Shown piece after piece: positions 1-64,000 of a stretch of 64,000 nt of DNA. The notes below the pieces were generated by a model. The model had not been told where the DNA came from. It made no database searches and saw only the letters and a list, made by a program, of their open reading frames with translations. Source of the stretch: an uncultured Eubacteriales bacterium (GTDB lineage Bacteria > Bacillota > Clostridia > Peptostreptococcales > Anaerovoracaceae); assembly GCA_902773835.1 (NCBI GenBank), contig CACYFZ010000004.1, forward strand, positions 7,325 through 71,324, in the 5' to 3' direction. Positions within the stretch are counted from its first letter, which is position 1; every line of letters begins with the position of its first letter. The position numbers were made by a program, and so were the translations under genes.

Positions 1-348
1 TCTTAAGTCTTCTTCGTAGTTGCATATAACCCTTACACCTGCGATATCCAGTATCTCACGGCGTATGGTATCCAGATTGTTGATAGGATCTTCGATTCCG
101 TATCTTTCGGCCTTTTCCATAATGCTTTCGAATGTCTTAAGACGTGACTGGACGTGATGTATAGGCATGTAAGAATGCTTTTTCTCGAAGTCGTCAGAAA
201 GGATTTTCAGTCTTGTCTCCAGCACTTTTATTGCTGAGTTGTACAAGAGACTGATATCGTCAATTGCTTCCTGTAATTCTTCATCAGTTCCCTTAAACCC
301 CGAGAATTGCTCTCTTATTTTATCTGCGTAATAGTATCTGAATGCCAT
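1..348 (-). CDS. RelA/SpoT-domain small alarmone synthetase (GTP pyrophosphokinase). N-terminal part only; the gene runs off the left edge.
   Basis: Not in the ORF track. My own minus-strand translation from the ATG at 348 gives MAFRYYYADKIREQF...HHVQSRLKTFESIMEKAERYGIEDP...DIAGVRVICNYEEDL. This resembles the RelQ/RelP-type synthetase core. Confidence 0.6.
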   Translation of the reverse strand, partial: MAFRYYYADKIREQFSGFKGTDEELQEAIDDISLLYNSAIKVLETRLKILSDDFEKKHSYMPIHHVQSRLKTFESIMEKAERYGIEDPINNLDTIRREILDIAGVRVICNYEEDLR

Positions 349-379
349 TATGCTTTACCTTTCATAATAATCAGTATGC

Positions 380-1162
380 TTATGCAAGTGCATGTTTATT
401 TGCTCTCTCCTGCCTTATGTTCACTATTATAAGGACTAAGAGGGCCACCACGAATATTATCGTTGAGAGGGCGAATAAGCTCGGCCTGATACCTATCTTA
501 ACCTCACTGTATATAAGTGTCGATATGGTATTTATGCCGGCGCCCCTTGTAAAGTATGTGATGATGAAGTCATCTACCGACATAGTGAAGCTGAGTAGAA
601 AGCCGGACGTGATTCCCGGCCAAAGCTCGGGAAGAACTATCTTTCTGAATGCGTATCTTTCCGATGCACCGAGGTCCAGGGCGGCTTCGAACAGCCTGTT
701 GGTATTCTTGTTTACTCTCGGCCTTACGGAGAGTATTACATACGGAATGCAGAACACCGTATGGCTGAAGAGAACCGTCATATAGCCTCTCGGAGCTCCT
801 ATCATTAGGAAGAACAGCATGAGGGCTATTCCCGTGACTATATCAGCGTTCAGCATCGGGACGTTGTTTATGCCCAGCAGCACGTTCTCGGTTCTCGGCT
901 TCAGCGCCGACATGCCGAGGACTGCCATCGTCCCGACGATGGTCGCGATCAAAGCCGCAAGGATCGCGATCGAGAACGTGTTCACTATCGCACCCATCAT
1001 CAGACGGCTCTGAAATAATTCCGCGTACCAGTGCAGGCTGAATCCCGTCCACACCGACATCGACTTGGCCTCATTAAATGATAACACGATAAGTGTCAGT
1101 ATCGGGAGATACAGGAACAGCATAATTATTAAAATATATATTCTGCCTATTGCTTTTTTCAT
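380..1162 (-). CDS. potC: Spermidine/putrescine ABC transporter permease
   Basis: 260 aa multi-TM protein with an ABC permease EAA-type loop (EAALDLGASERYAFRKIVLPEL). It directly follows potB. Confidence 0.8.
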   Translation of the reverse strand: MKKAIGRIYILIIMLFLYLPILTLIVLSFNEAKSMSVWTGFSLHWYAELFQSRLMMGAIVNTFSIAILAALIATIVGTMAVLGMSALKPRTENVLLGINNVPMLNADIVTGIALMLFFLMIGAPRGYMTVLFSHTVFCIPYVILSVRPRVNKNTNRLFEAALDLGASERYAFRKIVLPELWPGITSGFLLSFTMSVDDFIITYFTRGAGINTISTLIYSEVKIGIRPSLFALSTIIFVVALLVLIIVNIRQERANKHALA

Positions 1163-1987
1163 TTAAATCAGATTGGCTCCTCCCGTCTTGTCGAATTTCT
1201 GAAGAGCCAGCATGCTTACTATTATGAACAGCATCATTACCAGCGAGAGCCCGGAGCCGAGATACCAGTTGGAATTGATCGTAAACTCCTGCTCTATGAT
1301 ATTTCCGATAAGGTTTATCTTACCTCCGCCCAGCATATTCGAGATTACGAATGTGGTCAGAGCCGGTATGAATACCATTGTGATTCCGGATACTATGCCG
1401 GGTACCGAAAGCGGAAGTATTACTTTTGTATAAGTCGTAGTCCTGCTGGCACCGAGATCGTATGCAGCTTCAATAAGGCTGTTATCTATCTTGGATACCG
1501 TGTTGTAGATAGGAAGTATCATAAACGGCAGGAAATCGTATACCATACCCAGAACTATAGCGCCCGGAGTGTTCATCATTTCCTGAGGCGGTAGTCCGAC
1601 AGCGGTAATAATCGAATTAATTACGCCCTTTCTTTCAAGGAGAACCTGCCATGCCATCGTTCTCAGCAGGAAGTTCATCCACATAGGAAGAATAATTACG
1701 AAAATAAGAAAACCCTGCTTTCCGAATCTGCTCTCTCTGAGAATCATAGCCATCGGGAATGCCACTATGAGGCAAATCGCCGTACTTATGAATGCGAGAA
1801 GCAGCGAGAGGCCAAGGGCCTGCATATGGTCCGGTCTGAACATGGCCAGGATATTGCCTAAAGTAAAACCGCCTTCTCTGCTCGTAAAGCCGTAATAAGC
1901 AATAGAAGCGAGCGGAATCAAAGTTCCGGCTATTATCCAGATTACAAACGGTATTGTATATGTTTTCTTAGCAATTAAGTTTTTCAA
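1163..1987 (-). CDS. potB: Spermidine/putrescine ABC transporter permease
   Basis: 274 aa permease with the loop EAAYDLGASRTTTYTKVILPL. It abuts potA and potC with 0-2 nt gaps. Confidence 0.8.
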   Translation of the reverse strand: MKNLIAKKTYTIPFVIWIIAGTLIPLASIAYYGFTSREGGFTLGNILAMFRPDHMQALGLSLLLAFISTAICLIVAFPMAMILRESRFGKQGFLIFVIILPMWMNFLLRTMAWQVLLERKGVINSIITAVGLPPQEMMNTPGAIVLGMVYDFLPFMILPIYNTVSKIDNSLIEAAYDLGASRTTTYTKVILPLSVPGIVSGITMVFIPALTTFVISNMLGGGKINLIGNIIEQEFTINSNWYLGSGLSLVMMLFIIVSMLALQKFDKTGGANLI

Positions 1988-1989
1988 TT

Positions 1990-3075
1990 TTACAAGTCTA
2001 TTTCTATAGCGCTTTCAGCATCGCTCTTCGGTTTATGCATTATCTGAATGTTTTCGGGATCGACTTTCATACCTATCTTCTCCCCTACGTCATGTTGATC
2101 GTAGTTCTGAAGCAGCCATTCAACCTTACCGTCCTCGCTCTGCACCAGCATCTCGTAATGCACTCCGATAAAGAGCTTTGAAATGATGGTTCCGTTCCAT
2201 TGTCCCTTTCCGTAAGGAACGATATCAATATCTTCAGGTCTTATTACCACGTCAACTCTTCTGCGCGGCGGGAAACCTTCTTCCGTACCGTCAATACACG
2301 GATATTCCACTCCGTCAATCTTTACGACTCTTTCATCTACCATCTGACCCGGAACTATATTACTGTCTCCGATAAAGTCGGCTACGAAAGCATTTACGGG
2401 TTCATCGTAAATCTCCTGAGGCGATCCTTCCTGCTGGATGTATCCCTCGTTCATTACGACAACCTTATCTGACATGGTCAGCGCTTCTTCCTGGTCATGA
2501 GTGATGTATATGAAAGTGATTCCGAGCTCATTTTTAAGTCTTACAAGCTCGTATTCCATCTCCTGCCTGAGTTTAAGATCGAGTGCTCCGAGGGGCTCGT
2601 CCAGGAGGAGTACTCGCGGCTCATTTACTATGGCTCTGGCCATGGCAATTCTCTGCTGCTGACCGCCTGAAAGCTGATCTATCCTTCTGTTTTCAAAGCC
2701 TTTTAAGTTAACGAGTTTAAGAGCTTTCTTTACTCTGCTTCTAATCTCATCCTCACTCTTATTCTTCACTCTGAGACTGAAAGCTATATTCTCTCCCACA
2801 TTCATATGCGGAAAGAGAGCATAGTTTTGAAACACAGTGTTTACCGGCCTTTCGTTGGCAGGCATATTCGTAATATCCTTGCCGTCGAAGAAAACTCTTC
2901 CCTCGTCCGGTGTTTCAAAGCCGGCAATTATCCTGAGTGTAGTCGTTTTACCGCAGCCGGATGGTCCGAGAAGTGTAACAAATTGATTTTCTTCAACCGA
3001 AAGATCGATGCCGTTAAGCACCATCGTATCGTCAAATCTCTTAACTATTCCCTCAAGTCTTATAAGTTCGCTCAA
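1990..3075 (-). CDS. potA: Spermidine/putrescine ABC transporter ATP-binding protein
   Basis: 361 aa with Walker A GPSGCGKTT, signature LSGGQQQR and Walker B LLLDEP. It has a PotA-type C-terminal regulatory domain. Confidence 0.85.
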   Translation of the reverse strand: MSELIRLEGIVKRFDDTMVLNGIDLSVEENQFVTLLGPSGCGKTTTLRIIAGFETPDEGRVFFDGKDITNMPANERPVNTVFQNYALFPHMNVGENIAFSLRVKNKSEDEIRSRVKKALKLVNLKGFENRRIDQLSGGQQQRIAMARAIVNEPRVLLLDEPLGALDLKLRQEMEYELVRLKNELGITFIYITHDQEEALTMSDKVVVMNEGYIQQEGSPQEIYDEPVNAFVADFIGDSNIVPGQMVDERVVKIDGVEYPCIDGTEEGFPPRRRVDVVIRPEDIDIVPYGKGQWNGTIISKLFIGVHYEMLVQSEDGKVEWLLQNYDQHDVGEKIGMKVDPENIQIMHKPKSDAESAIEIDL

Positions 3076-3960
3076 TTATTCTGCCTCCAGCCCGAGACCG
3101 GCCAATACATCTAGTATGGACTCCATCTCGGTCCCTTCGTTAAATTCTATCTTTCCGTTATCCGCTTCAGTAGCCAGGATTGGATTAAGCGGAAGTTTTT
3201 CAAGAAGCTTAATGCCATTTGTTACGGCAACCGCTTCTGCCTGGCTCGGTCCGAAGATCTCATGTCTCGATCCGCAGTCAGGGCACTCATAGTAACTCAT
3301 GTTCTCCACCAGTCCGAGGACAGGAACATTCATGAGTTTGGCCATCTTAACAGCCTTGGTTACTATCATGGAAACGAGGTCCTGAGGTGATGTAACCACT
3401 ATAATTCCGTCTATAGGAAGCGACTGGAACACCGTAAGCGGAACATCTCCCGTTCCCGGCGGCATGTCTATAAACAGAACATCGAGGTCTCCCCATACCA
3501 CTTCAGTCCAAAACTGTTCTACAACACCTCCGATAACAGGCCCTCTCCAAACAACGGGATCTGTTTCATTCTCGGTCAGAAGGTTGATGGACATCAGTTT
3601 TATCTCCATCGGAGTTTCTTCCGGGAGTATGCCGAATTCGCATGCGTCAGCTTTCTTATGAACACCGAACATCTTCGGAATCGAAGGTCCCGTAATATCC
3701 GCATCCATTATTCCGGTCTTAAAACCGTGCCTTGAAGCAGCCAGTGCGGAAAGAGCAGTAACCATGGATTTTCCGACTCCGCCTTTACCGGATACAATAC
3801 CGATTACTTTCTTTACCGAGCTGTACTCATTCAGTTTTGCTTTTTGAATTCCCGCACCCTTTGACGGACATTCGGCTCCGCATGTGCTGCAGTCATGTGT
3901 GCAGTCCTCCGGAGCCGTAGTTTCTTGATTTACATTGTCTTTATATTCTTTATCTGCCAT
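3076..3960 (-). CDS. Mrp/ApbC/NBP35-family Fe-S cluster carrier ATPase
   Basis: 294 aa with the deviant Walker A GKGGVGKS, a CPDCG motif, and an N-terminal Cys-rich stretch CTHDCSTCGAECPSKG. Confidence 0.8.
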   Translation of the reverse strand: MADKEYKDNVNQETTAPEDCTHDCSTCGAECPSKGAGIQKAKLNEYSSVKKVIGIVSGKGGVGKSMVTALSALAASRHGFKTGIMDADITGPSIPKMFGVHKKADACEFGILPEETPMEIKLMSINLLTENETDPVVWRGPVIGGVVEQFWTEVVWGDLDVLFIDMPPGTGDVPLTVFQSLPIDGIIVVTSPQDLVSMIVTKAVKMAKLMNVPVLGLVENMSYYECPDCGSRHEIFGPSQAEAVAVTNGIKLLEKLPLNPILATEADNGKIEFNEGTEMESILDVLAGLGLEAE

Positions 3961-3977
3961 TTTTATCCTCCGATTGT

Positions 3978-4667
3978 TTAATTGTCTGCTTCAGATTCGT
4001 CCATCACGACATCATCTGTCATAAGACGTTTTACTTCATCCATCATTCCGCCCGAAAGAGCATTATTTAATCTGTCATTGGTCTTTATGTCCGTAGTCCA
4101 ATTGCCGTCACCCTTAGCATCGGTGCAGTTTATATCAACCTCCTCTACATAGTCCTTATTTGTTACCGAACCGAGTCTGAGCAGAAGGAATGAGTAAAAC
4201 TGGCTCTGCCAGCGATCACCTTCTTCTACTTCCATATACTCATTCCAGGCTCTGAGATACTCATTGGCAAAGTCATAAGTCGTTATCTTAACAGTAACTA
4301 TACAAGTATTATCTTCTTCACCTTTTCTGCTGTTTGTTATCTCATAATCGAATTCTTTTACCTTATCCAGGTATCCATCCAGCATGGCGCCGTCAAAATC
4401 ACCGGCAACGGATGTCAAAGACTTGAGGGTCTCATCCGAAGGCTCTGCAGTTTTTATAGCTTCCAGTTCTTCTGACACCTTAGACTCAGCTTCAGGGAAT
4501 GTTTCCGGCTTTTTGCTGCAACCCGTAAGTACCATAGCGGCAATTACTACGGCAGCTGCCAGCAGAAGTATATTAAATACCAGAAGAACATTGCGTACAA
4601 TGCGTTTCCTTTTGCTAGTTGACGATATATTTCTATTTGTTCTATTGCCCATAAGTGTATTTGTCAC
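3978..4667 (-). CDS. Hypothetical lipoprotein
   Basis: 229 aa with a basic N-terminus, a hydrophobic helix and the lipobox LTGC. The start overlaps the selB stop by 4 nt. I do not recognise a family. Confidence 0.55.
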   Translation of the reverse strand: MTNTLMGNRTNRNISSTSKRKRIVRNVLLVFNILLLAAAVVIAAMVLTGCSKKPETFPEAESKVSEELEAIKTAEPSDETLKSLTSVAGDFDGAMLDGYLDKVKEFDYEITNSRKGEEDNTCIVTVKITTYDFANEYLRAWNEYMEVEEGDRWQSQFYSFLLLRLGSVTNKDYVEEVDINCTDAKGDGNWTTDIKTNDRLNNALSGGMMDEVKRLMTDDVVMDESEADN

Positions 4668-6562
4668 CTTCTGACTACCTCCCTCGATGATCCGTCGAAT
4701 ATTGTTATACCTTGTCTGTCCATTGCTAAAAGCAATTCTTCAGCATATTTTCTGGATGTATCAAGCTTATCTCTGTACTCCGCCAGAGTAAATCCTCCGT
4801 CAAATGATTCCGCTGCATCAACGGCTTTTTTCCATGCCTCACTTGAGATATAGTACGACGGGTTCAGCTTGAGAATCACAGCTTCATCGCATAAATCCCC
4901 CTGAATAGCGCGTCCCGTCTTGGCATCACCTGCGACTTGGAGCACTTCTTCGTTTTTTATTATCTCTATGCCGGCAGATTTATACATTTCGGCAATTCTT
5001 TCTTTTAACTTCAGTTGCTCTTCGCTGTATTCGATTTTAAAACCCGTAAGAGCTATTGATTTGCCGAGGTCTTCAATGACACCGATTTCTATCATATAGG
5101 ACAAAACAGCCTGAATCAGTTTATCATCGTCTATATGCCAATTGGTTCTTATTTTGGAAAGAAGTTCCTGACGCGGGATTCCGTCAGCAAGTGGATTATC
5201 TGCATGATATGCATTTATAAATTGTATCAGTCTTTCTTTTACAAGCTCCGTTTTGGCATCATTGATCAAACTCTTGTCTGAGAGTCTGATAATCCTTCCC
5301 GCTCCCCTCTCAGCTTCGATGATTCCATCCATCTCGCTTTTAAGAAGTCCGAGTTCTTCCGCCAATGCATCCTGCCTCGGAAAGTTCGGCATACCTGTTT
5401 TAGCATAGACTATATCCTCTATGCTGCCGCTGTCCATTACTTCCATTCCCTTTATAACTTCGGATTTATTCCTCTTGTGTTTCAAAGGCATTGCATCAAT
5501 TATTCTGCCGCCCCCGACCGTGATTATAGGGGAATAGAATCTGATTATAAATCTGTCTCCTCGCCTTATTGATGCAGGCTCTTCCAGTCTCAGTTGAGCA
5601 TACGTTTCTTCTCCCGCGGATACTGCATCTCTGTCCAAGAGTATTACTTTACAAAGAACCTCATCTGAGCCCGTATACAGATGAACCCTACTGTTGTTAA
5701 GTACAGTACGATCTGCTGAATCGAATATTTTAAGCTTTACATCTATCATGCTCGTTACGACAACCGAGCCCGGATACGATATTACATCTCCTCTGTCTAT
5801 ATCTTCTTTGGACACTCCGGAAAGATTAATTGCCGTTCTCTGTCCGGCCAGCGCCGTTTCGGTTTCCTTTCCGTAAGTCTGCATACCCCTTACCTTTACC
5901 TTAGTTCCCTTCGGATTAACAAGGACATCCTGGCCGAGATTGACACTTCCGTCCATCAAAGTTCCCGTTACTACGGTGCCGAAACCCTGCATGGTAAATA
6001 CTCTGTCCACGGGAAGTCTGAACAATTCTTTTTCTTCACGCCTTTTATTATCTCTGTCGCATTTGGAAACGATCTCGGCTCTGAGCTCTTCAATTCCCTC
6101 TCCCGTTGCGGCACTTACCGGAATAAGAGGCTTTCCTTCAAGGAATGACCCTTTAAAGTAGTCCTGAACATCCTCAATGAGCATTTCAAGCCAGTCGGCT
6201 TCTACCATATCCGTTTTAGTGACGGCTATTATTCCGTCGTCGATTCCCATAGCGTTGAGTATTTCAAAGTGTTCCTTAGTCTGTGGCATAACGCCTTCGT
6301 CTGCAGCCACAACGAAGAGAACAAAATCTATGCCGCCTATACCCGCCAGCATATGTTTAATGAATTTCTCATGGCCGGGCACATCGACAACACCGATGTT
6401 GTATCCCTCATCGTTCGGTATATGTGCAAAGCCGAGTTCTATCGTAATGCCTCGCTTTTTTTCTTCAATCAGCCTGTCAGTATCGATTCCCGAAAGAGCT
6501 TTTATAAGCGTCGTCTTTCCGTGATCGACATGTCCGGCCGTTCCGATAATTATATTCTTCAT
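4664..6562 (-). CDS. selB: Selenocysteine-specific translation elongation factor
   Basis: 632 aa. It has the GTPase motifs AGHVDHGKTTL and DVPGH plus a long winged-helix-type C-terminal extension. It lies directly after selA. Confidence 0.9.
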   Translation of the reverse strand: MKNIIIGTAGHVDHGKTTLIKALSGIDTDRLIEEKKRGITIELGFAHIPNDEGYNIGVVDVPGHEKFIKHMLAGIGGIDFVLFVVAADEGVMPQTKEHFEILNAMGIDDGIIAVTKTDMVEADWLEMLIEDVQDYFKGSFLEGKPLIPVSAATGEGIEELRAEIVSKCDRDNKRREEKELFRLPVDRVFTMQGFGTVVTGTLMDGSVNLGQDVLVNPKGTKVKVRGMQTYGKETETALAGQRTAINLSGVSKEDIDRGDVISYPGSVVVTSMIDVKLKIFDSADRTVLNNSRVHLYTGSDEVLCKVILLDRDAVSAGEETYAQLRLEEPASIRRGDRFIIRFYSPIITVGGGRIIDAMPLKHKRNKSEVIKGMEVMDSGSIEDIVYAKTGMPNFPRQDALAEELGLLKSEMDGIIEAERGAGRIIRLSDKSLINDAKTELVKERLIQFINAYHADNPLADGIPRQELLSKIRTNWHIDDDKLIQAVLSYMIEIGVIEDLGKSIALTGFKIEYSEEQLKLKERIAEMYKSAGIEIIKNEEVLQVAGDAKTGRAIQGDLCDEAVILKLNPSYYISSEAWKKAVDAAESFDGGFTLAEYRDKLDTSRKYAEELLLAMDRQGITIFDGSSREVVRR

Positions 6563-8017
6563 CTATTTGAGAGCCTCGCAAATCATCTCAATCTCGTCAT
6601 CGTTTACGGTTCTGACGCACAGAAGTAGTCTGTCCTCGTTTATCCTTGCAATGACCGGGATTTCTGCCTTTCTGAGCTTTCTTTCCGTAGTATCAGCGGA
6701 TTTGCCGCCGTCCTGAACGGAAACTGCCACTCCCGGCAGACGGACCATAGGAGCCGCTCCTCCTCCTATTTGGTCTTCAACCTCCACTATCTCGCATACC
6801 ATATCGGCATTGGCAATTCTTATGGAATCGGATAGTTTTTCAGCCCTGGCTCTCATGACATCCTTTGATTCTGAGATCATTCTGAGAATCGGAATATCTC
6901 TCAGAGCCAAGCTCGGGTCCTTATATTTCTTAAGAGTCGCTTCTAAAGCTGCGAAGGTCATTTTATCCACTCTCATGGCTCTGGCCAGAGGATGCTGCTT
7001 CATAGCTTTTATATACTCTTTCTTTCCAACGATGATTCCCGCCTGCGGTCCTCCGAGCAGCTTATCTCCACTGAAAAGCATTACGTCCACACCCGCAGCA
7101 AGCGATGCCGGTACATTAGGTTCTCTGATTCCATACTCAGACATATCCATCATCAGTCCGTTACCCATGTCGTAGATAACGGGGATGTCATGTTTCTTGC
7201 CTATGGAAACCAGCTCTTCCAGGCTCGCCTCCTCGGTAAATCCGACAATATCATAATTCGATTTATGAACCTTCATAATGGCTCCGGTCTCGAATCTCGA
7301 CATACCGCGGTCAAGTTCTTCCCAATCTATATCCTCCGCCTCTTCTTTTGTGATGATGGCGGCTTCATAGTCCGATGCCTTTGTTTTGTTGCTGGTGCCT
7401 ACCTCGGTAAGATATGCTCCGGACTGCATCATTATGTCGGGTATCCTGAAAGAACCCCCGATTTCAACGAGTTCTCCTCTGGATACTATAACTTCCTTTC
7501 CTCTGCCGAGTGCAGCCAGAACTATCATTGTTGCGGCGGCATTATTGTTCACCACCATAGCGTCTTCCGCACCGGTAAGTTCTTTAATCAAATCATTCAC
7601 GAGGTCGTGTCTTGAGCCCCTCTTGCCTTGCTTCACATTATATTCAAGGCTTGAATATGAAGTGCTTACTTTCGCAACATTCTCAATCGCGTCGCGGCAA
7701 AGCGGTGCCCTTCCGAGATTTGTATGAAGTATGGTTCCGGTCGCATTGATAAGAGGAAAGAGCTTCATTTTTTCGTTTTCGGCAACCCGAAGCTCCGCGG
7801 CATCTGCCACGCTTGAGAGCTCCAAAGACTGAAGATCGTACAGATCTGCAGTTTCGTCGATAAGCTCCAGTATCTCCGCTCTCTTTGCAGCAATAACCTC
7901 ACGCACCGCATCGGTGACTATGAGGTCTCCCTTCTCTTCTGCCAACATAACAAGAGACTCCTGCCTCATTACATCGTCAATTTTGGGGAGCCTTCTCAGC
8001 AATTCCATCTTATCCAT
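6563..8017 (-). CDS. selA: L-seryl-tRNA(Sec) selenium transferase
   Basis: 484 aa. It has a SelA-like N-terminus (LRRLPKIDDV) and a PLP-fold core (FSGDKLLGGPQAG). It sits between tRNA-Sec and selB. Confidence 0.9.
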   Translation of the reverse strand: MDKMELLRRLPKIDDVMRQESLVMLAEEKGDLIVTDAVREVIAAKRAEILELIDETADLYDLQSLELSSVADAAELRVAENEKMKLFPLINATGTILHTNLGRAPLCRDAIENVAKVSTSYSSLEYNVKQGKRGSRHDLVNDLIKELTGAEDAMVVNNNAAATMIVLAALGRGKEVIVSRGELVEIGGSFRIPDIMMQSGAYLTEVGTSNKTKASDYEAAIITKEEAEDIDWEELDRGMSRFETGAIMKVHKSNYDIVGFTEEASLEELVSIGKKHDIPVIYDMGNGLMMDMSEYGIREPNVPASLAAGVDVMLFSGDKLLGGPQAGIIVGKKEYIKAMKQHPLARAMRVDKMTFAALEATLKKYKDPSLALRDIPILRMISESKDVMRARAEKLSDSIRIANADMVCEIVEVEDQIGGGAAPMVRLPGVAVSVQDGGKSADTTERKLRKAEIPVIARINEDRLLLCVRTVNDDEIEMICEALK

Positions 8018-8041
8018 ATAATGTCGACCTCCGTTTCAAAA

Positions 8042-8138
8042 TGGCGGGAGTACATGGGAATCGAACCCATCAAAGAGGCTTCTAACCCCTCGCAACGGTT
8101 TTGAAGACCGCGAGGCACACCAGCACCTATCTACCCCC
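8042..8138 (-). tRNA. selC: tRNA-Sec (anticodon UCA), copy 1
   Basis: The minus strand reads GGGGGTAGATAGGTGCTGGTGTGCCTCGCGGTCTTCAAAACCGTTGCGAGGGGTTAGAAGCCTCTTTGATGGGTTCGATTCCCATGTACTCCCGCCA. It has a CUUCAAA anticodon loop, a long variable arm, a GGTTCGATTCC T-loop and an encoded CCA. It ends 24 nt upstream of selA. Confidence 0.9.
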
Positions 8139-8172
8139 AGGTCAATTGCCCGTCAGGGCAAATGAATAACTA

Positions 8173-9063
8173 TTATTTAGAGCCTTCTACTTCGCGGCGT
8201 CCCTCAGTGAGTTCCTGTCCGCAAGGCTTGGTTGTTATAGTCTCTCCCGGCTTCAGAGAGTGAGTGAGCCATACGTTACCGCCCACTACGCAGTCGTCTC
8301 CGATAACCGTATCTCCTCCGAGTATAGTAGCTCCGGAGTAAATAACTACGTTATTTCCTATATCCGGATGTCTCTTTATACCCTTAACCGGAGTACCGTC
8401 TTCAGCGAGGTCGAAGCTCTTGGCTCCGAGCGTAACATGCTGATAAATCTTTACGTGATCTCCGATGGTAGTTGTCTCTCCGATCACCACTCCCGTGCCG
8501 TGGTCGATAAAGAAGTAGCTTCCTATCTTGGCTCCCGGGTGAATATCAATTCCGGTAATCTGATGTGCCTGCTCCGTCATCAGCCTCGGAATCATAGGCA
8601 CTCCGAGTTCATGAAGTCTGTGAGCAATCCTATACACAGCTATGGCATAGAATGACGGATAAGTGATAATAAACTCATCCGGGCTTGTGGCTGCAGGGTC
8701 TCCTTCGTAACCTGCCTGGATATCCGTCTTCAGAACCTCCAAGATATCCGGAAGCGAATCAATAAGGTCATACGTTATTTCCGTAGCTTCATCGGGAGTC
8801 TTTATTACAAGTTCCAATGTCTGCTCCAGGGCATCAAAAGCCCTCATAAGCTCATATGTCCTCTTTTCGGTCTCCACAAAGCGTGCTCTGGCCTTGCCGA
8901 AATGATAAGGAAACATTGATCTCATAAGATGATCCAACGCTTCCTCAACTTGTCCCTGCATTCCCAGGAGATGGCCGTCATTAGGCCTGGTATCTATTTC
9001 CGTCATTTTGGCAGCCAGTTTCTCGAGATGAGCAGCCTTGGCGCCCTTAGTCTGCATAGTCAC
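8173..9063 (-). CDS. cysE: Serine O-acetyltransferase
   Basis: 296 aa with the left-handed beta-helix hexapeptide region DIHPGAKIGSYFFIDHGTGVVIGETTTIGDHVKIYQHVTLG. Confidence 0.8.
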   Translation of the reverse strand: MTMQTKGAKAAHLEKLAAKMTEIDTRPNDGHLLGMQGQVEEALDHLMRSMFPYHFGKARARFVETEKRTYELMRAFDALEQTLELVIKTPDEATEITYDLIDSLPDILEVLKTDIQAGYEGDPAATSPDEFIITYPSFYAIAVYRIAHRLHELGVPMIPRLMTEQAHQITGIDIHPGAKIGSYFFIDHGTGVVIGETTTIGDHVKIYQHVTLGAKSFDLAEDGTPVKGIKRHPDIGNNVVIYSGATILGGDTVIGDDCVVGGNVWLTHSLKPGETITTKPCGQELTEGRREVEGSK

Positions 9064-9090
9064 TTAATAGTCCCTCCGTAGGTCCGTGCT

Positions 9091-9666
9091 TTAAAGACCT
9101 ATATCTTCTGCAATCGTCATCATGGATGCAAGAGCTATATCGATAAACTCATCCATGTCCATGCCCGTCTTCTCGATGAGACTCATATACTGCCTGTTGG
9201 CGCCTGCGGCGAACCTCGCTTCTTTGAGTCTCTTCTTTACCGATTTATGCTTAACGCTGGCAAGCTTCTTATCCGGATAGATCTGTGCAACCGCTTTGAT
9301 AAAACCGGACATAGGGTCTGCCGCGATAAGTGCGTACTCGAGCGTTGTCTCAGGATTCTTTCCGCATGCAGGGTTGTGAGACTTGATGGCATTTTCCATC
9401 ACCGGATCTCCGAAACCCTCATCCTGCAGAATCTTACAGGATACAGGTCCGTGAGTTGCGAAATCCTCTCTCCAAGGAGCAGTCTCCTCGTCGAGATCGT
9501 GAAGGAGTCCGCATATGCCCCAATACTCTACATCTTCCGGTGCCAGCTTCTCAGCCAGGCCTCTCATAATTACCTCAACCGCATAGCTGTGGTCGATGTA
9601 GTTCTGCCCTTTTACATATTTATGCAGCAGGTCGTTGGCCTGCTCTCTTGTAAGTTTAGCTTCCAC
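9091..9666 (-). CDS. HD-domain phosphohydrolase (COG2316-like)
   Basis: 191 aa with an H...HD metal motif (HSYAVE...LLHDLD). Confidence 0.6.
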   Translation of the reverse strand: MEAKLTREQANDLLHKYVKGQNYIDHSYAVEVIMRGLAEKLAPEDVEYWGICGLLHDLDEETAPWREDFATHGPVSCKILQDEGFGDPVMENAIKSHNPACGKNPETTLEYALIAADPMSGFIKAVAQIYPDKKLASVKHKSVKKRLKEARFAAGANRQYMSLIEKTGMDMDEFIDIALASMMTIAEDIGL

Positions 9667-9773
9667 TTTCAGTTCTCCTTAAAGACAATGTTTTTTGATA
9701 AAATGCTTCGCCGCTAATAATAACACATTCACGGGCTTTTTTTACGCTTTTAAACGATTATTATAGCTCTTTT

Positions 9774-10610
9774 TTAAATCTCTATGGCCATATCCGCTAC
9801 TTTGGCGAATATATCCTGTATATGAGTCGCAGCTTCGGTAACTTCTGCGCCGGAAAGCGGCTGATCGAGAACGCCTGCAGCCATGTTGGAAAGGAATGTA
9901 ATTCCTATGATTTCGCAGCCTGCGTGGTTGGCAATTATCGCTTCCGGAACAGTAGACATGCCTGCAGCATCCGCGCCTATAGTCCTTCCGAAGTTAATCT
10001 CAGCCGGGGTCTCAAAAGAAGGTCCCGTAAACATGGCATAAACACCCTCGTAGAGTTTGATACCTTCTTCATCTGCCCTCTTCATCAATTTTTCCCTGAG
10101 CTCGGGATTATACGTATATGTCATATCCGGGAATCTCGGTCCGTATTCATCAAGATTAGGGCCGATAAGAGGATTGTTGCCGGACAGGTTTATGTGATCT
10201 TTTATGAGCATCAGATTACCCATCTCCCAATTCTTATTTATGCATCCCGCAGCATTTGTGATGATAAATCTCTTGGTGCCGAGCGCCACCAATACTCTCG
10301 CGGGAAAAGCCGCTTTGTCCATGTCTCCGCTTTCGTAATAATGAAAGCGTCCTGCCATCAGCAAGACTTTCTTCCCGAGATATGTTCCGTAAATAAGTTT
10401 CCCTCTGTGATCAGAGACTGCGCCTGCCTGCATATTAGGTATATCATCATATGACAGAACAATAGGGTTCTCTATTCTGTCCGCATAATCATTAAGACCG
10501 GAGCCGAGTATGACTGCGACATCCGGACTTTCTATGCCTTTAGACTTTAAGAAGCCTGCACTTTCTCTTACTCTCTCAGCGAGATTTTCTCTTAAATAAG
10601 CGTTAAGCAT
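9774..10610 (-). CDS. Purine nucleoside phosphorylase (PNP family I, PunA-like)
   Basis: It contains ILGSGL, GRFHYYE and GMSTVPE motifs. I moved the start to the ATG at 10610 because GGAGGAGAGG lies 6 nt upstream. The track ORF begins at 10634. Confidence 0.8.
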   Translation of the reverse strand: MLNAYLRENLAERVRESAGFLKSKGIESPDVAVILGSGLNDYADRIENPIVLSYDDIPNMQAGAVSDHRGKLIYGTYLGKKVLLMAGRFHYYESGDMDKAAFPARVLVALGTKRFIITNAAGCINKNWEMGNLMLIKDHINLSGNNPLIGPNLDEYGPRFPDMTYTYNPELREKLMKRADEEGIKLYEGVYAMFTGPSFETPAEINFGRTIGADAAGMSTVPEAIIANHAGCEIIGITFLSNMAAGVLDQPLSGAEVTEAATHIQDIFAKVADMAIEI

Positions 10611-11082
10611 AATAAACCTCTCCTCCGTTAACATATTTGTTTACATACGGCTGTACGAGTTCTCTGGCCGCAGCTATGCTTATCTTCTTGGCATCCGCTA
10701 TCTTGGCCAGATCTTCATATTCTATCTTGGCCTTTCTGATGCCGTAGCCGCTTGCAACCTTCACTCTCACTCTTCCGTGAGGAGTCTCTATTTCCTTTTC
10801 CATGCGTTCCAAAATATATCGCTCTGAAATAACTTCTCTTATTCCGATTGTTGTGGTGTATTTGAATATGAGGCGGAGCATCTTCTGCTTTTCCTCTTCA
10901 TCATCTCCGCACATGACGGTGAGCAGGAATCCCGGGCGACCCTTCTTCATCGATATCTTCTTAATGCTGACGTCTTTGGCGCCTTCTCTCATCAGAACTT
11001 CGGACGCATAGGCGAGTTCTTCACCCGTCATATCGTCGATATTACATTCAAACTCACATACTCTGTCCTTATTCTCACTCAT
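10603..11082 (-). CDS. larC: LarC C-terminal module (LarC2) of the nickel-pincer cofactor nickel insertase
   Basis: 159 aa beginning MSENKDRVCEFECNIDDMTGEEL. It has its own GAGGAGAA RBS and is in a different frame from larC1. Confidence 0.7.
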   Translation of the reverse strand: MSENKDRVCEFECNIDDMTGEELAYASEVLMREGAKDVSIKKISMKKGRPGFLLTVMCGDDEEEKQKMLRLIFKYTTTIGIREVISERYILERMEKEIETPHGRVRVKVASGYGIRKAKIEYEDLAKIADAKKISIAAARELVQPYVNKYVNGGEVYYA

Positions 11083-11105
11083 AACTTTTCTCCTCGGATA
11101 TAGCC

Positions 11106-11969
11106 CTATCTATCATTAGTCAATATCACTGTTACGCAGTTCGGTCTCTCGAAATCCTTTCGTCCGCTGCCGCGTCCCAAGGATAATTCTTCTTTAAAGC
11201 TGTTTTTGTCTTCATCTACCAGGGTATCGGCATTATCGCTGAGCTCTCCGAACCTGCCGCCGAATTCGGTTCCGAAGTATTTAAGAATTGCAGCACCCGT
11301 TGGTGTGCATAGCTCTCCTTCTATCTCCCCTCCGTAGGTCGGAAGGCCTTCGAGTATATTCTCGGTCGCAGGCGCCGGCACGGGCATTAGCCCATGAGCG
11401 CACATCACATGTCCCGTGCCGACATGGATGTCCGACACGCTTACGGCGTCTGCCTTTATCTTATTCATGAGATAACACGCAGCCGCCGCATCCGCCACGG
11501 CATCCATGCTTCCGACCTCATGAAAATGCACTTCGCTGACAGGCGCATCATGTGCGACAGCTTCAGCCTCAGCTATAATCCGATAAACCCCCATCACATC
11601 TTCTTTGATTTTATCTGAAATATTCAGGTGGCTTACTATATGTTCAATATCTCCCAGGGTATTGTGTTCATGATGATGGTGATGTCCGTCACCGTGCTCA
11701 TGATCGTGTTCATGATGGTGGTCATGGTCATGATCGTGATGGGCGTGCACATCCTCGGTCACTTCCTCTTCCCCTTTATATGTCACTCTTACATGAGTAC
11801 ACTTAAGTCCGCACTTCTCGTCATCATACGCTTCATATCTGATTCCGGGTATTCCGATTCTATTCAATTCCTTTACGACTTTTTCTCTGTCCGGCATCAG
11901 CTCCAGAAGTGCCGCAGTAATCATATCTCCCGCAGCCCCCATGCTGCAGTCTATATACATATGTTTCAT
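11106..11969 (-). CDS. larC: LarC N-terminal module (LarC1) with a His-rich metal-binding stretch
   Basis: 287 aa beginning MKHMYIDCSMGAAGDMITAALLEL. The His-rich run HAHHDHDHDHHHEHDHEHGDGHHHHHEH lies at about 11634-11717. Confidence 0.75.
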   Translation of the reverse strand: MKHMYIDCSMGAAGDMITAALLELMPDREKVVKELNRIGIPGIRYEAYDDEKCGLKCTHVRVTYKGEEEVTEDVHAHHDHDHDHHHEHDHEHGDGHHHHHEHNTLGDIEHIVSHLNISDKIKEDVMGVYRIIAEAEAVAHDAPVSEVHFHEVGSMDAVADAAAACYLMNKIKADAVSVSDIHVGTGHVMCAHGLMPVPAPATENILEGLPTYGGEIEGELCTPTGAAILKYFGTEFGGRFGELSDNADTLVDEDKNSFKEELSLGRGSGRKDFERPNCVTVILTNDR

Positions 11970-12748
11970 CTCTTAGCCTCCATGTGATTTATCATATGTG
12001 CCATATATCCGGCACCGAAACCGTTATCTATATTCACCACCGAAACGCCGCTGGCGCATGAATTCATCATAGACAGAAGTGCCGTAAGGCCTTCAAATGA
12101 AGCGCCGTATCCTACACTGGTAGGTACCGCTATAACAGGACAGTCCGCAAGTCCTCCTATCACGCTGGCAAGCGCTCCTTCCATTCCTGCAATAGCGATT
12201 ACAACACTTGCGTTCATTATCTCTTCTTTCTTATCCAAAAGCCTGTGAAGCCCGGCCACACCTACATCGTAAAGCCTGATTACTTCATTTCCGAGAGCCT
12301 CGAGTGTAACGGCAGCTTCCTCTGCTACCGGCATATCACTCGTTCCGCCGGTTGCAACTACAACTTTTCCGAGCCCCGACGCCTCAGGCTTGTTACCGAC
12401 CAGCCCGATACGAGCTTTATCATAATATGTATATGGTAAACCAAGTTTCAGGGCCGACTTTTTGACAATTTCAGACTTATCGGAATCCATTCTTGTAATG
12501 AGAATATCTTCCTGACCGTCTTTTGAAAGCGACTCGATTATCCCTGATATCTGCTCAGCAGTCTTTCCCGCACCGTAAATAACTTCGGACACACCCTGCC
12601 TTATCTTCCTGTGAAGATCCACCTTGGCATATCCGAGGTCATCGAAAGGTTTAAGCCTTATCTTCTCCGCAGCCTCTTCCGCAGTCATCTCTTTGCTTTC
12701 AACTGCCCTTAGTATTTCTTTTACATCCATCTCTTTATCCGTTATCAT
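11966..12748 (-). CDS. larB: LarB (pyridinium-3,5-biscarboxylic acid mononucleotide synthase, PurE-like)
   Basis: 260 aa with an AIR-carboxylase-like core (VVVATGGTSDMPVAEEA...AIAGMEGALASV). It overlaps the larC1 start by 4 nt. Confidence 0.8.
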   Translation of the reverse strand: MITDKEMDVKEILRAVESKEMTAEEAAEKIRLKPFDDLGYAKVDLHRKIRQGVSEVIYGAGKTAEQISGIIESLSKDGQEDILITRMDSDKSEIVKKSALKLGLPYTYYDKARIGLVGNKPEASGLGKVVVATGGTSDMPVAEEAAVTLEALGNEVIRLYDVGVAGLHRLLDKKEEIMNASVVIAIAGMEGALASVIGGLADCPVIAVPTSVGYGASFEGLTALLSMMNSCASGVSVVNIDNGFGAGYMAHMINHMEAKR

Positions 12749-12757
12749 TTATATCCT

Positions 12758-13501
12758 CTATCTCGGATTCTCATCTATCTCTATCCAATCATATATCCTG
12801 CCGAGAGCGGTTCTTATTTCATCCGCTCTTTCAAAGGCTTCCTCAAGCTGATCTTGTTTTACCTGAACCAGGGCATCGTTTCCTCTCCATCTTACTCTGA
12901 AATCTCTGAACCCCATATCATAAAGAATGCGCTCAGCTTTCTCCGTACCCTTAAGCTTTGATTCCGTTATCCTCTCACCATGAGGAATCCTGGTTGCAAG
13001 GCAGGCATAAGCGGGTTTATCCCAGATATCCAAGCCTGCTCTGCGGGCTCCTTCTCTCACCTCTTCTTTAGTGATGCCGCACAGCCTCAGAGGAGATATA
13101 ATTCCGAGCTCCTTCAGAGCCTTCATCCCCGGCCTGTCATCCGCATCATCAGAGGCATTGGTACCATCCGATATAATACCATATCCGTCATCGGCTGCCG
13201 CCTCCTTTATTCTGCTCATAATGTGAAGCTTGCAGTGATAGCATCTGTCCTCAGGATTGGATACGACAGTCTCATCTTCAAGCACAGACATAGTAATCTG
13301 CACCATATCCGCCCCCAGATAATCCGCAATCTTCCTCGCATCTTCAAATTCGAACGCCGGATTAAACTCCGATCTGACACAATAAGCTCTCACATCCGCA
13401 CCGGACTTCACAGCCTCACTGAGCAGAAATGCCGAATCCACGCCACCCGAAAAGGCCACCGCTATCTTCGGATTCAATTCAAAGAATTCTTTCAAAGTCA
13501 T
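12758..13501 (-). CDS. larE: LarE (ATP-dependent sacrificial sulfur transferase, PP-loop)
   Basis: PP-loop motif AFSGGVDS. The start is uncertain. I chose the ATG at 13501 (MTLKEFF...), while the track ORF begins at a GTG at 13573. Confidence 0.7.
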   Translation of the reverse strand: MTLKEFFELNPKIAVAFSGGVDSAFLLSEAVKSGADVRAYCVRSEFNPAFEFEDARKIADYLGADMVQITMSVLEDETVVSNPEDRCYHCKLHIMSRIKEAAADDGYGIISDGTNASDDADDRPGMKALKELGIISPLRLCGITKEEVREGARRAGLDIWDKPAYACLATRIPHGERITESKLKGTEKAERILYDMGFRDFRVRWRGNDALVQVKQDQLEEAFERADEIRTALGRIYDWIEIDENPR

Positions 13502-13626
13502 ACAGCTATTATATTTGCATTCGGGACTTAATTCCACAAGTCCCACCATTATTATCATTGTATTTATTGCCACTCATTCATTAGCATGATAAAATTTTAA
13601 CACTACTAATCATTGGGAGGTGCGAT

Positions 13627-15420
13627 GTGGAAAGACAGCCTATTTATACAGAATTATCAAATTGCAGGGATTGCTATAAATGTGTAAGGACCTGCCCTGT
13701 AAAGGCAATCCAAATAAAGGATGCTCATGCGGAAATCATTCATGATCGCTGCACATTCTGCGGTATTTGTGTAAACGAATGCCCTAATGATGTAAAGCAG
13801 ATAAGAAATGATGTTGACAGAGCCGTTATGGCCATGATGTCAAAGCGCAGAGTTATTGTTTCTCTGGCCCCTGCATACGTATCTGAATTTCAGGGACTCG
13901 GAAGCAATTTCGTAAGAGCTCTCTATAAGCTCGGCTTTGATGATGTGTCGGAAACAGCCATAGGAGCCGCCTTAGTATCACAAGCTCTGGACATTTATTA
14001 CAAAGAACACGGAGATGCACCGTTTATTTCAACGGCTTGTCCTTCCGTAGTCGAGCTTGTAAAAAAATACTTTCCTCAGTTCATTCCGGATCTGGCACCT
14101 GTGCCGTCTCCTCTTCAGGCTCACAGCGCTTATCTGAGGCATCTGTACGGAGATGACATAGTTATTGTATTTATCGGCCCTTGCATCGCCAAGAAACTCG
14201 AAGCTGATGAATACCCGGGTTATCCGGATATCGCTCTCACGTTCAGAGAGGTTGAGGCCTGGCTTGAAGAAGAGAATATTGATCTGGAAAACATCGATAC
14301 GGGAATACCTATCAACTTCATCCCTACGAAAGCAGGAAGAGCCGCTATCTACCCTATAGATAACGGCCAGATTGAAACATCTAAAATTTGGATGGGCGAT
14401 TTCGTTAATCAGTCTGCTCTATCCGTGTCGGGAACAGCCAGAGTCCTCTCCTCTTTTAAGGGCAGTCATACCTCGGATTTCCTTGAAGTCCTTAACTGTG
14501 ACGGAGGCTGCATTAACGGACCGGGCTCTTCAAAGATAGATTCAGCAATAATAAGAAAAAAAGCCGTTGCAAGTCACGTTGTAGAAAGACTTAAAGAAGA
14601 TGACGTGTTCGACGGAGATGAAGACTTTGCCAAAGTGCTTCTTGAACAAGGATACGGAATTCTTAAAGGTCCTTCACCTGAAGGAATTCCTGTTTCCGCA
14701 AGCAATCACAGCGAAGATGAAATCCAGCAGGCTCTGCTCAGTCTGGGAAAGAACGGCCCCGATGACGAACTCAACTGCGGAGGCTGCGGTTATCCGAGCT
14801 GCAGAGATATGGCTACGGCTCTTTTGGACGGCCTGGCCGAAACCGAAATGTGCGTAACAAAGATGAGAAAAGACGCCGAAAGCAAGGTTGATATTCTTCT
14901 GTCCACGATTCCGCACGGAGTCGTTATAGTGGATAAGAATCTCAATATAGCAGACTGCAATAAGCGTTTTGTTGACATGTTCGAAGACTTCCCTGAAGGC
15001 TTTCTGGATGCTGACGGCCTTAAATCATTTCGAGGCTCCCCTGTTTCCATGTTCGTTCCTTTCGAGGATCAGTTCCGCGAACAGTTCCTGGCATCAAAGA
15101 CTTCGCAGTATAGGTTTAAACACGAAGGAAAGATCATAAGAATCACCTTCTTCCTTGTGGAAAGCAAGGAGCTTCTCGGTGCACTGTTTGAGGACATAAC
15201 TACCCCTACCGTAAGACGTGAAGCTGTTGTAGAAAAAGCCGAAGACGTAATTACCAAGACTCTCAGTTCCGTTCAGCAAATCGCCTCCCTGCTCGGAGAA
15301 AGCGCAGCTGAAACCGAAATCGTTCTGAACTCCATTATTGAAGAGTTCAATGTACATTCGGAAGGATCCGGAGAAAGCGGCCTCATTGAAGAAAGCGAGG
15401 GAGATTCGAATGCTGAATGA
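13627..15420 (+). CDS. Sensory-type [FeFe] hydrogenase-like protein (HydS/HfsB-like) with a C-terminal PAS domain
   Basis: 597 aa. It has two N-terminal CxxCxxCxxxCP ferredoxin motifs. The H-cluster motifs are degenerate: STACPS in place of TSCCP, GPCIAKKLE in place of MPCxxKxxE, and EVLNCDGGCINGPG. A further CGGCGYPSC...C motif precedes a PAS-like segment. Confidence 0.75.
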   Translation: MERQPIYTELSNCRDCYKCVRTCPVKAIQIKDAHAEIIHDRCTFCGICVNECPNDVKQIRNDVDRAVMAMMSKRRVIVSLAPAYVSEFQGLGSNFVRALYKLGFDDVSETAIGAALVSQALDIYYKEHGDAPFISTACPSVVELVKKYFPQFIPDLAPVPSPLQAHSAYLRHLYGDDIVIVFIGPCIAKKLEADEYPGYPDIALTFREVEAWLEEENIDLENIDTGIPINFIPTKAGRAAIYPIDNGQIETSKIWMGDFVNQSALSVSGTARVLSSFKGSHTSDFLEVLNCDGGCINGPGSSKIDSAIIRKKAVASHVVERLKEDDVFDGDEDFAKVLLEQGYGILKGPSPEGIPVSASNHSEDEIQQALLSLGKNGPDDELNCGGCGYPSCRDMATALLDGLAETEMCVTKMRKDAESKVDILLSTIPHGVVIVDKNLNIADCNKRFVDMFEDFPEGFLDADGLKSFRGSPVSMFVPFEDQFREQFLASKTSQYRFKHEGKIIRITFFLVESKELLGALFEDITTPTVRREAVVEKAEDVITKTLSSVQQIASLLGESAAETEIVLNSIIEEFNVHSEGSGESGLIEESEGDSNAE

Positions 15421-16699
15421 TATTTGCATTGATATCGATTTTTCACAGATATATAAGCACGGCCAAAACATCGGTGGTGATGTTTTCCTTATAGACAGAT
15501 CCGAAGGCAGCAACATCCTTACCGCCACTCTTTCTGACGGACTCGGATCCGGTGTTAAGGCAAACGTCCTTGCATCCATGACTTCGCATATGGCATCCAA
15601 GATGTCATTCTCTCCTCTTGAGCTCGGTCACTCGGCGGAGATAATTATGGACACCCTACCGGTAGACAAGGAAAAAGGCATCAGTTATTCGACCTTTACA
15701 ATAGCCAAGGTTGTCTTTTCGGAAGATAAGTCCTTTATCAACGTGGATCTGGTTGAGTACGACAATCCCGACAGTCTCAGGTTCAGAGGATCAGAAGCTC
15801 TTGATTGGGAAAAAGAAGAAACTAAACTGCAAAGAAAAAGCGCCGTAAAGGATGAGACAATCCTTACATCATCATTTTCCATGAGTGAAGGAGATCGTCT
15901 TATATTCTTCAGTGACGGTGTTGCTCAGTCCGGCGTATCACTAGGTAACCTCCCTTCAGACAAGGAAAGAGAACCGGTCTATTACGGTGGCGCCGTATTA
16001 CATAAACATGCGGCGATAAAAGCTGCGATCGAATCCGAGAAAGAAAAAGAATGGGGTTCGGAAAATGTAAAGACGTTCGTAGCAGATATTCTGCGCCGGC
16101 AGCCTGAAATAGATTCGAGATCATTATCCAGGGCCATAGTTACCGAGGCATACAAGAGGGATAACTACCACTCAAATGATGATATAACATGTGCCGTAGT
16201 TGCAATAAGAAAACCGAAAAGAACTTTGATAGTAACAGGTGCACCGAGAAATAAATCATCAGATAAAAGATTGGCTGAGATTGTAAAAAACTACGAAGGT
16301 AAAACTATTGTATGCGGCGGAACCACATCAAAGATTATCGCAAGAGAACTCGGTAAAGATATAAAAGCGGACAGAAGCCCGTCCGGTAATCTGCCGCCTG
16401 CAGCTTTACTCGAAGGTGTCGATTTGGTCACCGAAGGCATGCTGACGCTCAGTGAAGTTGCCAAGCGTCTTGAAAACAAAACCCTGCTTAAAGATATGCC
16501 TGAAGATCCTGCCAAAAGAATCATAAGTATTCTAAGGGAGTCTGACCAGTTTGAGATAATCGTCGGAACGAAGATTAATGATGAGACTGACGATCCGACA
16601 ACGGCCGCACAAATAGGAGTACGCTTCCCTGTTGTTGACAGAATAAGGAATGCATTGGAACGAAAATATTTCAAAGAAGTGGAAGTCAAATACTACTAA
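15410..16699 (+). CDS. PP2C/SpoIIE-family serine phosphatase with an uncharacterised C-terminal domain of about 150 aa
   Basis: PPM motifs are present (GGDVFLI...LSDGLGSGVKA...FSDGV...DDITC). I chose the ATG at 15410, which overlaps the hydrogenase stop in ATGCTGAATGA. The track ORF begins at 15338. Confidence 0.7.
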   Translation: MLNDICIDIDFSQIYKHGQNIGGDVFLIDRSEGSNILTATLSDGLGSGVKANVLASMTSHMASKMSFSPLELGHSAEIIMDTLPVDKEKGISYSTFTIAKVVFSEDKSFINVDLVEYDNPDSLRFRGSEALDWEKEETKLQRKSAVKDETILTSSFSMSEGDRLIFFSDGVAQSGVSLGNLPSDKEREPVYYGGAVLHKHAAIKAAIESEKEKEWGSENVKTFVADILRRQPEIDSRSLSRAIVTEAYKRDNYHSNDDITCAVVAIRKPKRTLIVTGAPRNKSSDKRLAEIVKNYEGKTIVCGGTTSKIIARELGKDIKADRSPSGNLPPAALLEGVDLVTEGMLTLSEVAKRLENKTLLKDMPEDPAKRIISILRESDQFEIIVGTKINDETDDPTTAAQIGVRFPVVDRIRNALERKYFKEVEVKYY

Positions 16700-16753
16700 T
16701 AGTTGTATTTTTTGTTGGATAACAATAAAAAACAAAGAAAAACATTATTTCTA

Positions 16754-16782
16754 TTGCACAAATGCACTTTGAGTAGTACAAT
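16754..16782 (+). promoter_or_regulatory. Near-consensus sigma70-type promoter
   Basis: TTGCAC at 16754-16759, an exact 17 nt spacer, then TACAAT at 16777-16782. Confidence 0.55.
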
Positions 16783-16788
16783 AAGGCC

Positions 16789-17135
16789 AAGAAATAAAGA
16801 GATATTCAGATATACGAAAACGCGTCAGAGACGCAGAAATGAGAGGGCAGACCAATGGGAATATCTAAGAAGGGGCTGTTCCACTAGCAAGCACTGTAAG
16901 GCAAGCCGACTTCACGGCAGACAGAAAGTGCGCGAGACGGAGCACCAATTGACAGCAGCAATGCAGTCGGAAGCAGCCTGAGACAGACAAGCAGAAACCG
17001 CACGGACCACCGTCCTGTTGCAAATGGTAACAGGGTCTGAGCAAACCGGTAGTACAAGGATTCGGAGTACAAGAAAGCCGGACAACAGAATATTAGGAAG
17101 TAACGGACGGGCAAATGCCCGTCCGATTTGTTTAT
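16789..17135 (+). ncRNA. Candidate non-coding RNA of unknown class, about 345 nt
   Basis: It is bounded by the promoter above and by an intrinsic terminator at 17104-17135. The plus strand is purine-rich and U-poor with several local hairpins. The only overlapping ORFs have implausible composition and no RBS. Confidence 0.4.
17104..17135. terminator. Intrinsic terminator, probably bidirectional
   Basis: CGGACGGGC-AAAT-GCCCGTCCG forms a 9 bp GC stem followed by ATTTGTTTAT on the plus strand. It also lies 70 nt downstream of the asd stop on the minus strand. Confidence 0.75.
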
Positions 17136-17194
17136 CCGTCTATATTTTATTATTACTTCTTGCGCTGAAGCAGCACATCATATAAAAGATTTTT

Positions 17195-18232
17195 CTACTT
17201 CTCGATAAGCAGCTCTGCAATCTGAACAGTATTGGTAGCTGCGCCCTTTCTAACTTGGTCGCCGCAGCACCAAAGGTTGATGCCGTTTTCGTTTACGAGG
17301 TCTCTTCTGATTCTTCCTACGTATACGATGTCTTGATTTGAAGTCAGAAGCGGCATCGGATATTCCTTCTTATCTCCGTTGTCATAAAGCTTAGCGCCCG
17401 CTGCCTCTGAAATAGCTTTCTTAACATCTTCAACTTCCAGTCTGTCTTCCGTGATCACACATGCGGAAATTGCGTGCGATCTCTCAACAGGAACTCTTAC
17501 GCAAGTGCAGGAAACCTTAAGTTCAGGAAGATGGAGAATCTTTCTTCCTTCATTCTGGAGTTTCATCTCTTCGCTTGAGTATCCGTTGTCGCCGAAACCA
17601 CCGATCTGCGGGATAAGGTTGTAGGCAATCTGATACTGGAATACTTCAGGATTAATATCTGCTCCGTATGAGTTGCCCTCTCCGCCTTCTGCTCTCGCCT
17701 TAAGAATCGCCTCAGACTGATTGTACATCTCGATAGGACCTGCGGCTCCTGCTCCGCTTGTAGCCTGATAGGAAGAAGCATAAATGCCGGTAATCTTGGA
17801 CAGTTTGGCAATAGCATTGATAGCAACCAGAGTTACAATAGTTGTGCAGTTCGGATTACTGATGATGCCGTTATGCTTATATGCATCCTCAGGATTGATT
17901 TCAGGGACTACCAGCGGCACGTCATCATAAAGTCTGAAAGCCGATGAATTGTCTACGAATACAGCACCTGCTGCCTTGATATGAGGCGCCATAGCCTCTG
18001 CTATATCATTTTCCGATGCGCCGAGAACGATGTCCAGACCTTCAAATGCATCAGGAGCCGTCTCTACTATTGTTACATCACCGAAAGCTGTGTTAAGTGT
18101 CTTTCCTGCAGATCTGGAACTTGCCAGTGCTCTGAGTTCTCCGACCGGGAAGTTTCTCTCGGCCATAACCTTGATCATTTCCTGTCCTACGGCACCCGTT
18201 GCGCCCATAACGCCTACATTGTACTTTTTCAT
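17195..18232 (-). CDS. asd: Aspartate-semialdehyde dehydrogenase
   Basis: 345 aa with N-terminal GATGAVGQ and the active-site region SNPNCTT. Confidence 0.9.
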   Translation of the reverse strand: MKKYNVGVMGATGAVGQEMIKVMAERNFPVGELRALASSRSAGKTLNTAFGDVTIVETAPDAFEGLDIVLGASENDIAEAMAPHIKAAGAVFVDNSSAFRLYDDVPLVVPEINPEDAYKHNGIISNPNCTTIVTLVAINAIAKLSKITGIYASSYQATSGAGAAGPIEMYNQSEAILKARAEGGEGNSYGADINPEVFQYQIAYNLIPQIGGFGDNGYSSEEMKLQNEGRKILHLPELKVSCTCVRVPVERSHAISACVITEDRLEVEDVKKAISEAAGAKLYDNGDKKEYPMPLLTSNQDIVYVGRIRRDLVNENGINLWCCGDQVRKGAATNTVQIAELLIEK

Positions 18233-18244
18233 TTGATCTCCTCC

Positions 18245-19573
18245 CTATTTTTCCTTTGCGAAGCTTTCATACAGAAGCTTTATGGCTCTGTCGAAGTCTT
18301 CGTTATATACACCTACCATGATATTGATTTCATCAGGGCCCTGTTCTATGGTTCTGATATTAATCTTATTGTCTCCGAGAGTCTTGAACACTCTTCCGGA
18401 AATACCCGTTCTGTATGCCATCTGACGTCCTACAATGGATATGAGGCTTACGCCCTCCGTAATTCCGCAGCTGTCAATGCTCTCGTTTTCTTCCAGCTCG
18501 TGCATGAGCTCATGCTGTCTGGATCCGAGGCTCTCACTAGGGAATACCAGTGAAAACGAGTCCGTTCCGCTCGGCACCTGCTCGACAGGAATATTGTAAT
18601 TGTCGAAGAGTTCCAGAACTTCTCGTATAAGTTTTATCTTGGCCTCTCCTATCCTGCTCTTATACACATTTATAATCGAATAATTCTTCTTTCCGGCAAT
18701 TCCCGTAATGAATCTCTCATGCTCTTCGCTCGACTCATCTTCAAATGCCTCAGCAATGATAGTTCCCGGGGCCTCAGGCTCGTTGGTATTTTTTATATTT
18801 ACCGGAATATCCTTCAGCCTTACAGGGAAAACCGTATCCTCGTGGAGCACGGATGCGCCCATATAGCTGAGTTCCCTGAGTTCATCATATGTGATTCTCG
18901 AAATGGTCTTTGAATCAGGTACGATCCTCGGGTCTACCATCAGTATGCCCGAAACATCGGTCCAGTTTTCATATACGTCAGCTCCGAGGTATGCAGCTGC
19001 CAGAGCTCCCGTAATATCTGAACCACCTCTCGGGAACACCCTGATGTCTCCGCTCTTGTACGCTCCGTAGAAACCCGGAGTAACAATCTTTCCGTGCTTC
19101 TTCTTAAGTTCTCTGAGTTTTTCTTCCGACTTTTTGGCCTTAACCTTCCCCTTGTAGTCAAACTCGACCCACTCGGTGGCATCTGCGAATTCAAATCCGA
19201 GATACTCCGCCATAAGGAGTGCACAGAAGTATTCTCCCCTTGATGCAATGAAGTCCGCCGAAGTTTTTTTGTTCACCTTCTCAAAAGTCTCATTTATTAT
19301 CTTTTCAATGTCAGTGGAAAGGCCGAGGCTCTCTTTAATCTCTATATATCTGTCTTTTATCATGCCCATGACGCTCTCATGAGATACGCCGTACTGAATA
19401 TGAGCATGCAAGAGATAAAGAAGATCGGTAATCTTATTATCTTCCGCGCTTCTCTTTCCCGGTGCGGAAACGATTACAACTTCCCTTTCCTTATCACTAT
19501 TTACTATATTCTTAACCTTGGCAAACTGTTCACTGCTGGCCAGGCTGGATCCTCCGAATTTTAATACCTTCAT
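18245..19573 (-). CDS. Aspartate kinase
   Basis: 442 aa beginning MKVLKFGGSSL, with C-terminal ACT-like repeats. It sits between hom and asd. Confidence 0.85.
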   Translation of the reverse strand: MKVLKFGGSSLASSEQFAKVKNIVNSDKEREVVIVSAPGKRSAEDNKITDLLYLLHAHIQYGVSHESVMGMIKDRYIEIKESLGLSTDIEKIINETFEKVNKKTSADFIASRGEYFCALLMAEYLGFEFADATEWVEFDYKGKVKAKKSEEKLRELKKKHGKIVTPGFYGAYKSGDIRVFPRGGSDITGALAAAYLGADVYENWTDVSGILMVDPRIVPDSKTISRITYDELRELSYMGASVLHEDTVFPVRLKDIPVNIKNTNEPEAPGTIIAEAFEDESSEEHERFITGIAGKKNYSIINVYKSRIGEAKIKLIREVLELFDNYNIPVEQVPSGTDSFSLVFPSESLGSRQHELMHELEENESIDSCGITEGVSLISIVGRQMAYRTGISGRVFKTLGDNKINIRTIEQGPDEINIMVGVYNEDFDRAIKLLYESFAKEK

Positions 19574-19588
19574 ACAACTTCCCTTTCC

Positions 19589-20764
19589 CTACTCTGCGAG
19601 TGCAGCTATAAACATTTCTTTTCCGTCCGATTTAGCCTTATGGGCTATCTCATGCATCTTTATGACCGATACGGGTTTGGTGCTGCAGTAATATACATCG
19701 CCTTTTTTCTCAGATGTTTCAATGATCTTTTCAATCTCCGAACCGATCTCACTGCATCTGAGATAATATCTGTGAACGGCAGACTTGTTATCAAGCTTAA
19801 GTTTTCGTTTCTCGACACCCTCTCCCGAGGCAGGTGTATGATTCACTCCGTCTCTGATATCCAAAACATCCTGTATTACGGACTGTCCCGTAGGCATCAT
19901 GCCGGCACCCTGCCCGTAGAAACTCTGAGTTCCTATATCCCTTGCATTAAGGGTTATAAGATTGAAGTTAAACTTTACGGATGCTTCCATAGCAGTCATC
20001 GGAAATGCAACAGGCTCTACATATACGCAAAGCTTATTACCGTTTACGGCAGCGTTCATCATTAGTCTTGGGGCTCTTTCCATTGACTTCAGATAGTCAA
20101 TGTCCCTGGAGCTTATTGTATCTATTCCGTAGCAAGGAACATCTTCTTCTTTTACATCTGCATCAAAGGCCAGGTTAGCGGAGATAACGGTCTTCCTGAG
20201 AGTATCCGTTCCCTCTATATCCGCGCTCGGATCTGCCTCTGCATATCCCATCGCCTGAGCCAGAACCAATACATCTTCAAATTCAGAGCCCTTATCGCAC
20301 ATTGAATCCAGAATGAAATTGCAGGTTCCGTTCACAATGCCTCTGACTTCCTGAATCTCATCGCATCTTTTGGTGCGTCTGAGGTTATAAAGCCACGGAA
20401 TACCGCCTCCTGCAGTTGCGGTAAACCTTATCTCGGCACCGCTCTCATCTGCCGCCGCTTTGAGTTCGTCATAGCAAGCACTTATGAGATTCTTATTAGG
20501 TGTAACGAAGTGCTTACCCGCCTTAATGCATTCGAGTGCATATTCTCTGGCAGGATGGATTCCTCCGATACTCTCAATTACCAAATCTATATCTTTATCA
20601 CCTGCAATATCCGCGATATCCGAAGTGATTATTTCATTTAAATGCTCATATCCTTCAACTTCATGCCTTGCCAAGATGCGCACGACCTCAATGCCGCCCG
20701 CTGTCTTCGCTGTTTCATATGCACCCTTTCCGACGGTGCCCATGCCGAGTATCGCTATCTTCAT
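19589..20764 (-). CDS. hom: Homoserine dehydrogenase
   Basis: 391 aa with a GMGTVG Rossmann motif and a C-terminal ACT-like region. Confidence 0.85.
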   Translation of the reverse strand: MKIAILGMGTVGKGAYETAKTAGGIEVVRILARHEVEGYEHLNEIITSDIADIAGDKDIDLVIESIGGIHPAREYALECIKAGKHFVTPNKNLISACYDELKAAADESGAEIRFTATAGGGIPWLYNLRRTKRCDEIQEVRGIVNGTCNFILDSMCDKGSEFEDVLVLAQAMGYAEADPSADIEGTDTLRKTVISANLAFDADVKEEDVPCYGIDTISSRDIDYLKSMERAPRLMMNAAVNGNKLCVYVEPVAFPMTAMEASVKFNFNLITLNARDIGTQSFYGQGAGMMPTGQSVIQDVLDIRDGVNHTPASGEGVEKRKLKLDNKSAVHRYYLRCSEIGSEIEKIIETSEKKGDVYYCSTKPVSVIKMHEIAHKAKSDGKEMFIAALAE

Positions 20765-20942
20765 TCTCAGTTGTCTTTCCTTTTCGTTTATTCACAGCGC
20801 TCGATAACAAATTGCAAGCACTTGTCTTTATACAGCGTATATTGTAAGATTATCGCGCTATCTGTTAACTATAACAGATTATGCACATAAACGTAACAAA
20901 AATTAGAGTTAATCTTACAAATAACAAGTGCAGGAGAGATTC

Positions 20943-22412
20943 ATGATTAATTATATAAGCACCAGAAACAGTAATATTTCAGTAAAAGCTTCCGAGGCCG
21001 TACTTCGCGGTCAGGCTTCTGACGGAGGGCTATTTGTTCCGCAGAATCTTGAAGATCTTAAAATCGATTACCATAGGATTACAAATTGCGATGACTTCAA
21101 GAGCATGGCTGCAGCAGTTTGGAACCTTTTCCTTGATGACTACGGCAGCGGCGTAATTACTGAGCTGGTTAAAAAAAGTTACGAAGGTAAATTCTCATCA
21201 GAAAAAGTCACTCCTCTCGTAAAGGTGAACGGCGCTTATGTTCTGGAGCTTTATCACGGACCTACTTCTGCTTTCAAGGACGTCGCGCTTCAGGCTCTGC
21301 CCAACCTTTTGACCAAGGCTCGCAGCATGAACGGGGTAACGGACGAAATAATGATTCTTACCGCCACTTCGGGAGATACGGGTAGTGCCGCACTCTCCGG
21401 TTTCAGCGGAGTGGACGGAACATCAATCGTAGTATTCTATCCTGACGGAGGCATCTCCGAAACTCAGAGACTGCAGATGGTTACGGATGCAGGAAAGAAC
21501 ACTTCCGCATGCGCCATCAGAGGTAATTTCGATGATGCTCAAAACGGTGTAAAAAAGATATTCCGCGAGATGCCTCGCCCTGCCGAAGGTATTTCCCTTT
21601 CAAGTGCAAACTCCATTAACATCGGACGTCTTGTACCTCAAATCGTATATTACTTCTCCGCATACAGACAGCTCCTGGATATGGGAAGCATTAAAGACGG
21701 AGATCTTGTTGACTTCGTGGTTCCTACAGGTAACTTCGGAGACATAATGGCGGGCTTCTTCGCACGTTGTATGGGTCTTCCCGTAAGAAGACTGGTATGT
21801 GCATCAAATAAAAATGATGTCCTTACTGAGTTCATAAACACGGGACACTACAACAGAATAAGAGAATTCCATAAGACCACATCACCTTCCATGGACATTC
21901 TGATTTCCAGCAATCTTGAAAGACTTCTTTACTATATCTGCGGAGAAGAAAACACCGCATCATATATGAAGCAGCTGGAAGAAACCGGAGAGTATCAGAT
22001 CAGCGATGCAGAGCTTAAAGCTATTCAGGATGTGTTCAGTGCCGCCTGCGCAACAGATGCAGAAGGTGCCGCAGCGATAAAGGATGTATTTGAGAGCGAA
22101 AACTATCTTATGGATACACATACATCCATAGCTTGGTCGTGCCTTGATAAATACGAAAGAAAAGAAGGAGTTCCTTCCGTAGTTCTTTCAACGGCCTCCC
22201 CTTATAAGTTCTGTGCATCAGTTCTCTCAGCTCTCGGTCTTGAAGTTTCAGACAGCGACAGAAAAAATATGGAAGTTTGCCACGAGTATACAAAGGCAGA
22301 AATACCTGCCGGCTTGGCTGATATTTGGGATAAAGAAATACTTCATAATGATTTAATTAATCCTAAAGAGATGATGTCTTATGTTGTTGAAAAATCAATG
22401 AAATCAAGGTAA
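20943..22412 (+). CDS. thrC: Threonine synthase
   Basis: It contains the PLP lysine context GPTSAFKD. I moved the start to the ATG at 20943 because AGGAGA lies just upstream. The track ORF begins at a GTG at 20928. Confidence 0.85.
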   Translation: MINYISTRNSNISVKASEAVLRGQASDGGLFVPQNLEDLKIDYHRITNCDDFKSMAAAVWNLFLDDYGSGVITELVKKSYEGKFSSEKVTPLVKVNGAYVLELYHGPTSAFKDVALQALPNLLTKARSMNGVTDEIMILTATSGDTGSAALSGFSGVDGTSIVVFYPDGGISETQRLQMVTDAGKNTSACAIRGNFDDAQNGVKKIFREMPRPAEGISLSSANSINIGRLVPQIVYYFSAYRQLLDMGSIKDGDLVDFVVPTGNFGDIMAGFFARCMGLPVRRLVCASNKNDVLTEFINTGHYNRIREFHKTTSPSMDILISSNLERLLYYICGEENTASYMKQLEETGEYQISDAELKAIQDVFSAACATDAEGAAAIKDVFESENYLMDTHTSIAWSCLDKYERKEGVPSVVLSTASPYKFCASVLSALGLEVSDSDRKNMEVCHEYTKAEIPAGLADIWDKEILHNDLINPKEMMSYVVEKSMKSR

Positions 22413-22500
22413 AATTTAGCTGGCTATCTCATTACCCCACCCGTAGACTTCTGTCACAGAGTGGTTATTTTTATTGGATTTGATAGTTATCGGAGGAAAA

Positions 22501-23385
22501 ATGGATTTTAAGCAAATAGAAGCCTTTGTAAATGTTGTCAGGTATAAGAGTTTCAGCAAAGCCGCTGACGCTTCTTTCTTTACACAGCCTACCATTAGTA
22601 CACATATTCAAAACCTTGAAAAAGAACTCGGTGTTAAGCTTCTTAACAGAAAAAGCCGCACGGTTGAGATGACTACACAGGGCGCTACTTTCTATAAGTT
22701 CGCTGTGGAAATGATTAATTCAAGAGCCAGAGCTATAGAGTCTATTTCGAAATCCAACGACACAGTCGAAGGAATACTTGAGATTCAAACATCCTCTATT
22801 CCGGGTGTCACCTTTCTTCCCGATTACCTTGCTGATTTTAAGAAAGAACATGAATTGATTCAATACTATGTTTCCCTGTCTGACTCTCAGCGCGTTGTAG
22901 ATAACATTATAGACAGACGCGGTGAAATCGGATTCGTCGGGGAAAAAATCACAAATTCATCGTTTAAAACCCATCTTGTTTCAAGCGATAAATCGGTTCT
23001 TATTTCTCCGAAATCTTTCGCTCTGAAAAACAAGATCAGTTTCGAAGAAACATTTAAATATCCTTTCATCTGGAGGGAAACAGGATCTGCAACTCGCAAG
23101 AATTTTGAAGAGACAGCAGCAAAAAAAGGATTTGACCGAAACATTATTAAATTTGCAGCTTTGGTAGATGACCTTGATGCTGTTGTAAGAACTGTTGAAT
23201 CAGGTCTCGGCGTTTCCATCATTTCAGAAAAAGTAGCACAGACTCTCGGAGACAGAGTAAACATCTCCGAAATCAGTGATTTCGATGATAACAGATCTTT
23301 CTATATGATTTACCTTAAGAATTCATCTCTTTCACCGGCTGCAGCAGCCTTCGCTGAATTCGTAAAGATGAAATCACAGAAATAA
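22501..23385 (+). CDS. LysR-family transcriptional regulator
   Basis: The N-terminal HTH reads FKQIEAFVNVVRYKSFSKAADASFFTQPTISTHIQNLEKELGVKLLNR. The start is set at the ATG at 22501, after GGAGGAAAA. Confidence 0.8.
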   Translation: MDFKQIEAFVNVVRYKSFSKAADASFFTQPTISTHIQNLEKELGVKLLNRKSRTVEMTTQGATFYKFAVEMINSRARAIESISKSNDTVEGILEIQTSSIPGVTFLPDYLADFKKEHELIQYYVSLSDSQRVVDNIIDRRGEIGFVGEKITNSSFKTHLVSSDKSVLISPKSFALKNKISFEETFKYPFIWRETGSATRKNFEETAAKKGFDRNIIKFAALVDDLDAVVRTVESGLGVSIISEKVAQTLGDRVNISEISDFDDNRSFYMIYLKNSSLSPAAAAFAEFVKMKSQK

Positions 23386-23405
23386 TCATTTTTTACTTAG
23401 TATAC

Positions 23406-23438
23406 AAAACGACGATGTCCGATGACATCGTCGTTTTT
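23406..23438. terminator. Bidirectional intrinsic terminator between the LysR gene and selD
   Basis: AAAACGACGATGTC-CGAT-GACATCGTCGTTTT, with an A-run on one side and a T-run on the other. Confidence 0.8.
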
Positions 23439-23441
23439 AAT

Positions 23442-24647
23442 TCAGTCGTGAATCTCGATTGCAGTCTTGCCTCTTGATTTAAACTGTCCTATGACTTCCG
23501 TCCGGCAGCCTTTCTCTCCCAGTCTTTCCTGAAGACTTTTTATATCCTTTTCGTCTACGGATATAAGCAGTCCGCCGGATGACTGCGGATCGTAGAGACA
23601 GTCAATCAAAGCTCTCAGCTCTGCGTCTTTGGCCGGATCTTTGGACAGGAACTCAGACACATCTTTTTCGGTATACTCTCTGTTTCTGTATGCTCCTGCC
23701 GGAATGATTCCCATTTCCGCCATTTCAAGCGCTTTTGGAAAGATCGGAACTTTGTGACTGTATAGCTCAAGCGTCAGCTCTCCTGCGCTCGCCATCTCGG
23801 CAGCATGACCTATCAGACCGAATCCGGTTATATCTGTACATCCGCCTATGCTGAGCCCCTGCATGGCCTCCCATGCGTATCTGTTAAGGAATGCCATAGT
23901 TGCTTCCATCTCAGCATTCTCCTCTTCAGTGAGAAGATCCGCTTTGGCTGCAGTTGTCAGAATTCCCGTCCCGATCATCTTGGTAATTACCAGGAGATTG
24001 CCTTCTTTACCGCTGTTACTCAGTATATCGCCGGGATGTGCAAAACCCGTGACGGAAAGTCCGTATTTCGGTTCCTTATCATCTATGCTGTGTCCGCCTA
24101 CAATAGTAGCGCCTGCTTCACAGACTTTATCGTTTCCTCCCTCAAGAATACTCTTAACCGCATCAAGCGGAAGTTCGGAGTTAGGGAAAGTCAAAAGGTT
24201 CATTGCGAGTTTAGGCTGTCCGCCCATAGCATATACGTCACTCAGAGCATTAGCTGCCGCAATCTGTCCGAACATATAAGGATCGTCCACAATAGGCGGG
24301 AAAAAATCCACAGTATTAATCAGAGCCACATCATCCGAAACTTTATATACGCAGGCATCGTCACTGCTTTCGAAACCTACCAGAATCCTCGGGTCGCTTA
24401 TCTTAGGAAGGCCCGAGAGAATATTTGACAGGACGCCCGGTCCTATTTTGGCGCCTCATCCGCCGGCGGCAGTCATCTGAGTCAGAAGAACCTTACCTTT
24501 ATCATCAATATAATCAGATTGAAGCCTCTTCGATCCCCCGGGACCGATATGGCAAGCAAGCTTTTCCTTGGCTTCTGCTATTCTGTTTTCATCAATATGC
24601 TTATTATCCATCTTTAATATAATAACATCGTTACTTCGATTATCCAA
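23442..24647 (-). CDS. selD: Selenide, water dikinase (selenophosphate synthetase). A selenoprotein with an in-frame UGA at 24456-24458.
   Basis: Track ORFs 24456..24647 and 23442..24329 join in frame across a TGA. The junction reads ...VLLTQMTAAGG-U-GAKIGPGVLSNIL..., which is the conserved Cys/Sec site of SelD. A TTG start at 24647 lies 8 nt after AGGAGAG. Confidence 0.85.
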
Positions 24648-24818
24648 GAAAAACGCTCTCCTATCAATCTATTGCTAACTTTATATAGTGGTTTTTTAAT
24701 CAGGATAAAAATTTTTGGCACAACATATAGTTTTTTTGCTTGATATTACAACTCCACTCCTCTAAAATAGTCGTGATAATTTAAAGAGAAATACTTCTGA
24801 ACAGGAAAGAGAGGTCAC

Positions 24819-26144
24819 ATGGCTAAGCAACGACAAATCATTCAGATTCAGGAGAGAGTCCCTGTATCAAAGTGGATACCGCTCTCCATACAGCACACAT
24901 TCGCAATGTTCAGTGCTTCAGTATTAGTACCTTACATTTTCGGGATAAAGCCTTCCATCGCCCTACTCATGAACGGCATCGGAACCTTTATCTTTATTTT
25001 TGTAACCAAGGGCAAGGCACCTGCCTACCTAGGTTCTTCATTTGCATTTATAACGCCTGCCCTGATAGTAATGAACAGTATGGGATATGAATATGCTCTC
25101 GGAGGCTTCGTAGTAGTAGGTATACTCATGTGCATTGTCGCCGGCATAATAAAATTAGTCGGGACGAAATGGATCGATGCCATACTGCCACCGGCAGCAA
25201 TGGGTCCTATAGTAGCTCTTATCGGACTTGAGCTCGCAGGTTCCGCTGCACAGACCGCAGGTCTTCTTGATGAAAAAATGCAAATGGTCCAGAATCTCGA
25301 TCCTAAGGTTCTTATCGTATTCTTAGTGACTCTTCTCCTTGCAATATTCGGCGGAGTTCTGTACAGAGGGTTTGCGGCAGCCATTGCAATCTTAATCGCC
25401 ATAATCGGCGGATATATCATCTCACTTCTCTTCGGTATGGTCGACTTCTCGGCTGTCGGAGAAACAGCTTTATTCAAGGCACCGGACTTCCAATTTGCCA
25501 AGTTCAACTTGCAGGCAATTCTTGTTATAATACCTGCCACCCTGGTAGTTGTATCTGAGCATATCGGCCACCAGGTAGTTACTTCTGAGGTAGTCGGTAA
25601 GGACCTTCTGAAAGATCCCGGACTTCACAGATCCATGTTTGCAGACGGATTCTCCACTGCTCTTTCAGGACTTGTAGGTTCCTGCCCTACTACAACTTAC
25701 GGAGAGAATATCGGAGTTATGGCTATAACCAAAGTATACAGCGTATGGGTAATCGGAGGCGCTGCTGCATTCTCCATAGTATTGTCATTTATTGGAAAAG
25801 CATCAGCACTTATCCAAACTATTCCGGGTCCTGTAATGGGCGGTGTAAGCTTCCTTCTCTACGGAATGATAGGAGCATCCGGAATCAGACTTATGGTAGA
25901 TGCAAAGATCGACTATTCGAAAGCAAGAAACCTCGCTCTTACATCCGTTGTATTCGTTGTAGGACTCTCAGGAGTTGCCATTAATCTCGGACAAGTTCAG
26001 CTCAGCGGAATGAGCCTTGCAGCCGTAGTCGGTATGGTCCTCGGTTTCATAATGTACCTCTTAGACAAATATCATCTTACGAATGAGTATGAGGACGGAG
26101 AAAGCGAGAGTAAGCTCTTAGATGACTTCAAATCCAGCCGTTAG
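24819..26144 (+). CDS. NCS2-family nucleobase permease (uracil/xanthine permease-like)
   Basis: 441 aa polytopic membrane protein with NCS2-type segments (SFAFITP, TTTYGENIGVMAITK). Confidence 0.75.
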   Translation: MAKQRQIIQIQERVPVSKWIPLSIQHTFAMFSASVLVPYIFGIKPSIALLMNGIGTFIFIFVTKGKAPAYLGSSFAFITPALIVMNSMGYEYALGGFVVVGILMCIVAGIIKLVGTKWIDAILPPAAMGPIVALIGLELAGSAAQTAGLLDEKMQMVQNLDPKVLIVFLVTLLLAIFGGVLYRGFAAAIAILIAIIGGYIISLLFGMVDFSAVGETALFKAPDFQFAKFNLQAILVIIPATLVVVSEHIGHQVVTSEVVGKDLLKDPGLHRSMFADGFSTALSGLVGSCPTTTYGENIGVMAITKVYSVWVIGGAAAFSIVLSFIGKASALIQTIPGPVMGGVSFLLYGMIGASGIRLMVDAKIDYSKARNLALTSVVFVVGLSGVAINLGQVQLSGMSLAAVVGMVLGFIMYLLDKYHLTNEYEDGESESKLLDDFKSSR

Positions 26145-26165
26145 TAAAGATCAGTTATGCAATTC

Positions 26166-26199
26166 GGCTATGTAAAGTTTACTTTACATAGCCTTTTTT
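26166..26199 (+). terminator. Intrinsic terminator after the permease gene
   Basis: GGCTATGTAAAGT..ACTTTACATAGCC followed by TTTTTT. Confidence 0.75.
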
Positions 26200-26258
26200 A
26201 TTACATAATAAACGAGCCCCGTCGGACTCGTTTGGATGTAAAGTTTGCTTTACATTAT

Positions 26259-27449
26259 CTATTTGAAGTAACGCTCTCCCAATTTCTTAAAAGAATCTTC
26301 TGAGTTCATAATTGTAGTGTGCGCTATGCAGAATGATGCTCTTACCCAACCCGGACCTGAAAATGATCTTCCCGGCACAATAAGTATCCTCTCTTCTTTT
26401 GCTGCTTTTACCAGTTCTCTTTCATCTTCTACAGGTGATTTAAACCACAGATAAAACGCTCCCTGAGGCACAATGCATTCAAAGCCTGCACCTGACACTA
26501 TATCATACAAATCTTTTGCATTTCGCTCATAGTAGCCTATATCAGCTCTGGCCTTAATACATCTTTCAACTATGAGTTCCGCTATGGTTGAAGCATTATT
26601 AGCTCCTAAAACTCTGCCTGCTACTATAAGGGCCTCGCTCAGTTCTTCAGAGCCGTCAGCCTTACGAGGAACGGCTACATATCCGATACGCACACCCGGC
26701 ATGGATAATGATTTAGACCAGGAATATGCGATAAGTGTATTCGGATATATGTCAGGCAAGAACTCCACTTTCTTTTCCACATACACCAGTTCTCTGTACG
26801 GCTCATCGGAAATAATGTATATAGGATGTCCGAACTTTATCTCAGCCTCACGAAGGACTTCTGCAACTGCCTCAAGTGATTCTCTGGAGTAAATAGCCCC
26901 GGTCGGATTGTTAGGATTATTAATAATAATAGCTTTTACAGAGGGTTCCAAAACCTTTCGCAGAGCTTCGGCATCAGGTTCAAATCCGTTTGACTCATTT
27001 GCCGGAACTGCAATGGTATCCGCACCGAAATTACGAGCCCAGTTTGCATACTCAACAAAGTACGGTGCGAAGACAACAAGTTTATCTCCCGGATCAAATA
27101 AGCATTTCATTATGATGTTAATTGCATATCCGGCACCGGCAGTCATTATTATGTTTTCCATATCGAAGTTGTCTCCGAATCGCTCATTCAGATCATCAGC
27201 GACTGCCTGCCTGGTTGTTTCATATCCCGCATTAGACGGATAACCGTAAACATGATGCGGGTCCATATTGTGATTTATATAGTCAATAGCATCATAAACT
27301 TCTTGAGGCGGATTGAGACCGGGATTTCCAACGCTGAAGTCATAAACGTTATCTACGCCGTAGACCTTAGCCATTTTCTTGCCCTCTTCAAACATTGCTC
27401 TGATAGCTGAGCCGCCTTCAAGGAAGGGTTCCATACTTTTTGCTATCAT
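26259..27449 (-). CDS. Class I/II PLP-dependent aminotransferase (AspC/COG0436-like)
   Basis: 396 aa with the PLP lysine context YSWSKSLSMPGVRIGY. Confidence 0.75.
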   Translation of the reverse strand: MIAKSMEPFLEGGSAIRAMFEEGKKMAKVYGVDNVYDFSVGNPGLNPPQEVYDAIDYINHNMDPHHVYGYPSNAGYETTRQAVADDLNERFGDNFDMENIIMTAGAGYAINIIMKCLFDPGDKLVVFAPYFVEYANWARNFGADTIAVPANESNGFEPDAEALRKVLEPSVKAIIINNPNNPTGAIYSRESLEAVAEVLREAEIKFGHPIYIISDEPYRELVYVEKKVEFLPDIYPNTLIAYSWSKSLSMPGVRIGYVAVPRKADGSEELSEALIVAGRVLGANNASTIAELIVERCIKARADIGYYERNAKDLYDIVSGAGFECIVPQGAFYLWFKSPVEDERELVKAAKEERILIVPGRSFSGPGWVRASFCIAHTTIMNSEDSFKKLGERYFK

Positions 27450-27570
27450 CAGATATTCCTCCTGAAACTAAATAATCCGGATTGGATGCGTCTGAAAACA
27501 ACACATATTCTTTATGATAATTGTACCACTTCATTCTTGCATTATCTCGTTTTTTATCCGATAATTGAGG

Positions 27571-27587
27571 TGCATGATAATCATGCA
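27571..27587. promoter_or_regulatory. 8-1-8 palindrome, a candidate operator
   Basis: TGCATGAT-A-ATCATGCA, 36 nt upstream of the DUF1015 start. The core ATGATAATCAT equals the centre of the classical Fur-box consensus. Confidence 0.35.
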
Positions 27588-27622
27588 AAAGTAAAACTTA
27601 TAAGACAAACGGAGGAAACTAA

Positions 27623-28933
27623 ATGGCAACTTATGATTGGAGCAAATTTGGTCTGCATATTCCTCAGATTATGCTGCCGAAAGAAGGAACCGATTATTAC
27701 AAATGGGCTGTCGTAGCTTGCGACCAGTTCACATCCGAGCCTGAGTACTGGGATGAAGTTGAAGGCATCGTCGGTGATGCCCCATCCACTCTGAGACTTA
27801 TGCTTCCTGAACTATATCTTGAAAAACCGGGTGAAGCAGAGCGCATCAAAGACGTACGCGAGACCATGGATAAATATCTGGCCGACGGTACGCTTCGCAC
27901 AATGGAGCCGGGCTGCATGCTCGTTAAGAGAACCGCAGAGGGACGCACACGTCTCGGTCTCGTAATTGCAACAGACCTCGAAGCTTATGACTTCAACAAG
28001 GGATCCACATCTCTTACAAGAGCTACCGAGGGTACCGTAGTAGAACGTATACCGCCTCGCCTGAGAATCAGAGGAGATGCTCCTATCGAAATGCCGCACA
28101 TCCTCATTCTTATAGACGATCCGGATAAGACAGTTATTGAACCTCTCGTAAATCAGCCGGGAGAAGTTATCTACGATACAGATCTCATGATGAAGGGCGG
28201 CCATATCACAGGTACTTTCATTAAGGAAGAGAACCTCGCAGGAATGCAGGATGCTCTTTCCGCTCTCTACGACAAGGCTGAGCAGAAGTACGGTGCAGGA
28301 AATGTAATCTTCCAGGCCATGGGCGACGGAAATCACTCTCTCGCTACAGCCAAGACAGCATGGGAGAACATAAAGAAAACTCTCTCTCCTGATGAGATTG
28401 AGACTCACCCTGCCAGATACGCTCTTTGCGAAATCGAAAACATTCACGATGACGGTATCGTATTCGAGCCTATTCACAGAGTAATTTTCGCCAACAAAGG
28501 TCAGTCAGGTGAAGAGCTCATTAACAAAGTTGTAAGTCTGCTTGATCAGTTCAACGGTAAGGCATATCTTGCCGATGCTGACGCCGCAGTTCCTGAAGGA
28601 GCATTCGAGATTCCTTGCATGAGCGCAGCAGGCAAAGGAAAGATCATCGTAGAAAAGCCTGAAAACAAGCTTGAGGTAGGATGTTTGCAGCATGTACTGG
28701 ATATCATGGTTAAAGAAGATAAAGACTGTGAAATCGACTATATTCACGGAGCAGATGTAGTTGAAAGACTCTCTTCCAAAGAAGGCAATGCAGGATTCCT
28801 TCTTCCTGCCATGGATAAGTTCATGCTCTTCCCTGCAGTAGCTGCAGACGGTGCGCTCCCGCGTAAGACATTCTCAATGGGAGAAGCTAACGAAAAGAGA
28901 TACTATATCGAATCAAGATATATTGCTAAGTAA
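27623..28933 (+). CDS. DUF1015-family protein
   Basis: 436 aa. The N-terminus (LHIPQIMLPKEG...WAVVACDQFTSEPEYW) is recognisable as DUF1015. The function is unknown. Confidence 0.65.
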   Translation: MATYDWSKFGLHIPQIMLPKEGTDYYKWAVVACDQFTSEPEYWDEVEGIVGDAPSTLRLMLPELYLEKPGEAERIKDVRETMDKYLADGTLRTMEPGCMLVKRTAEGRTRLGLVIATDLEAYDFNKGSTSLTRATEGTVVERIPPRLRIRGDAPIEMPHILILIDDPDKTVIEPLVNQPGEVIYDTDLMMKGGHITGTFIKEENLAGMQDALSALYDKAEQKYGAGNVIFQAMGDGNHSLATAKTAWENIKKTLSPDEIETHPARYALCEIENIHDDGIVFEPIHRVIFANKGQSGEELINKVVSLLDQFNGKAYLADADAAVPEGAFEIPCMSAAGKGKIIVEKPENKLEVGCLQHVLDIMVKEDKDCEIDYIHGADVVERLSSKEGNAGFLLPAMDKFMLFPAVAADGALPRKTFSMGEANEKRYYIESRYIAK

Positions 28934-28973
28934 ACTTTCCCGTATTAATCTCGTAGTTAATAAAATCAAAAGG

Positions 28974-28996
28974 CCTGCCGCAAGGCAGGTTTTTTT
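28974..28996 (+). terminator. Intrinsic terminator
   Basis: CCTGCC-GCAA-GGCAGG followed by TTTTTTT. Confidence 0.7.
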
Positions 28997-29036
28997 GACC
29001 GGTTTCCCGTATATGTGAGTTTTGAGAAAATGATTG

Positions 29037-30323
29037 CTATTTTACGGTGAACTTCTTATTTACAAGTCTCTTGGTCTGTGCTGTGTCAGTCGCTGTGATT
29101 CTGTAATAGTAAGTCCCCTTAGCCAAGATCCCGAATCTTACCTTTAGATCAAGCTTTGCAATATTAAAGGATTTACTCTTGTTAGCGGAGCTGGCCGTAA
29201 TAACCGCCTTTCCTTTAGTATCCACAACCTGAATTGTTACTTTCGTAATCTTTTTGTTAGAGCTGATCTTACCCTTTAAGATGAATGGACTTCCCTTCTT
29301 TATGCTCGTAGGAGCAGTATAATTGACTACTGCCAAACTTGATTTCGGCTTACCGACTACCTTAAAAGAAGCATTTATCAGAGTTGAAGTTTTCTTTTCA
29401 TCTTTAACCGTAACCTTGTATTTATAACTGCCTTGAGACAGCGTGCCGAACCTTACTTTATAGTCAAGTTCAGACAGATCATAAACCCAAGTATTCGGTT
29501 TGGCCGTCTGGGATATTACACTCTTTCCGTTGCTGTTGACTACTGATATGTTTACGCTTGTAATTCTGTAGTTGGATTCAACAACACCTTTTATTACAAA
29601 CGGCTTTCCCACAATGACAGAACTCGGTATAGTTGCACCGGATACCTTCAACGTAGATGCCACATTGGTGCTGCTTGATGATGCTGCAGTAAGCGGTTTA
29701 CCTTTTTTAGGAGCCTTGGCACCTTTAGCCAGAGTAATCTTATTTATGTACCAATACTGAGTACATTTAAGCGGGCTGTACATTGAAGTCTTGCTCCACT
29801 TTTCTATTCCTACGTTTCTGCTTCCTCTGTTATGTTCAGAATCCGCAGCATAAGGAACACCATTCTTTACGCCTGTAAGAAGTATTCCGTGCTCTCCGTA
29901 TATGGAAGCCCTTTTACCCCATACGACAACACCTTCCGGGTGCTCCTTTATCAGCTTCTGAAATTCCTTAATTCTTTCCTTCTCGGTCTTTCCTTTGAAG
30001 TAACCGCATTTCACATTAAATGCCAGACCATCGGCATTGTGAGTGAAATTGTGCCACAGCAAGCCGAATATAGTAGCGTCTTTTCTGAGGGTCTTATTGG
30101 TAACTGATGACCATTTCTTAGATCCTCTCGCTATCAGCGCTCTACGTATCATGCTTCTGGTTGATGTCAATATACAGTCTCCGCTCCTATACTCACTATT
30201 AGGAACATAGACGACCGCCTTGTCGTTTACGCTGACACTCTTAGTCGCAGCAAAAGAAGCGACCGGCAGAGCGCATATAATAAGCGAAGCTGCAATTAAT
30301 ATTGAAAGTATTCTCTTCTTCAT
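29037..30323 (-). CDS. Secreted protein with an N-terminal Cys/His domain (possible papain- or C39-like peptidase fold) and two tandem beta-rich repeats of about 95 aa
   Basis: I chose the ATG at 30323, giving the signal peptide MKKRILSILIAASLIICALPVASFA. The two repeats share the pattern G.PF..KG......I..V.I.VV...GK.VI...........L....RFG.L..G.Y.Y..T. The domain assignment is tentative. Confidence 0.5.
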   Translation of the reverse strand: MKKRILSILIAASLIICALPVASFAATKSVSVNDKAVVYVPNSEYRSGDCILTSTRSMIRRALIARGSKKWSSVTNKTLRKDATIFGLLWHNFTHNADGLAFNVKCGYFKGKTEKERIKEFQKLIKEHPEGVVVWGKRASIYGEHGILLTGVKNGVPYAADSEHNRGSRNVGIEKWSKTSMYSPLKCTQYWYINKITLAKGAKAPKKGKPLTAASSSSTNVASTLKVSGATIPSSVIVGKPFVIKGVVESNYRITSVNISVVNSNGKSVISQTAKPNTWVYDLSELDYKVRFGTLSQGSYKYKVTVKDEKKTSTLINASFKVVGKPKSSLAVVNYTAPTSIKKGSPFILKGKISSNKKITKVTIQVVDTKGKAVITASSANKSKSFNIAKLDLKVRFGILAKGTYYYRITATDTAQTKRLVNKKFTVK

Positions 30324-30470
30324 CAGAACATCTTCTTTCCGTAATAGTAACGTTTTAACTAATACTGCATATCTTTTGAGTAATAAAAGAATAACCTTAT
30401 CCGTGAATGCGGTAAACGTTTCTGAATAAACCTTAATCAAAGATTTTGAATCAGGTTTTAAATGCATAAA

Positions 30471-30500
30471 AGAAAAAGCGCAGACAATGAAGTCTGCGCT
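30471..30500 (-). terminator. Intrinsic terminator after putP
   Basis: On the minus strand, AGCGCAGAC-TTCATT-GTCTGCGCT is followed by TTTTTCTTTT. Confidence 0.75.
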
Positions 30501-30526
30501 CAGTTTCTAATATGATTTGCTTTGGC

Positions 30527-32041
30527 TTATGCTGCCTGCGCGTCTCTTTCTCTGGACTTATCGTAAACAGCTCTTTCCTTATCGAGTGTCAGAGTCATCT
30601 TAGCTACGATGAATGCTACGAGGCCGCCTGCGATGAAACCAGGCAGGAGCTCATATACACCCGTGGATGCGGAGAGTCCGCCGAAGAGCCAACCGAGGTC
30701 TACTACGAAACCTGCAATAATACCTGCGATAGCGCCCTTGTAGTTAAACTCTCTCCAGAAGAGCGAGAGAATAATTACAGGTCCGAAGGAAGCACCGAAT
30801 GCGCCCCATGCGTTCTCTACCAGGTTCATGATAGCCTGTGCTCCTGCTCCCTTTGATGAAGCAATAAGGTAAGCAATAACTGCGATAACTACAACTACAA
30901 TACGTCCTACGAGCACCGCTTCTTTCTCACTTACATTCTTTTTGAAGTTAGTATAAAGGTCAGCAGTAAATGAACTGGATGCTACGAGAAGCTGTGAATC
31001 TGCTGTCGATACAGAAGCAGCGATAATAGCTGCCAAAAGCAGTCCCGAAAGTGCCGGCGGGAAGAATTTTCTGGCCATTGTAATGAATACAATCTTCTGC
31101 ATTCCCTGCGGAAGAAGTTCATCAGCAACGAGCATTCTGCCCATGTATGCGATCAGGCATGCACTTGCGAGAGATACTACTACCCATACAATAGCGATTG
31201 TAGAAGACTTCTTGATTTCTGAAGGCTTCTCAATGGACATGAATCTTACGATGATGTGCGGCATACCGAAGTATCCGAGACCCCAAGCAAGTCCTGTTGC
31301 AACATCCTGCCAGCTTGCGCTGAAGAGTCCGCCACCGAAGTCACACACTACCTTTACACCACTTGCATCAGTATATTCATATATCTTGCTGAGAAGTGCT
31401 GTATCGAGTTCTGTTCCGGAAGCAATTACAGCAATAGGAACTGCCATCAGTGCGATCATCATGAGCATACCCTGGAAGAAGTCTGTCCAGCATACAGCAG
31501 TGAATCCGCCGAAAATTGTGTAGAACACAATCAAAAGTGCGAAAATAATCATAGCTGCAGAAGTTGATACATTAGGGAACAAAGTTCCGAATACAGTAGT
31601 ACCTGCTACGAAAGCGGATGCTACATAGATAGTGTATGCAAACAAGAAGATAAGCGCGCAGATAACCTGCAGCGTCTTAGTGTCCGCATCAAATCTGTTA
31701 GCCAGGAACTGAGGAATTGTGATGGAATCATCAGCTTCCTCTGAGAATACTCTCAATCTTCTTGCACAAAGAATCCAGTTAGCTGCAGTACCGAGAGCAA
31801 GTCCGATACCAATCCACATCTGTCCGAATCCGAATGCCAAGATGGATCCCGGAAGTCCCATCAGCAGCCATGCCGACATATCGGATGCCTGTGCGGAGAG
31901 AGCCGTAACCCATGGTCCCATAGCACGTCCGCCGAGGAAGTAATCTTCCTGGCTCTTTTGCTTATCCTTAAAATAGAAGTACAATACTACTCCCATAAGG
32001 GCCACAAAGTACAATATAAAAGTAATCATTTCAGAGTTCAT
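30527..32041 (-). CDS. putP: Sodium:proline symporter (SSS family)
   Basis: 504 aa polytopic protein with an N-terminus and length typical of PutP (EDYFLGGRAMGPWVTALSAQASDMSAWLLMGLPG). Confidence 0.8.
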   Translation of the reverse strand: MNSEMITFILYFVALMGVVLYFYFKDKQKSQEDYFLGGRAMGPWVTALSAQASDMSAWLLMGLPGSILAFGFGQMWIGIGLALGTAANWILCARRLRVFSEEADDSITIPQFLANRFDADTKTLQVICALIFLFAYTIYVASAFVAGTTVFGTLFPNVSTSAAMIIFALLIVFYTIFGGFTAVCWTDFFQGMLMMIALMAVPIAVIASGTELDTALLSKIYEYTDASGVKVVCDFGGGLFSASWQDVATGLAWGLGYFGMPHIIVRFMSIEKPSEIKKSSTIAIVWVVVSLASACLIAYMGRMLVADELLPQGMQKIVFITMARKFFPPALSGLLLAAIIAASVSTADSQLLVASSSFTADLYTNFKKNVSEKEAVLVGRIVVVVIAVIAYLIASSKGAGAQAIMNLVENAWGAFGASFGPVIILSLFWREFNYKGAIAGIIAGFVVDLGWLFGGLSASTGVYELLPGFIAGGLVAFIVAKMTLTLDKERAVYDKSRERDAQAA

Positions 32042-32451
32042 AAGAACACTTCCTTTCTTTTGCTGTCACCTATTTAATATCTTCAGTATGGACAGCCTTA
32101 TCAACACTACCTATATTATTTACTTTTTTGATTAATAAGTCAAATAGACTTTGATATTTTCTTAACATTCAAGTGCCAATTATCATAGTTTCAGCCCTCA
32201 TTTCAATACATGTATTTACCGAAATTTCAATAAATATACGGCTTTAAGAAATAGTTAAAGCCATATTATCTTTGATATTTATTTAACGCAATCACTGCCC
32301 TTTATGTAACCTAAATCTATGTTTTTTCGGTCTTCCGGATAATTATACATTATTAATTATTATATTATTTACCCGATATCCCCTTACTTTTTACTTAAAG
32401 TAGTAGCATAATGATTTAAGAATTCTTTATAGGAAAAGGAGGATAACTTTT

Positions 32452-33225
32452 ATGAGTGATATTTTTGATCTTAAGGGTAATGTTGCTATCGTAACAGGTT
32501 GCTCCACCGGACTCGGAGTTCAGATGGCTAAGGCACTTGCCAGACAGGGCTGCAATATCGTAGCTGTTGCAAGACGTCAGAACCTCATCGATGAGGTTGC
32601 CGCAGACCTTAAAAAGGAATTCGGCGTAGAGGCGATTGCAGTGCGCTGCGACATCACAGACACTGAGATGGTAGAAGCTTGCGTTAAGGAAGTAATGGAT
32701 AAGTTCGGACGCATCGACATCCTCATTAACAACGCCGGCACAGGTGCTGTTGCCCCTGCCGAGGATATAACAGATGAACAGTTCATGAATGAGATGAACA
32801 TCGATCTCTTCGGTTCATTCAAGATGGCCAGAGCATGCGCTAAGCAGGCTATGATTCCTGCCAAGTACGGACGCATCATTAACATTGCTTCCATGTACGG
32901 TCTTGTAGGAAACAAAGTAGCTCCTGCCTCTCCTTACCACGCAGCTAAGGGCGGCGTAGTCAATCTTACAAGAGCTCTCGCATCCGAGTGGGGTAAATAC
33001 GGCATCGCTGTTAACACCATCTGCCCGGGATATTTTTACTCAGATCTCACAAGAGAAACACTTGACAGTGATTTCTTCCAGCAGAATGCAAAGACAATGA
33101 TTCCGATGGAGAGATACGGAGATACGGGAGAGCTCGATACAGCAGCAGTATTCCTCGCATCGCCTAAGACAACATATGTAACAGGCGTCGCACTTCCTGT
33201 AGACGGCGGATACACCTGCATGTAG
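32452..33225 (+). CDS. Short-chain dehydrogenase/reductase (SDR), gluconate-5-dehydrogenase/FabG-like
   Basis: 257 aa with TGCSTGLG, NNAG and YHAAK motifs. Confidence 0.75.
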   Translation: MSDIFDLKGNVAIVTGCSTGLGVQMAKALARQGCNIVAVARRQNLIDEVAADLKKEFGVEAIAVRCDITDTEMVEACVKEVMDKFGRIDILINNAGTGAVAPAEDITDEQFMNEMNIDLFGSFKMARACAKQAMIPAKYGRIINIASMYGLVGNKVAPASPYHAAKGGVVNLTRALASEWGKYGIAVNTICPGYFYSDLTRETLDSDFFQQNAKTMIPMERYGDTGELDTAAVFLASPKTTYVTGVALPVDGGYTCM

Positions 33226-33410
33226 TGTTTTCTGAGAGTATACGACCTCTTTTTAATGAAGAAAACACTGATCTCCGAGGGCGAGCCTCTGCGATAAAAG
33301 CTTTTCTTCGGATTATACGGCGTTGCCGTTTGAATACAACGTTGCCGCCTGAAACTGAGCATACAGACATAGTAAACCGGTTCAAATACTCAGTTTCTAG
33401 ATAAAGTATA

Positions 33411-33458
33411 AAAAAGTGAGCTTTTAGAGTATAAAAACACCTCATAAGCTCACTTTTT
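33411..33458. repeat. Hairpin element, copy 1: AAAAAGTGAGCTT...AAGCTCACTTTTT
   Basis: 13 nt arms flanked by an A-run and a T-run, which is the geometry of a bidirectional terminator. Confidence 0.6.
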
Positions 33459-33535
33459 ATGTGACAATAGTCACTTCAGTTTACAATAACCATTTGTATA
33501 TGTTTTATTGTTTATCTCCTATCCTTAAAAAACAG

Positions 33536-33583
33536 AAAAAGTGAGCTTTGGGGCCGATTTTCAGGCCTTTAAGCTCACTTTTT
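33536..33583. repeat. Hairpin element, copy 2, with identical 13 nt arms
   Basis: The arms are the same as in copy 1 but the loop differs, and the loop holds an inner GGCC...GGCC hairpin. It lies 27 nt from the stop of the TDT transporter gene. Confidence 0.6.
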
Positions 33584-33609
33584 CATAGCTTATTATTTTT
33601 TGAAGTATC

Positions 33610-34563
33610 TTATTTAGCTTCAGGCTTAGGACCTGCAAAGATAAACTTCATAAACATAGCATATACATATACTACGAATACTACTGCGATAAGCGACTCA
33701 ATCAGTACGATCGGCTTAAGCCACGGAAGCGGATGCTCCATGTTCTTAGCGCAAGCCATAGTCTGAAGAGATGCGATAGCGCTGATTACGAACGGGAATG
33801 TAAATGCTGCAAAGCTCGGGAAGAATTTCTTAGCAAGCGGCAGGCTTTTTACAAGTCCGAAAAGGTACAGCACAGTTGCTACTGCCCACATGATCAGAAG
33901 GAATGTCAGATTCTTAGGCATTACCGACTGAACATATGCTGCTACGCAGAGGCTCATAGGTGCTGCATAAATGCCGATAAGCGGCTTAGCAGGATCAGGA
34001 ACCGGAAGGTCGCTTGCATATCTCTTTGATACCACGAAGAGAAGCGGAATCAAAGTTATAAGGCCGAACCAGAATGTAATGGCTCCGATGCCGAGCTTTT
34101 CGTATGCAGGAGCAGTAACTCCGGCGGCTGCGATTCCGACATATACGATGAACCAAGTTGTGAACACCTTTCCGAGTTCAAACTTAGCTACGAACTTCAT
34201 TGTGAAGTAAATGATAAGTACAACATGAAGTGCGATAGCAAGGAACCAGATAATCTGAGCGAGTCCGCCTACGAAAGGCTTGATGTATGTGCTCAGGATC
34301 ATGAGTCCCATCGGGAAAGTTGCAGCTACACCTGCCATAATAGGGTTCTGCAGGTCTTCTTTTACCATGCCCGGGAACATGATGAGCTTCAGCAGGATGA
34401 GAACCAGCAGAAAGGCTGCGAAGATTCCGCATATGTTTCTGATAGGATCGCCTATTCCTGCTTCTGGTGCCAACACATTGTTAAATAACCCTTGCAAAAG
34501 ATTGCCGAGAGCAGCTGTTCCCAGCATAACTCCGCAAAGTGGTACGGGTACTTTTTTAATCAT
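33610..34563 (-). CDS. TDT-family (TehA/Mae1/SLAC1-like) anion transporter
   Basis: About 317 aa with 10 predicted TM segments. I set the start at the ATG at 34563 (MIKKVPVPLCGVMLG), after AAAGGA. The longer N-terminus of the track ORF overlaps the upstream gene. Confidence 0.65.
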   Translation of the reverse strand: MIKKVPVPLCGVMLGTAALGNLLQGLFNNVLAPEAGIGDPIRNICGIFAAFLLVLILLKLIMFPGMVKEDLQNPIMAGVAATFPMGLMILSTYIKPFVGGLAQIIWFLAIALHVVLIIYFTMKFVAKFELGKVFTTWFIVYVGIAAAGVTAPAYEKLGIGAITFWFGLITLIPLLFVVSKRYASDLPVPDPAKPLIGIYAAPMSLCVAAYVQSVMPKNLTFLLIMWAVATVLYLFGLVKSLPLAKKFFPSFAAFTFPFVISAIASLQTMACAKNMEHPLPWLKPIVLIESLIAVVFVVYVYAMFMKFIFAGPKPEAK

Positions 34564-34603
34564 AACTATAACGTCCTTTCTTGTGTTTTTGTCAATCGAT
34601 CGA

Positions 34604-35155
34604 TTATGCCTCGAGAGGTGTAGTTCTTGTCTTGAGATACTCGTCGTGTGAAAGAACTGTAATCTCACCTGTTGTAGGGATGCCGAGCTCGCGTGCCACC
34701 AGTTCTGCTGTCTTTGCCGCACAAATGCCTGTGTAATAGATGCACTGGGACTTGTGTCCGCCTACGCTCATATCGAATTCCTTAGTCAGAACGCGGCAGC
34801 ATGATACGCCCTTAGTATTGTTGTCCTGGAACCAGTCGTGAAGTTCTTTGGTCAGACCCAGGCACTTAACGACGTTAGGATCCATAGGACCTTTCTGCTC
34901 AGATCTTCCGAAGAACATTCCTAAAGCGAGAACTCCTCCGTTAAGCGCTCCGCAGATGCAGCCGGACTTTCCTACTCCGACGGCCATTCCGGATGCCATT
35001 CTGATCGTCTCCTGCGGAACGTCAAGTTTAAAGTGATCGATCATAGTTTCCATTACTGCCTCGCAGCAGAAGAAACCCTTACGGAACGATTCCTCAGCGT
35101 CCGCCTGAACCTTAGTCAAATCGATGGATGTTGCATTAATCTTCATACTTTCCAT
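34604..35155 (-). CDS. C_GCAxxG_C_C-family putative redox-active protein
   Basis: 183 aa with the Cys pattern FFCCEAV...SGCICGALNGG...CC...C. Confidence 0.65.
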   Translation of the reverse strand: MESMKINATSIDLTKVQADAEESFRKGFFCCEAVMETMIDHFKLDVPQETIRMASGMAVGVGKSGCICGALNGGVLALGMFFGRSEQKGPMDPNVVKCLGLTKELHDWFQDNNTKGVSCCRVLTKEFDMSVGGHKSQCIYYTGICAAKTAELVARELGIPTTGEITVLSHDEYLKTRTTPLEA

Positions 35156-35238
35156 TTTAAATCCTCCTTTGAAAGAATTATTTATCCAACGTTAATATTA
35201 TAGAGAAGTTTGATTTGAAATGAGGCAAAACAAGTGTT

Positions 35239-35256
35239 ATATAACAATTGTTATAT
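35239..35256. promoter_or_regulatory. Perfect 18 bp palindrome, a candidate TetR operator
   Basis: ATATAACAATTGTTATAT lies in the divergent region between the C_GCAxxG_C_C gene and the TetR gene. Confidence 0.45.
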
Positions 35257-35348
35257 GCTATACGTATGGAATTTTTTTTGATATAGTATTTATAATTGTG
35301 GGCAGTGTAGCATAAAACAATTTTAGTTAAGAACCAGAATGAATTATA

Positions 35349-35927
35349 ATGTATACGCCGGAAGAAAAAGTTAAAGAGTTGCAGGAAGCAGCAACAAAAG
35401 AATTTAAAGCCGTAGATTTCAGACACGCATCTCTTCGAAAAATATGCGAGAATGCTGATGTAACTACGGGATTTTTGTATGCACATTTTAAAGATAAGGA
35501 TGCTCTTTTCGATTCACTGGTATCTGATTTTGCCGAGGAATTGCCTCATCAAATGGTCAAGCTTTTCAAGAAATATTGGAATGACTTCTCTGAGGATTCG
35601 CCTATAAAAAAAGAACAGGATGTTATTCGTTACTTATACAATCATAAGGATGCGGTTATTCTTTTATGCAATCACGCCGGAGGAACCAATTACGAGGACT
35701 TCAAAGAAAAGATATTCAATAAATACCTCGAAGAATTTATACGCTTTTTTAAAGAGTGCATCGGCAACGACGATAACAACTATCTGGCCGTGATGTGCAG
35801 AATGAGATTTCAGAGTTATGAGGAAATAATAAAACGCGACCTATCCCTTGAGGATTCTCTGAAGCTGGCCAGAAGGATCGGAGAATTCAAAGCGGCCGGT
35901 CTGCACGGCCTGAAGATGAATCAGTAA
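35349..35927 (+). CDS. TetR/AcrR-family transcriptional regulator
   Basis: 192 aa. The N-terminal HTH region (FRHASLRKICENADVTTGFLYAHFKDKDALF) is typical of TetR_N. Confidence 0.75.
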   Translation: MYTPEEKVKELQEAATKEFKAVDFRHASLRKICENADVTTGFLYAHFKDKDALFDSLVSDFAEELPHQMVKLFKKYWNDFSEDSPIKKEQDVIRYLYNHKDAVILLCNHAGGTNYEDFKEKIFNKYLEEFIRFFKECIGNDDNNYLAVMCRMRFQSYEEIIKRDLSLEDSLKLARRIGEFKAAGLHGLKMNQ

Positions 35928-36219
35928 ACAGGAAGCAAAAAACACTTAATTCCGAATGTAGAATTATGTGTTTTTTATGTAATTCCCGATAATTCTAATA
36001 GCAAATCGGCTATGCCAACATAATTTGCCCTGTATATCCGCTAATTCAATATGCTTGATTATTAAAATAATTAAACACCTCGTTAAATAAAGGATTAAGT
36101 CCCCTATTAATTGAATTGAAAGGTCATAGGTGGTAAAATTCTTGCGTATGATTTGCCGATTAAGATGGTATTCGGCAGAGAAAAGTTGTATCAAATCAGT
36201 TTTACAAAAGAGGTAAATA

Positions 36220-37026
36220 ATGAAATATTACGAGGAAATCGTTAAGAACAGACAGTCCTGCAGAAGTTTTGAGGATATTTCGGTTGAGTTTGAAAAGATT
36301 GAAGCCATAACCGATTATCATGAAGATGAAGAAAGCGACTTGGTCGATGAAATAAAGACTGAACTGAAATTCTACGGCAGTAAAGCATATGGACTTCTAA
36401 AGGACAGCGTCGGATATAACGGCATCTGCATAAAGGCCCCTCAGTATGCAGTTCTCTACTCTGAGAAAGCTGATCATTATCTGGAGAATGCCGGATATAT
36501 TATCCAAGGAATAACGTTAAAGATGACAGAGCTCGGTCTCGCCGCTTGCTGGCTGACTATAAATGATGCCGAAGCTGCAAAAGCCGCCCTTGGTGAAGAT
36601 ACAGACCTTGAGCTCGCATGCGTTCTGGCATTCGGATACAGAGCGAAAGATAACGAAGAGAAAAAGGCTCCTAAGATTTCACTTGATGAGCTCTGCATGG
36701 GTCCGGACTTTAAAACGGAAGTTAACACCGACCTCTTCTATCATGAACTTGAGGACAGTCTGAGAGCCAGTGCACACGCACAGTCATTCCAGAATCTCCA
36801 GCCGTACAGAATGTTGGTAGACCCTACTACAGTACACCTGGTAGGTCTTCCGAGTGAGATGACTAATGATTATGATACAAAGCTCAACTACGGCATAGTA
36901 ATGTTCAACTTCTATTCGGTAATGTGGGCAGTAAGGCCTCAGGCTCCGAGATGGAGTTTCGACGCTCCGGAACATGACCTGAAGCTTCCTGATGATGTTG
37001 AATACGTAGCTAAGATTAAAATTTAA
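36220..37026 (+). CDS. Nitroreductase-family protein
   Basis: 268 aa with the N-terminal motif KNRQSCRSF typical of the nitroreductase fold. Confidence 0.6.
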   Translation: MKYYEEIVKNRQSCRSFEDISVEFEKIEAITDYHEDEESDLVDEIKTELKFYGSKAYGLLKDSVGYNGICIKAPQYAVLYSEKADHYLENAGYIIQGITLKMTELGLAACWLTINDAEAAKAALGEDTDLELACVLAFGYRAKDNEEKKAPKISLDELCMGPDFKTEVNTDLFYHELEDSLRASAHAQSFQNLQPYRMLVDPTTVHLVGLPSEMTNDYDTKLNYGIVMFNFYSVMWAVRPQAPRWSFDAPEHDLKLPDDVEYVAKIKI

Positions 37027-37038
37027 ATCAGAGCATTT

Positions 37039-37066
37039 TAAAAGCGCCGGTTATCGGCGCTTTTTT
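37039..37066. terminator. Bidirectional intrinsic terminator
   Basis: AAAAGCGCCG-GTTAT-CGGCGCTTTTTT, between the convergent nitroreductase and pyk genes. Confidence 0.8.
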
Positions 37067-37082
37067 GCTGCATTTTTCGTTT

Positions 37083-38534
37083 TTAGTTACCGTGGAATGA
37101 TTCATAATCTTCCAGCTGTATTATTCTCATAGAGTTGGTCACAGATCTTTGATAGCTGTGTCTTCCGGCTACTACACCCGCAACGAATACGAGTATATCA
37201 CCGTTATCTGCAAATTTATTCTCTCTGATAATATCCAGGCAGTCTTCCATAAGCTCATCCGTGGAGTGCGCACGTTCAGCCAGAATCGGTCTTACGCCCC
37301 AGAAGAGCATCATCTGTCTGACAGTTCCCGGATTAGGCGAGAAAGCGTAAATATCCGATGCAGGACGGCATTTGGATACTTCCAGAGCCGTGATACCTGA
37401 TGTGGTCGGAGTAATAATTGCCTTTGCTTCAAGTTCCTTAGCAGCTGTTACAGCGGCCATACATGTGGTGTCTGAAATCGGCGACTCAGTGGCCGCATGA
37501 ATAGTATCAGTCTTTGCGTACTGCTCTGTGTACTCTGCAATTTCAGCCATCATCCTAAGAGCTTCTATCGGATAATTACCGTTTGCAGTCTCTCCGGAGA
37601 GCATAACGGCATCAGAACCGTTATATACGGCATTTGCTACGTCAGTTACCTCTGCTCTTGTAGGGCGAGGGTTTCTGATCATGGAATCAAGCATCTGAGT
37701 AGCAGTGATTACTACCTTTCCTTTGGCATTACACTTAGCTATAACCTCTCTTTGAAGCTGCGGTATCTTATGAGCCTCTATTTCCACTCCGAGGTCTCCT
37801 CTTGCGACCATGATTCCGTCTGCAGCATCGAGAATCTCATCGAGGTTATCTATACCTTCTTTGGACTCGATCTTAGCAATTATTCCCGTATATGCCTCAG
37901 CAGTTCTGATCATCTCTCTGATCTTATTGATTGTTTCCGCATTTCTGACAAATGATGCGGCAATGTAATCAAAACCGTTCTCAATTCCGAACGAGATATC
38001 ATCGAGGTCTTTCTCCGTAAGGTCGGGAAGGCTGACGCTTCTTCCCGGAATGTTTACTCCCTTGCGTTCTCCGACTATTCCGCCGTTTACAACGCTGCAA
38101 AGTACATCCCTGTCTTGTATTTCTTCAACCTTCAATTCAATAGATCCGTCATCTACAAGAATGGTAGTTCCTACGGAAACATCATCTGCGAGCTTATCGT
38201 AAGAAACATATAAATGCTCCGCAGTTCCCTCGATGTAATTGTTATCATACATAGGGGACATAAGAGTTTTACTACCCTTTTTAAGAACTACAGGCTCATG
38301 CCCTTCCAGCAATCCCGTACGAATCTCCGGTCCCTTTGTATCAAGAAGCGTGGCGACCGGTCTTCCGATTTCTTCTGCGGCAGCACGGACTTTTTTCATC
38401 ATTTCCAGCTGACTGTCATGCGTTCCGTGGGAGAAGTTAAATCTGGCCACATCCATTTCTTTTATCAGTTCCTGCAGGATTGAATCATCCTGTTCATTTG
38501 GTCCCATCGTACATACTATCTTGGTTTTTCTCAT
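37083..38534 (-). CDS. pyk: Pyruvate kinase
   Basis: 483 aa beginning MRKTKIVCTMGPN, with MVARGDLGVE also present. Confidence 0.9.
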   Translation of the reverse strand: MRKTKIVCTMGPNEQDDSILQELIKEMDVARFNFSHGTHDSQLEMMKKVRAAAEEIGRPVATLLDTKGPEIRTGLLEGHEPVVLKKGSKTLMSPMYDNNYIEGTAEHLYVSYDKLADDVSVGTTILVDDGSIELKVEEIQDRDVLCSVVNGGIVGERKGVNIPGRSVSLPDLTEKDLDDISFGIENGFDYIAASFVRNAETINKIREMIRTAEAYTGIIAKIESKEGIDNLDEILDAADGIMVARGDLGVEIEAHKIPQLQREVIAKCNAKGKVVITATQMLDSMIRNPRPTRAEVTDVANAVYNGSDAVMLSGETANGNYPIEALRMMAEIAEYTEQYAKTDTIHAATESPISDTTCMAAVTAAKELEAKAIITPTTSGITALEVSKCRPASDIYAFSPNPGTVRQMMLFWGVRPILAERAHSTDELMEDCLDIIRENKFADNGDILVFVAGVVAGRHSYQRSVTNSMRIIQLEDYESFHGN

Positions 38535-38644
38535 CTTTTTCCTCTTTTTTCTATGGTCTTCTCAAAACATACATTGTCAATAATAACAAAATACCGCTGT
38601 ATTTCAAGCGGTATCCCGGTTTGTTATTAAATTATATTGTGTTT

Positions 38645-40051
38645 TTATTCAGACAAGTACTCGTCTATGGAAGCTGCGGCTACTTTACCGGCGCCCATGG
38701 CCGAGATAACAGTAGCAGCGCCTGTAACAGCATCTCCGCCGGCATAGACGGCATTACGTGAAGTAAGTCCGCCTTCGTTTACAACGATGCCGCCACGCTT
38801 ATTAACTTCAAGGCCTTCTGTAGTATCCTTGATAAGCGGGTTAGGACTCGTACCGATGGACATGATTACAGCGTCTACCTCGAGCTCAAACTCACTGCCC
38901 TCAATAGGAACAGGTCTTCTTCTGCCGCTCTCGTCAGGCTCTCCGAGCTCCATCTTGATGCAGCGGATGGCTCTGACTGTACCGTTCTTAGGATCCCTAG
39001 GATCATCAGGATTGTTATATCCGAGAATCTCGATAGGGTTATTGAGCAGACGGAAATCGATTCCTTCCTCCTCTGCGTGCTCAACTTCCTCAGCACGTGC
39101 AGGGAGTTCCTCCATGGATCTTCTGTAAACAACGTATACCTTCTCTGCTCCGAGTCTGAGAGCTGTTCTTGCAGCGTCCATTGCAACGTTTCCGCCGCCT
39201 ACAACAGCTACTCTGCCGCCCTTCATGATAGGAGTGTCAGGGTCATCCTTGTAAGCCTTCATGAGGTTGGAACGTGTCAGGTATTCATTAGCAGAGTAAA
39301 CTCCGATCAGGGACTCGCCCGGGATATTCATGAAGCTCGGAAGTCCTGCTCCTGAGCCTACGAATACAGCTTCAAATCCGTCATCGAAGAGTTCATCGAT
39401 TGTAAGTGTCTTACCGATAACAGCGTTAGTGACAACTTCTACTCCCAGTTCCTTAAGTCCGTCTACCTCTCTGGCTACGATGGCCTTAGGAAGTCTGAAC
39501 TCAGGAATACCATATACAAGAACGCCTCCGGCTGTGTGAAGTGCCTCGTAAATTGTTACTTTGTAGCCCTTCTTAGCGAGGTCTCCTGCACATGTAAGAC
39601 CTGCAGGACCTGCTCCGACTATAGCAACCTTGTGTCCGTTTGATTCAGGGGCCTTTGCAGCCTCCTTGACGTTTTCGTTATGCCAGTCAGCTACGAATCT
39701 CTCAAGACGTCCGATACCTACAGGCTCGAACTTGATACCGAGAGAGCATACCTCCTCGCACTGGGTCTCCTGAGGGCAAACTCTTCCGCAAACAGCAGGA
39801 AGTGACGATGTCTCGCTGATTATCTGATAAGCAGCTTCGAAATCCCCTTCTTTAACCTTCTGGATGAACTCCGGAATCTGTACGTTTACCGGGCATCCCG
39901 CTACGCAAGGTCTGTTCTTGCAGTTGAGGCATCTTGAAGCCTCGGCAAGTGCTGTCTCTTCGGAATATCCAAGTGCTACCTCTTCGAAATTATGCGCACG
40001 CACTTTAGGGTCCTGTGCAGGCATCTCATGTTTTTTAGGATCAATTGCCAT
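38645..40051 (-). CDS. nfnB: GltD/SudA-like NADPH-dependent oxidoreductase; probable NfnB subunit
   Basis: 468 aa with two Cys clusters (CLNCKNRPCVAGCP, CGRVCPQETQCEEVC) and two GxGxxG dinucleotide sites. Confidence 0.7.
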   Translation of the reverse strand: MAIDPKKHEMPAQDPKVRAHNFEEVALGYSEETALAEASRCLNCKNRPCVAGCPVNVQIPEFIQKVKEGDFEAAYQIISETSSLPAVCGRVCPQETQCEEVCSLGIKFEPVGIGRLERFVADWHNENVKEAAKAPESNGHKVAIVGAGPAGLTCAGDLAKKGYKVTIYEALHTAGGVLVYGIPEFRLPKAIVAREVDGLKELGVEVVTNAVIGKTLTIDELFDDGFEAVFVGSGAGLPSFMNIPGESLIGVYSANEYLTRSNLMKAYKDDPDTPIMKGGRVAVVGGGNVAMDAARTALRLGAEKVYVVYRRSMEELPARAEEVEHAEEEGIDFRLLNNPIEILGYNNPDDPRDPKNGTVRAIRCIKMELGEPDESGRRRPVPIEGSEFELEVDAVIMSIGTSPNPLIKDTTEGLEVNKRGGIVVNEGGLTSRNAVYAGGDAVTGAATVISAMGAGKVAAASIDEYLSE

Positions 40052-40067
40052 TACTATTCCTCCCTTC

Positions 40068-40943
40068 CTATGCGTTTGCGCCGTTCTTTAATTCGTCGGC
40101 AGCTTTATGCAAATTACATACGTGGTCATGTGCTTTTCTCTCGAAGTCGAAATATGTGCGACCTCTTGCGATAGCTTCGTCGAAATCAACCTCGTAACCG
40201 TTGAAATCAGGGCCGTCTACGCAGGCAAACTTCATTACGCTGCCCTCTTCCGTATGGAGAGTAAGTCTGCAGCATCCGCACATTCCCGTGCCGTCTACCA
40301 TGATCGGGCTCATCGATACGGTTACAGGTGCGTCGAATTCCTTGGCTGTGAGGGTTACGAACTTCATCATGATCAGCGGTCCGATAGTGATGATCATATC
40401 GAATTTTTCGCCGGCTTCGAGCATCTCCTTGAGAGGAATCGTTACATTACCCTCTCTCTTGTATGATCCGTCATCAGTCATTACAATCAGGCGATCTGAG
40501 CAGGCATCAAACTCCTCTTCGAGTACTACGAGATCCTCGCTTCTGAATCCGATGATGCTTGTAACTTCTGCTCCGATTTCATGGAATTCCTGAGCAACCG
40601 GCAGAGCAATAGCACATCCGACTCCTCCTCCGACTACGCATACCTTCTTGATTCCTTCAGTTTCAGTAGGTCTTCCGAGAGGCCCTACGAAGTCCTGCAG
40701 GTATTCGCCTTCCATAACCCGGTTGAGTTTTTCCGTGGTGGCTCCTACTACCTGGAATATGACCTTTACTGTGCCGTCTTCCTTATTTGTGCCTGCCACG
40801 GTGAGAGGAATTCTCTCTCCGTCTTCATCAACGCGCAGTATTATGAACTGACCTGCTTTGGCCTTGCGCGCAACCAAAGGAGCCTCTACTTCGATCTGCG
40901 TGACCGTCGGTTTGAGAGATCTCCTTCTGACTACTTTGTACAT
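40068..40943 (-). CDS. nfnA: SudB-like FAD/NAD-binding subunit with a C-terminal 2Fe-2S motif; probable NfnA subunit
   Basis: 291 aa with the motif GTGMCGCCR. It lies directly upstream of the GltD-like subunit. Confidence 0.7.
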   Translation of the reverse strand: MYKVVRRRSLKPTVTQIEVEAPLVARKAKAGQFIILRVDEDGERIPLTVAGTNKEDGTVKVIFQVVGATTEKLNRVMEGEYLQDFVGPLGRPTETEGIKKVCVVGGGVGCAIALPVAQEFHEIGAEVTSIIGFRSEDLVVLEEEFDACSDRLIVMTDDGSYKREGNVTIPLKEMLEAGEKFDMIITIGPLIMMKFVTLTAKEFDAPVTVSMSPIMVDGTGMCGCCRLTLHTEEGSVMKFACVDGPDFNGYEVDFDEAIARGRTYFDFERKAHDHVCNLHKAADELKNGANA

Positions 40944-40986
40944 TTTTCCCTCCTCCGTAGTGTATAAAAAACAACATGTAATTACG

Positions 40987-41008
40987 TATAATTATCATGA
41001 TAATTATA
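40987..41008. promoter_or_regulatory. Perfect 22 bp palindrome, 45-65 nt upstream of nfnA
   Basis: TATAATTATCATGATAATTATA is made of NATWAT-like hexamers and overlaps a TATAAT -10 candidate. Confidence 0.4.
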
Positions 41009-41101
41009 GCATACTATTAAACAGCACCGCCCGAAAAAGGCGGCTGTTTCGTTATCAGTTTATCTTGATGAATGTTGAAATTGCAAACATTTCTGCTCTT
41101 A

Positions 41102-42067
41102 TCATATCTTTCTTCGCAAAAGAGTTTCATCCCTAAGCGTATTGTTTGCAGCTGCCTTGCCGAGACGTCTTTCAAGGGCAAGCATATCCGGTTTTGCACC
41201 TATGAAAACCGCTTGATTATCTATACCCGCTTCCGCTTCTCTAATAGCATACATTTTGTCTGCGACATCAAATCGGACATAATCATGTCCTGCCTTGATA
41301 GCTCCCTTGGCTCTTATAATCAGTCCGAATCTCGATCTGATTAGGTCTTCGAGCAAAAGTATCAGTTCAGAGACATTGTTTAGAGCAATGTCTCTGAACG
41401 ATACTTGCTCAAGTTTTGCAGATAAAGGCATACTGTCTGAATTACTGTTCTCTCCGATGTCAGTCGTATGCAACTCATCACAGGTGTCTGATAAAAGCTC
41501 TTCCCACCATGAATCTGCATGCATTCTATACGGAGTATCTGAGATTGCCGCTTCCTTGTTTATCTTTCTGATTTCGGAGCTGATTCTTTCAATAAGCTCC
41601 TCATTCTCGTTTTCTATTTTTGAGAAAATAATCTTATCGGCAGCGGCAATCTGATCTGCATATAATTCTTCGTACTCTGCCATATTATCGTAATATGACA
41701 TAGGTGAAATCACCACGAGCGGTTTTAAAGGCACTATCCTCTCATAGCTGACCTTCTGTATATTGGCCATTATATTGCTGAGTTTACCCACACCCGTAGG
41801 CTCCACCACAAGATACTCAGGATCTAGGCTTGCGGATATCGCAATAATTGTGTTGGCGAAGGAATCCTTTTTGCTGCAGCATACACAGCCTTCGGCAAAT
41901 TCCCACACCTTAAGTTCCCCGGACTCCTGTATGTCCTGCGAATCGAGATTGGTATCTCCGTATTCATTTTCGAGAACCACGATTTCCCTGCCCGTCCGTT
42001 TAATAAGCTCTTTGATAAAGGTCGTTTTTCCGGCACCGAGAAATCCCGAGACTACGAGAATTTTCAT
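41102..42067 (-). CDS. COG0523 (CobW/ZigA/YeiR-like) G3E-family GTPase, a putative metallochaperone
   Basis: 321 aa with P-loop GFLGAGKTT and the metal motif GCVCCS. It starts 18 nt after the alcohol dehydrogenase stop. Confidence 0.75.
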   Translation of the reverse strand: MKILVVSGFLGAGKTTFIKELIKRTGREIVVLENEYGDTNLDSQDIQESGELKVWEFAEGCVCCSKKDSFANTIIAISASLDPEYLVVEPTGVGKLSNIMANIQKVSYERIVPLKPLVVISPMSYYDNMAEYEELYADQIAAADKIIFSKIENENEELIERISSEIRKINKEAAISDTPYRMHADSWWEELLSDTCDELHTTDIGENSNSDSMPLSAKLEQVSFRDIALNNVSELILLLEDLIRSRFGLIIRAKGAIKAGHDYVRFDVADKMYAIREAEAGIDNQAVFIGAKPDMLALERRLGKAAANNTLRDETLLRRKI

Positions 42068-42085
42068 GCACTTTCCTGCTTATTA

Positions 42086-43183
42086 TTAGACCTGAATACC
42101 GTCAGTTGTGTGACCTTCAAGTACTACTACAGGCTTGATGAGGTCAGCCGGCTTATCCTTCATGAGCTGAAGTGCTTCAGGAATGTGCTCCCAACCTTCA
42201 AATACATGAGAAGCGAGCTTGCTTACATCGAGCTTGCCACTGGAAATGAGTGATCCCAGCTTCTCCATACGAAGTCTTCCGCCAGGCATGAGTCCGCCGT
42301 TGATCTGCTTGTGACCCATTCCTACACCCCACTCAACTCTTGGTATGGAAATCATGTCTCCGCTTCCGAGATAGTTAACGTTACCGATCTTTCCGCCAGG
42401 CTTAACTGCAGCTACAGCTGACTTGAATGTATCAACGTCTCCGCCTGCGATGATAACCTTATCAACGCCCTTGCCGTCTGTCATAGCAAGAACCTGATCT
42501 TCAATGCTTCCGTCCTTGTAGCTGATGAACTCGTCTGCTCCGTAGAACTTAGCAGCCTCTACGCACTTAGGACGTGTACCTACTGCGATGATGCGGGATG
42601 CACCTCTCATTGCACAGCCTGCAACTGACATAAGACCTACAGGTCCGATACCGATAACGAGCACGCTGTCACCGAACTGTACGTCGGCAAGCTCAACTCC
42701 GTGGAATCCTGTCGGAACCATATCGGAGAGCATGCAAGCGTCTACAACACTTACGCCTTCAGGCATGTGTGCGAGGTTTCCGTCTGCATCGTTTACATGG
42801 AAATACTCAGAATCAAGACCGTCCTTGAAGTTAGAGAACTTCCATCCTGCGAGCATACCGCCGGAGTGTGTGGAATATCCGCTCTGAGCCTCGAGAGAGT
42901 TCCAGTCAGGTGTGATAGCAGGAACATAAACTCTGTCGCCCGGCTTGAAGTCCTTAACGAGTTCTCCGACCTCTACTACCTCAGCGCAACCCTCATGTCC
43001 GAGAATCATATTGTGTCTGTCACCTACAGCACCTTCCCATACAGTATGAACATCTGAGGTGCAGATAGCGATTGCAAGAGGTTTACAGATAGCATCAAGA
43101 GGTCCGCACTTAGGAACTTCTTTTTCAATCCAGCCTACTTCGCCGATCTTCAGCATTGCAAATCCTTTCATCTTGTCAGCCAT
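42086..43183 (-). CDS. Zn-dependent NADP-type secondary alcohol dehydrogenase (TbADH/CbADH-like)
   Basis: 365 aa. The sequence MKGFAMLKIGEVGWIEKEVPKCGPLDAICKPLAIAICTSDVHTV closely parallels the Thermoanaerobacter and Clostridium secondary ADH N-terminus. Confidence 0.8.
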   Translation of the reverse strand: MADKMKGFAMLKIGEVGWIEKEVPKCGPLDAICKPLAIAICTSDVHTVWEGAVGDRHNMILGHEGCAEVVEVGELVKDFKPGDRVYVPAITPDWNSLEAQSGYSTHSGGMLAGWKFSNFKDGLDSEYFHVNDADGNLAHMPEGVSVVDACMLSDMVPTGFHGVELADVQFGDSVLVIGIGPVGLMSVAGCAMRGASRIIAVGTRPKCVEAAKFYGADEFISYKDGSIEDQVLAMTDGKGVDKVIIAGGDVDTFKSAVAAVKPGGKIGNVNYLGSGDMISIPRVEWGVGMGHKQINGGLMPGGRLRMEKLGSLISSGKLDVSKLASHVFEGWEHIPEALQLMKDKPADLIKPVVVLEGHTTDGIQV

Positions 43184-43414
43184 AACTAGCTCCTTTCTGA
43201 TAAGAAAACGTTGTTTTAAAATATACTTTAGTGGGTACTGTAAAATTGTTAATAAAATAACAATCTCTACTTATAAAGTATACTTTCTGGTGTTTGTTAA
43301 ATCAATAACAAACCGGCCGACTCGATTGTACTTTTTAATGTGCAAAGTGCTGTGCTGTATGTTGCTATTTCATTTCTCTGTAAACCTGTATTATATTGTG
43401 TTTCGATTGTTTTT

Positions 43415-43511
43415 TGGCGGGAGTATGTGGGAATCGAACCCACCCGAGAGGCTTCTAACCCCTTACAACGGTTTTGAAGACCGCGAGGCACACCAGCACC
43501 TATCTACCCCC
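43415..43511 (-). tRNA. selC: tRNA-Sec (anticodon UCA), copy 2
   Basis: The minus strand reads GGGGGTAGATAGGTGCTGGTGTGCCTCGCGGTCTTCAAAACCGTTGTAAGGGGTTAGAAGCCTCTCGGGTGGGTTCGATTCCCACATACTCCCGCCA. It differs from copy 1 at 7 of 97 positions. Confidence 0.85.
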
Positions 43512-43518
43512 TCATTTT

Positions 43519-43577
43519 AAAAAAATTCGGACTGCGCCTCGTTTAGGGAGATGAACTGACTTAAGAGGCGCAGTCCT
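43519..43577 (-). terminator. Long hairpin plus U-tract after grdD
   Basis: On the minus strand, GGACTGCGCCTC, then a 25 nt loop, then GAGGCGCAGTCC, then GAATTTTTTT. The U-tract ends 7 nt before tRNA-Sec copy 2. Confidence 0.65.
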
Positions 43578-43598
43578 CATAGTATGGTAAGTAAACAA

Positions 43599-44756
43599 TT
43601 AACTGATAAATCCTTCACCCTTGAGAATATCGCAAGCCTTTTCGAGGTTAGCTTCTGATACTCTTATAATCGGACCCGTACAGCCCATTCCGCTCTCTGC
43701 ATAGATGTTCTGTTTCCAGAGTGCATGTACTCCGTCCTCGAGATCCATTACCTCAATTCCGGCTATAGCCTCGGTAACAATCTCTGAAGGAGGTGCTTTT
43801 ACTTCCTCTGCTTCGGCCGTTGCCGGCTTGGCAGCTGCTTTTCTGGCATCAAGAATGCTCTTTAATCCTGCCTTTGATGCTGCTGCAAATTCCTTTGAAG
43901 CAATCTCGAAGACGTTAGCTCTTACGAGCTGCGCCGCATACTTGATGGCACCTGCGATTACCGGTGCGCCGGAAGCTCTTGAAATAATCATGACAAGTCT
44001 GTCATAACCCTCTCCGATTCCAGGTCCGTATCCGTATCCGCTGGCCTCATAGCTTCCGCCTGTTTGGAATGCGGACATTGTCTTGACAAGAACATTTCCC
44101 GTAAGAGAGTCCGTAACCATGATATCAGGTGTTCCCTGCAGAAGGTCATTACCTCTCATAACGCATCCGCCGTCAGCCCTTGCAGACTCAGCGAACTTGA
44201 TAGGGTAGCCCTTATCAGCGAGCTCTTTGAGAATAGTCTCTGTCTGGCGTGCGCCGTCAACATTGAGTATACCTACGCTTGGTTCCTCAACTCCGCAGGC
44301 CTTGGCAGCGATAATGCCGTAAATGGCATTTTTTACCATTCCTTCGATTCTGTCAGTGCTGGATGTTCCCGTTGTATTAGCGATGAACATTTCCTTTCCG
44401 CGTCCCGGTGTCACAACTCTTCCGACAGTGGATACACCGATAGGGAACGGATAATGCATGGTAACTGCAGCGTCTACTTCTCCGTTTGAGAGAAGTTCTT
44501 CCATCTTTGCATGACCTTCTTCATCATCCTTTACCTTTACGGTAGTCACACCCTCTGCTTCGAGAGTTCCGATGTAATAAACATCAACACCCTCCTTTGC
44601 AGTCATGAGAGCCGCCTGCATGGAGTTTTCTTCTCCATGCTCGGAACCCATGCCGGTGAGTGCGATTTTAGGTCTTTTGCCGTAGCTTCCGCTTTCGATA
44701 CCATTGGCCATTTCAAGGAAGGTCTCAGCGATCATTTTTTGTATATTCTGAGCCAT
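43599..44756 (-). CDS. grdD: Glycine reductase complex protein C, alpha subunit (PlsX-like)
   Basis: 385 aa with PlsX-like sequence. It lies immediately after grdC. Confidence 0.85.
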   Translation of the reverse strand: MAQNIQKMIAETFLEMANGIESGSYGKRPKIALTGMGSEHGEENSMQAALMTAKEGVDVYYIGTLEAEGVTTVKVKDDEEGHAKMEELLSNGEVDAAVTMHYPFPIGVSTVGRVVTPGRGKEMFIANTTGTSSTDRIEGMVKNAIYGIIAAKACGVEEPSVGILNVDGARQTETILKELADKGYPIKFAESARADGGCVMRGNDLLQGTPDIMVTDSLTGNVLVKTMSAFQTGGSYEASGYGYGPGIGEGYDRLVMIISRASGAPVIAGAIKYAAQLVRANVFEIASKEFAAASKAGLKSILDARKAAAKPATAEAEEVKAPPSEIVTEAIAGIEVMDLEDGVHALWKQNIYAESGMGCTGPIIRVSEANLEKACDILKGEGFIS

Positions 44757-44767
44757 TATGCCCTCCT

Positions 44768-46315
44768 TTACTCTGCCATAAGTCCTGCAGCGAAATCTTT
44801 AAGTGCGCTTGCAATCATGCTCTTAACTTCAGACTCGGATACTCCGGATCCGCCGCCTGAGCTCTGGCCTTTGTTAGCCTCGATTACAAATGAAACACCG
44901 TCGAAGAGGTTTGTCATTCTGCCGAGGAAGAGACTTCCCTTACCTATAACCATAGCTCTTGAAATGTCTCCTGCGAGCATCATGTCGCGGCAAGGTCCCA
45001 TGAAAGGAACTCCTGACGGAATGTGACCCTGTGTAGGAGCCCATCCCTTCATGCCGTGTTCAGTGATGAAGCTTGCAAGCTGTGCTTTTTCGAGATCTCC
45101 TCTCTTAACACCGAGAGCAGCAATCATCTTGTAGTTGGATTCAGGTACATCTCCCGCTCCTGCAGGCTTTGTGATATCCGGATTCTGCATCTCAGGAGCA
45201 TACTTGTCGATGTCAGTGATTCTGAGACCTGCCTCATCCAGAGGATCAGTTACCAGTGAGCTGATAACTGCCTGAGGGGAAGAACCTGTTCCTACTTTAT
45301 GTCTTCCTATGATATCGCTTCTGATAATAGGATCTGTGCCGTTGTCTTCACTGATTAGAACGGAGAAACCTGCGAGGCAATCCTCGAGTACAGGCATGCC
45401 TTTTTCTACATGGCTTTTACCGTTCATTCCCAGCTTTGCGGTACAACCGCCGGCCGTAACCACTACGTTTTTGAATGTGCCGGATTTTACGAGAGCAGCA
45501 GCATTCAGAATAGCGTGTGCAGGTCCTGCGCAGAATCCTCTCACGTCGGATCCCGTTGCATTGTTCAGCCCTGCGATTTCAGCAGCAGCCTTAGCGAAGT
45601 TGCCGCCGCCTCTTTGGTTCATGTCACCGCAGGCTTCCTCTGCACAGTCGATTACGTAATCAACTTCATCAGGATTGATGCCTGTAGCCTTTACGAGGTG
45701 CAGAAGCGAAAGAACGCTTGTGGCCTTGCTGGAGATGTTCTCAAGCATTACGTGGGCCGAGAGGTTTACGTCTACATCGTGAGCTCTCTTGACAGCTCCG
45801 ACCAGCTCGTCATTCATATACAGCCCGCATGCGCCGTCGTTCTTTACTGCATCTTCAATCTGCTCTTTAGTGAACTGGTTCTTATCGAGAACTGCAACCT
45901 GCTCGTCGGTAAACATACCTGAAGCAGCAAGCTTAGTCTTAACTCCGGCAGCAAAGCCGGCTTCGAGCTCTACGAGGTCGAATACGTCACAGATCTGCAT
46001 CAGTCCGTAGTACTCATCCTGAGGCATGATCTCTCCGTACTTACCTGTGCGGTCTTTAACCGGAGCAGCCTTGTCGTGCCATGGCATCTCAATGCCCTCG
46101 AGGTCCTTGCTTGTCATGTTACCGATATATACCTGGTTAGGTGCATATGCGAGAACATCTTCATAAGATCTGAGGTGCTTAGGAAGTTCCTTGAGATATT
46201 CTCCGTCAGGATTTACTACTCTCTCGGTTACCTGTGTAGCTCCGTCATGAATAACCATGTCCGGAGTATGTGCAAGCGTATAGCTTGCTCCTTTGATTAC
46301 TGCATAATCGCCCAT
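44768..46315 (-). CDS. grdC: Glycine reductase complex protein C, beta subunit (thiolase/FabH-like)
   Basis: 515 aa. Its length, thiolase-like sequence and position match GrdC. Confidence 0.85.
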   Translation of the reverse strand: MGDYAVIKGASYTLAHTPDMVIHDGATQVTERVVNPDGEYLKELPKHLRSYEDVLAYAPNQVYIGNMTSKDLEGIEMPWHDKAAPVKDRTGKYGEIMPQDEYYGLMQICDVFDLVELEAGFAAGVKTKLAASGMFTDEQVAVLDKNQFTKEQIEDAVKNDGACGLYMNDELVGAVKRAHDVDVNLSAHVMLENISSKATSVLSLLHLVKATGINPDEVDYVIDCAEEACGDMNQRGGGNFAKAAAEIAGLNNATGSDVRGFCAGPAHAILNAAALVKSGTFKNVVVTAGGCTAKLGMNGKSHVEKGMPVLEDCLAGFSVLISEDNGTDPIIRSDIIGRHKVGTGSSPQAVISSLVTDPLDEAGLRITDIDKYAPEMQNPDITKPAGAGDVPESNYKMIAALGVKRGDLEKAQLASFITEHGMKGWAPTQGHIPSGVPFMGPCRDMMLAGDISRAMVIGKGSLFLGRMTNLFDGVSFVIEANKGQSSGGGSGVSESEVKSMIASALKDFAAGLMAE

Positions 46316-46325
46316 AGTAGTCTCC

Positions 46326-46643
46326 TTATACGTACTTCTCTACCATTTCCTTTACTGCATCAGCAGTAGCATCGTCCTTTACGAGCTCTTCTACTTTCTC
46401 ACCGTCCTTGTAGATAGCGATTACAGGAAGACCCATTACCTTCTGACCGATAGCTACTCTTCTGGCCTTTGTTGTGTTAAGCGCCGTGAATTTCAGTTTG
46501 TCACCGTACTGATCTGCAAGTGCGTGTACGTGTGGCATAAGAGCCTGGCAAGGTACGCATCCGTCGCCGTAGAAATCTACTACTACGTATCCTTCTGCGT
46601 TCAATACTTCTTCATCAAATGTTTTCTTATCCAGTTCCAGCAT
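46326..46643 (-). CDS. trxA: Thioredoxin (grd-associated type)
   Basis: 105 aa. The active site is GCVPC rather than WCGPC. Confidence 0.85.
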   Translation of the reverse strand: MLELDKKTFDEEVLNAEGYVVVDFYGDGCVPCQALMPHVHALADQYGDKLKFTALNTTKARRVAIGQKVMGLPVIAIYKDGEKVEELVKDDATADAVKEMVEKYV

Positions 46644-46663
46644 TGTTTTGTCCTCCTTTGAAA

Positions 46664-47617
46664 CTAATACTTATAAGCTGTGCCTTCGAGCTCTTCAATA
46701 TACTTTCCTGCCTGTGTAGCAGCGATAGCACCATCGGCAGCAGCAGTTACTACCTGTCTGAGACTCTTCTTGCGAATATCTCCGGCTGCGAATATGCCTG
46801 GGATATTTGTGTGCATGTCTTCGTCAGTGATGATATATCCTCTTTCCATTTCGAGTTTGCCCTCGAATACATCTGAGAGAGGCTTAAATCCTATAAATAC
46901 AAAGATTCCGAATGTTCCATCTTCCTCGTCTGCAAAAATCTCTCTTGTCTCTCCTGTCTGAGTATCTTTAACGATCATGCTCTCAACGAGTCCGTCACCT
47001 TTGATTTCTTCGATTGTCGTATTCCACATGAAGTCGAGCTTCTCATTGGCAAATGCCTTCTCCTGAATGGATCTGGCCGCTCTGAGCTGATCTCTTCTGT
47101 GGATGAGTGTAACCTGTCTTGCGAACTTAGTCAGATACATAGCTTCCTCTACCGCAGCATCTCCGCCGCCTACTACGTATACCTGGAAATCTTCAAAGAA
47201 TGCCGCATCGCAGGTTGCGCAATATGATACACCCTTACCTGTGAGTTCCTTCTCACCCGGGCATCCGATTTCTGTGTGAGTTGCTCCGGTTGTTACGATA
47301 ACAGCCTTAGCCTGGTACTCACCCTTTGTGCACTTAATCTTCTTGATGTCTCCGTCAAACTCTACGCCGGTTACCGTGTCTTCTACTCTCTCGCAACCGA
47401 ACTTGTCTGCCTGAGCTACCATACGTGCAATCAGGGAAGGACCTGTCTCACCTTCAATGGAGCCGGGATAATTCTCAAGCTCGTCTGTGATTACGATCTG
47501 TCCGCCGTATTTCTGCTTTTCGATAATCAGAGTGTCCATCTTAGCTCTTCCGGCATAGAGACCTGCAGCAAGTCCCGCAGGACCTCCTCCGATAATCACG
47601 ATATCATATGTTTTCAT
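46664..47617 (-). CDS. trxB: Thioredoxin reductase
   Basis: It contains GGGPAG, the CATCD redox centre and GGGDAA. The start is set at the ATG at 47617, after GGAGGTGGG. Confidence 0.85.
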   Translation of the reverse strand: MKTYDIVIIGGGPAGLAAGLYAGRAKMDTLIIEKQKYGGQIVITDELENYPGSIEGETGPSLIARMVAQADKFGCERVEDTVTGVEFDGDIKKIKCTKGEYQAKAVIVTTGATHTEIGCPGEKELTGKGVSYCATCDAAFFEDFQVYVVGGGDAAVEEAMYLTKFARQVTLIHRRDQLRAARSIQEKAFANEKLDFMWNTTIEEIKGDGLVESMIVKDTQTGETREIFADEEDGTFGIFVFIGFKPLSDVFEGKLEMERGYIITDEDMHTNIPGIFAAGDIRKKSLRQVVTAAADGAIAATQAGKYIEELEGTAYKY

Positions 47618-47737
47618 TTGACCCACCTCCATGAATCGAGTTGTTTGATTATTCTTTGGTTTTCATCGGTCAGAGGGACCCGCATTCGACAGGTTATAAA
47701 TGGATGACCTGCCGAATACGACTCCGACCTTTTCAAC

Positions 47738-48208
47738 TTAAGCTTCGGCGACCTGTTCGCGAATAGCATTCATCTCTTCGCAAATGTCGTCTACATCCAG
47801 CACCATTTCCATCATGCTGACCTGTTCATCATATACAGCCTCATCGATTTCAGCTTTGATTTCAGGCTCACATATGTGATAACACGCGAGTTTCAACGAA
47901 ACTCCGGCCAGACACCCTGCAAATGTAGGATCTCCGAGAGCTACTGTTTCAGCTGCGAGGCCTGCTGCCTCTCCTTCAGCTGCTCCAACCAGTACTACCA
48001 GATTATCTGCTCCGTACTGATCGTAGAACTCTTTAACTCTCTTCTGATTCTCCAAATCCATGGCTCCGGCGGCCGTTCAGACGAAGCACTCAGTCGAGTA
48101 ATATACGACCTCGGCTCCTGCTGACTTGGCACAGTCTGCTATCGCTGGACCCGGAATACCGTCACGGTCTCCGATTACGATAGCTTTCTTTCCATTCAGA
48201 ATAGCCAT
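47738..48208 (-). CDS. grdA: Glycine reductase selenoprotein A, with an in-frame UGA at 48077-48079
   Basis: Translation from the ATG at 48208 gives [58 protein letters not shown]... The track shows only the part after the UGA (47738..48061). Confidence 0.9.
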
Positions 48209-48264
48209 CTTGTTCTCCTTTCCTTTGTATTTTGTTTTTTTGTAAATGAAGATTATTTATCGAT

Positions 48265-48302
48265 GGACATAGGCCGAGAAATAGGGGCTCGCGGCCTATG
48301 CC
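48265..48302 (-). other. GC-rich intercistronic hairpin between DUF3841-A and grdA
   Basis: CATAGGCCGAG pairs with CTCG(CG)GCCTATG, giving an 8+3 bp stem with a 2 nt bulge. No U-tract follows on the minus strand. Confidence 0.55.
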
Positions 48303-48419
48303 ACCGTCTCTTAAGAAAGAAAGTGTTGCTACTTTCAATCTTAATTGACTGTAATTAATTGTCGCTCTTTGCTGGGAAACAAAAAGAGAATGGCTAATTG
48401 AGAGCATGTAAATAACCGT

Positions 48420-49001
48420 TTACTGCTCTAAAAGCGATTCTTTTTTAATGCACCAAAGACCCGCCTGGACGGCTCTGACTCCGTCATACTCCCCTCTTCT
48501 GATGGCATCATCATGACGAAGTAGTCTCTTCCAGCTGTCTGTGATTGTCCTTTTTATATCCGGATAGAATGGCTTCAAAATTGCTTCAGAGCTGTCTTTA
48601 ATTCCTCTTCTCTCCAGTTCTTTCTCGAAAGATTCTTCATCAGCTTCATTCTCCCCGATATAAGAGAGTCTTAGCACCTTGTACCAGTCATAAGCATCGA
48701 AGAAAACCGCCTCATCCTTCGGCACTTTCAGAACCATAATTCTGCTTCCGGATGAAGTATCTGCCATTTCTGCATCAGCAAAAGCCCAGTACGGATAATT
48801 GCTGCTGTCCGCACGAGGAACGATTTGCTCTGCCATTCTTATATATTCTTCATACGCAGACAGAAATATCTGCGCACTTTCCTCGTATTTCTTTTGTACG
48901 TACTCTCTCTTTGAATATGCGATGCCATCCCTTTCGACGGCCTCCCACACAGGCTCGGCCTGAGGTGAGTAAAGAATTACTTTATTATCTTTTCTATCCA
49001 T
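48420..49001 (-). CDS. DUF3841-family protein (paralog A)
   Basis: 193 aa with a GGGAGG RBS upstream. I recognise it as DUF3841-like, but a profile search is needed to confirm this. It shares YP.W...SYI.ENE.D...FYP.IK..I..SW.RL with the neighbouring gene. Confidence 0.6.
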   Translation of the reverse strand: MDRKDNKVILYSPQAEPVWEAVERDGIAYSKREYVQKKYEESAQIFLSAYEEYIRMAEQIVPRADSSNYPYWAFADAEMADTSSGSRIMVLKVPKDEAVFFDAYDWYKVLRLSYIGENEADEESFEKELERRGIKDSSEAILKPFYPDIKRTITDSWKRLLRHDDAIRRGEYDGVRAVQAGLWCIKKESLLEQ

Positions 49002-49534
49002 TCTTTCCTTACCTCCCAGACAATACCGTATGCGGTATCACTTCCGAGCCTCACGTTCTCATCAAACAATCTGTCCCAGCTGGCGATTATCTCAGCCTTT
49101 ATCTCAGGGTAAAAATCAGTCATGACAGCGCGAGCATCGGATATGCCGAGGCCTTTCATGTAATCAGTGTGCCTTTCCCGGTCGTCTTCGTTTTCGGGTA
49201 TATATGAATAATTTGTTATACATGTCCACTTGGCGGTATCAAGAAGAGCTATATCATCGCTTTCAATCTCAAGTTCCAGCACGACATAGCCATCTTCCGG
49301 TATCATGGTCGCTTCTCTTTCAAGCGATACCCAGACGGGATATCTGACATCATCAGGTCTTTTATCCGCAGTCGGAGAATGATCCGCGAGCCACTCATAG
49401 ATGCTGAGCATGATGTCTGCGGTATCTTCGAGTTCTCTTCGAATGAAGCCCTCGTCAGCGATGAACCTTCCGTTCCTGCTCAGCTGATCTAAGACTGCAA
49501 TATTCTGTTTGGTCCAGACTCTGACTTTCGACAT
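48977..49534 (-). CDS. DUF3841-family protein (paralog B)
   Basis: About 185 aa from the ATG at 49534 (MSKVRVWTKQNIAVL...). The track ORF begins at 49603. The 3' end overlaps the start of paralog A by 25 nt. Confidence 0.6.
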   Translation of the reverse strand: MSKVRVWTKQNIAVLDQLSRNGRFIADEGFIRRELEDTADIMLSIYEWLADHSPTADKRPDDVRYPVWVSLEREATMIPEDGYVVLELEIESDDIALLDTAKWTCITNYSYIPENEDDRERHTDYMKGLGISDARAVMTDFYPEIKAEIIASWDRLFDENVRLGSDTAYGIVWEVRKEWIEKIIK

Positions 49535-49571
49535 AAGCCCCTGAATCAATTGATACCTTAGTAGTGGAAAC

Positions 49572-49604
49572 GGTGCCGGCCTTGCCGGTAGCAAGGCCGA
49601 CACC
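49572..49604 (-). other. 14 bp GC-rich hairpin between grdB and DUF3841-B
   Basis: On the minus strand, GGTGTCGGCCTTGC-TACCG-GCAAGGCCGGCACC with one G-U pair. It is followed by GTTTCC, which is a weak U-tract. Confidence 0.55.
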
Positions 49605-49652
49605 CATCTTAAGTGATGTTATTCGTTTCCGTCTTCAGAACTTGTTAATTAA

Positions 49653-50966
49653 CTAGTCCTCAAAGATAGTCTGATCGCTTACCTCTGTCTCAAGAGCCTT
49701 GAGTGCCTTGAGGACGAGTTTGCGACGAAGTGCCTTCTCCTCATCCTTGTCGAGAGCAGGGTTGCCCAGAGGATGCGGGATAGCGATAGCAGGAACGATT
49801 CTGTTTGCTCCTACCGTCATGGAAATCGGAGTTACCGTACAAACGTGAACTACAGGGAGTCCTGCTCTCTCAAGTTCTTTTACCATCGTTGCGCCGCAAC
49901 GAGTACAGGTTCCTCAGGTAGAGGTCAGGATAACTGCATCCACACCGTCGGCCTTCAGTTTCTGTCCGATCTCCGCACCGTACTTCTTTGCTGAGGCTAC
50001 AGCAGTACCGTTTCCTACGGTTGCATAGAATTTCTCATGGAGTTTTCCGATAACGCCTTCTTTTTCTAGATCACGAAGAACGTCTACAGGAAGTACTCTG
50101 TCTGCATCCTGGTTGGCATATACAGGATCGTATCCGCCGTGAGCCGTCTCAAATGTGTTCTCATCGAGATCCGTAACTCCTGCGAGACTGTACTCACCGT
50201 ACTTAGAAGCACTTGAACTCTCAATGTGATCCGGGTTGCCCTTCACTACGATACCACCTGATGTAACCAATGCGATTGTGGCATGTGCCATGTCCTTAAC
50301 CGCAGGGTTAGGTGCAACTCTGTCGAAGTCAGGCATAGGATACTCGGTTGTGAACGGCTTATCTGCCAGCTTAGCCAGAAGCATATTTACGGCTCGCTTA
50401 GAGCCTCTTTCTTCTTCAAAGAAGTTGACTCTGACACCGTTATTCATATATCCTTCCTGGCTCGATGCGCCTATTTTTTCGCCCTTTACATACTTAAGAG
50501 CAAATGCTGTCATCTTCTTGACTGCATCTCTCATACCTGCAGCGCTGTCCTTTGTCTCGAGGATATATACCTTATCCTTGTACATGTCTGCACCGGGGTT
50601 CTCAACGTACATACCTGTCATAGCCTTGATGCCGAGTTCTTCCGCAACTGCGGATGCGATAGTTCCGCAAGCTACTCCGTAACGTCCTGCATTGAAAGCA
50701 GGGCCTGCTATGAAGAGATCAGGAGCAAGGTCTTTAACCCATCCGAGGATCTCAGCTTTAGCCTTGTCAATATTTTCGTTGAAATAGGAGTCTCCGCATA
50801 CGATAGTTGCAATTATCTCAGCTTCGTCTCCGAAACCTGCTGCGAATGCCGTGCCGGGTCCGATTACTTCTCCTTTATACAATTCTGCAGGGATGTCGGC
50901 TTTTTCCTCTCCGCCGATACCGGCAAAGAACTGATTTATGTAATGAACTACTTTGTATTTAGCCAT
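49653..50966 (-). CDS. grdB: Glycine reductase selenoprotein B, with an in-frame UGA at 49914-49916
   Basis: Track ORFs 49914..50999 and 49653..49886 join in frame across a TGA. The junction reads ...DAVILTST-U-GTCTRCGATMVKELE..., which is the UxxCxxC motif of GrdB. The start is set at the ATG at 50966, after AGGAGGAAAG. Confidence 0.9.
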
Positions 50967-50988
50967 TTTTCTTTCCTCCTTTCCCGGC

Positions 50989-52269
50989 TTATCTCGCACT
51001 CAGCTTTCCGAATCCCATCTCGTTGGTAGCACCGGTAATTACCTGGAGCTCTACTTCGAGTGAGCCGTCTTCTCTGAGCGTCTTATCACTTGCACCTGCT
51101 ATGAGATTGACATAATCGAGCATTCCGATTACCTTGTCAAGCTTTGGCAGAATGATTACTTCGTTGGCATTTCCGCCGGTTACTACGGCATCTGCTGCAG
51201 GGTCTGCGTCTGCAAGGGACTGTGACTTTCCGTCTCTTCCCGCATACTCATCCGTAACGATTACCGTCTTAACGCCTTCAGCCTCGATCTTCTTGCAGTT
51301 CATAATCAGGTCAGTATCAGGGTTTCCGAATCCTTCCTGAGTTACGATTACTCCGTCAAGATCAAGCATGCGGCAGAGCTTAGCTGTCATATTCGATGAT
51401 CTTTCTTTGTCTGCCAGATATACGTTTTCGTTTGTGATAATCTGGCAAACGAAGTTAATTGTCTTTCCGTGCTGTGCGAAGAGGTCCTCGATTACAGGGT
51501 TGTTCTGATGAACGTAAGTCGGGTTCTTATCGCAAGCCGATACGCAGTTGCCGGATACGATAGCTCCGTCCATAGCCTCTGTAGGACTGATAATTGTAGG
51601 GATAATCTTCTTGGCATCTACACCGTATACATATGTATCGTGAAGAAGACCCTGTGTCTGCAGCATGGAGACATATCCCACTCTCGGAAGATCCGGATAT
51701 TTCTCAATGCCTTCCTTAATTCCGCATGTTTCAAAAACATCAGTCTCATCAGGCTTGATGTCTCTGGCGAGTTCTCCGATCTTGGCAGCAACTCTGAACC
51801 CTGCCATTCTTACAGCCTTCTCATAGTCATGCTGCTTAAGATCTTCAACAGGTTCACAAACCATGCAAAGGTTAATTGTCTTTGAGAACGGTGTATAATC
51901 TGCTCCCGGTCCGCTCATATCGATAATTCCTTCCTGGAATCCGACAATCTTTCCGGCAGTAACTACAGCCATTCCCTTAAGGGCAAGTGTCTTACCGGAA
52001 CCAACGGTGTCAACCTTTGAAATCATTCCAGGGAATATACCTCCCTTTCCTTCAACCTTGACACGCGGTTCAATTACATCCTTTACCGGTGTGATACGTA
52101 CTGATTCGCCCGGTTTTGCGATTTCAAATACTACATCCTTGAGTTTTTCGTCCTCAAGTACCACCGGTTTGAGATCTTCCGGATTAACGAAGAGTACTCC
52201 GTTCTCGATTTTGGAGTTTTCCGCGAAACGGATATCGGTGATATTGATTTTTCCGATTTCCAATCTCAT
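50989..52269 (-). CDS. grdE: Glycine reductase proprotein GrdE
   Basis: 426 aa. The Asn241-Cys242 pair (SGNCVSA) sits at the position where GrdE proproteins self-cleave to form the pyruvoyl group. Confidence 0.85.
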   Translation of the reverse strand: MRLEIGKINITDIRFAENSKIENGVLFVNPEDLKPVVLEDEKLKDVVFEIAKPGESVRITPVKDVIEPRVKVEGKGGIFPGMISKVDTVGSGKTLALKGMAVVTAGKIVGFQEGIIDMSGPGADYTPFSKTINLCMVCEPVEDLKQHDYEKAVRMAGFRVAAKIGELARDIKPDETDVFETCGIKEGIEKYPDLPRVGYVSMLQTQGLLHDTYVYGVDAKKIIPTIISPTEAMDGAIVSGNCVSACDKNPTYVHQNNPVIEDLFAQHGKTINFVCQIITNENVYLADKERSSNMTAKLCRMLDLDGVIVTQEGFGNPDTDLIMNCKKIEAEGVKTVIVTDEYAGRDGKSQSLADADPAADAVVTGGNANEVIILPKLDKVIGMLDYVNLIAGASDKTLREDGSLEVELQVITGATNEMGFGKLSAR

Positions 52270-52376
52270 TTCAAATCGCCTCCTTTTTGGTATAATGATT
52301 GAGCTAACTTTTTTGTTGGTCGGAGCCGATTACGCATAGGGGCTGCGTAATCGTATCCGTTGTATAAGAAAAGAGG

Positions 52377-52769
52377 TCACTCGTCTGCTGCTTCGGCGGC
52401 ACTCGCCAAAAGACTCAGGTCCACCACCTGGTAGTCAAGAAGCAAATCATGACTTGTGTCCTCTTTCTTATGCGTAAATTTATTGTAGGCCGTAATAGCC
52501 TTGTTGATTAATTCTCTCGATTCATCCGAGCTTACGGCATCCCAAGTATAAGTTCCGGCTTTTTTCTTCAGGAGCAGGGATTTATATGGCGTTTCATTTG
52601 GCTTAACACTGCCGTAAAGCGGGTGATTAAGAAGAACGCAGCCTGAATCAATCATGTCTGCGGCAATCGAAAGAATTGATTCGGCAGGCACATCATAAAA
52701 ACTAACCCTATGGCTGTCTCCGAATTTTTCATTCACTTTTGGGTTGTTTGTCAGAATCGTGTAATCCAT
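52377..52769 (-). CDS. grdX: GrdX
   Basis: About 130 aa from the ATG at 52769 (MDYTILTNNPKV...). It is the first gene of the grd operon. Confidence 0.75.
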   Translation of the reverse strand: MDYTILTNNPKVNEKFGDSHRVSFYDVPAESILSIAADMIDSGCVLLNHPLYGSVKPNETPYKSLLLKKKAGTYTWDAVSSDESRELINKAITAYNKFTHKKEDTSHDLLLDYQVVDLSLLASAAEAADE

Positions 52770-52789
52770 CTGCCCGCCTCTCAATAGAT

Positions 52790-53012
52790 AAAAAAGAAGA
52801 ATGCCGCATTAACACGTACAGCATTCTTCTGTCTCATCATCCTTAAAATCTGATTCAGAAATAGGTGCGCCTATCGGTCCTTTTGCTTGAAAGTTTCACA
52901 CCAAATAATGCCAATCATCTGATGTTTGCCTCTTCAGCGGTCGCTGTAAAACGACTCTCTCCCGAAAGGAATAATCCCTCTGGATTCAATTATTGCCCCT
53001 ATTTCTTGATAA
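52790..53012 (-). promoter_or_regulatory. Glycine riboswitch: a single aptamer, a 5' accessory hairpin and a terminator
   Basis: The minus strand reads CGGGAGAGAGUCG..CGACCGCUGAAGAGGCAAAC....GUGAAACUUUCAAGCAAAAGGACCG. This matches the glycine aptamer core (GGAGAG...CCGAAGGAGCAA...CUCUCAGGCAAAAGGAC). The terminator AGAAGAATGC...GCATTCTTCT plus TTTTTT lies at 52790-52830. Confidence 0.75.
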
Positions 53013-53114
53013 AATGTTATCAATCTTGAGCCGGCATTTCAAGATGTATTATTGTTTTTCTTTGTATCTTTTTATACTGTTATTTGTTTTATCTATAATT
53101 TGATTAGCTTTACC

Positions 53115-54254
53115 CTACGCTTTTTCCTCTGTTTTATTCTTATACATCATATCATCCGCTGTATCTATTAGCTTCTCCGCTGAGGCGAGTGGTGAAATAC
53201 ACTTGGCATATCCCATAGACATTTCAATTATGTAGTCCAAATCCGCCTTTTTGGATTCTTCATCTATGTATTTCCTGATATCTGCAATTATTCTTTCCGG
53301 GTTCTTCGCATTAGGTCCCGATACTATAACGCAAAACTCATCTCCGCCCCATCTGGCTACGAAATTATGACTGTTTTCACGATACTTGTTCAAAGCCAGC
53401 CCTACGAGTCTGAGAGCCTTGTCTCCTTCTACATGACCATATGTGTCATTAATCAGCTTAAAGTTATCTATATCTCCAATGAAGAATAAGAGCGGTTCCT
53501 TTTCATTGGCTGTCATAATATGTTCTGCAAGATAACTGTCAACTGCCTTTCTGTTGCTCAGCTGCGTTACATTATCGGTAAAAATCTGCGATTGCAGCAA
53601 GTTGGTGTATATCAAAACCGTACCGAAGAGAAGTGCAAGTTCCATAACAGGCAGGTTTTCAGCAACTATGTCAAGAAGGCCGGCAGCAACCGGAAAAACC
53701 AAAAACGTCGCCTCTATATGATAACTCCTCTTTTGATTCTTTGAGCTTAGTTTTCTGGACTGCAATGTAATATGTGCCGTAGCGAAAACCAGATATGAAA
53801 CTGCCAAAATAAACATGGTCGGATAAAGAGGACCATGGATGTATTCATTTTTTTCATTGTAATAAAAAACCCACTTTGTAATCGGTGTCGTCAGAATAAA
53901 CCCCAGCGCGATTACGAGCGGCACCATAGATACTATTCTGAACGTCCTCATCTTTACAAAGTCGGTAGACAGTTTGGCCTCAACATACTTAAACCAATAA
54001 TATGATGCCATACATATGGATATGAGATTTATAACGGAGAAGAATGATCCGTCCCACTTAAGAAATCCGAAGTTTATCCACACCCACACCATATTGGACA
54101 AAACAAAACCCAAGTACCACAGAAGATAATTTCTGAAAGCCAGTACTTCCTGCTCTGAACCTAAGTTGATATTAATCTGAAACAATATTGTGGTAGCAAT
54201 TAATGCACACACCACCGTAACGAGAAAATATGCAAAAGTATATGTGAATACCAT
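53115..54254 (-). CDS. Membrane-anchored diguanylate cyclase (GGDEF)
   Basis: 379 aa with about 7 N-terminal TM helices, then a GGDEF domain (RWGGDEFCVIV). Confidence 0.8.
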   Translation of the reverse strand: MVFTYTFAYFLVTVVCALIATTILFQININLGSEQEVLAFRNYLLWYLGFVLSNMVWVWINFGFLKWDGSFFSVINLISICMASYYWFKYVEAKLSTDFVKMRTFRIVSMVPLVIALGFILTTPITKWVFYYNEKNEYIHGPLYPTMFILAVSYLVFATAHITLQSRKLSSKNQKRSYHIEATFLVFPVAAGLLDIVAENLPVMELALLFGTVLIYTNLLQSQIFTDNVTQLSNRKAVDSYLAEHIMTANEKEPLLFFIGDIDNFKLINDTYGHVEGDKALRLVGLALNKYRENSHNFVARWGGDEFCVIVSGPNAKNPERIIADIRKYIDEESKKADLDYIIEMSMGYAKCISPLASAEKLIDTADDMMYKNKTEEKA

Positions 54255-54304
54255 AAGCAGATTGTAACATAAATGAATTTATTACTAATGTAATATTACA
54301 AATC

Positions 54305-54341
54305 TTTTAATAAAAGGTGGCCGGGATTCTACCCGGCCACC
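54305..54341 (-). terminator. Intrinsic terminator after ygfK
   Basis: GGTGGCCGGG-loop-CCCGGCCACC forms a 10 bp GC stem followed by TTTTATTAAAAG on the minus strand. Confidence 0.8.
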
Positions 54342-54406
54342 CTCGTATGGATTATCAGCAAGTGATAAGTGTAAAGAGCGTTTTGTGAGCGAAAACGCTT
54401 ATATTC

Positions 54407-57394
54407 TTATACTCCCGTCATGTAGCTGTAATCATCCAGCACAGCTTTGGTCAGCTTGCAAATATCCTCAGGAAGCTTTGATGCAGCTTCATCGAGTGTG
54501 CACTCGAACTCGGCTTTGTCGTAGCGAACTTTGAGTTTTCCGCCGTCGAGTGGAAGGAATCCTTCGTTCTCGCTGTCCCTGAAGTCTTTTTCGGTAGCAA
54601 AGAGTGTCCATTTATCCTTGTACGGGCGTCCGTTGTATGGGCAGAATACCGCGCAGTTGCCGCACTCGTTGCACATGATGTCGACATGTACGATCTGAGT
54701 CTTTTCCATACCCGGTACCTCAATCGAGATATTTGCTCTGTTCGGGCAAACCTCTACGCAGGCCTCGCAGACCTTCTGGCAACCGAGACATCTGACTCCG
54801 TCGTCCTCCTCGATTTCACCGCAGAGATATCCGTGGCGATTCTTATAAGCCTTTGCGTCTGTGATCGCTGTCAGGCTGTCATCGTAGAATGTGGCTCCTG
54901 CAATTGCGATTGCAACTCTTGCAGCATCTGCAATGCCCTTTACTACAGTAGCAGGGCCTGCCTTACAGTCGCCGGCAGCATAGATGTGATCTACGCTGGT
55001 CTTAAGATCTGCTCCGAGCACCGGACGGCCTCTGTCGTCCATCTTGGCTCCGCAAGCATTGTAGAGAGATGCATCGATTCTCTCACCTACAGCGGCGATT
55101 ACTGTATCTGCAGGAACGCTGACCTTCTCTCCTGTGTCAACCGGGCTTCTTCTTCCGGACTCATCGGGATCACCCAACTTCATAACTGAGCACTCAAGCA
55201 CTCCGTCCTTAACACCGATAGGTGCGAGGAGCTCCATGAACTCCACTCCGTCCTCGACAGCCATTACCAGCTCTTCCTCATCAGCCGGCATGTATCTCTT
55301 AGTACGTCTGTAAACGAGTCTTACATTCTCAACTCCCGCAACTCTCTTAGCTGCACGAGCTACGTCCATAGCTGTGTTACCGCCGCCGATTACGACGATG
55401 TTCTTTCCGATATTGAGAGCTGAAGGATTGTTCTTAGCCTCATAGAGGAACTCAAGAGCATCCATTTCCTCTCCGTACTCGAGATTGGCTCTGCCCTTCT
55501 CCCATGCACCGATTGCGATGACTACATCGTCATATCCCTCAGCGAGGAGATCCGCAGGGTTCTTAACCTCTACTCCGTATTTGAACTCTGCACCGTAAGC
55601 GCTGCAAAGTGCCACATCCTTTTCGATGGTCTCATCGCTGATTCTGAATGCAGGGATTACCTGGCGTACGACTCCGCCTGCAACGTCTGCCTTCTCAAAT
55701 ACAGTTACCTTGGCACCTGCTCTTGAAAGGAAGCTTGCGCTTGCAAGTCCCGCAGGACCCGCACCGATAACGGCGACCTTCTTATCGCATGCACCCTCAG
55801 TCTTGAGTCCGCCTACAAGCTTGTCGAATGCCGATGTAGCAGCTTCGAGCTTGACCTTTCTGATCTTTACAGACTCCTCATAGTGGTTTCTCATGCACTT
55901 ATCTGCGCAGGTATGCGGACAGATAGTTCCTGTGATGAACGGAAGAGCGTTCTTCTTCAGTATGATTGCCAGGGCTTCCTCAGCCTTTCCATGTGACATG
56001 GCCGCCAGGTATTCAGGGATATCCTGGTTGATTGGGCAGCCGTCCGAGCATGGTGAATCGAAGCAGTCGATCTTAGGCAGCTCTCTGGCCATCTTTCTGT
56101 CAGGAAGCGGCTTAACCGGCTTTTTGTAATATCCGTCTGTCAGGGCATCTGCAGCGAGTTTCTCGACCTTTGCAGGATCAACACCTTCGAAGGCCTTGTA
56201 TTCACTGTCTTCGAGAATCTCAGCCAGCTGTGCCATTCTCTCATAGCCACCCGGTTTAAGCAGCGTAGTAGCCATTGTGATAGGCCAGATACCTGCATCG
56301 AAGAGCGCCTTAATATTGTATGCATCGGCACCGCCGGAGTATGAGATTCTGAGTTTTCCGTCGAATTCCTTGCTGATTCTTCTGGCGAGCTCAGTTGTCA
56401 GAATGTAGAGAGATCTTCCCGACATGTACATCTCTTCACTCGGAAGCTCTCCTGCAGCTACGTCTACAGGGAATGTATTGGTCAGCTTAACACCGAACTC
56501 CAATCCCTTCTCAGCGCAAAGCTTGATGAGGCGGTTGAACATAGGAACCGCATCCTCCCATTGGAGGTCCTCTAAGAAGTGATGGTCGTCAAATACGATA
56601 TAGTCATATCCACATGAATCGAGTCTTTCTCTGGCTGTCTCATATCCGAGCAGAGTCGGGTTGCACTTGATATAAGTGTTAAGGCCCTTCTCAGTAATGA
56701 GATATGTGGCAATTCTCTCGATTTCATCAGGCGGGCATCCGTGAAGAGTAGACTCTGTTATGGAAGCCGAAACCTGTGCAGGAATGCTGTCTACGAATGC
56801 TTCATCGATCTTGCTGAAAAGTCCGATGTTCTTCTTAAGCCATTCCTTGGCTTCCTTAAATACAGGTCTGTCGGATGCATCCTTCATGCCTTCGATATAG
56901 TTATCTACCTTTTCGGACTTGATGCCCTCAAGATCGTAACCTACGGACATATTGAATACGAAGCTGTCAGGATCTCCGAGTCCGAGCTCTTTAGCGAGGA
57001 CTTTACAGATAACCCATGCCTTTACGTATTCTTCATAAGCCTGGCCTACTTCGAGCTCTGTGGACCACTCACAGTTATAGCACTCATCGTGAGCCGTGAT
57101 GCATGGCTTTGCAACGCATGCAGCCAGTTCAGCTCCGTCCATAATCTGTACGGTCTTAAGTTCGAAGAATCTCGCACCTGTTACATAGGATGCGATGATG
57201 TTCTGCGCCAGCTGTGTATTAGGGCCGGCTGCAGGTCCGAACGGTGACTCAAGCTTTTCTTTGAAAATAGGCAATTCTTTACCGCCCAGCTTAGGCATTC
57301 TCTTCTCTCCGAAGATAGCTCCGTCTTTCTTGTACTCTTCGAGCACCCATCTCATCAGATGATCGAAGCTCATAGGAGTCATAATATCGCTCAT
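54407..57394 (-). CDS. ygfK: YgfK-family oxidoreductase (DPD-like TIM barrel, Fe-S clusters and a GltD-like flavoprotein)
   Basis: 995 aa. The N-terminus (MSDIMTPMSFDHLMRWVLEEYKK...FGPAAGPNTQLAQNIIASYVTGARFFELKTVQ) parallels E. coli YgfK as I recall it. Confidence 0.85.
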   Translation of the reverse strand: MSDIMTPMSFDHLMRWVLEEYKKDGAIFGEKRMPKLGGKELPIFKEKLESPFGPAAGPNTQLAQNIIASYVTGARFFELKTVQIMDGAELAACVAKPCITAHDECYNCEWSTELEVGQAYEEYVKAWVICKVLAKELGLGDPDSFVFNMSVGYDLEGIKSEKVDNYIEGMKDASDRPVFKEAKEWLKKNIGLFSKIDEAFVDSIPAQVSASITESTLHGCPPDEIERIATYLITEKGLNTYIKCNPTLLGYETARERLDSCGYDYIVFDDHHFLEDLQWEDAVPMFNRLIKLCAEKGLEFGVKLTNTFPVDVAAGELPSEEMYMSGRSLYILTTELARRISKEFDGKLRISYSGGADAYNIKALFDAGIWPITMATTLLKPGGYERMAQLAEILEDSEYKAFEGVDPAKVEKLAADALTDGYYKKPVKPLPDRKMARELPKIDCFDSPCSDGCPINQDIPEYLAAMSHGKAEEALAIILKKNALPFITGTICPHTCADKCMRNHYEESVKIRKVKLEAATSAFDKLVGGLKTEGACDKKVAVIGAGPAGLASASFLSRAGAKVTVFEKADVAGGVVRQVIPAFRISDETIEKDVALCSAYGAEFKYGVEVKNPADLLAEGYDDVVIAIGAWEKGRANLEYGEEMDALEFLYEAKNNPSALNIGKNIVVIGGGNTAMDVARAAKRVAGVENVRLVYRRTKRYMPADEEELVMAVEDGVEFMELLAPIGVKDGVLECSVMKLGDPDESGRRSPVDTGEKVSVPADTVIAAVGERIDASLYNACGAKMDDRGRPVLGADLKTSVDHIYAAGDCKAGPATVVKGIADAARVAIAIAGATFYDDSLTAITDAKAYKNRHGYLCGEIEEDDGVRCLGCQKVCEACVEVCPNRANISIEVPGMEKTQIVHVDIMCNECGNCAVFCPYNGRPYKDKWTLFATEKDFRDSENEGFLPLDGGKLKVRYDKAEFECTLDEAASKLPEDICKLTKAVLDDYSYMTGV

Positions 57395-57420
57395 ACTTTC
57401 CCCCTTTGTCTGATCTACAA

Positions 57421-58761
57421 CTAATACTTTCTGTTATTAAGTGCGCCCCAGAGCTTCTTGGATTGCTCCATAGTCCAGGCGTTAATCTTGTCTTCGTCAA
57501 TACCTACGAATTCACGGTCTTTGTAAAGAACCTTACCGTTGATAACAGTAGTGCGGCAGTTCTTACCCATCATACCGAAAAGCATATGGCCGTCGATGTT
57601 CTCATCCGAGAACGGTGTGAACGGCTTATAATCCATTACGATTACATCAGCTGCAGCGCCTTCCTTCAGGATGCCCAGAGGCTTTTTGAAGTACTTAGCA
57701 GCAATCTTACGGTTGTTATCAAAGAGCATTGTCATATCTTCCATCCATGCTACGTTAGGAAGACATGCGTTGTGTCTCTGAATGATGAGGAAGACCTTAA
57801 GGCTCTCCAGCATGTCGTGTGTATATGCGTCAGTACCCATACCTACCGTAATGCCCTTGGCCATCATCTGAAGTACAGGTGAGCATCCTACTGCATTACC
57901 CATGTTGGACTCAGGGTTGTTAACAGCCATTGTGCCCGTCTCAACCATAATATCCATCTCTGCAGGGTTGATGTGTATGCAATGTCCGAGCATAGTCTTC
58001 TCACCGAGTATGCCGTGGTTAAGAAGTCTGTTTACAGGTCTGCATCCGTAGTTTCTGAGAGAGTCATAAACATCGTTCATACCCTCAGCCACATGGATGT
58101 GGAATCCCGTCAATCCGTCGTTTTCTTTTACCATATTCTCGAATGTCTTATCCGAGATTGTAAAGAGTGCGTGGCCTCCGAACATGGCGGCAATCATATC
58201 GCTGTCCTGCTTAGCGGCCCAGCGTGCGAAGTCTCCGTTTTCCTTGATGCTCTCGAGGGCTTTCTGCTCTCCATCTCTGTCGGATACTTCATAGCAGAGG
58301 CAGGCTCTCATGCCCAGCTCTTCACATACGTCTTTAATAGCAAAAAGAGACCCCGGTATCTCGCAAAAACTTGCGTGATGGTCAAATATGGTAGTAACAC
58401 CGTCGCGAATGCAATCGAGCACGGTTGCATAAGCACTGGCCTTAGTGCCGTCAATAGTAAGATGACGGTCTATATTCCACCACATTCCCTCAAGGATCTC
58501 CAAAAAATTAGTAGGATTATTGCCATCAATGGCAAGTCCTCTTGCAAGTCCGGAGTAAATGTGAGTATGTGCATTGATCAGCCCCGGCATGATAACGCCG
58601 CCCTGCGCATCCACATACTCAGCATCAGGATACTTGCTCTTAAGTTCTGTTTCTTCACCTACAGCGACAATTACTTCACCGTCACATACTACGGCGCCCT
58701 TTTCTATGTAAGGATTATCGCTGTCTCTGGTAATAACTCTACCGTTTCCAATAAGAAGCAT
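57421..58761 (-). CDS. ssnA: SsnA-family amidohydrolase
   Basis: 446 aa with a metal-dependent hydrolase HxH (INAHTHIYSGLARG), which parallels E. coli SsnA. Confidence 0.85.
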   Translation of the reverse strand: MLLIGNGRVITRDSDNPYIEKGAVVCDGEVIVAVGEETELKSKYPDAEYVDAQGGVIMPGLINAHTHIYSGLARGLAIDGNNPTNFLEILEGMWWNIDRHLTIDGTKASAYATVLDCIRDGVTTIFDHHASFCEIPGSLFAIKDVCEELGMRACLCYEVSDRDGEQKALESIKENGDFARWAAKQDSDMIAAMFGGHALFTISDKTFENMVKENDGLTGFHIHVAEGMNDVYDSLRNYGCRPVNRLLNHGILGEKTMLGHCIHINPAEMDIMVETGTMAVNNPESNMGNAVGCSPVLQMMAKGITVGMGTDAYTHDMLESLKVFLIIQRHNACLPNVAWMEDMTMLFDNNRKIAAKYFKKPLGILKEGAAADVIVMDYKPFTPFSDENIDGHMLFGMMGKNCRTTVINGKVLYKDREFVGIDEDKINAWTMEQSKKLWGALNNRKY

Positions 58762-58792
58762 ATCGTCCCCTCCTATCTCTGTTTAAGAGAAA

Positions 58793-59734
58793 TTACTTTT
58801 TGATGATAGTTCCGGTCTCTCCCTCGATTCCTTCCTTTGCTTTCTCAAGCAAAGTGATGAGAGCTGTACGACCATCCTTAGACTCTGCGAACTTAACAGC
58901 CGCTTCTACCTTCGGCAGCATGGATCCCGGTGCGAACTCACCTGCTTCCATATACTTTTTGGCTGTTACGGAATCAATTTCTCCGAGTTTTTCTTCGTTT
59001 GGCTTGTTGTAGTTAATAGCCACTTTCTCAACTGCTGTAAGGATAATCAGCATGTCCGCATCGAGTTCTTCAGCCATGCACTCTGCGGCAAAATCCTTAT
59101 CAATTACGGCAGCTGCGCCTTTCAGGTGATGTCCTTCCGTCTTAAATACAGGAATTCCGCCACCTCCGCAGGCTATTACTACCTGACCGGCTTCTACCAA
59201 GTCCTTTATTGTTTCTATCTCAATTATAGATACAGGCTTCGGTGACGCAACAGCTCTTCTGTAACCTCTTCCGGCATCTTCCATTACCACGAAACCTCTT
59301 GTCTCAGCAAGGAAATCAGCTTCTTCTTTTGTCATGAATGCGCCGATAGGCTTTGTAGGATTCTGGAATGCAGAATCGTTCCTGTCAACTTCAACCTGTG
59401 TAAGAAGCATAGCAACACCCTTCTTTATTCCACGATCCAAAAGCTCTTCTCTGAGTCTGTTCTGAAGATCGTATCCGATATATCCCTGGCTCATCGCTGT
59501 GCATACGGAAAGCGGTGCCAGCGGATATTTTTCAGGATTGGATCTTGTAAGCTCCATCATCGCATTTTGTATCATGCCTACCTGAGGGCCGTTACCGTGA
59601 GCGATAATTACCTCATGTCCTGCTTCTATCAGATCTGCTATTGCAGATGCGGTTGTTTTAACAGCCTCCATCTGCTCCGGCAGATTGCCGCCCAGGGCGT
59701 TTCCGCCCAGGGCAACTACTATTCTTTTACTCAT
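58793..59734 (-). CDS. Carbamate kinase (YqeA/ArcC-like)
   Basis: 313 aa beginning MSKRIVVALGGNAL, with HGNGPQVG also present. Confidence 0.85.
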   Translation of the reverse strand: MSKRIVVALGGNALGGNLPEQMEAVKTTASAIADLIEAGHEVIIAHGNGPQVGMIQNAMMELTRSNPEKYPLAPLSVCTAMSQGYIGYDLQNRLREELLDRGIKKGVAMLLTQVEVDRNDSAFQNPTKPIGAFMTKEEADFLAETRGFVVMEDAGRGYRRAVASPKPVSIIEIETIKDLVEAGQVVIACGGGGIPVFKTEGHHLKGAAAVIDKDFAAECMAEELDADMLIILTAVEKVAINYNKPNEEKLGEIDSVTAKKYMEAGEFAPGSMLPKVEAAVKFAESKDGRTALITLLEKAKEGIEGETGTIIKK

Positions 59735-59785
59735 ATCAATCTACCTCTTTTTTATTTTATCAGAGGACCTTAGCCTCCGCTGAAA

Positions 59786-60994
59786 TTACTTCTCCAGATA
59801 AGCCTGTCTTTCTTTACCTGCCTTAAGAAGCTTCTCAAGAGCAGCCTTAGGATCTTTCTGCTTGGCGAGGAAGATCATGGCAGCGATTACATATGGCTTG
59901 TTGGATGCTTCCTTATACAGGGAGTCGCGGGCTCTGTCGAATACTTCACCGGTAACTTCACCGTGCTCGCAGGATACACCCTGGATGTCTGCAGGCAGCG
60001 GATGCATGTAGAGCGTATCGAGGCCGTTCTTTGTCAGCTTCATCATCTCATCGTCTACGAGCCAATCCATATGTTCTTTGTTCTGAGCGAGAAGTTCTTT
60101 CTCAAGCTTATCGATTCCGTCGAAATCACCCTTACCGTAGAGGTCTGTTCTTACTTCCATAGCGGCAAACGGAGCCCAGCTCTTAGGATATACGACGTCT
60201 GCATCCTTGAACGCCTCCTTCATATCGTTTGTAACAGTGAACTTACCGCCGGATTCTTCAGCGTTCTTCTCAGCTACCTTAACTACATCGTCCATTACCT
60301 CATATCCTTCCGGATGAGCGAGAACTACGTCCATTCCGAATCTTGTGAGGAGTCCGATAATGCCCTGTGGTACGGAAAGAGGTTTTCCGTATGATGGGGA
60401 GTATGCCCATGTCATAGCCAGTTTCTTACCCTTGAGGTTCTCAACGCCGCCCATCTCATGGATGATATGAAGAGCGTCAGCAAGTGACTGTGTAGGGTGA
60501 TCGATATCACACTGAAGGTTTACGAGTGTAGGCTTCTGCTCCAGCTCACCGTCCTTGGCAGCCTGGGATACGGAGTCTACTACTTCGTGCATGTAAGCAT
60601 TACCCTTACCGATGTACATATCGTCACGGATACCGATTACGTCAGCCATGAATGAAATCATTGTAGCTGTCTCTCTTACTGTCTCTCCGTGTGCGATCTG
60701 AGACTTCTTCTCATCGAGGTCTGCTACTTCAAGTCCGAGAAGGTTGCAGGCACTTGCAAATGAGAAACGAGTTCTTGTTGAGTTGTCGCGGAAGATTGAG
60801 ATTCCGAGACCTGAGTCGAAAATCTTAGTCGAGATGTTCTGCTCTCTGAGTGATCTCAGAGCGTCAGCAACTGCGAAGATAGCAGCAATCTCATCATCTG
60901 TCTTCTCCCATGTCAGGAAGAAGTCGTTTTCGTACATGTTCTTGATGTCCAGCTTGTCCAGCTGATCGAGATATTTTTGAATATCGTTAGCCAT
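59786..60994 (-). CDS. ygeW: YgeW-family carbamoyltransferase
   Basis: 402 aa. It contains FRDNSTRTRFSFASA, SQIAHGETVRETA and WAYSPSYGKPLSVPQGIIGL, nearly colinear with E. coli YgeW as I recall it. Confidence 0.85.
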   Translation of the reverse strand: MANDIQKYLDQLDKLDIKNMYENDFFLTWEKTDDEIAAIFAVADALRSLREQNISTKIFDSGLGISIFRDNSTRTRFSFASACNLLGLEVADLDEKKSQIAHGETVRETATMISFMADVIGIRDDMYIGKGNAYMHEVVDSVSQAAKDGELEQKPTLVNLQCDIDHPTQSLADALHIIHEMGGVENLKGKKLAMTWAYSPSYGKPLSVPQGIIGLLTRFGMDVVLAHPEGYEVMDDVVKVAEKNAEESGGKFTVTNDMKEAFKDADVVYPKSWAPFAAMEVRTDLYGKGDFDGIDKLEKELLAQNKEHMDWLVDDEMMKLTKNGLDTLYMHPLPADIQGVSCEHGEVTGEVFDRARDSLYKEASNKPYVIAAMIFLAKQKDPKAALEKLLKAGKERQAYLEK

Positions 60995-61023
60995 TTATTT
61001 GTCCTCCGTTATATATGTTCAAA

Positions 61024-62424
61024 CTATTTAATATCGTTGTTGGTTGTTCCCTGACGGAAAGTTGTGATGTCATCAATCTTTTCGTATGTAGGGTACTGGT
61101 TGCAAGCTGCGGCATATACTGCTGCACATGTTACGAGATCCTGCTTCCAAGTGATTTCGTTAGGGGCGTGTGCCTGTGACTCAGCTCCCGGTCCGAATCC
61201 TACGCATGGGATTCCGTATCTTCCCTGGATGGAAACTCCGTTAGTGGAGAATGTCCACTTGTCGAGAAGAGGTCTTCCTGTTCTTGTGCTCATGGATGAA
61301 GGAGCTCCGATTCTCTCATCTCCGTACATAGCCTTGTGAGCATCTACGAGAGTCTTAACGTGAGCGGCTTCTCCGTTGTTGATCCATGTCGGGAAGTAGC
61401 ACTCTGTCTCATAAACCTCTCCTGTCCAGGACGGTCTGTCATACATATACATGCTTACTTCTACGTCATCACCGTACTTTTTAACTGCAGGAAGTTGTCT
61501 GATTTCCTCGAGGCAGCTGTCCCAAGTCTCTCCGGCTGTCATACGACGGTCGATGGAGATAGCGCAGGAGTCTGCTACGGCACATCTTGATGGTGATGTA
61601 TAGAAGATCTGTGAAGTTGTGCATGTGCCCCTTCCGAGGAATCTTGCATCTTCATAGTGATCAGGGTTGAACTCAGGCTCGAGCATCTTTACGAGACCCT
61701 TGATTTCATCATCTGCTCCGCATCCGTTTTCATTAAGAGCTCTTACATCCTGGAGAATATCTGCCATCTTGTAAATAGCGTTGTCTCCTCTTTCAGGAGC
61801 GGATCCGTGGCAGGAAATTCCCTTAACGTCCACTCTGATTTCCATACGACCTCTGTGGCCTCTGTAAACTCCGCCGTCTGTAGGCTCTGTGGAGATTACG
61901 AATTCAATCTTTGATCTTGCATCTTCAGGTCCGTTGAAGTACTTATTAACGATGTACTGCCAGCACATTCCGTCGCAGTCCTCTTCCTGTACGGAACCTA
62001 CTACCATGATCTTGTATCCGTCAGGAATAAGACCGAGGTCTTTCATAATCTTGGCACCGTATACTGCAGAAGCCATTCCGCCTTCCTGGTCGGAACCGCC
62101 GCGTCCGTATATGATCTCGTCTGTCTCGTATCCTTCATAAGGATCCTTTTCCCAGTTGTTGATGTTACCGATACCTACTGTGTCGATGTGAGAGTCGATA
62201 GCGATGATCTTGTCTCCTTCGCCCATCCAACCGATAACGTTTCCGAGTCCGTCTACTTCGACCTTGTCATAACCGAGTTTTTCCATCTCAGCTTTGATGC
62301 AGGCTACAACTTCGCCTTCCTCGCAGCTTTCAGACGGATGAGAAATCATTGCACGAAGGAATGCTGTAAGATCCTTCTGATAACCCTCTGCGGTCTTTTT
62401 GATAAGTTCATAATCCAGTGCCAT
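61024..62424 (-). CDS. ygeY: YgeY-family M20 peptidase/deacylase
   Basis: 466 aa. It contains IPSESCEE-type, [24 protein letters not shown] and FSTNGVSI motifs that parallel E. coli YgeY. Confidence 0.85.
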
Positions 62425-62504
62425 TTTTGTTTCCTTTCTACGCTATTAAGTGCGTTAAAAATGTTTTTGTAATAAGTGATATGTTTAGTTGATTTATTAT
62501 CTGT

Positions 62505-63737
62505 TTATTTATTGGCGTTTCCTTCGAGGTCGTTGTACGCTCCGTCCCATACCGCATCTCTGAATCGGTCAGGATCTGTATTTCCTTCAGTGGAGAAGAG
62601 CAGCACCTTGCTGTCTTTTCCGAGTCCGAGATACTCTTTCAAGTCCTTGTACTCTTCCTTCTCCATTATATTGGATACAACGCCCATTCCTATGGCTCCG
62701 CTCTCCCCGGAGATTATTACCGTATCTCCCTTTACCGGAACCGCGAACATCCTCATTCCTCTTGCAGCCACGCTGTTTTGAGCTGCGATAAATGCACTTA
62801 CGTGATTTCTGAGAATGTCCCAACCTATTGTGTTAGGCTCTCCGCATGCGAGACCTGCCATAATAGTCGGCATGTCGCCTCCGACCTTTCTCGGCTCTCC
62901 GTCTCCGGCTTCAGCTCCTTTATAGAGGCAAGCAGCGGCTTCGGCTTCCATTATGATAAATTTCGGTGGATTGTCCTTATATACATTGTAGAGATATCCG
63001 ACTACTGCGGCTGCCAGTGATCCTACACCGGCCTGAACGAATACGTGAGTCGGTCTGGTCATGCTCATTGCATCGAACTGCTGAAGCACCTCGTCAGCCA
63101 TTGTTCCGTATCCCTGCATTATCCAAGAAGGAATCTTTTCATATCCTTCCCATGCAGTGTCCTGAACCATAATGCCGTGCTCCGACTCTGCAGCCTCTCT
63201 TGCGGCCTTCCTTACGCAGTCGTCATAGTTGAGCTCTTCTATAGTTACATCGGCTCCCTCTGCTGCTATGCTGTGATATCTCCTCGGAGTCGTTCCCTTA
63301 GGCATTCTGACTACGGCCTTCTGTCCCAGCCTGTTGGCTGCCCAGGCAATTCCCTTGCCGTGGTTTCCGTCTGTGGCTGTGTAGAATGTAGCCTGAGGAT
63401 ATGCATCTCTAAATTCTTTGCTTGTCAGATATTCGAAGTTCATCTCCGAAATATCTTTTCCCATCTCTTCTGCAATACACTTGGCTATCGCGAAGGATCC
63501 GCCCAGCACCTTGAAGGCGTTAAGTCCGAAGCGATAGCTTTCATCCTTAACATACAAACCGCCAAGACCGAGACGATTGGCCATTCCCTGCAGACTTACA
63601 AGCGGTGTTACCGTGTACTGAGGAAAGCTGACATGAAAGGCTCTTGCAGCCTTGACATTATCTATCGACATAATCGAGAGATTCTTGTCTTCAGTCTTGG
63701 GCATGTGGTTATCCACCCACTTCATTTTGTTTTCCAT
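62505..63737 (-). CDS. dpaL: Diaminopropionate ammonia-lyase (YgeX/DpaL family)
   Basis: 410 aa with a PLP beta-family fold (NAFKVLGG...ATDGNHG). It is the first gene of the six-gene block. Confidence 0.8.
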   Translation of the reverse strand: MENKMKWVDNHMPKTEDKNLSIMSIDNVKAARAFHVSFPQYTVTPLVSLQGMANRLGLGGLYVKDESYRFGLNAFKVLGGSFAIAKCIAEEMGKDISEMNFEYLTSKEFRDAYPQATFYTATDGNHGKGIAWAANRLGQKAVVRMPKGTTPRRYHSIAAEGADVTIEELNYDDCVRKAAREAAESEHGIMVQDTAWEGYEKIPSWIMQGYGTMADEVLQQFDAMSMTRPTHVFVQAGVGSLAAAVVGYLYNVYKDNPPKFIIMEAEAAACLYKGAEAGDGEPRKVGGDMPTIMAGLACGEPNTIGWDILRNHVSAFIAAQNSVAARGMRMFAVPVKGDTVIISGESGAIGMGVVSNIMEKEEYKDLKEYLGLGKDSKVLLFSTEGNTDPDRFRDAVWDGAYNDLEGNANK

Positions 63738-63932
63738 TTGTTAGTTCACCTGATTTCTGATTTATTTTTATCCGAAAATTTTATATCTAAAAATTTTTTT
63801 GGTTTCTGCGTTTATTTTAGCACAATATATAAGTTTTACAAGAGAAAAACCTAAAAATTATTTTGTTGTTATAAGAATTTTTTTCTGTTAAAATACTAAT
63901 AAGTATTTCTTTTAATGCTAACGGAGGTGTTC

Positions 63933-64000
63933 ATGTCGATACCACGCTTACTTGAAGATTTGACTAAAGTCGCAAAAGGCATAAGCGCTACTTTCGGTTC
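63933..64000 (+). CDS. 5' end of an unidentified gene that runs off the right edge
   Basis: The ATG at 63933 lies 6 nt after ACGGAGGTG. The translation is MSIPRLLEDLTKVAKGISATFG..., which is too short to classify. Confidence 0.3.
   Translation, partial: MSIPRLLEDLTKVAKGISATFG

Follow-up and report, generated by a model that had tools for sequence, protein, structure and literature searches.

The window, i.e., the whole stretch of 64,000 nucleotides analyzed here, contains a glycine reductase (grd) operon in which two small genes, designated DUFa and DUFb, lie on the same strand between the selenoprotein genes grdB and grdA (Table 1). A glycine riboswitch stands at the head of this operon, a tRNA-Sec gene is present alongside the core grd genes, and the operon gene order is unchanged in a near-identical contig (L090). 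Both halves of grdB taken together gave their top score with TIGR01917, and a SECIS_4 element was detected in this gene at 49876-49913.

Table 1. Features of the grd operon and of the region between grdB and grdA (positions in the window).
Feature	Coordinates	Strand	Description
Whole operon	43599..52784	-	grdX, grdE, grdB, DUFa, DUFb, grdA, trxB, trxA, grdC, grdD
Glycine riboswitch	52865..52974	-	RF00504, 66.6 bits, E=2e-12; 5' of grdX
grdB	49653..50999	-	Selenoprotein B of glycine reductase; in-frame TGA and SECIS; PF07355
grdB-side RNA hairpin	49572..49604	-	15 pairs, GC-rich, in the 118-nt grdB-DUFa spacer; without U-tract
DUFa	48977..49534	-	Upstream DUF3841 paralog, 185 aa from the likely ATG start at 49534
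DUFb	48420..49001	-	Downstream DUF3841 paralog, 193 aa; GGGAGG 10 nt 5' of the ATG
DUFc remnant	48358..48411	+	Last 17 codons and stop of a third, convergent DUF3841 gene: IVALCWETKREWLIESM*
AT-rich imperfect inverted repeat (I1)	48303..48352	-	Pairwise alignment to L004 matches it to the beginning of the stretch that separates BCCT from grdA in relatives
grdA-leader stem-loop	48261..48306	-	Conserved GCCCCUA loop
grdA	47738..48208	-	Selenoprotein A; in-frame TGA; PF04723 and NF040748 on both halves

The products of both genes belong to the DUF3841 family (PF12952), as had been proposed in the earlier note. The Pfam profile search gave E-values of 1.3e-52 for DUFb and 3.5e-55 for DUFa, with scores of 178.6 and 186.9 bits for the two proteins against a gathering threshold of 27 bits, and the matches run from end to end, covering positions 1-176 and 1-177 of the 178 in the profile; homologs of the pair carry the NCBI label "DUF3841 domain-containing protein". 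The mechanical open reading frame of DUFa (48977-49603) begins with a GTG at 49603 and encodes 208 aa, of which the domain occupies residues from 28 onward. Homologs are 184-189 aa long, so that the true start is likely the ATG given in Table 1. The genes are intact and are paralogs of each other (30% identity over 166 aa, E=5e-21), their reading frames share 25 nt (48977-49001), and DUFb is preceded by the GGGAGG ribosome binding site already described from the sequence, with a second AGGA closer to the ATG. Searches of the two proteins against Pfam returned only DUF3841 and those against NCBIfam returned nothing, without any homology to GrdA, GrdB/F/H, GrdE/G/I, GrdC or GrdD. No literature on DUF3841, PF12952 or IPR024211 was found, in agreement with the previous statement that the family has no described function or link to Stickland or selenoprotein metabolism.

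The GC-rich hairpins that flank the pair on both sides are real and strong. On the grdB side, two arms of 14 nt (49572-49585 and 49591-49604) are 93% complementary and the RNA folds with a dG of -30.3 kcal/mol (z -5.7 relative to shuffles); on the grdA side, where the arms lie at 48268-48279 and 48289-48300, the extended stem has a dG of -27.6 (z -4.6), and none of the shuffled sequences folded as well as either hairpin. A role as terminators was rejected in view of the missing U-tracts (the tails are GUUUCC and CCAUCGAUAAAU) and of the terminator scan, which called neither hairpin; neither matches any family in Rfam. Comparison of nine loci revealed that the loop of the grdA-side element is invariant and that 6 of its 11 pairs show compensatory changes, and this element is kept whether DUFb or a gene for a BCCT transporter precedes grdA. 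Hairpins of differing sequence are located 3' of grdB in most relatives; in one of them (L007) the grdB-side hairpin has two A-to-G changes and its pairing is kept only as U-G on the sense RNA. This conservation in other gene orders excludes the hairpins as cassette ends. They are RNA elements of the operon, namely a post-grdB hairpin and a conserved grdA-leader stem-loop, and the idea of a discrete cassette bounded by hairpins had to be abandoned.

The region between grdB and grdA of relatives explains how the present arrangement arose. The long form, carried by L001-L012 and L016-L028, has the order grdB-DUFa-DUFb> <DUFc-TetR grdI-grdH(betaine)-BCCT> grdA, in which the TetR and DUFc genes overlap by 4 nt. 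In the window only the end of DUFc survives (blastx E=1.4e-4), and the DUFc proteins of relatives end in ...VVGLCWELKREWLI or ...IVGLCWELRSEWLLEAK; the nucleotide alignment with L007 skips a block of 5.75 kb. Judging from this remnant, the window arrangement arose by deletion: the betaine-reductase block has been lost from inside DUFc to the end of the BCCT gene and the pair remains, a history that we take as demonstrated at the level of the sequence. The pair had been regarded as an insertion into the operon, a view that does not hold, as its site is that of the relatives' betaine-reductase block. An independent deletion was found in L013 and L015, where a 3' remnant of the BCCT gene was left behind. 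The pair lies between grdB and grdA in all 20 Anaerovoracaceae loci.

Purifying selection acts on both genes: omega, the non-synonymous relative to the synonymous change, was 0.06-0.13 for DUFa and 0.07-0.16 for DUFb, and the overall range of 0.06-0.16 includes the comparison between the short-form genomes L013 and L015. Decay of the pair after loss of the betaine block was thus rejected, both genes being of full length with omega in this range, and the fact that the pair outlived two independent losses under selection implies that its function cannot depend strictly on GrdHI. The position of the pair in the operon is stable over saturated synonymous divergence, and compared with GrdB or GrdE, divergence of the DUF proteins is 4-5 times faster (dN 0.25-0.30 vs 0.05-0.07). 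The two proteins are acidic (pI 4.5 and 4.9), contain 10-12% of W, Y or F residues and have no hydrophobic segment. Residues conserved throughout the family are Q14, Y50, W72, W106, G133, Y146, P147, S156, and W157; E188 is conserved only in the a/b subtypes of DUF3841.

The fold of DUF3841 is confidently predicted (AF2 model of DUFb, pLDDT 91.9), with no significant relative among solved structures: Foldseek against the PDB gave no match with E <0.9, probability >0.1 or TM >0.34. The weak PDB matches were mostly to the ADP-ribosyltransferase (ART) fold, including DarT (7yk3, 7omv, 7omy), BC2332 (2aua), TreTu, TccC3, PARP10, and Tpt1 (1wfx), the best of which are all weak (E=1.1-9, probability <=0.08, TM <=0.32). 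Against BFVD, the one significant match was an unnamed viral protein of 142 aa and weak matches were obtained to Bacillus phage G, all uninformative, as well as to a phage protein with a PARP domain. Searches of PDB sequences with a single protein and with a profile of 81 sequences retrieved unrelated proteins at best (E 0.44-0.95), and when 81 members of the family were scanned against Pfam at relaxed stringency, DUF3841 alone was detected.

DUFa and DUFb constitute a conserved two-gene unit, as DUFa is followed by DUFb in the same order in 80 of 80 species-level genome loci, typically with an overlap of about 20 nt. A natural a-b fusion protein exists (P0241), for which the model obtained from a single sequence was unusable (pLDDT 35.5), and a fusion of a LysR HTH domain to DUF3841 was also found (P0323). 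At 50% identity the family falls into roughly a thousand clusters; the pair is distributed across Clostridia, some Enterococcus megaplasmids and Brachyspira, a range that parallels the one reported for grdH, i.e., Firmicutes and Brachyspira (PMC6964529). Of the 60 loci outside the family of the window, 55 lack any grd, BCCT or GrdR-like gene within 10 kb. Their neighbors vary widely (123 and 124 Pfam families were represented in 112 and 102 neighbors, none in more than five), and neither Pfam annotation of the first and second neighbors nor all-against-all BLAST clustering revealed a conserved partner outside Anaerovoracaceae. Three more contexts that were sampled contained no grd genes either, and surroundings as varied as FtsEX/PcsB, a pair of glutathione-peroxidase-family (GSHPx) and flavodoxin genes, and two-component systems were encountered. 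In one locus (L098), a Mob_Pre gene and an integrase gene are located a few kb from the pair.

Genes of Grd-type reductases were detected near the pair in 5 of the 60 loci outside the window's family and, in addition to these, in Enterococcus. The orders are diverse: grdC-grdD-grdI-grdH-BCCT-GntR-DUF3841-DUF3841 in pCR1A of E. gilvus, <BCCT...<grdH<grdI TetR>DUFa>DUFb in L064, and grdC-grdD-DUFa-DUFb in L082, while the pair accompanies a sarcosine grdG/F cluster with a LysR gene in Oribacterium (L077) and a PrdA-PrdB-like selenoprotein in Tissierella (L051 and L081). Altogether, at least six gene orders from different families place DUF3841 beside Grd-family genes. The reverse search, starting from grdH, showed DUF3841 in 12 of 80 metagenomic grdH loci, in varying positions; it was not seen in the other 68 within the sequence of each locus. 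When loci with at least 3 kb of flank were considered the count was 11 of 37, corresponding to 6 of 15 dereplicated informative clusters, and the level expected by chance is well under 1% by our own estimate, not a measurement, which is based on a gene that a minority of genomes carry in one or two copies. In PLSDB, DUF3841 was present in 4 of 72,556 records, all four among the only six with a GrdB-family gene; the other two of these six lack DUF3841, and none was found on the P. acidaminophilum replicon bearing grdF. Many grdX-grdE-grdB clusters in L102-L116 are also devoid of DUF3841.

These data suggest that DUF3841 occurs in about a third of betaine-reductase loci, usually beside a regulator. 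Recurrence of the genes near grd loci, which the earlier note had set as a test of its proposal, was observed in several unrelated lineages and gene orders, with two qualifications: it mainly concerns betaine (GrdH/I), sarcosine (GrdF/G) and Prd-like modules together with their regulators, not glycine reductase or GrdA as such, and a grd gene within 10 kb is lacking at 55 of the 60 loci. The adjacency expected of an accessory gene was found in unrelated lineages and in both directions of search, against a chance level that is only estimated. An accessory of betaine/sarcosine-type reductase modules is a grouping proposed here rather than an established family.

Based on this evidence, the pair is probably an optional accessory heterodimer of N-alkylated amino-acid reductase modules, which in the window was stranded by deletion of the betaine block. 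The alternative that the pair entered the glycine reductase operon as a dedicated cassette and acts directly with GrdA, GrdB or GrdE, be it in assembly, in selenocysteine or thioester chemistry or in protection, draws on its same-strand location between two selenoprotein genes, on the constancy of this location in the 20 Anaerovoracaceae loci, on the purifying selection that continued after loss of the betaine block (window and L013/L015) and on L082, in which the pair directly follows grdC-grdD. It is nevertheless improbable, given that the large majority of sampled grd operons (e.g., the L102-L116 clusters) have no pair, that the hairpins are not cassette borders, that linkage elsewhere involves grdHI, grdFG or prd-like modules with their regulators, and that the DUF proteins diverge much faster than GrdB and GrdE. 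Since most pairs have no grd gene nearby and most grdH loci have no DUF3841, a core assembly, selenocysteine or thioester factor is not what these proteins are, and this part of the previous proposal was discarded. The same abundance of loci without grd genes, the diversity of contexts without any conserved neighbor family and the persistence of the pair after loss of grdHI would fit a general cellular function unrelated to Grd, the pair being a hitch-hiking two-gene unit of variable regions and a bystander spared by the deletion; we consider this rather unlikely, as such a unit would not be expected at roughly 30-40% of informative grdH loci when chance is estimated at well under 1%, in at least six gene orders of different families beside Grd-family genes, or in a complete overlap (4/4) with GrdB-family genes in PLSDB.

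Two further explanations concern the nature of the proteins. A divergent ART-fold enzyme could modify a protein or nucleic-acid target by means of a nucleotide substrate, for instance as an on/off switch of the reductase, in the way that DraT acts on nitrogenase. The weak Foldseek matches of a confident model, mostly ART-fold, and the phage PARP-domain protein in BFVD point in this direction, but none of the PDB matches passes the levels given above, profile searches of Pfam and of PDB sequences did not retrieve any ART family, inspection of the family-wide conserved residues by eye showed no recognizable H-Y-E or R-S-E triad, and no macrodomain or other reversal enzyme was seen in the neighborhood, which makes this explanation very doubtful. 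A mobile, toxin-antitoxin or anti-phage defense module that landed in the operon is exceedingly improbable. Two small overlapping genes in a variable genomic context, in one case (L098) with mobility genes in the vicinity, would be compatible with it; against it, there was no PADLOC match, the best PHROG E-value (0.24) is not meaningful, none of 50,697 phage records matched, and the four positive plasmid records are all non-mobilizable replicons of 0.9-2.6 Mb. The paralogy of the two genes and the stability of their operon position over saturated synonymous divergence also speak against such a module.

In the accessory reading preferred here, DUFa and DUFb would each supply one half of a heterodimer of DUF3841 paralogs that is conserved, soluble and acidic, serving as an optional accessory of betaine GrdHI, sarcosine GrdFG and Prd-like modules and usually adjoining the TetR, GntR or LysR regulator of the module; the pair would be neither a subunit nor a maturation factor of glycine reductase. 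In uncultured ruminant-gut Anaerovoracaceae/Mogibacterium-like bacteria, it forms part of an accessory block between grdB and grdA with the order DUFa-DUFb> <DUFc-TetR grdI-grdH(betaine reductase)-BCCT>, and the deletion in the window has left DUFa-DUFb directly between grdB and the grdA leader, within the riboswitch-headed operon. It is inferred that the two proteins associate with each other and that they work together with the reductase module. It may be speculated that these proteins, acidic and rich in aromatic residues, recognize a small cationic ligand, for example a methylated amine, and modulate regulation or enzyme activity. A bolder version, to which we assign only a small chance, is that DUF3841a/b is an unrecognized regulatory heterodimer of selenoprotein amino-acid reductases, acting either as a new methylated-amine sensor domain that communicates with the TetR, GntR or LysR regulators of betaine and sarcosine reductase operons or as an enzyme derived from the ART fold that switches the reductase post-translationally.

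Of the three routes by which gut bacteria form trimethylamine, one runs through betaine reductase, which also supplies methylamines to methanogens in the rumen and in sediments. If the regulatory version were true, DUF3841a/b would represent an unrecognized step at which bacteria control the formation of trimethylamine from betaine. The pair offers a cheap and concrete experimental entry point, and work on it would bear both on an orphan protein family and on how a pathway of ecological and medical relevance is controlled. In addition, the window illustrates cleanly how accessory genes can be stranded in a core operon by a deletion and thereby mimic an insertion.

Among known systems, PF12952/DUF3841 itself is an uncharacterized bacterial family that the two proteins match over their entire length, and both the paired a/b organization and the link to Grd modules appear to be undescribed. 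ART-fold proteins (DarT, BC2332/2aua, the PARP catalytic domain) resemble DUF3841 in size and alpha/beta composition and are the commonest among the weak Foldseek matches; however, there is no significant match, no sequence-profile link and no recognized catalytic triad. GrdX (NF038093), another uncharacterized protein of grd operons, resembles the members of the pair in being small, soluble and encoded beside grd genes. It shows no sequence relationship to DUF3841 and is present in most of the grdE-grdB operons examined; DUF3841, by contrast, is an optional component that occurs mainly at other sites. The window has the same core genes as the canonical grd operon of Acetoanaerobium (Clostridium) sticklandii or Brachyspira pilosicoli, grdX-trxB-trxA-grdE-grdA-grdB-grdC-grdD (PMC2897892), and also possesses the glycine riboswitch, the SECIS element and the tRNA-Sec gene, but the order in the window is different (grdE-grdB ... 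grdA-trxB-trxA-grdC-grdD), with an accessory site in the space between grdB and grdA. In published descriptions of betaine clusters, the reductase, the transporter, the thioredoxin system and regulators are named, and no DUF3841-type gene. The betaine reductase module consists of grdI-grdH, a BCCT/OpuD transporter and a TetR/LysR/GntR regulator (PMC6716910, PMC8547467), and exactly this set adjoins the pair in the relatives of the window as well as in L064, Enterococcus megaplasmids and metagenomic loci; unlike these, the window has lost the module and kept only the pair.

Between grdB and grdA, the glycine reductase operon carries two DUF3841 (PF12952) genes, DUFa upstream and DUFb downstream. 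As the earlier note had claimed, the two are related: PF12952 spans both inserted ORFs end to end (E=3.5e-55 for DUFa, 1.3e-52 for DUFb) and the proteins are paralogues sharing 30% identity (E=5e-21); the 25-nt gene overlap and the GGGAGG 5' of DUFb are likewise as described. The ATG at 49534 is the most likely start of DUFa (185 aa), as homologues measure 184-189 aa and, in the longer ORF, the Pfam domain begins only at residue 28. DUFa and DUFb are acidic (pI 4.5 and 4.9), with abundant conserved Trp and Tyr and no hydrophobic segment. Because of the riboswitch at its head, the pair now lies within a glycine-riboswitch-headed operon. Upstream, genes for a GGDEF-domain protein and a 995-aa Fe-S flavoprotein (53115-57394, minus strand) adjoin the riboswitch and grdX, and these neighbours are shared by the near-identical contig L090.

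Features of the selenoprotein operon in the window
Feature	Position	Strand	Remarks
Glycine riboswitch aptamer RF00504	52865-52974	minus	Rfam, 66.6 bits; 5' of grdX
grdX	52377-52784	minus	
grdE	50989-52269	minus	
grdB	49653-50999	minus	in-frame TGA
SECIS_4 element	49876-49913		within grdB; Rfam
DUFa ORF	48977-49603 (as listed)	minus	PF12952 match
DUFb ORF	48420-49001	minus	PF12952 match
grdA-leader stem-loop	48261-48306	minus	invariant GCCCCUA loop, covarying stem; ~60-110 nt 5' of grdA
grdA	47738-48208	minus	in-frame TGA
trxB	46664-47632	minus	
trxA	46326-46643	minus	
grdC	44768-46315	minus	
grdD	43599-44756	minus	
tRNA-Sec gene	43419-43511	minus	Rfam; directly 3' of grdD, end of selenoprotein operon

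The pair had been taken for a discrete cassette inserted into the operon and bracketed by hairpins. Most Anaerovoracaceae relatives have a long form at this site, in which grdB, DUFa and DUFb are followed by a third, convergent DUF3841 gene (DUFc) and a TetR gene, both on the opposite strand and overlapping by 4 nt, and then by grdI, grdH, a BCCT transporter gene and grdA; the second B-type protein of this arrangement is the betaine reductase GrdH (NCBIfam). No second grdE/B pair, BCCT gene or such TetR gene was found within the 64-kb window. In the nucleotide alignment to L007, the closest long-form relative, 5.75 kb is passed over between the end of DUFb and grdA, and the 211-nt DUFb-grdA spacer opens with IVALCWETKREWLIESM-stop, read on the other strand (48358-48411), the C-terminus of DUFc, which in relatives ends ...VVGLCWELKREWLI-stop; the remainder of the spacer aligns to their BCCT-grdA intergenic region. 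This evidence leads us to reject insertion of a two-gene cassette and indicates that the arrangement in the window, a short form lacking the betaine-reductase block, is a deletion derivative. L090, at 99% identity to the window, shares this short form, and two other species (L013 and L015) show a short form from a different deletion, with a BCCT 3' fragment left behind. In this genome, the pair is what survives of a betaine/sarcosine-type module and now sits within the glycine reductase operon. A further gene-order variant was seen in a Mogibacterium MAG (L026, 2-845), with a grdA fragment, not grdB, directly 5' of DUFa.

Both bracketing hairpins are real, being much stabler than shuffled sequence, but they are not cassette ends. 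The grdA-side stem shows compensatory changes at 6 of 11 pairs, and the stem-loop stands 5' of grdA in nine loci (the window, L004, L011, L012, L013, L015, L018, L021 and L023) after either DUFb or BCCT, and is therefore part of the grdA leader; it may represent an undescribed element controlling grdA. On the other side, a GC-rich hairpin of unrelated sequence lies 3' of grdB in most relatives and is missing in two; L007 differs from the window by two changes that retain pairing only as U-G on the sense transcript, which points to action at the RNA level. Neither hairpin has a U-tract, a call in the terminator scan or an Rfam match, and both are read as putative elements of the operon mRNA that serve in its processing, stabilisation or attenuation.

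Neither DUFa nor DUFb is truncated, and their non-synonymous/synonymous ratios (omega) are 0.06-0.16, a range that takes in the comparison of the short-form genomes L013 and L015; GrdB and GrdE evolve several-fold slower. The pair is thus retained where the betaine block has been lost, which means that its function cannot depend strictly on GrdHI. DUFa and the grdB-DUFa spacer (48977-49652) are far closer to L007 (6308-6983) than the flanking genes are (DUFa dS 0.10 and spacer 95.8% identical, against dS 0.9-1.4 for grdE, grdB, DUFb and trxB), which looks like a recent recombination tract.

The DUF3841 family is uncharacterised and comprises ~1000 clusters at 50% identity in an exhaustive profile search. 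When a profile built from both paralogues was run against GTDB genomes, one for each species, 80 loci were returned; in all of them a DUFa-type gene precedes a DUFb-type gene on one strand, usually with an overlap of ~20 nt. Ruminant-gut Anaerovoracaceae/Mogibacterium MAGs account for 20 loci, with 61-71% identity to DUFb; identity is 42-54% in the remaining 60, which are from Lachnospiraceae, Oscillospiraceae, Tissierellia, Clostridium, Syntrophomonas and Brachyspira. This strict co-occurrence, the translational coupling and a 376-aa natural fusion of DUFa and DUFb in gene order (P0241) suggest that the two proteins form a heterodimer.

A functional tie of the pair to the reductase system had also been proposed. 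Viewed from DUF3841, 55 of the 60 loci outside Anaerovoracaceae lack grd, BCCT and GrdR-like genes within 10 kb, and their neighbours are heterogeneous, with 123 (first) and 124 (second) Pfam families, each confined to five loci at most, while BLAST clustering showed no recurrent group; three further sampled contexts were equally unrelated. Such reductase-type genes accompany the remaining five: an Oscillospiraceae MAG (<BCCT...<grdH<grdI TetR>DUFa>DUFb), Oribacterium (grdX and sarcosine grdG/grdF, separated from the pair by a LysR gene), a Clostridia MAG (grdC-grdD-DUFa-DUFb) and two Tissierella species. The latter encode a fused PrdA/PrdB-like selenoprotein (L051, 7427-9481; L081, 12175-14187) of ~590 aa up to the TGA and 70 aa after it; one or two DUF3841 pairs share its cluster, as do genes for an EamA transporter, a ferredoxin-like protein, LysR and a B3_4-domain protein. 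The fused protein falls below D-proline reductase equivalog cut-offs and may be a reductase for some other substrate. Among 72,556 PLSDB records, only four carry DUF3841, all of them among the only six with a GrdB-family gene; the Enterococcus gilvus megaplasmid is annotated as grdC-grdD-grdI-grdH-BCCT-GntR-DUF3841-DUF3841, its DUF3841 proteins being only 33% identical to DUFb. A mobile, defence or toxin-antitoxin module was not supported by the database searches, plasmid records included.

Viewed from grdH, DUF3841 genes occur in 12 of 80 metagenomic betaine-reductase loci (L100-L179), in 11 of the 37 with at least 3 kb on each side, and, once dereplicated at 97%, in 6 of 15 informative clusters, the pair lying between divergent TetR and grdI, beyond TetR or after BCCT. 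The chance expectation, which we estimated rather than measured, is well below 1% for a 20-kb window and a gene present once or twice per genome in a minority of genomes; set against it, these frequencies make the association real but partial, and it is centred on the betaine/sarcosine module type and its regulator genes. The general idea of a tie is thus retained in modified form, the evidence supporting DUF3841 pairs as putative optional accessories of such modules. In the commonest module of these metagenomic loci, grdI-grdH-BCCT follows a divergent TetR gene; one abundant human-gut type has grdX-TetR-grdE-grdB in front of it.

As to the role of these proteins, DUFb was modelled confidently by AlphaFold2 (pLDDT 91.9, pTM 0.84), and the model gave no significant Foldseek match in the PDB. 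The weak matches (E >=0.97, TM <=0.34) are mostly of the ADP-ribosyltransferase (ART) fold (DarT, BC2332, TreTu, TccC3, PARP10, Tpt1); no canonical ART triad was recognised, sequence-profile searches gave no link to any other Pfam family or PDB sequence, and the predicted resemblance is a lead only. In BFVD, the model matched one unnamed 142-aa viral protein (E=6.7e-5) and, weakly, seven Bacillus phage G proteins (Gp53, Gp610, Gp141, Gp233, Gp336, Gp568 and Gp532). Some hint of the role comes from two rare fusions. In P0323, a DUFc-like DUF3841 domain is attached to a LysR-type HTH and replaces the usual effector-binding domain; in P0244, DUF3841 is fused to a GNAT acetyltransferase. Considering these fusions, the coupling of TetR to DUFc and an acidic composition rich in aromatic residues, the most economical guess is that the proteins bind a small ligand as accessories or sensors; that they are enzymes is about as likely.

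Published grdHI clusters contain trxAB, opuD/BCCT, selA and tetR/lysR/gntR, and no DUF3841-type gene is listed (PMC6716910, PMC8547467); our literature search found no description of a DUF3841-reductase linkage. grdH has been reported in Firmicutes and Brachyspira (PMC6964529), and a grd cluster is present in some Brachyspira (PMC2897892); the taxonomic range of grdH parallels that of the DUF3841 pair, a correspondence that is suggestive only.

Follow-up and report, generated by a model that had tools for sequence, protein, structure and literature searches.

A probable reductive urate pathway operon in an uncultured rumen Anaerovoracaceae, with its hydroxylase and HyuA genes likely at another locus

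The present study analyzes a block of six genes in a 64 kb stretch of DNA (the window) from a rumen Anaerovoracaceae of the "Mogibacterium sp." MAG type. The patterns detected make it very probable that the block is transcribed as a single unit and belongs to the reductive urate (2,8-dioxopurine, or 'yanthine') pathway of this uncultured organism, and that the hydroxylase, HyuA, and YqeB/YqeC are encoded at another locus; we infer both the regulation of the block and the presence of the missing genes elsewhere in the genome. The five signature genes reported as urate-induced (ygeX, ygeY, ygeW, ygfK, as well as ssnA; PMC12990295) stand here with a carbamate kinase gene in one unit; this known gut-anaerobe gene set, leading from uric acid to pyruvate and ATP, appears here in ordinary though rearranged form. 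The original prediction assigned the block to the anaerobic urate system as its part without the hydroxylase, and this is supported by matches to all six families and by the finding of no molybdenum hydroxylase or hyuA nearby.

Identification of the genes was based on scores against curated NCBIfam cut-offs, mostly of equivalog models, and each protein exceeded the matching cut-off, as expected from the predicted gene names. In order of transcription on the minus strand these are ygeX/dpaL (62505-63737, 410 aa; TIGR03528, 592.7 bits against a cut-off of 532), ygeY (61024-62424, 466 aa; NF009555/TIGR03526, 610/596 against 321), ygeW (59786-60994, 402 aa; TIGR03316, 746 against 500), a carbamate kinase gene of yqeA/arcC type (58793-59734, 313 aa; TIGR00746, 369.8 against 358), ssnA (57421-58761, 446 aa; NF005540/TIGR03314, 658/563 against 444/455), and ygfK, encoding DOPOR (54407-57394, 995 aa; TIGR03315, 1338.6 against 835). 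The prediction of six co-oriented genes with gaps of 26-80 nt was matched exactly by these minus-strand ORFs, whose coordinates give gaps of 80, 29, 51, 31, and 26 nt from ygeX to ygfK. Several hallmarks of urate clusters are thus present: SsnA of the marker family IPR017700/TIGR03314, ygfK starting 26 nt downstream of ssnA, ygeW and the carbamate kinase gene 51 nt apart, and a YgeY M20 hydrolase together with a YgeX ammonia-lyase.

Near colinearity with the E. coli counterparts had also been claimed, and end-to-end alignments at 33-66% identity agree with it. YgeX and its E. coli counterpart share 49% identity, with the NAFK(V/M)LGG lysine motif, TDGNHG, and QDTAWEGY retained. YgeY (58%) is 63 aa longer than its E. 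coli homologue through three insertions and a C-terminal tail, the 466-aa form being standard in Anaerovoracaceae, while YgeW (65%) retains STRTR and HPTQ and has HPLP instead of HCLP, as do all Anaerovoracaceae copies. The carbamate kinase is 66% identical to E. coli YqeA. SsnA shares only 33% identity with the assayed E. coli enzyme and 73-95% with SsnA of 80+ urate clusters, and it can be aligned with E. coli SsnA at the HxH, HIHxAE, His, and GTD metal-ligand motifs; YgfK matches E. coli YgfK over its full length at 43% identity, with the GAGPAGL dinucleotide fold and C-terminal Cys clusters kept. The enzyme roles given for the six proteins are those suggested by orthology to the reconstituted E. 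coli and Clostridium enzymes.

Those reconstitutions are recent. Two 2025 studies carried out every step of the pathway in vitro (PMC12507026; bioRxiv 10.1101/2025.04.24.650524), and the biochemistry of all steps is known for orthologues from E. coli, C. sporogenes, and C. difficile (PMC12507026; bioRxiv 10.1101/2025.04.24.650524; PMC12990295), so that the statement in the original prediction that most reactions are poorly defined is outdated. The order established is urate to 2,8-dioxopurine by the molybdenum hydroxylase, then YgfK, SsnA, HyuA, YgeW with carbamate kinase (yielding ATP), YgeY, and YgeX, which gives pyruvate; HyuA is needed between SsnA and YgeW (PMC12507026; bioRxiv 10.1101/2025.04.24.650524). 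By orthology, a selenium-dependent molybdenum hydroxylase encoded outside the block would reduce urate to 2,8-dioxopurine, which YgfK, an Fe-S flavoenzyme, would dearomatise reductively with NAD(P)H. SsnA, an amidohydrolase, would then open the six-membered (pyrimidine) ring of dihydro-2,8-dioxopurine to give ureidomethylhydantoin, and HyuA, not encoded in the block, would open the hydantoin. YgeW, a knotted carbamoyltransferase, would act on 2,3-diureidopropionate, phosphorolysing one of its ureido groups to carbamoyl phosphate, from which carbamate kinase would make ATP from ADP; YgeY, an M20 ureidohydrolase, would remove the last carbamoyl group to leave 2,3-diaminopropionate (DAP), and the PLP-dependent 2,3-diaminopropionate ammonia-lyase YgeX would finally convert DAP to pyruvate and 2 NH3. 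The step order first proposed from the sequence is in part the reverse of this: it had placed YgeY before YgeW, and both studies have YgeW first and YgeY afterwards.

The six genes are probably one transcription unit, running from a promoter in the spacer next to a divergent regulator gene to a hairpin after ygfK. The regulator gene starts on the plus strand at 63933, where a GGAGG ribosome-binding site and ATG are seen, and is cut off by the window's right edge (63933..64000); it encodes a YheO-like protein with PAS_6 and HTH_22 domains, complete at 218 aa in contigs L001-L006 (Pfam PF08348, 2e-35; PF13309, 1e-18), and in five further Anaerovoracaceae species the same regulator is the neighbor of ygeX or ygeY. 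Within the 195 nt spacer a consensus scan predicted a sigma-70-type promoter on the minus strand (63814..63841; TTGTAA, 16 nt spacer, TG-n-TAAAAT). The scan is weak evidence alone because its total count was at chance level; both hexamers and the TG are kept in the regulator-ygeX spacer of the sister species. No Rfam RNA element was found in 63600-64000. At the other end, the strong terminator that had been proposed corresponds to a minus-strand hairpin with a U-tract 3' of ygfK (54305..54344; 13-bp G+C-rich stem, 6-nt loop, UUUUAUU), the 111-nt tail folding at -36.6 kcal/mol (z = -5.5 vs shuffles). A consensus scanner did not list this hairpin, and the evidence is therefore the fold and the sequence itself. 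A weaker hairpin (54399-54377, minus strand) also lies 3' of ygfK.

None of the six genes is disrupted, and all of them evolve under strong purifying selection. Values of dN/dS against the three closest relatives were 0.014-0.096 for computable gene pairs, with ygeX and ygeY lacking the L088 comparison and arcC saturated at synonymous sites against L096. The operon was 99.6-100% identical, and uninterrupted apart from scaffold-join artefacts, in 12 independent metagenome assemblies.

The genes needed to complete the pathway were sought in the window and its flanks. The absence of an xdh-like molybdenum hydroxylase and hyuA from the window was confirmed by tblastn of the 64 kb, in which E. coli XdhA/B/C/D, YgfM, HyuA, YqeB, YqeC, and MocA queries had no match. 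Extension to about 81 kb (the window with 10 kb to the left and 7.3 kb to the right) likewise yielded no molybdenum hydroxylase, whether XdhD-YgfM or XdhAC/DOPDH, that would reduce urate, and no HyuA, YqeB, YqeC, or purine/urate permease. Among the scanned ORFs of the window, only SsnA was recognised as an Amidohydro_1 protein, and no HyuA-type cyclic amidohydrolase was seen. At 24819-26144, 28 kb away from the block, an NCS2 permease is encoded that is scored as a uracil permease, and no transporter for purines or intermediates lies next to the operon. The original prediction was that xdh, hyuA, and a permease might follow to the right of the window, but contigs carrying the identical operon show there the divergent PAS_6/HTH_22 regulator, an IS200/IS605 Y1 transposase, dnaN, dnaA, and rpmH-rnpA-yidC-jag; the 10 kb beyond the left edge held no xdh, hyuA, or permease.

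Relatives suggest where such genes may be expected. Of the 56 species-level ssnA loci with enough flank, 47 have the start of an xdh-type molybdenum enzyme no more than 6 kb past ygfK, and relatives with 91-95% SsnA identity have the layout operon-M20-(HD-GYP)-SeXDH, their enzyme being of XdhAC type (TIGR03311, 1127 bits). The sister MAG GCA_017515425.1 shows the same operon-then-grd layout on contig 35 and carries a Se-dependent XDH and an XdhD-like gene on contig 48 (MBR2674726, MBR2675102), and the hydroxylase, HyuA, and YqeB/YqeC maturation factors would most likely be at another locus here as well. In the sister species a permease-YqeC-MocA-ABC-YqeB module adjoins the regulator, and synteny with it breaks off here at the IS200-type element. 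The absence of hyuA near the block is the usual condition, since only 11 of 80 loci have a hyuA gene 10 kb or less from ssnA, and none of the cluster contexts of the closest relatives contained one.

An alternative explanation could be that the hydroxylase, and perhaps HyuA, has truly been lost and that the operon is used on neighbours' intermediates (2,8-dioxopurine, diureidopropionate, albizziin, or diaminopropionate), in which case ATP and pyruvate would be gained without the selenium- and molybdenum-dependent first step. The gap of 81 kb without hydroxylase, HyuA, or YqeB/YqeC and the break from the sister species' accessory module at the IS element are consistent with such a loss, as is the search for the organism's own genes: no Se-XDH or HyuA of its own was found, every prevalent candidate belonging to another species with its own complete cluster, and 90%-identity clusters of the closest Se-XDHs had no member with the organism's prevalence signature. 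As to supply, blocked or formate-starved cells excrete 2,8-dioxopurine (PMC12507026), the compound builds up in ygfK mutant cultures (bioRxiv 10.1101/2025.04.24.650524), and the same series of rumen samples contains many Anaerovoracaceae whose clusters are complete. This explanation is nevertheless unlikely. An absence over 81 kb carries little weight for a genome of a few Mb, the Se-XDH of the sister MAG, whose layout matches, is on another contig, hyuA is apart from ssnA in most genomes, imported intermediates would find no dedicated transporter adjoining the operon, and YgfK and SsnA are as strongly constrained as the downstream enzymes.

Considerably less probable is a relic operon, left over from a cluster broken by IS-mediated rearrangement and no longer serving a complete pathway. 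The IS200/IS605 transposase sits at the exact synteny break, and ssnA looks split in some assemblies, but the splits are scaffolding artefacts (a run of Ns, and a 38-bp join at a place where contigs repeatedly break) and the six ORFs are intact in other assemblies; a dN/dS of 0.01-0.10 and a promoter and regulator conserved with the sister species are likewise not what a relic would show.

The window is rich in selenium genes. SelD, from 23442 to about 24500, is a selenoprotein with an in-frame UGA in GG*GAK, and the window also holds SelA, SelB, two tRNA-Sec genes (selC), grd selenoproteins, and a Se-associated LysR. SelD, SelA, SelB, and the tRNA-Sec genes make up a selenium supply line, which counts in favor of the urate reading. 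The function of the window's selenium genes is Sec insertion, both into glycine reductase and into SelD. Directly downstream of the block comes an operon for glycine reductase, as it does in the sister MAG, but no functional link can be read from this adjacency. In Liu et al., every strain with the cluster had SelD and YqeB/YqeC, the selenium cofactor trait, in the genome; here SelD is present in the window, YqeB and YqeC are absent from the window and its flanks, and both stand beside the operon in the sister MAG. The older annotation as selenium metabolism proper, preserved in NCBIfam names ('putative selenate reductase subunit YgfK', 'selenium metabolism protein SsnA', 'selenium metabolism-linked hydrolase') and seemingly favored by these neighbors, would make YgfK a selenate reductase subunit and have the others act on selenium compounds, but it is hardly credible and already refuted for orthologues, purified YgfK neither needing nor being stimulated by selenate and specifically reducing 2,8-dioxopurine (bioRxiv 10.1101/2025.04.24.650524), while the selenium association of the gene set arises because Se-dependent hydroxylases feed the pathway.

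As a reductive urate operon, the block may be compared with several known systems. Like the classical purinolytic clostridial pathway of Rabinowitz (from xanthine via formiminoglycine and glycine to glycine reductase), it would break down purines anaerobically in an organism that depends on selenium, but enzymes and intermediates are wholly different (bioRxiv 10.1101/2025.04.24.650524; PMC12990295), and no signature enzymes of that pathway were recognised in the 64 kb window. Clostridioides difficile has the same pathway logic, with SsnA as common marker, but UacX replaces YgfK and UacY replaces YgeW and the kinase (PMC12507026); the block has the YgfK and YgeW-kinase versions, and the NAD(P)H-linked reductase and ATP-yielding phosphorolysis are therefore kept. 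The E. coli K-12 uricolytic cluster, ygeW-ygeX-ygeY-hyuA-yqeA ... ygfK-ssnA-ygfM-xdhD-uacT (Li et al. 2025; PMC12507026), has the same six colinear families and, judging from orthology, the same chemistry. Its genes had been described as split between two nearby clusters, and the K-12 order agrees, with ygeW-ygeX-ygeY-hyuA-yqeA set apart from ygfK-ssnA and yqeB, yqeC, and mocA in between; here there is one operon in another order, with no hyuA, xdhD-ygfM, yqeB/yqeC/mocA, or uacT nearby and a YheO-like PAS_6/HTH_22 regulator in place of the sigma-54 activator YgeV. The C. sporogenes 2,8-dioxopurine cluster (DOPDH XdhAC, DOPOR YgfK, SsnA, HyuA, YgeW, YgeY, YgeX; Liu et al. 2023/2025, bioRxiv 10.1101/2025.04.24.650524) is a Firmicute version that likewise makes ATP via YgeW and carbamate kinase and whose selenium-dependent fused Fe-S/Mo hydroxylase is of the XdhAC type carried by the window's relatives, although here the XdhAC-type gene is unlinked to the block and the kinase gene, elsewhere in C. 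sporogenes, is inside the operon. The order ygeX-ygeY-ygeW-arcC-ssnA-ygfK is common only to L007, L008, and L029 among 80 species-representative loci. Compared with the canonical rumen and gut Anaerovoracaceae cluster (xdhABC-ygfM-xdhD-ssnA-ygfK-yqeB-SeXDH-hyuA-ygeW-arcC-<regulator-ygeY-PRTase-pyrB-pyrI), the gene order is reshuffled and the block is separated from the parts with the hydroxylase, yqeB, hyuA, and pyrBI, but SsnA is 83-84% identical, and the 466-aa YgeY, HPLP YgeW, and YheO-like regulator are shared.

The six-gene block in the window (ygeX-ygeY-ygeW-arcC-ssnA-ygfK, 54407-63737, minus strand) is an instance of a pathway whose biochemistry has been solved, and what is new is its host and a gene order specific to the lineage. 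The ORF table gives six consecutive minus-strand reading frames where they had been predicted, separated by 80, 29, 51, 31 and 26 nt, and the six names assigned from sequence were borne out, since every product scored above the curated cut-off of its naming NCBIfam model: diaminopropionate ammonia-lyase YgeX (TIGR03528), YgeY (NF009555/TIGR03526), the knotted carbamoyltransferase YgeW (59786-60994, TIGR03316), carbamate kinase (TIGR00746), SsnA (NF005540/TIGR03314) and YgfK (TIGR03315), with consistent Pfam domain content. The claimed colinearity with E. coli also held, with whole-length alignments for all six proteins against those of E. coli K-12 (NC_000913) at identities of 49% for YgeX, 58% for YgeY, 65% for YgeW, 66% for carbamate kinase, 33% for SsnA and 43% for YgfK. 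Residues kept in these alignments include the PLP-lysine motif of YgeX, STRTR and HPTQ of YgeW, HxH, HIHxAE and GTD of SsnA, and the dinucleotide fold and Cys clusters of YgfK. As expected, E. coli divides these genes between ygeWXY-hyuA-yqeA and ygfK-ssnA, with yqeB, yqeC and mocA in between (NC_000913), and the strong terminator was found as a 13-bp G+C-rich hairpin 3′ of ygfK followed by UUUUAUU (tail −36.6 kcal/mol, z = −5.5). Residues 330-336 of YgeW read MHPLPAD, with an ATCase-like HPLP in place of the HCLP of E. coli and Lachnospiraceae YgeW; HPLP was present in all 33 Anaerovoracaceae-type copies among the fetched loci. The extra length of YgeY was rejected as a novelty, since all five of the further Anaerovoracaceae species looked at have the 466-aa form, and in other Firmicutes the extent of the tblastn matches points to proteins of much the same length (about 458-470 aa).

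The original prediction described most of the individual reactions as poorly defined, which is out of date: two independent studies in 2025 rebuilt the whole pathway with purified enzymes (PMC12507026; bioRxiv 10.1101/2025.04.24.650524; commentary PMC12990295). Urate is converted to 2,8-dioxopurine by a molybdenum hydroxylase, XdhD-YgfM in E. coli and the selenium-dependent XdhAC (“DOPDH”) in C. sporogenes, and 2,8-dioxopurine is dearomatised by YgfK (“DOPOR”) with NAD(P)H as reductant (PMC12507026; bioRxiv 10.1101/2025.04.24.650524). After ring opening by SsnA, HyuA converts the hydantoin to 2,3-diureidopropionate, YgeW removes one ureido group by phosphorolysis, giving carbamoyl phosphate for ATP synthesis by carbamate kinase, YgeY hydrolyses the other ureido group, and YgeX cleaves 2,3-diaminopropionate to pyruvate and ammonia (PMC12507026; bioRxiv 10.1101/2025.04.24.650524). 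The route proposed from gene content thus had the reaction types right, but it put YgeY ahead of YgeW and omitted the HyuA step, contrary to both reconstitutions. The sole remaining chemical disagreement is which ureido group YgeW takes off (PMC12990295). With the chemistry already solved, the block raises no new question; for annotation, its genes should now take their names from the functions established in 2025, in place of “selenium metabolism”. The block alone is not proof of a complete urate pathway.

The operon appears to be maintained and expressed, as judged from low dN/dS, artefactual ssnA splits and a conserved promoter. Pairwise dN/dS against three close relatives (L088, L096 and L008) was 0.014-0.096 for the computable gene pairs, which exclude ygeX and ygeY against L088 and arcC against L096, the latter saturated at synonymous sites. 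Apparent ssnA pseudogenes, split in three assemblies, were rejected as artefacts of scaffolding (an N-run, a 38-bp join) at a place where assemblies repeatedly break. At this spot inside ssnA (58307-58426) contigs start, one scaffold has its N-run and another its 38-bp loss, likely because related strains with near-identical ssnA co-occur. The predicted promoter, TTGTAA-16-TGnTAAAAT (63841-63814), is kept together with adjacent spacer sequence in the sister species, represented by GCA_017515425.1 (the sister MAG). No riboswitch or other Rfam element was detected upstream of ygeX at permissive thresholds. The operon is probably controlled by the YheO-like regulator, which is found alongside ygeX or ygeY in six species of Anaerovoracaceae.

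Searches of the 64-kb window by tblastn with E. coli proteins returned no homologue of xdh, hyuA, yqeB, yqeC or mocA. It had been suggested that the hydroxylase, hyuA and a permease may lie beyond the right edge, but the gene content of the flanks shows that they are not just off that edge. The right flank was read from contigs with an identical YgeX protein, whose operon sequence is 99.6-100% identical to that of the window. To the right come a divergent PAS_6/HTH_22 (YheO-like) regulator, with its first 68 nt within the window (63933-64000), and an IS200/IS605 Y1 transposase (6044-6511 of contig L001, just past window position 64000), followed in one scaffold by dnaN, dnaA and rpmH-rnpA-yidD-yidC-jag. 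The join to dnaN and dnaA rests on that single scaffold, across an N-gap with a 14-nt overlap of its two sides; it agrees with the monotonic GC skew and the minus-strand gene bias of the window, both of which put the origin to the right. If the join is correct, the operon is on the leading strand, with dnaN some 1.7 kb and dnaA some 3 kb away. The 10 kb left of the window carry RelA/SpoT, ValRS, Fic and a type I restriction system.

Within the window, most ORFs of at least 90 aa, including all large ones, were scanned. Left of the block, between ygfK and a glycine riboswitch (52865-52974), is a minus-strand GGDEF diguanylate cyclase gene (53115-54254), and beyond it a glycine/sarcosine/betaine reductase (grd) operon (43599-52974) with SECIS-bearing GrdB and GrdA plus TrxB and TrxA; a SECIS element in this operon is at 49876-49913. 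There were two ORFs between grdB and grdA (48420-49603, minus strand; 208 and 193 aa) that had no NCBIfam match and that may be genuine genes or may include the Sec-interrupted end of grdB. A minus-strand tRNA-Sec (43419-43511) sits just 3′ of grdD, followed to the left by an NfnAB-like pair and pyruvate kinase. Farther left are a selenium-associated LysR regulator, a uracil-type NCS2 permease, LarBCE, purine nucleoside phosphorylase and selC-selA-selB, where selC is a second minus-strand tRNA-Sec (8046-8138); the two tRNA-Sec genes in this one window differ at 7 of 93 positions and the changes look stem-paired. With a Sec-containing SelD (in-frame UGA, GG*GAK; region of 22474 to about 24500) and a CobW-related selenoprotein, the window is densely packed with selenium genes (4664-8138, 22474 to about 24500, and 41102-52974). 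The grd operon lies directly downstream of the urate operon and follows it in the sister MAG as well; nothing was found that connects the two in function, and the product of the 2,8-dioxopurine pathway is pyruvate, not glycine. A 476-aa protein (29037-30467, minus strand) had as its sole family match a weak C-terminal T9SS type A sorting domain (43 bits), unexpected in Bacillota.

SsnA was used as query against species-representative genomes, and the 80 loci obtained were annotated by tblastn with E. coli and window proteins. The best SsnA matches (84-92% identity) came from MAGs of rumen and gut origin that carry the label Mogibacterium sp. or Anaerovoracaceae, and one metagenome contig (L088) reached 95%. 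Of the 56 loci with enough flank, 47 had an xdh-type molybdenum enzyme starting no more than 6 kb past ygfK; just 11 of the 80 loci had hyuA within 10 kb of ssnA. The organism's own selenium-dependent xanthine-dehydrogenase homologue (Se-XDH) and HyuA were sought by way of the homologues of relatives and through cluster membership, accession ranges and sample lists. Those homologues that were closest or most prevalent were traced to their contigs, and all belonged to other species with clusters of their own; the prevalent candidates P0233, P0186 and P0007 were rejected as the organism's genes, each lying in a complete cluster of another species. The closest Se-XDHs were also checked through their clusters at 90% identity, which included no member with the organism's prevalence signature, a weak negative. 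Since hyuA is so often unlinked, and on the analogy of the sister MAG, the pathway is most likely dispersed but complete. An alternative explanation could be a pathway truncated in this organism and dependent on cross-feeding, which would fit the fruitless search but is unlikely in view of that analogy. It is likewise improbable that the lineage lost both the Se/Mo hydroxylase and HyuA, with an oriC-proximal operon scavenging purine-ring fragments from neighbours, or that an unrecognised enzyme opens the hydantoin; if true, either would be a natural split, community-level 2,8-dioxopurine pathway.

The block adds a rumen Anaerovoracaceae lineage to the known carriers of the anaerobic urate pathway. 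It also shows free rearrangement of the cluster between closely related genomes, in which the hydroxylase may follow directly, sit on another contig or be unlinked. In Anaerovoracaceae the usual layout is xdhABC-ygfM-xdhD-ssnA-ygfK-yqeB-SeXDH-hyuA-ygeW-arcC-<regulator-ygeY-PRTase-pyrBI, and the window gene order recurred only in L007 (the sister MAG, which L096 also represents), L008 and L029 among the 80 loci. There were three arrangements within the window's own sub-lineage. In the first, seen in L008 (six-gene operon), L088 and L092 (visible from ygeW on), the gene after ygfK encodes an M20 amidohydrolase; an HD-GYP protein may come next, ahead of a fused Se-dependent XDH (in L008, TIGR03311, 1127 bits) and PRTase-pyrBI, with Moco genes farther on in L088 and L092. 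PRTase and pyrB-pyrI regularly follow Se-XDH (L008, L088, L090, L092, L116, L120), or in L116 and L120 the downstream cluster end, past ygeY, instead; this adjacency could tie YgeW-derived carbamoyl phosphate to pyrimidine synthesis. A 638-aa protein beside Se-XDH in close relatives, lacking a precomputed Pfam match, was rejected as a HyuA substitute, being an HD-GYP-type phosphohydrolase (Pfam HD; PDB 4MCW at 1e-11) and thus a signalling protein. The 379-aa ORF after ygfK in L008, equal in length to the window GGDEF protein, proved unrelated to it, being an M20D amidohydrolase also present in other clusters. Genes of c-di-GMP signalling recur at the cluster boundary, GGDEF in the window and the HD-GYP-type protein between ygfK and Se-XDH in other close relatives. 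In the second arrangement, contig 35 of the sister MAG carries a xanthine/uracil permease, YqeC, a MocA-like protein, a Bmp-ABC transporter, YqeB, the divergent regulator, the operon and grdX, and contig 48 carries Se-XDH, an XdhD-like gene and Moco genes. Several assemblies break at the IS200/IS605 transposase, the exact end of synteny with the sister MAG. The window, the third arrangement, is alike in layout to the sister MAG but has the extra GGDEF gene, an insertion relative to it, and its upstream synteny stops exactly at the 3′ end of the regulator, which is the IS200 site.
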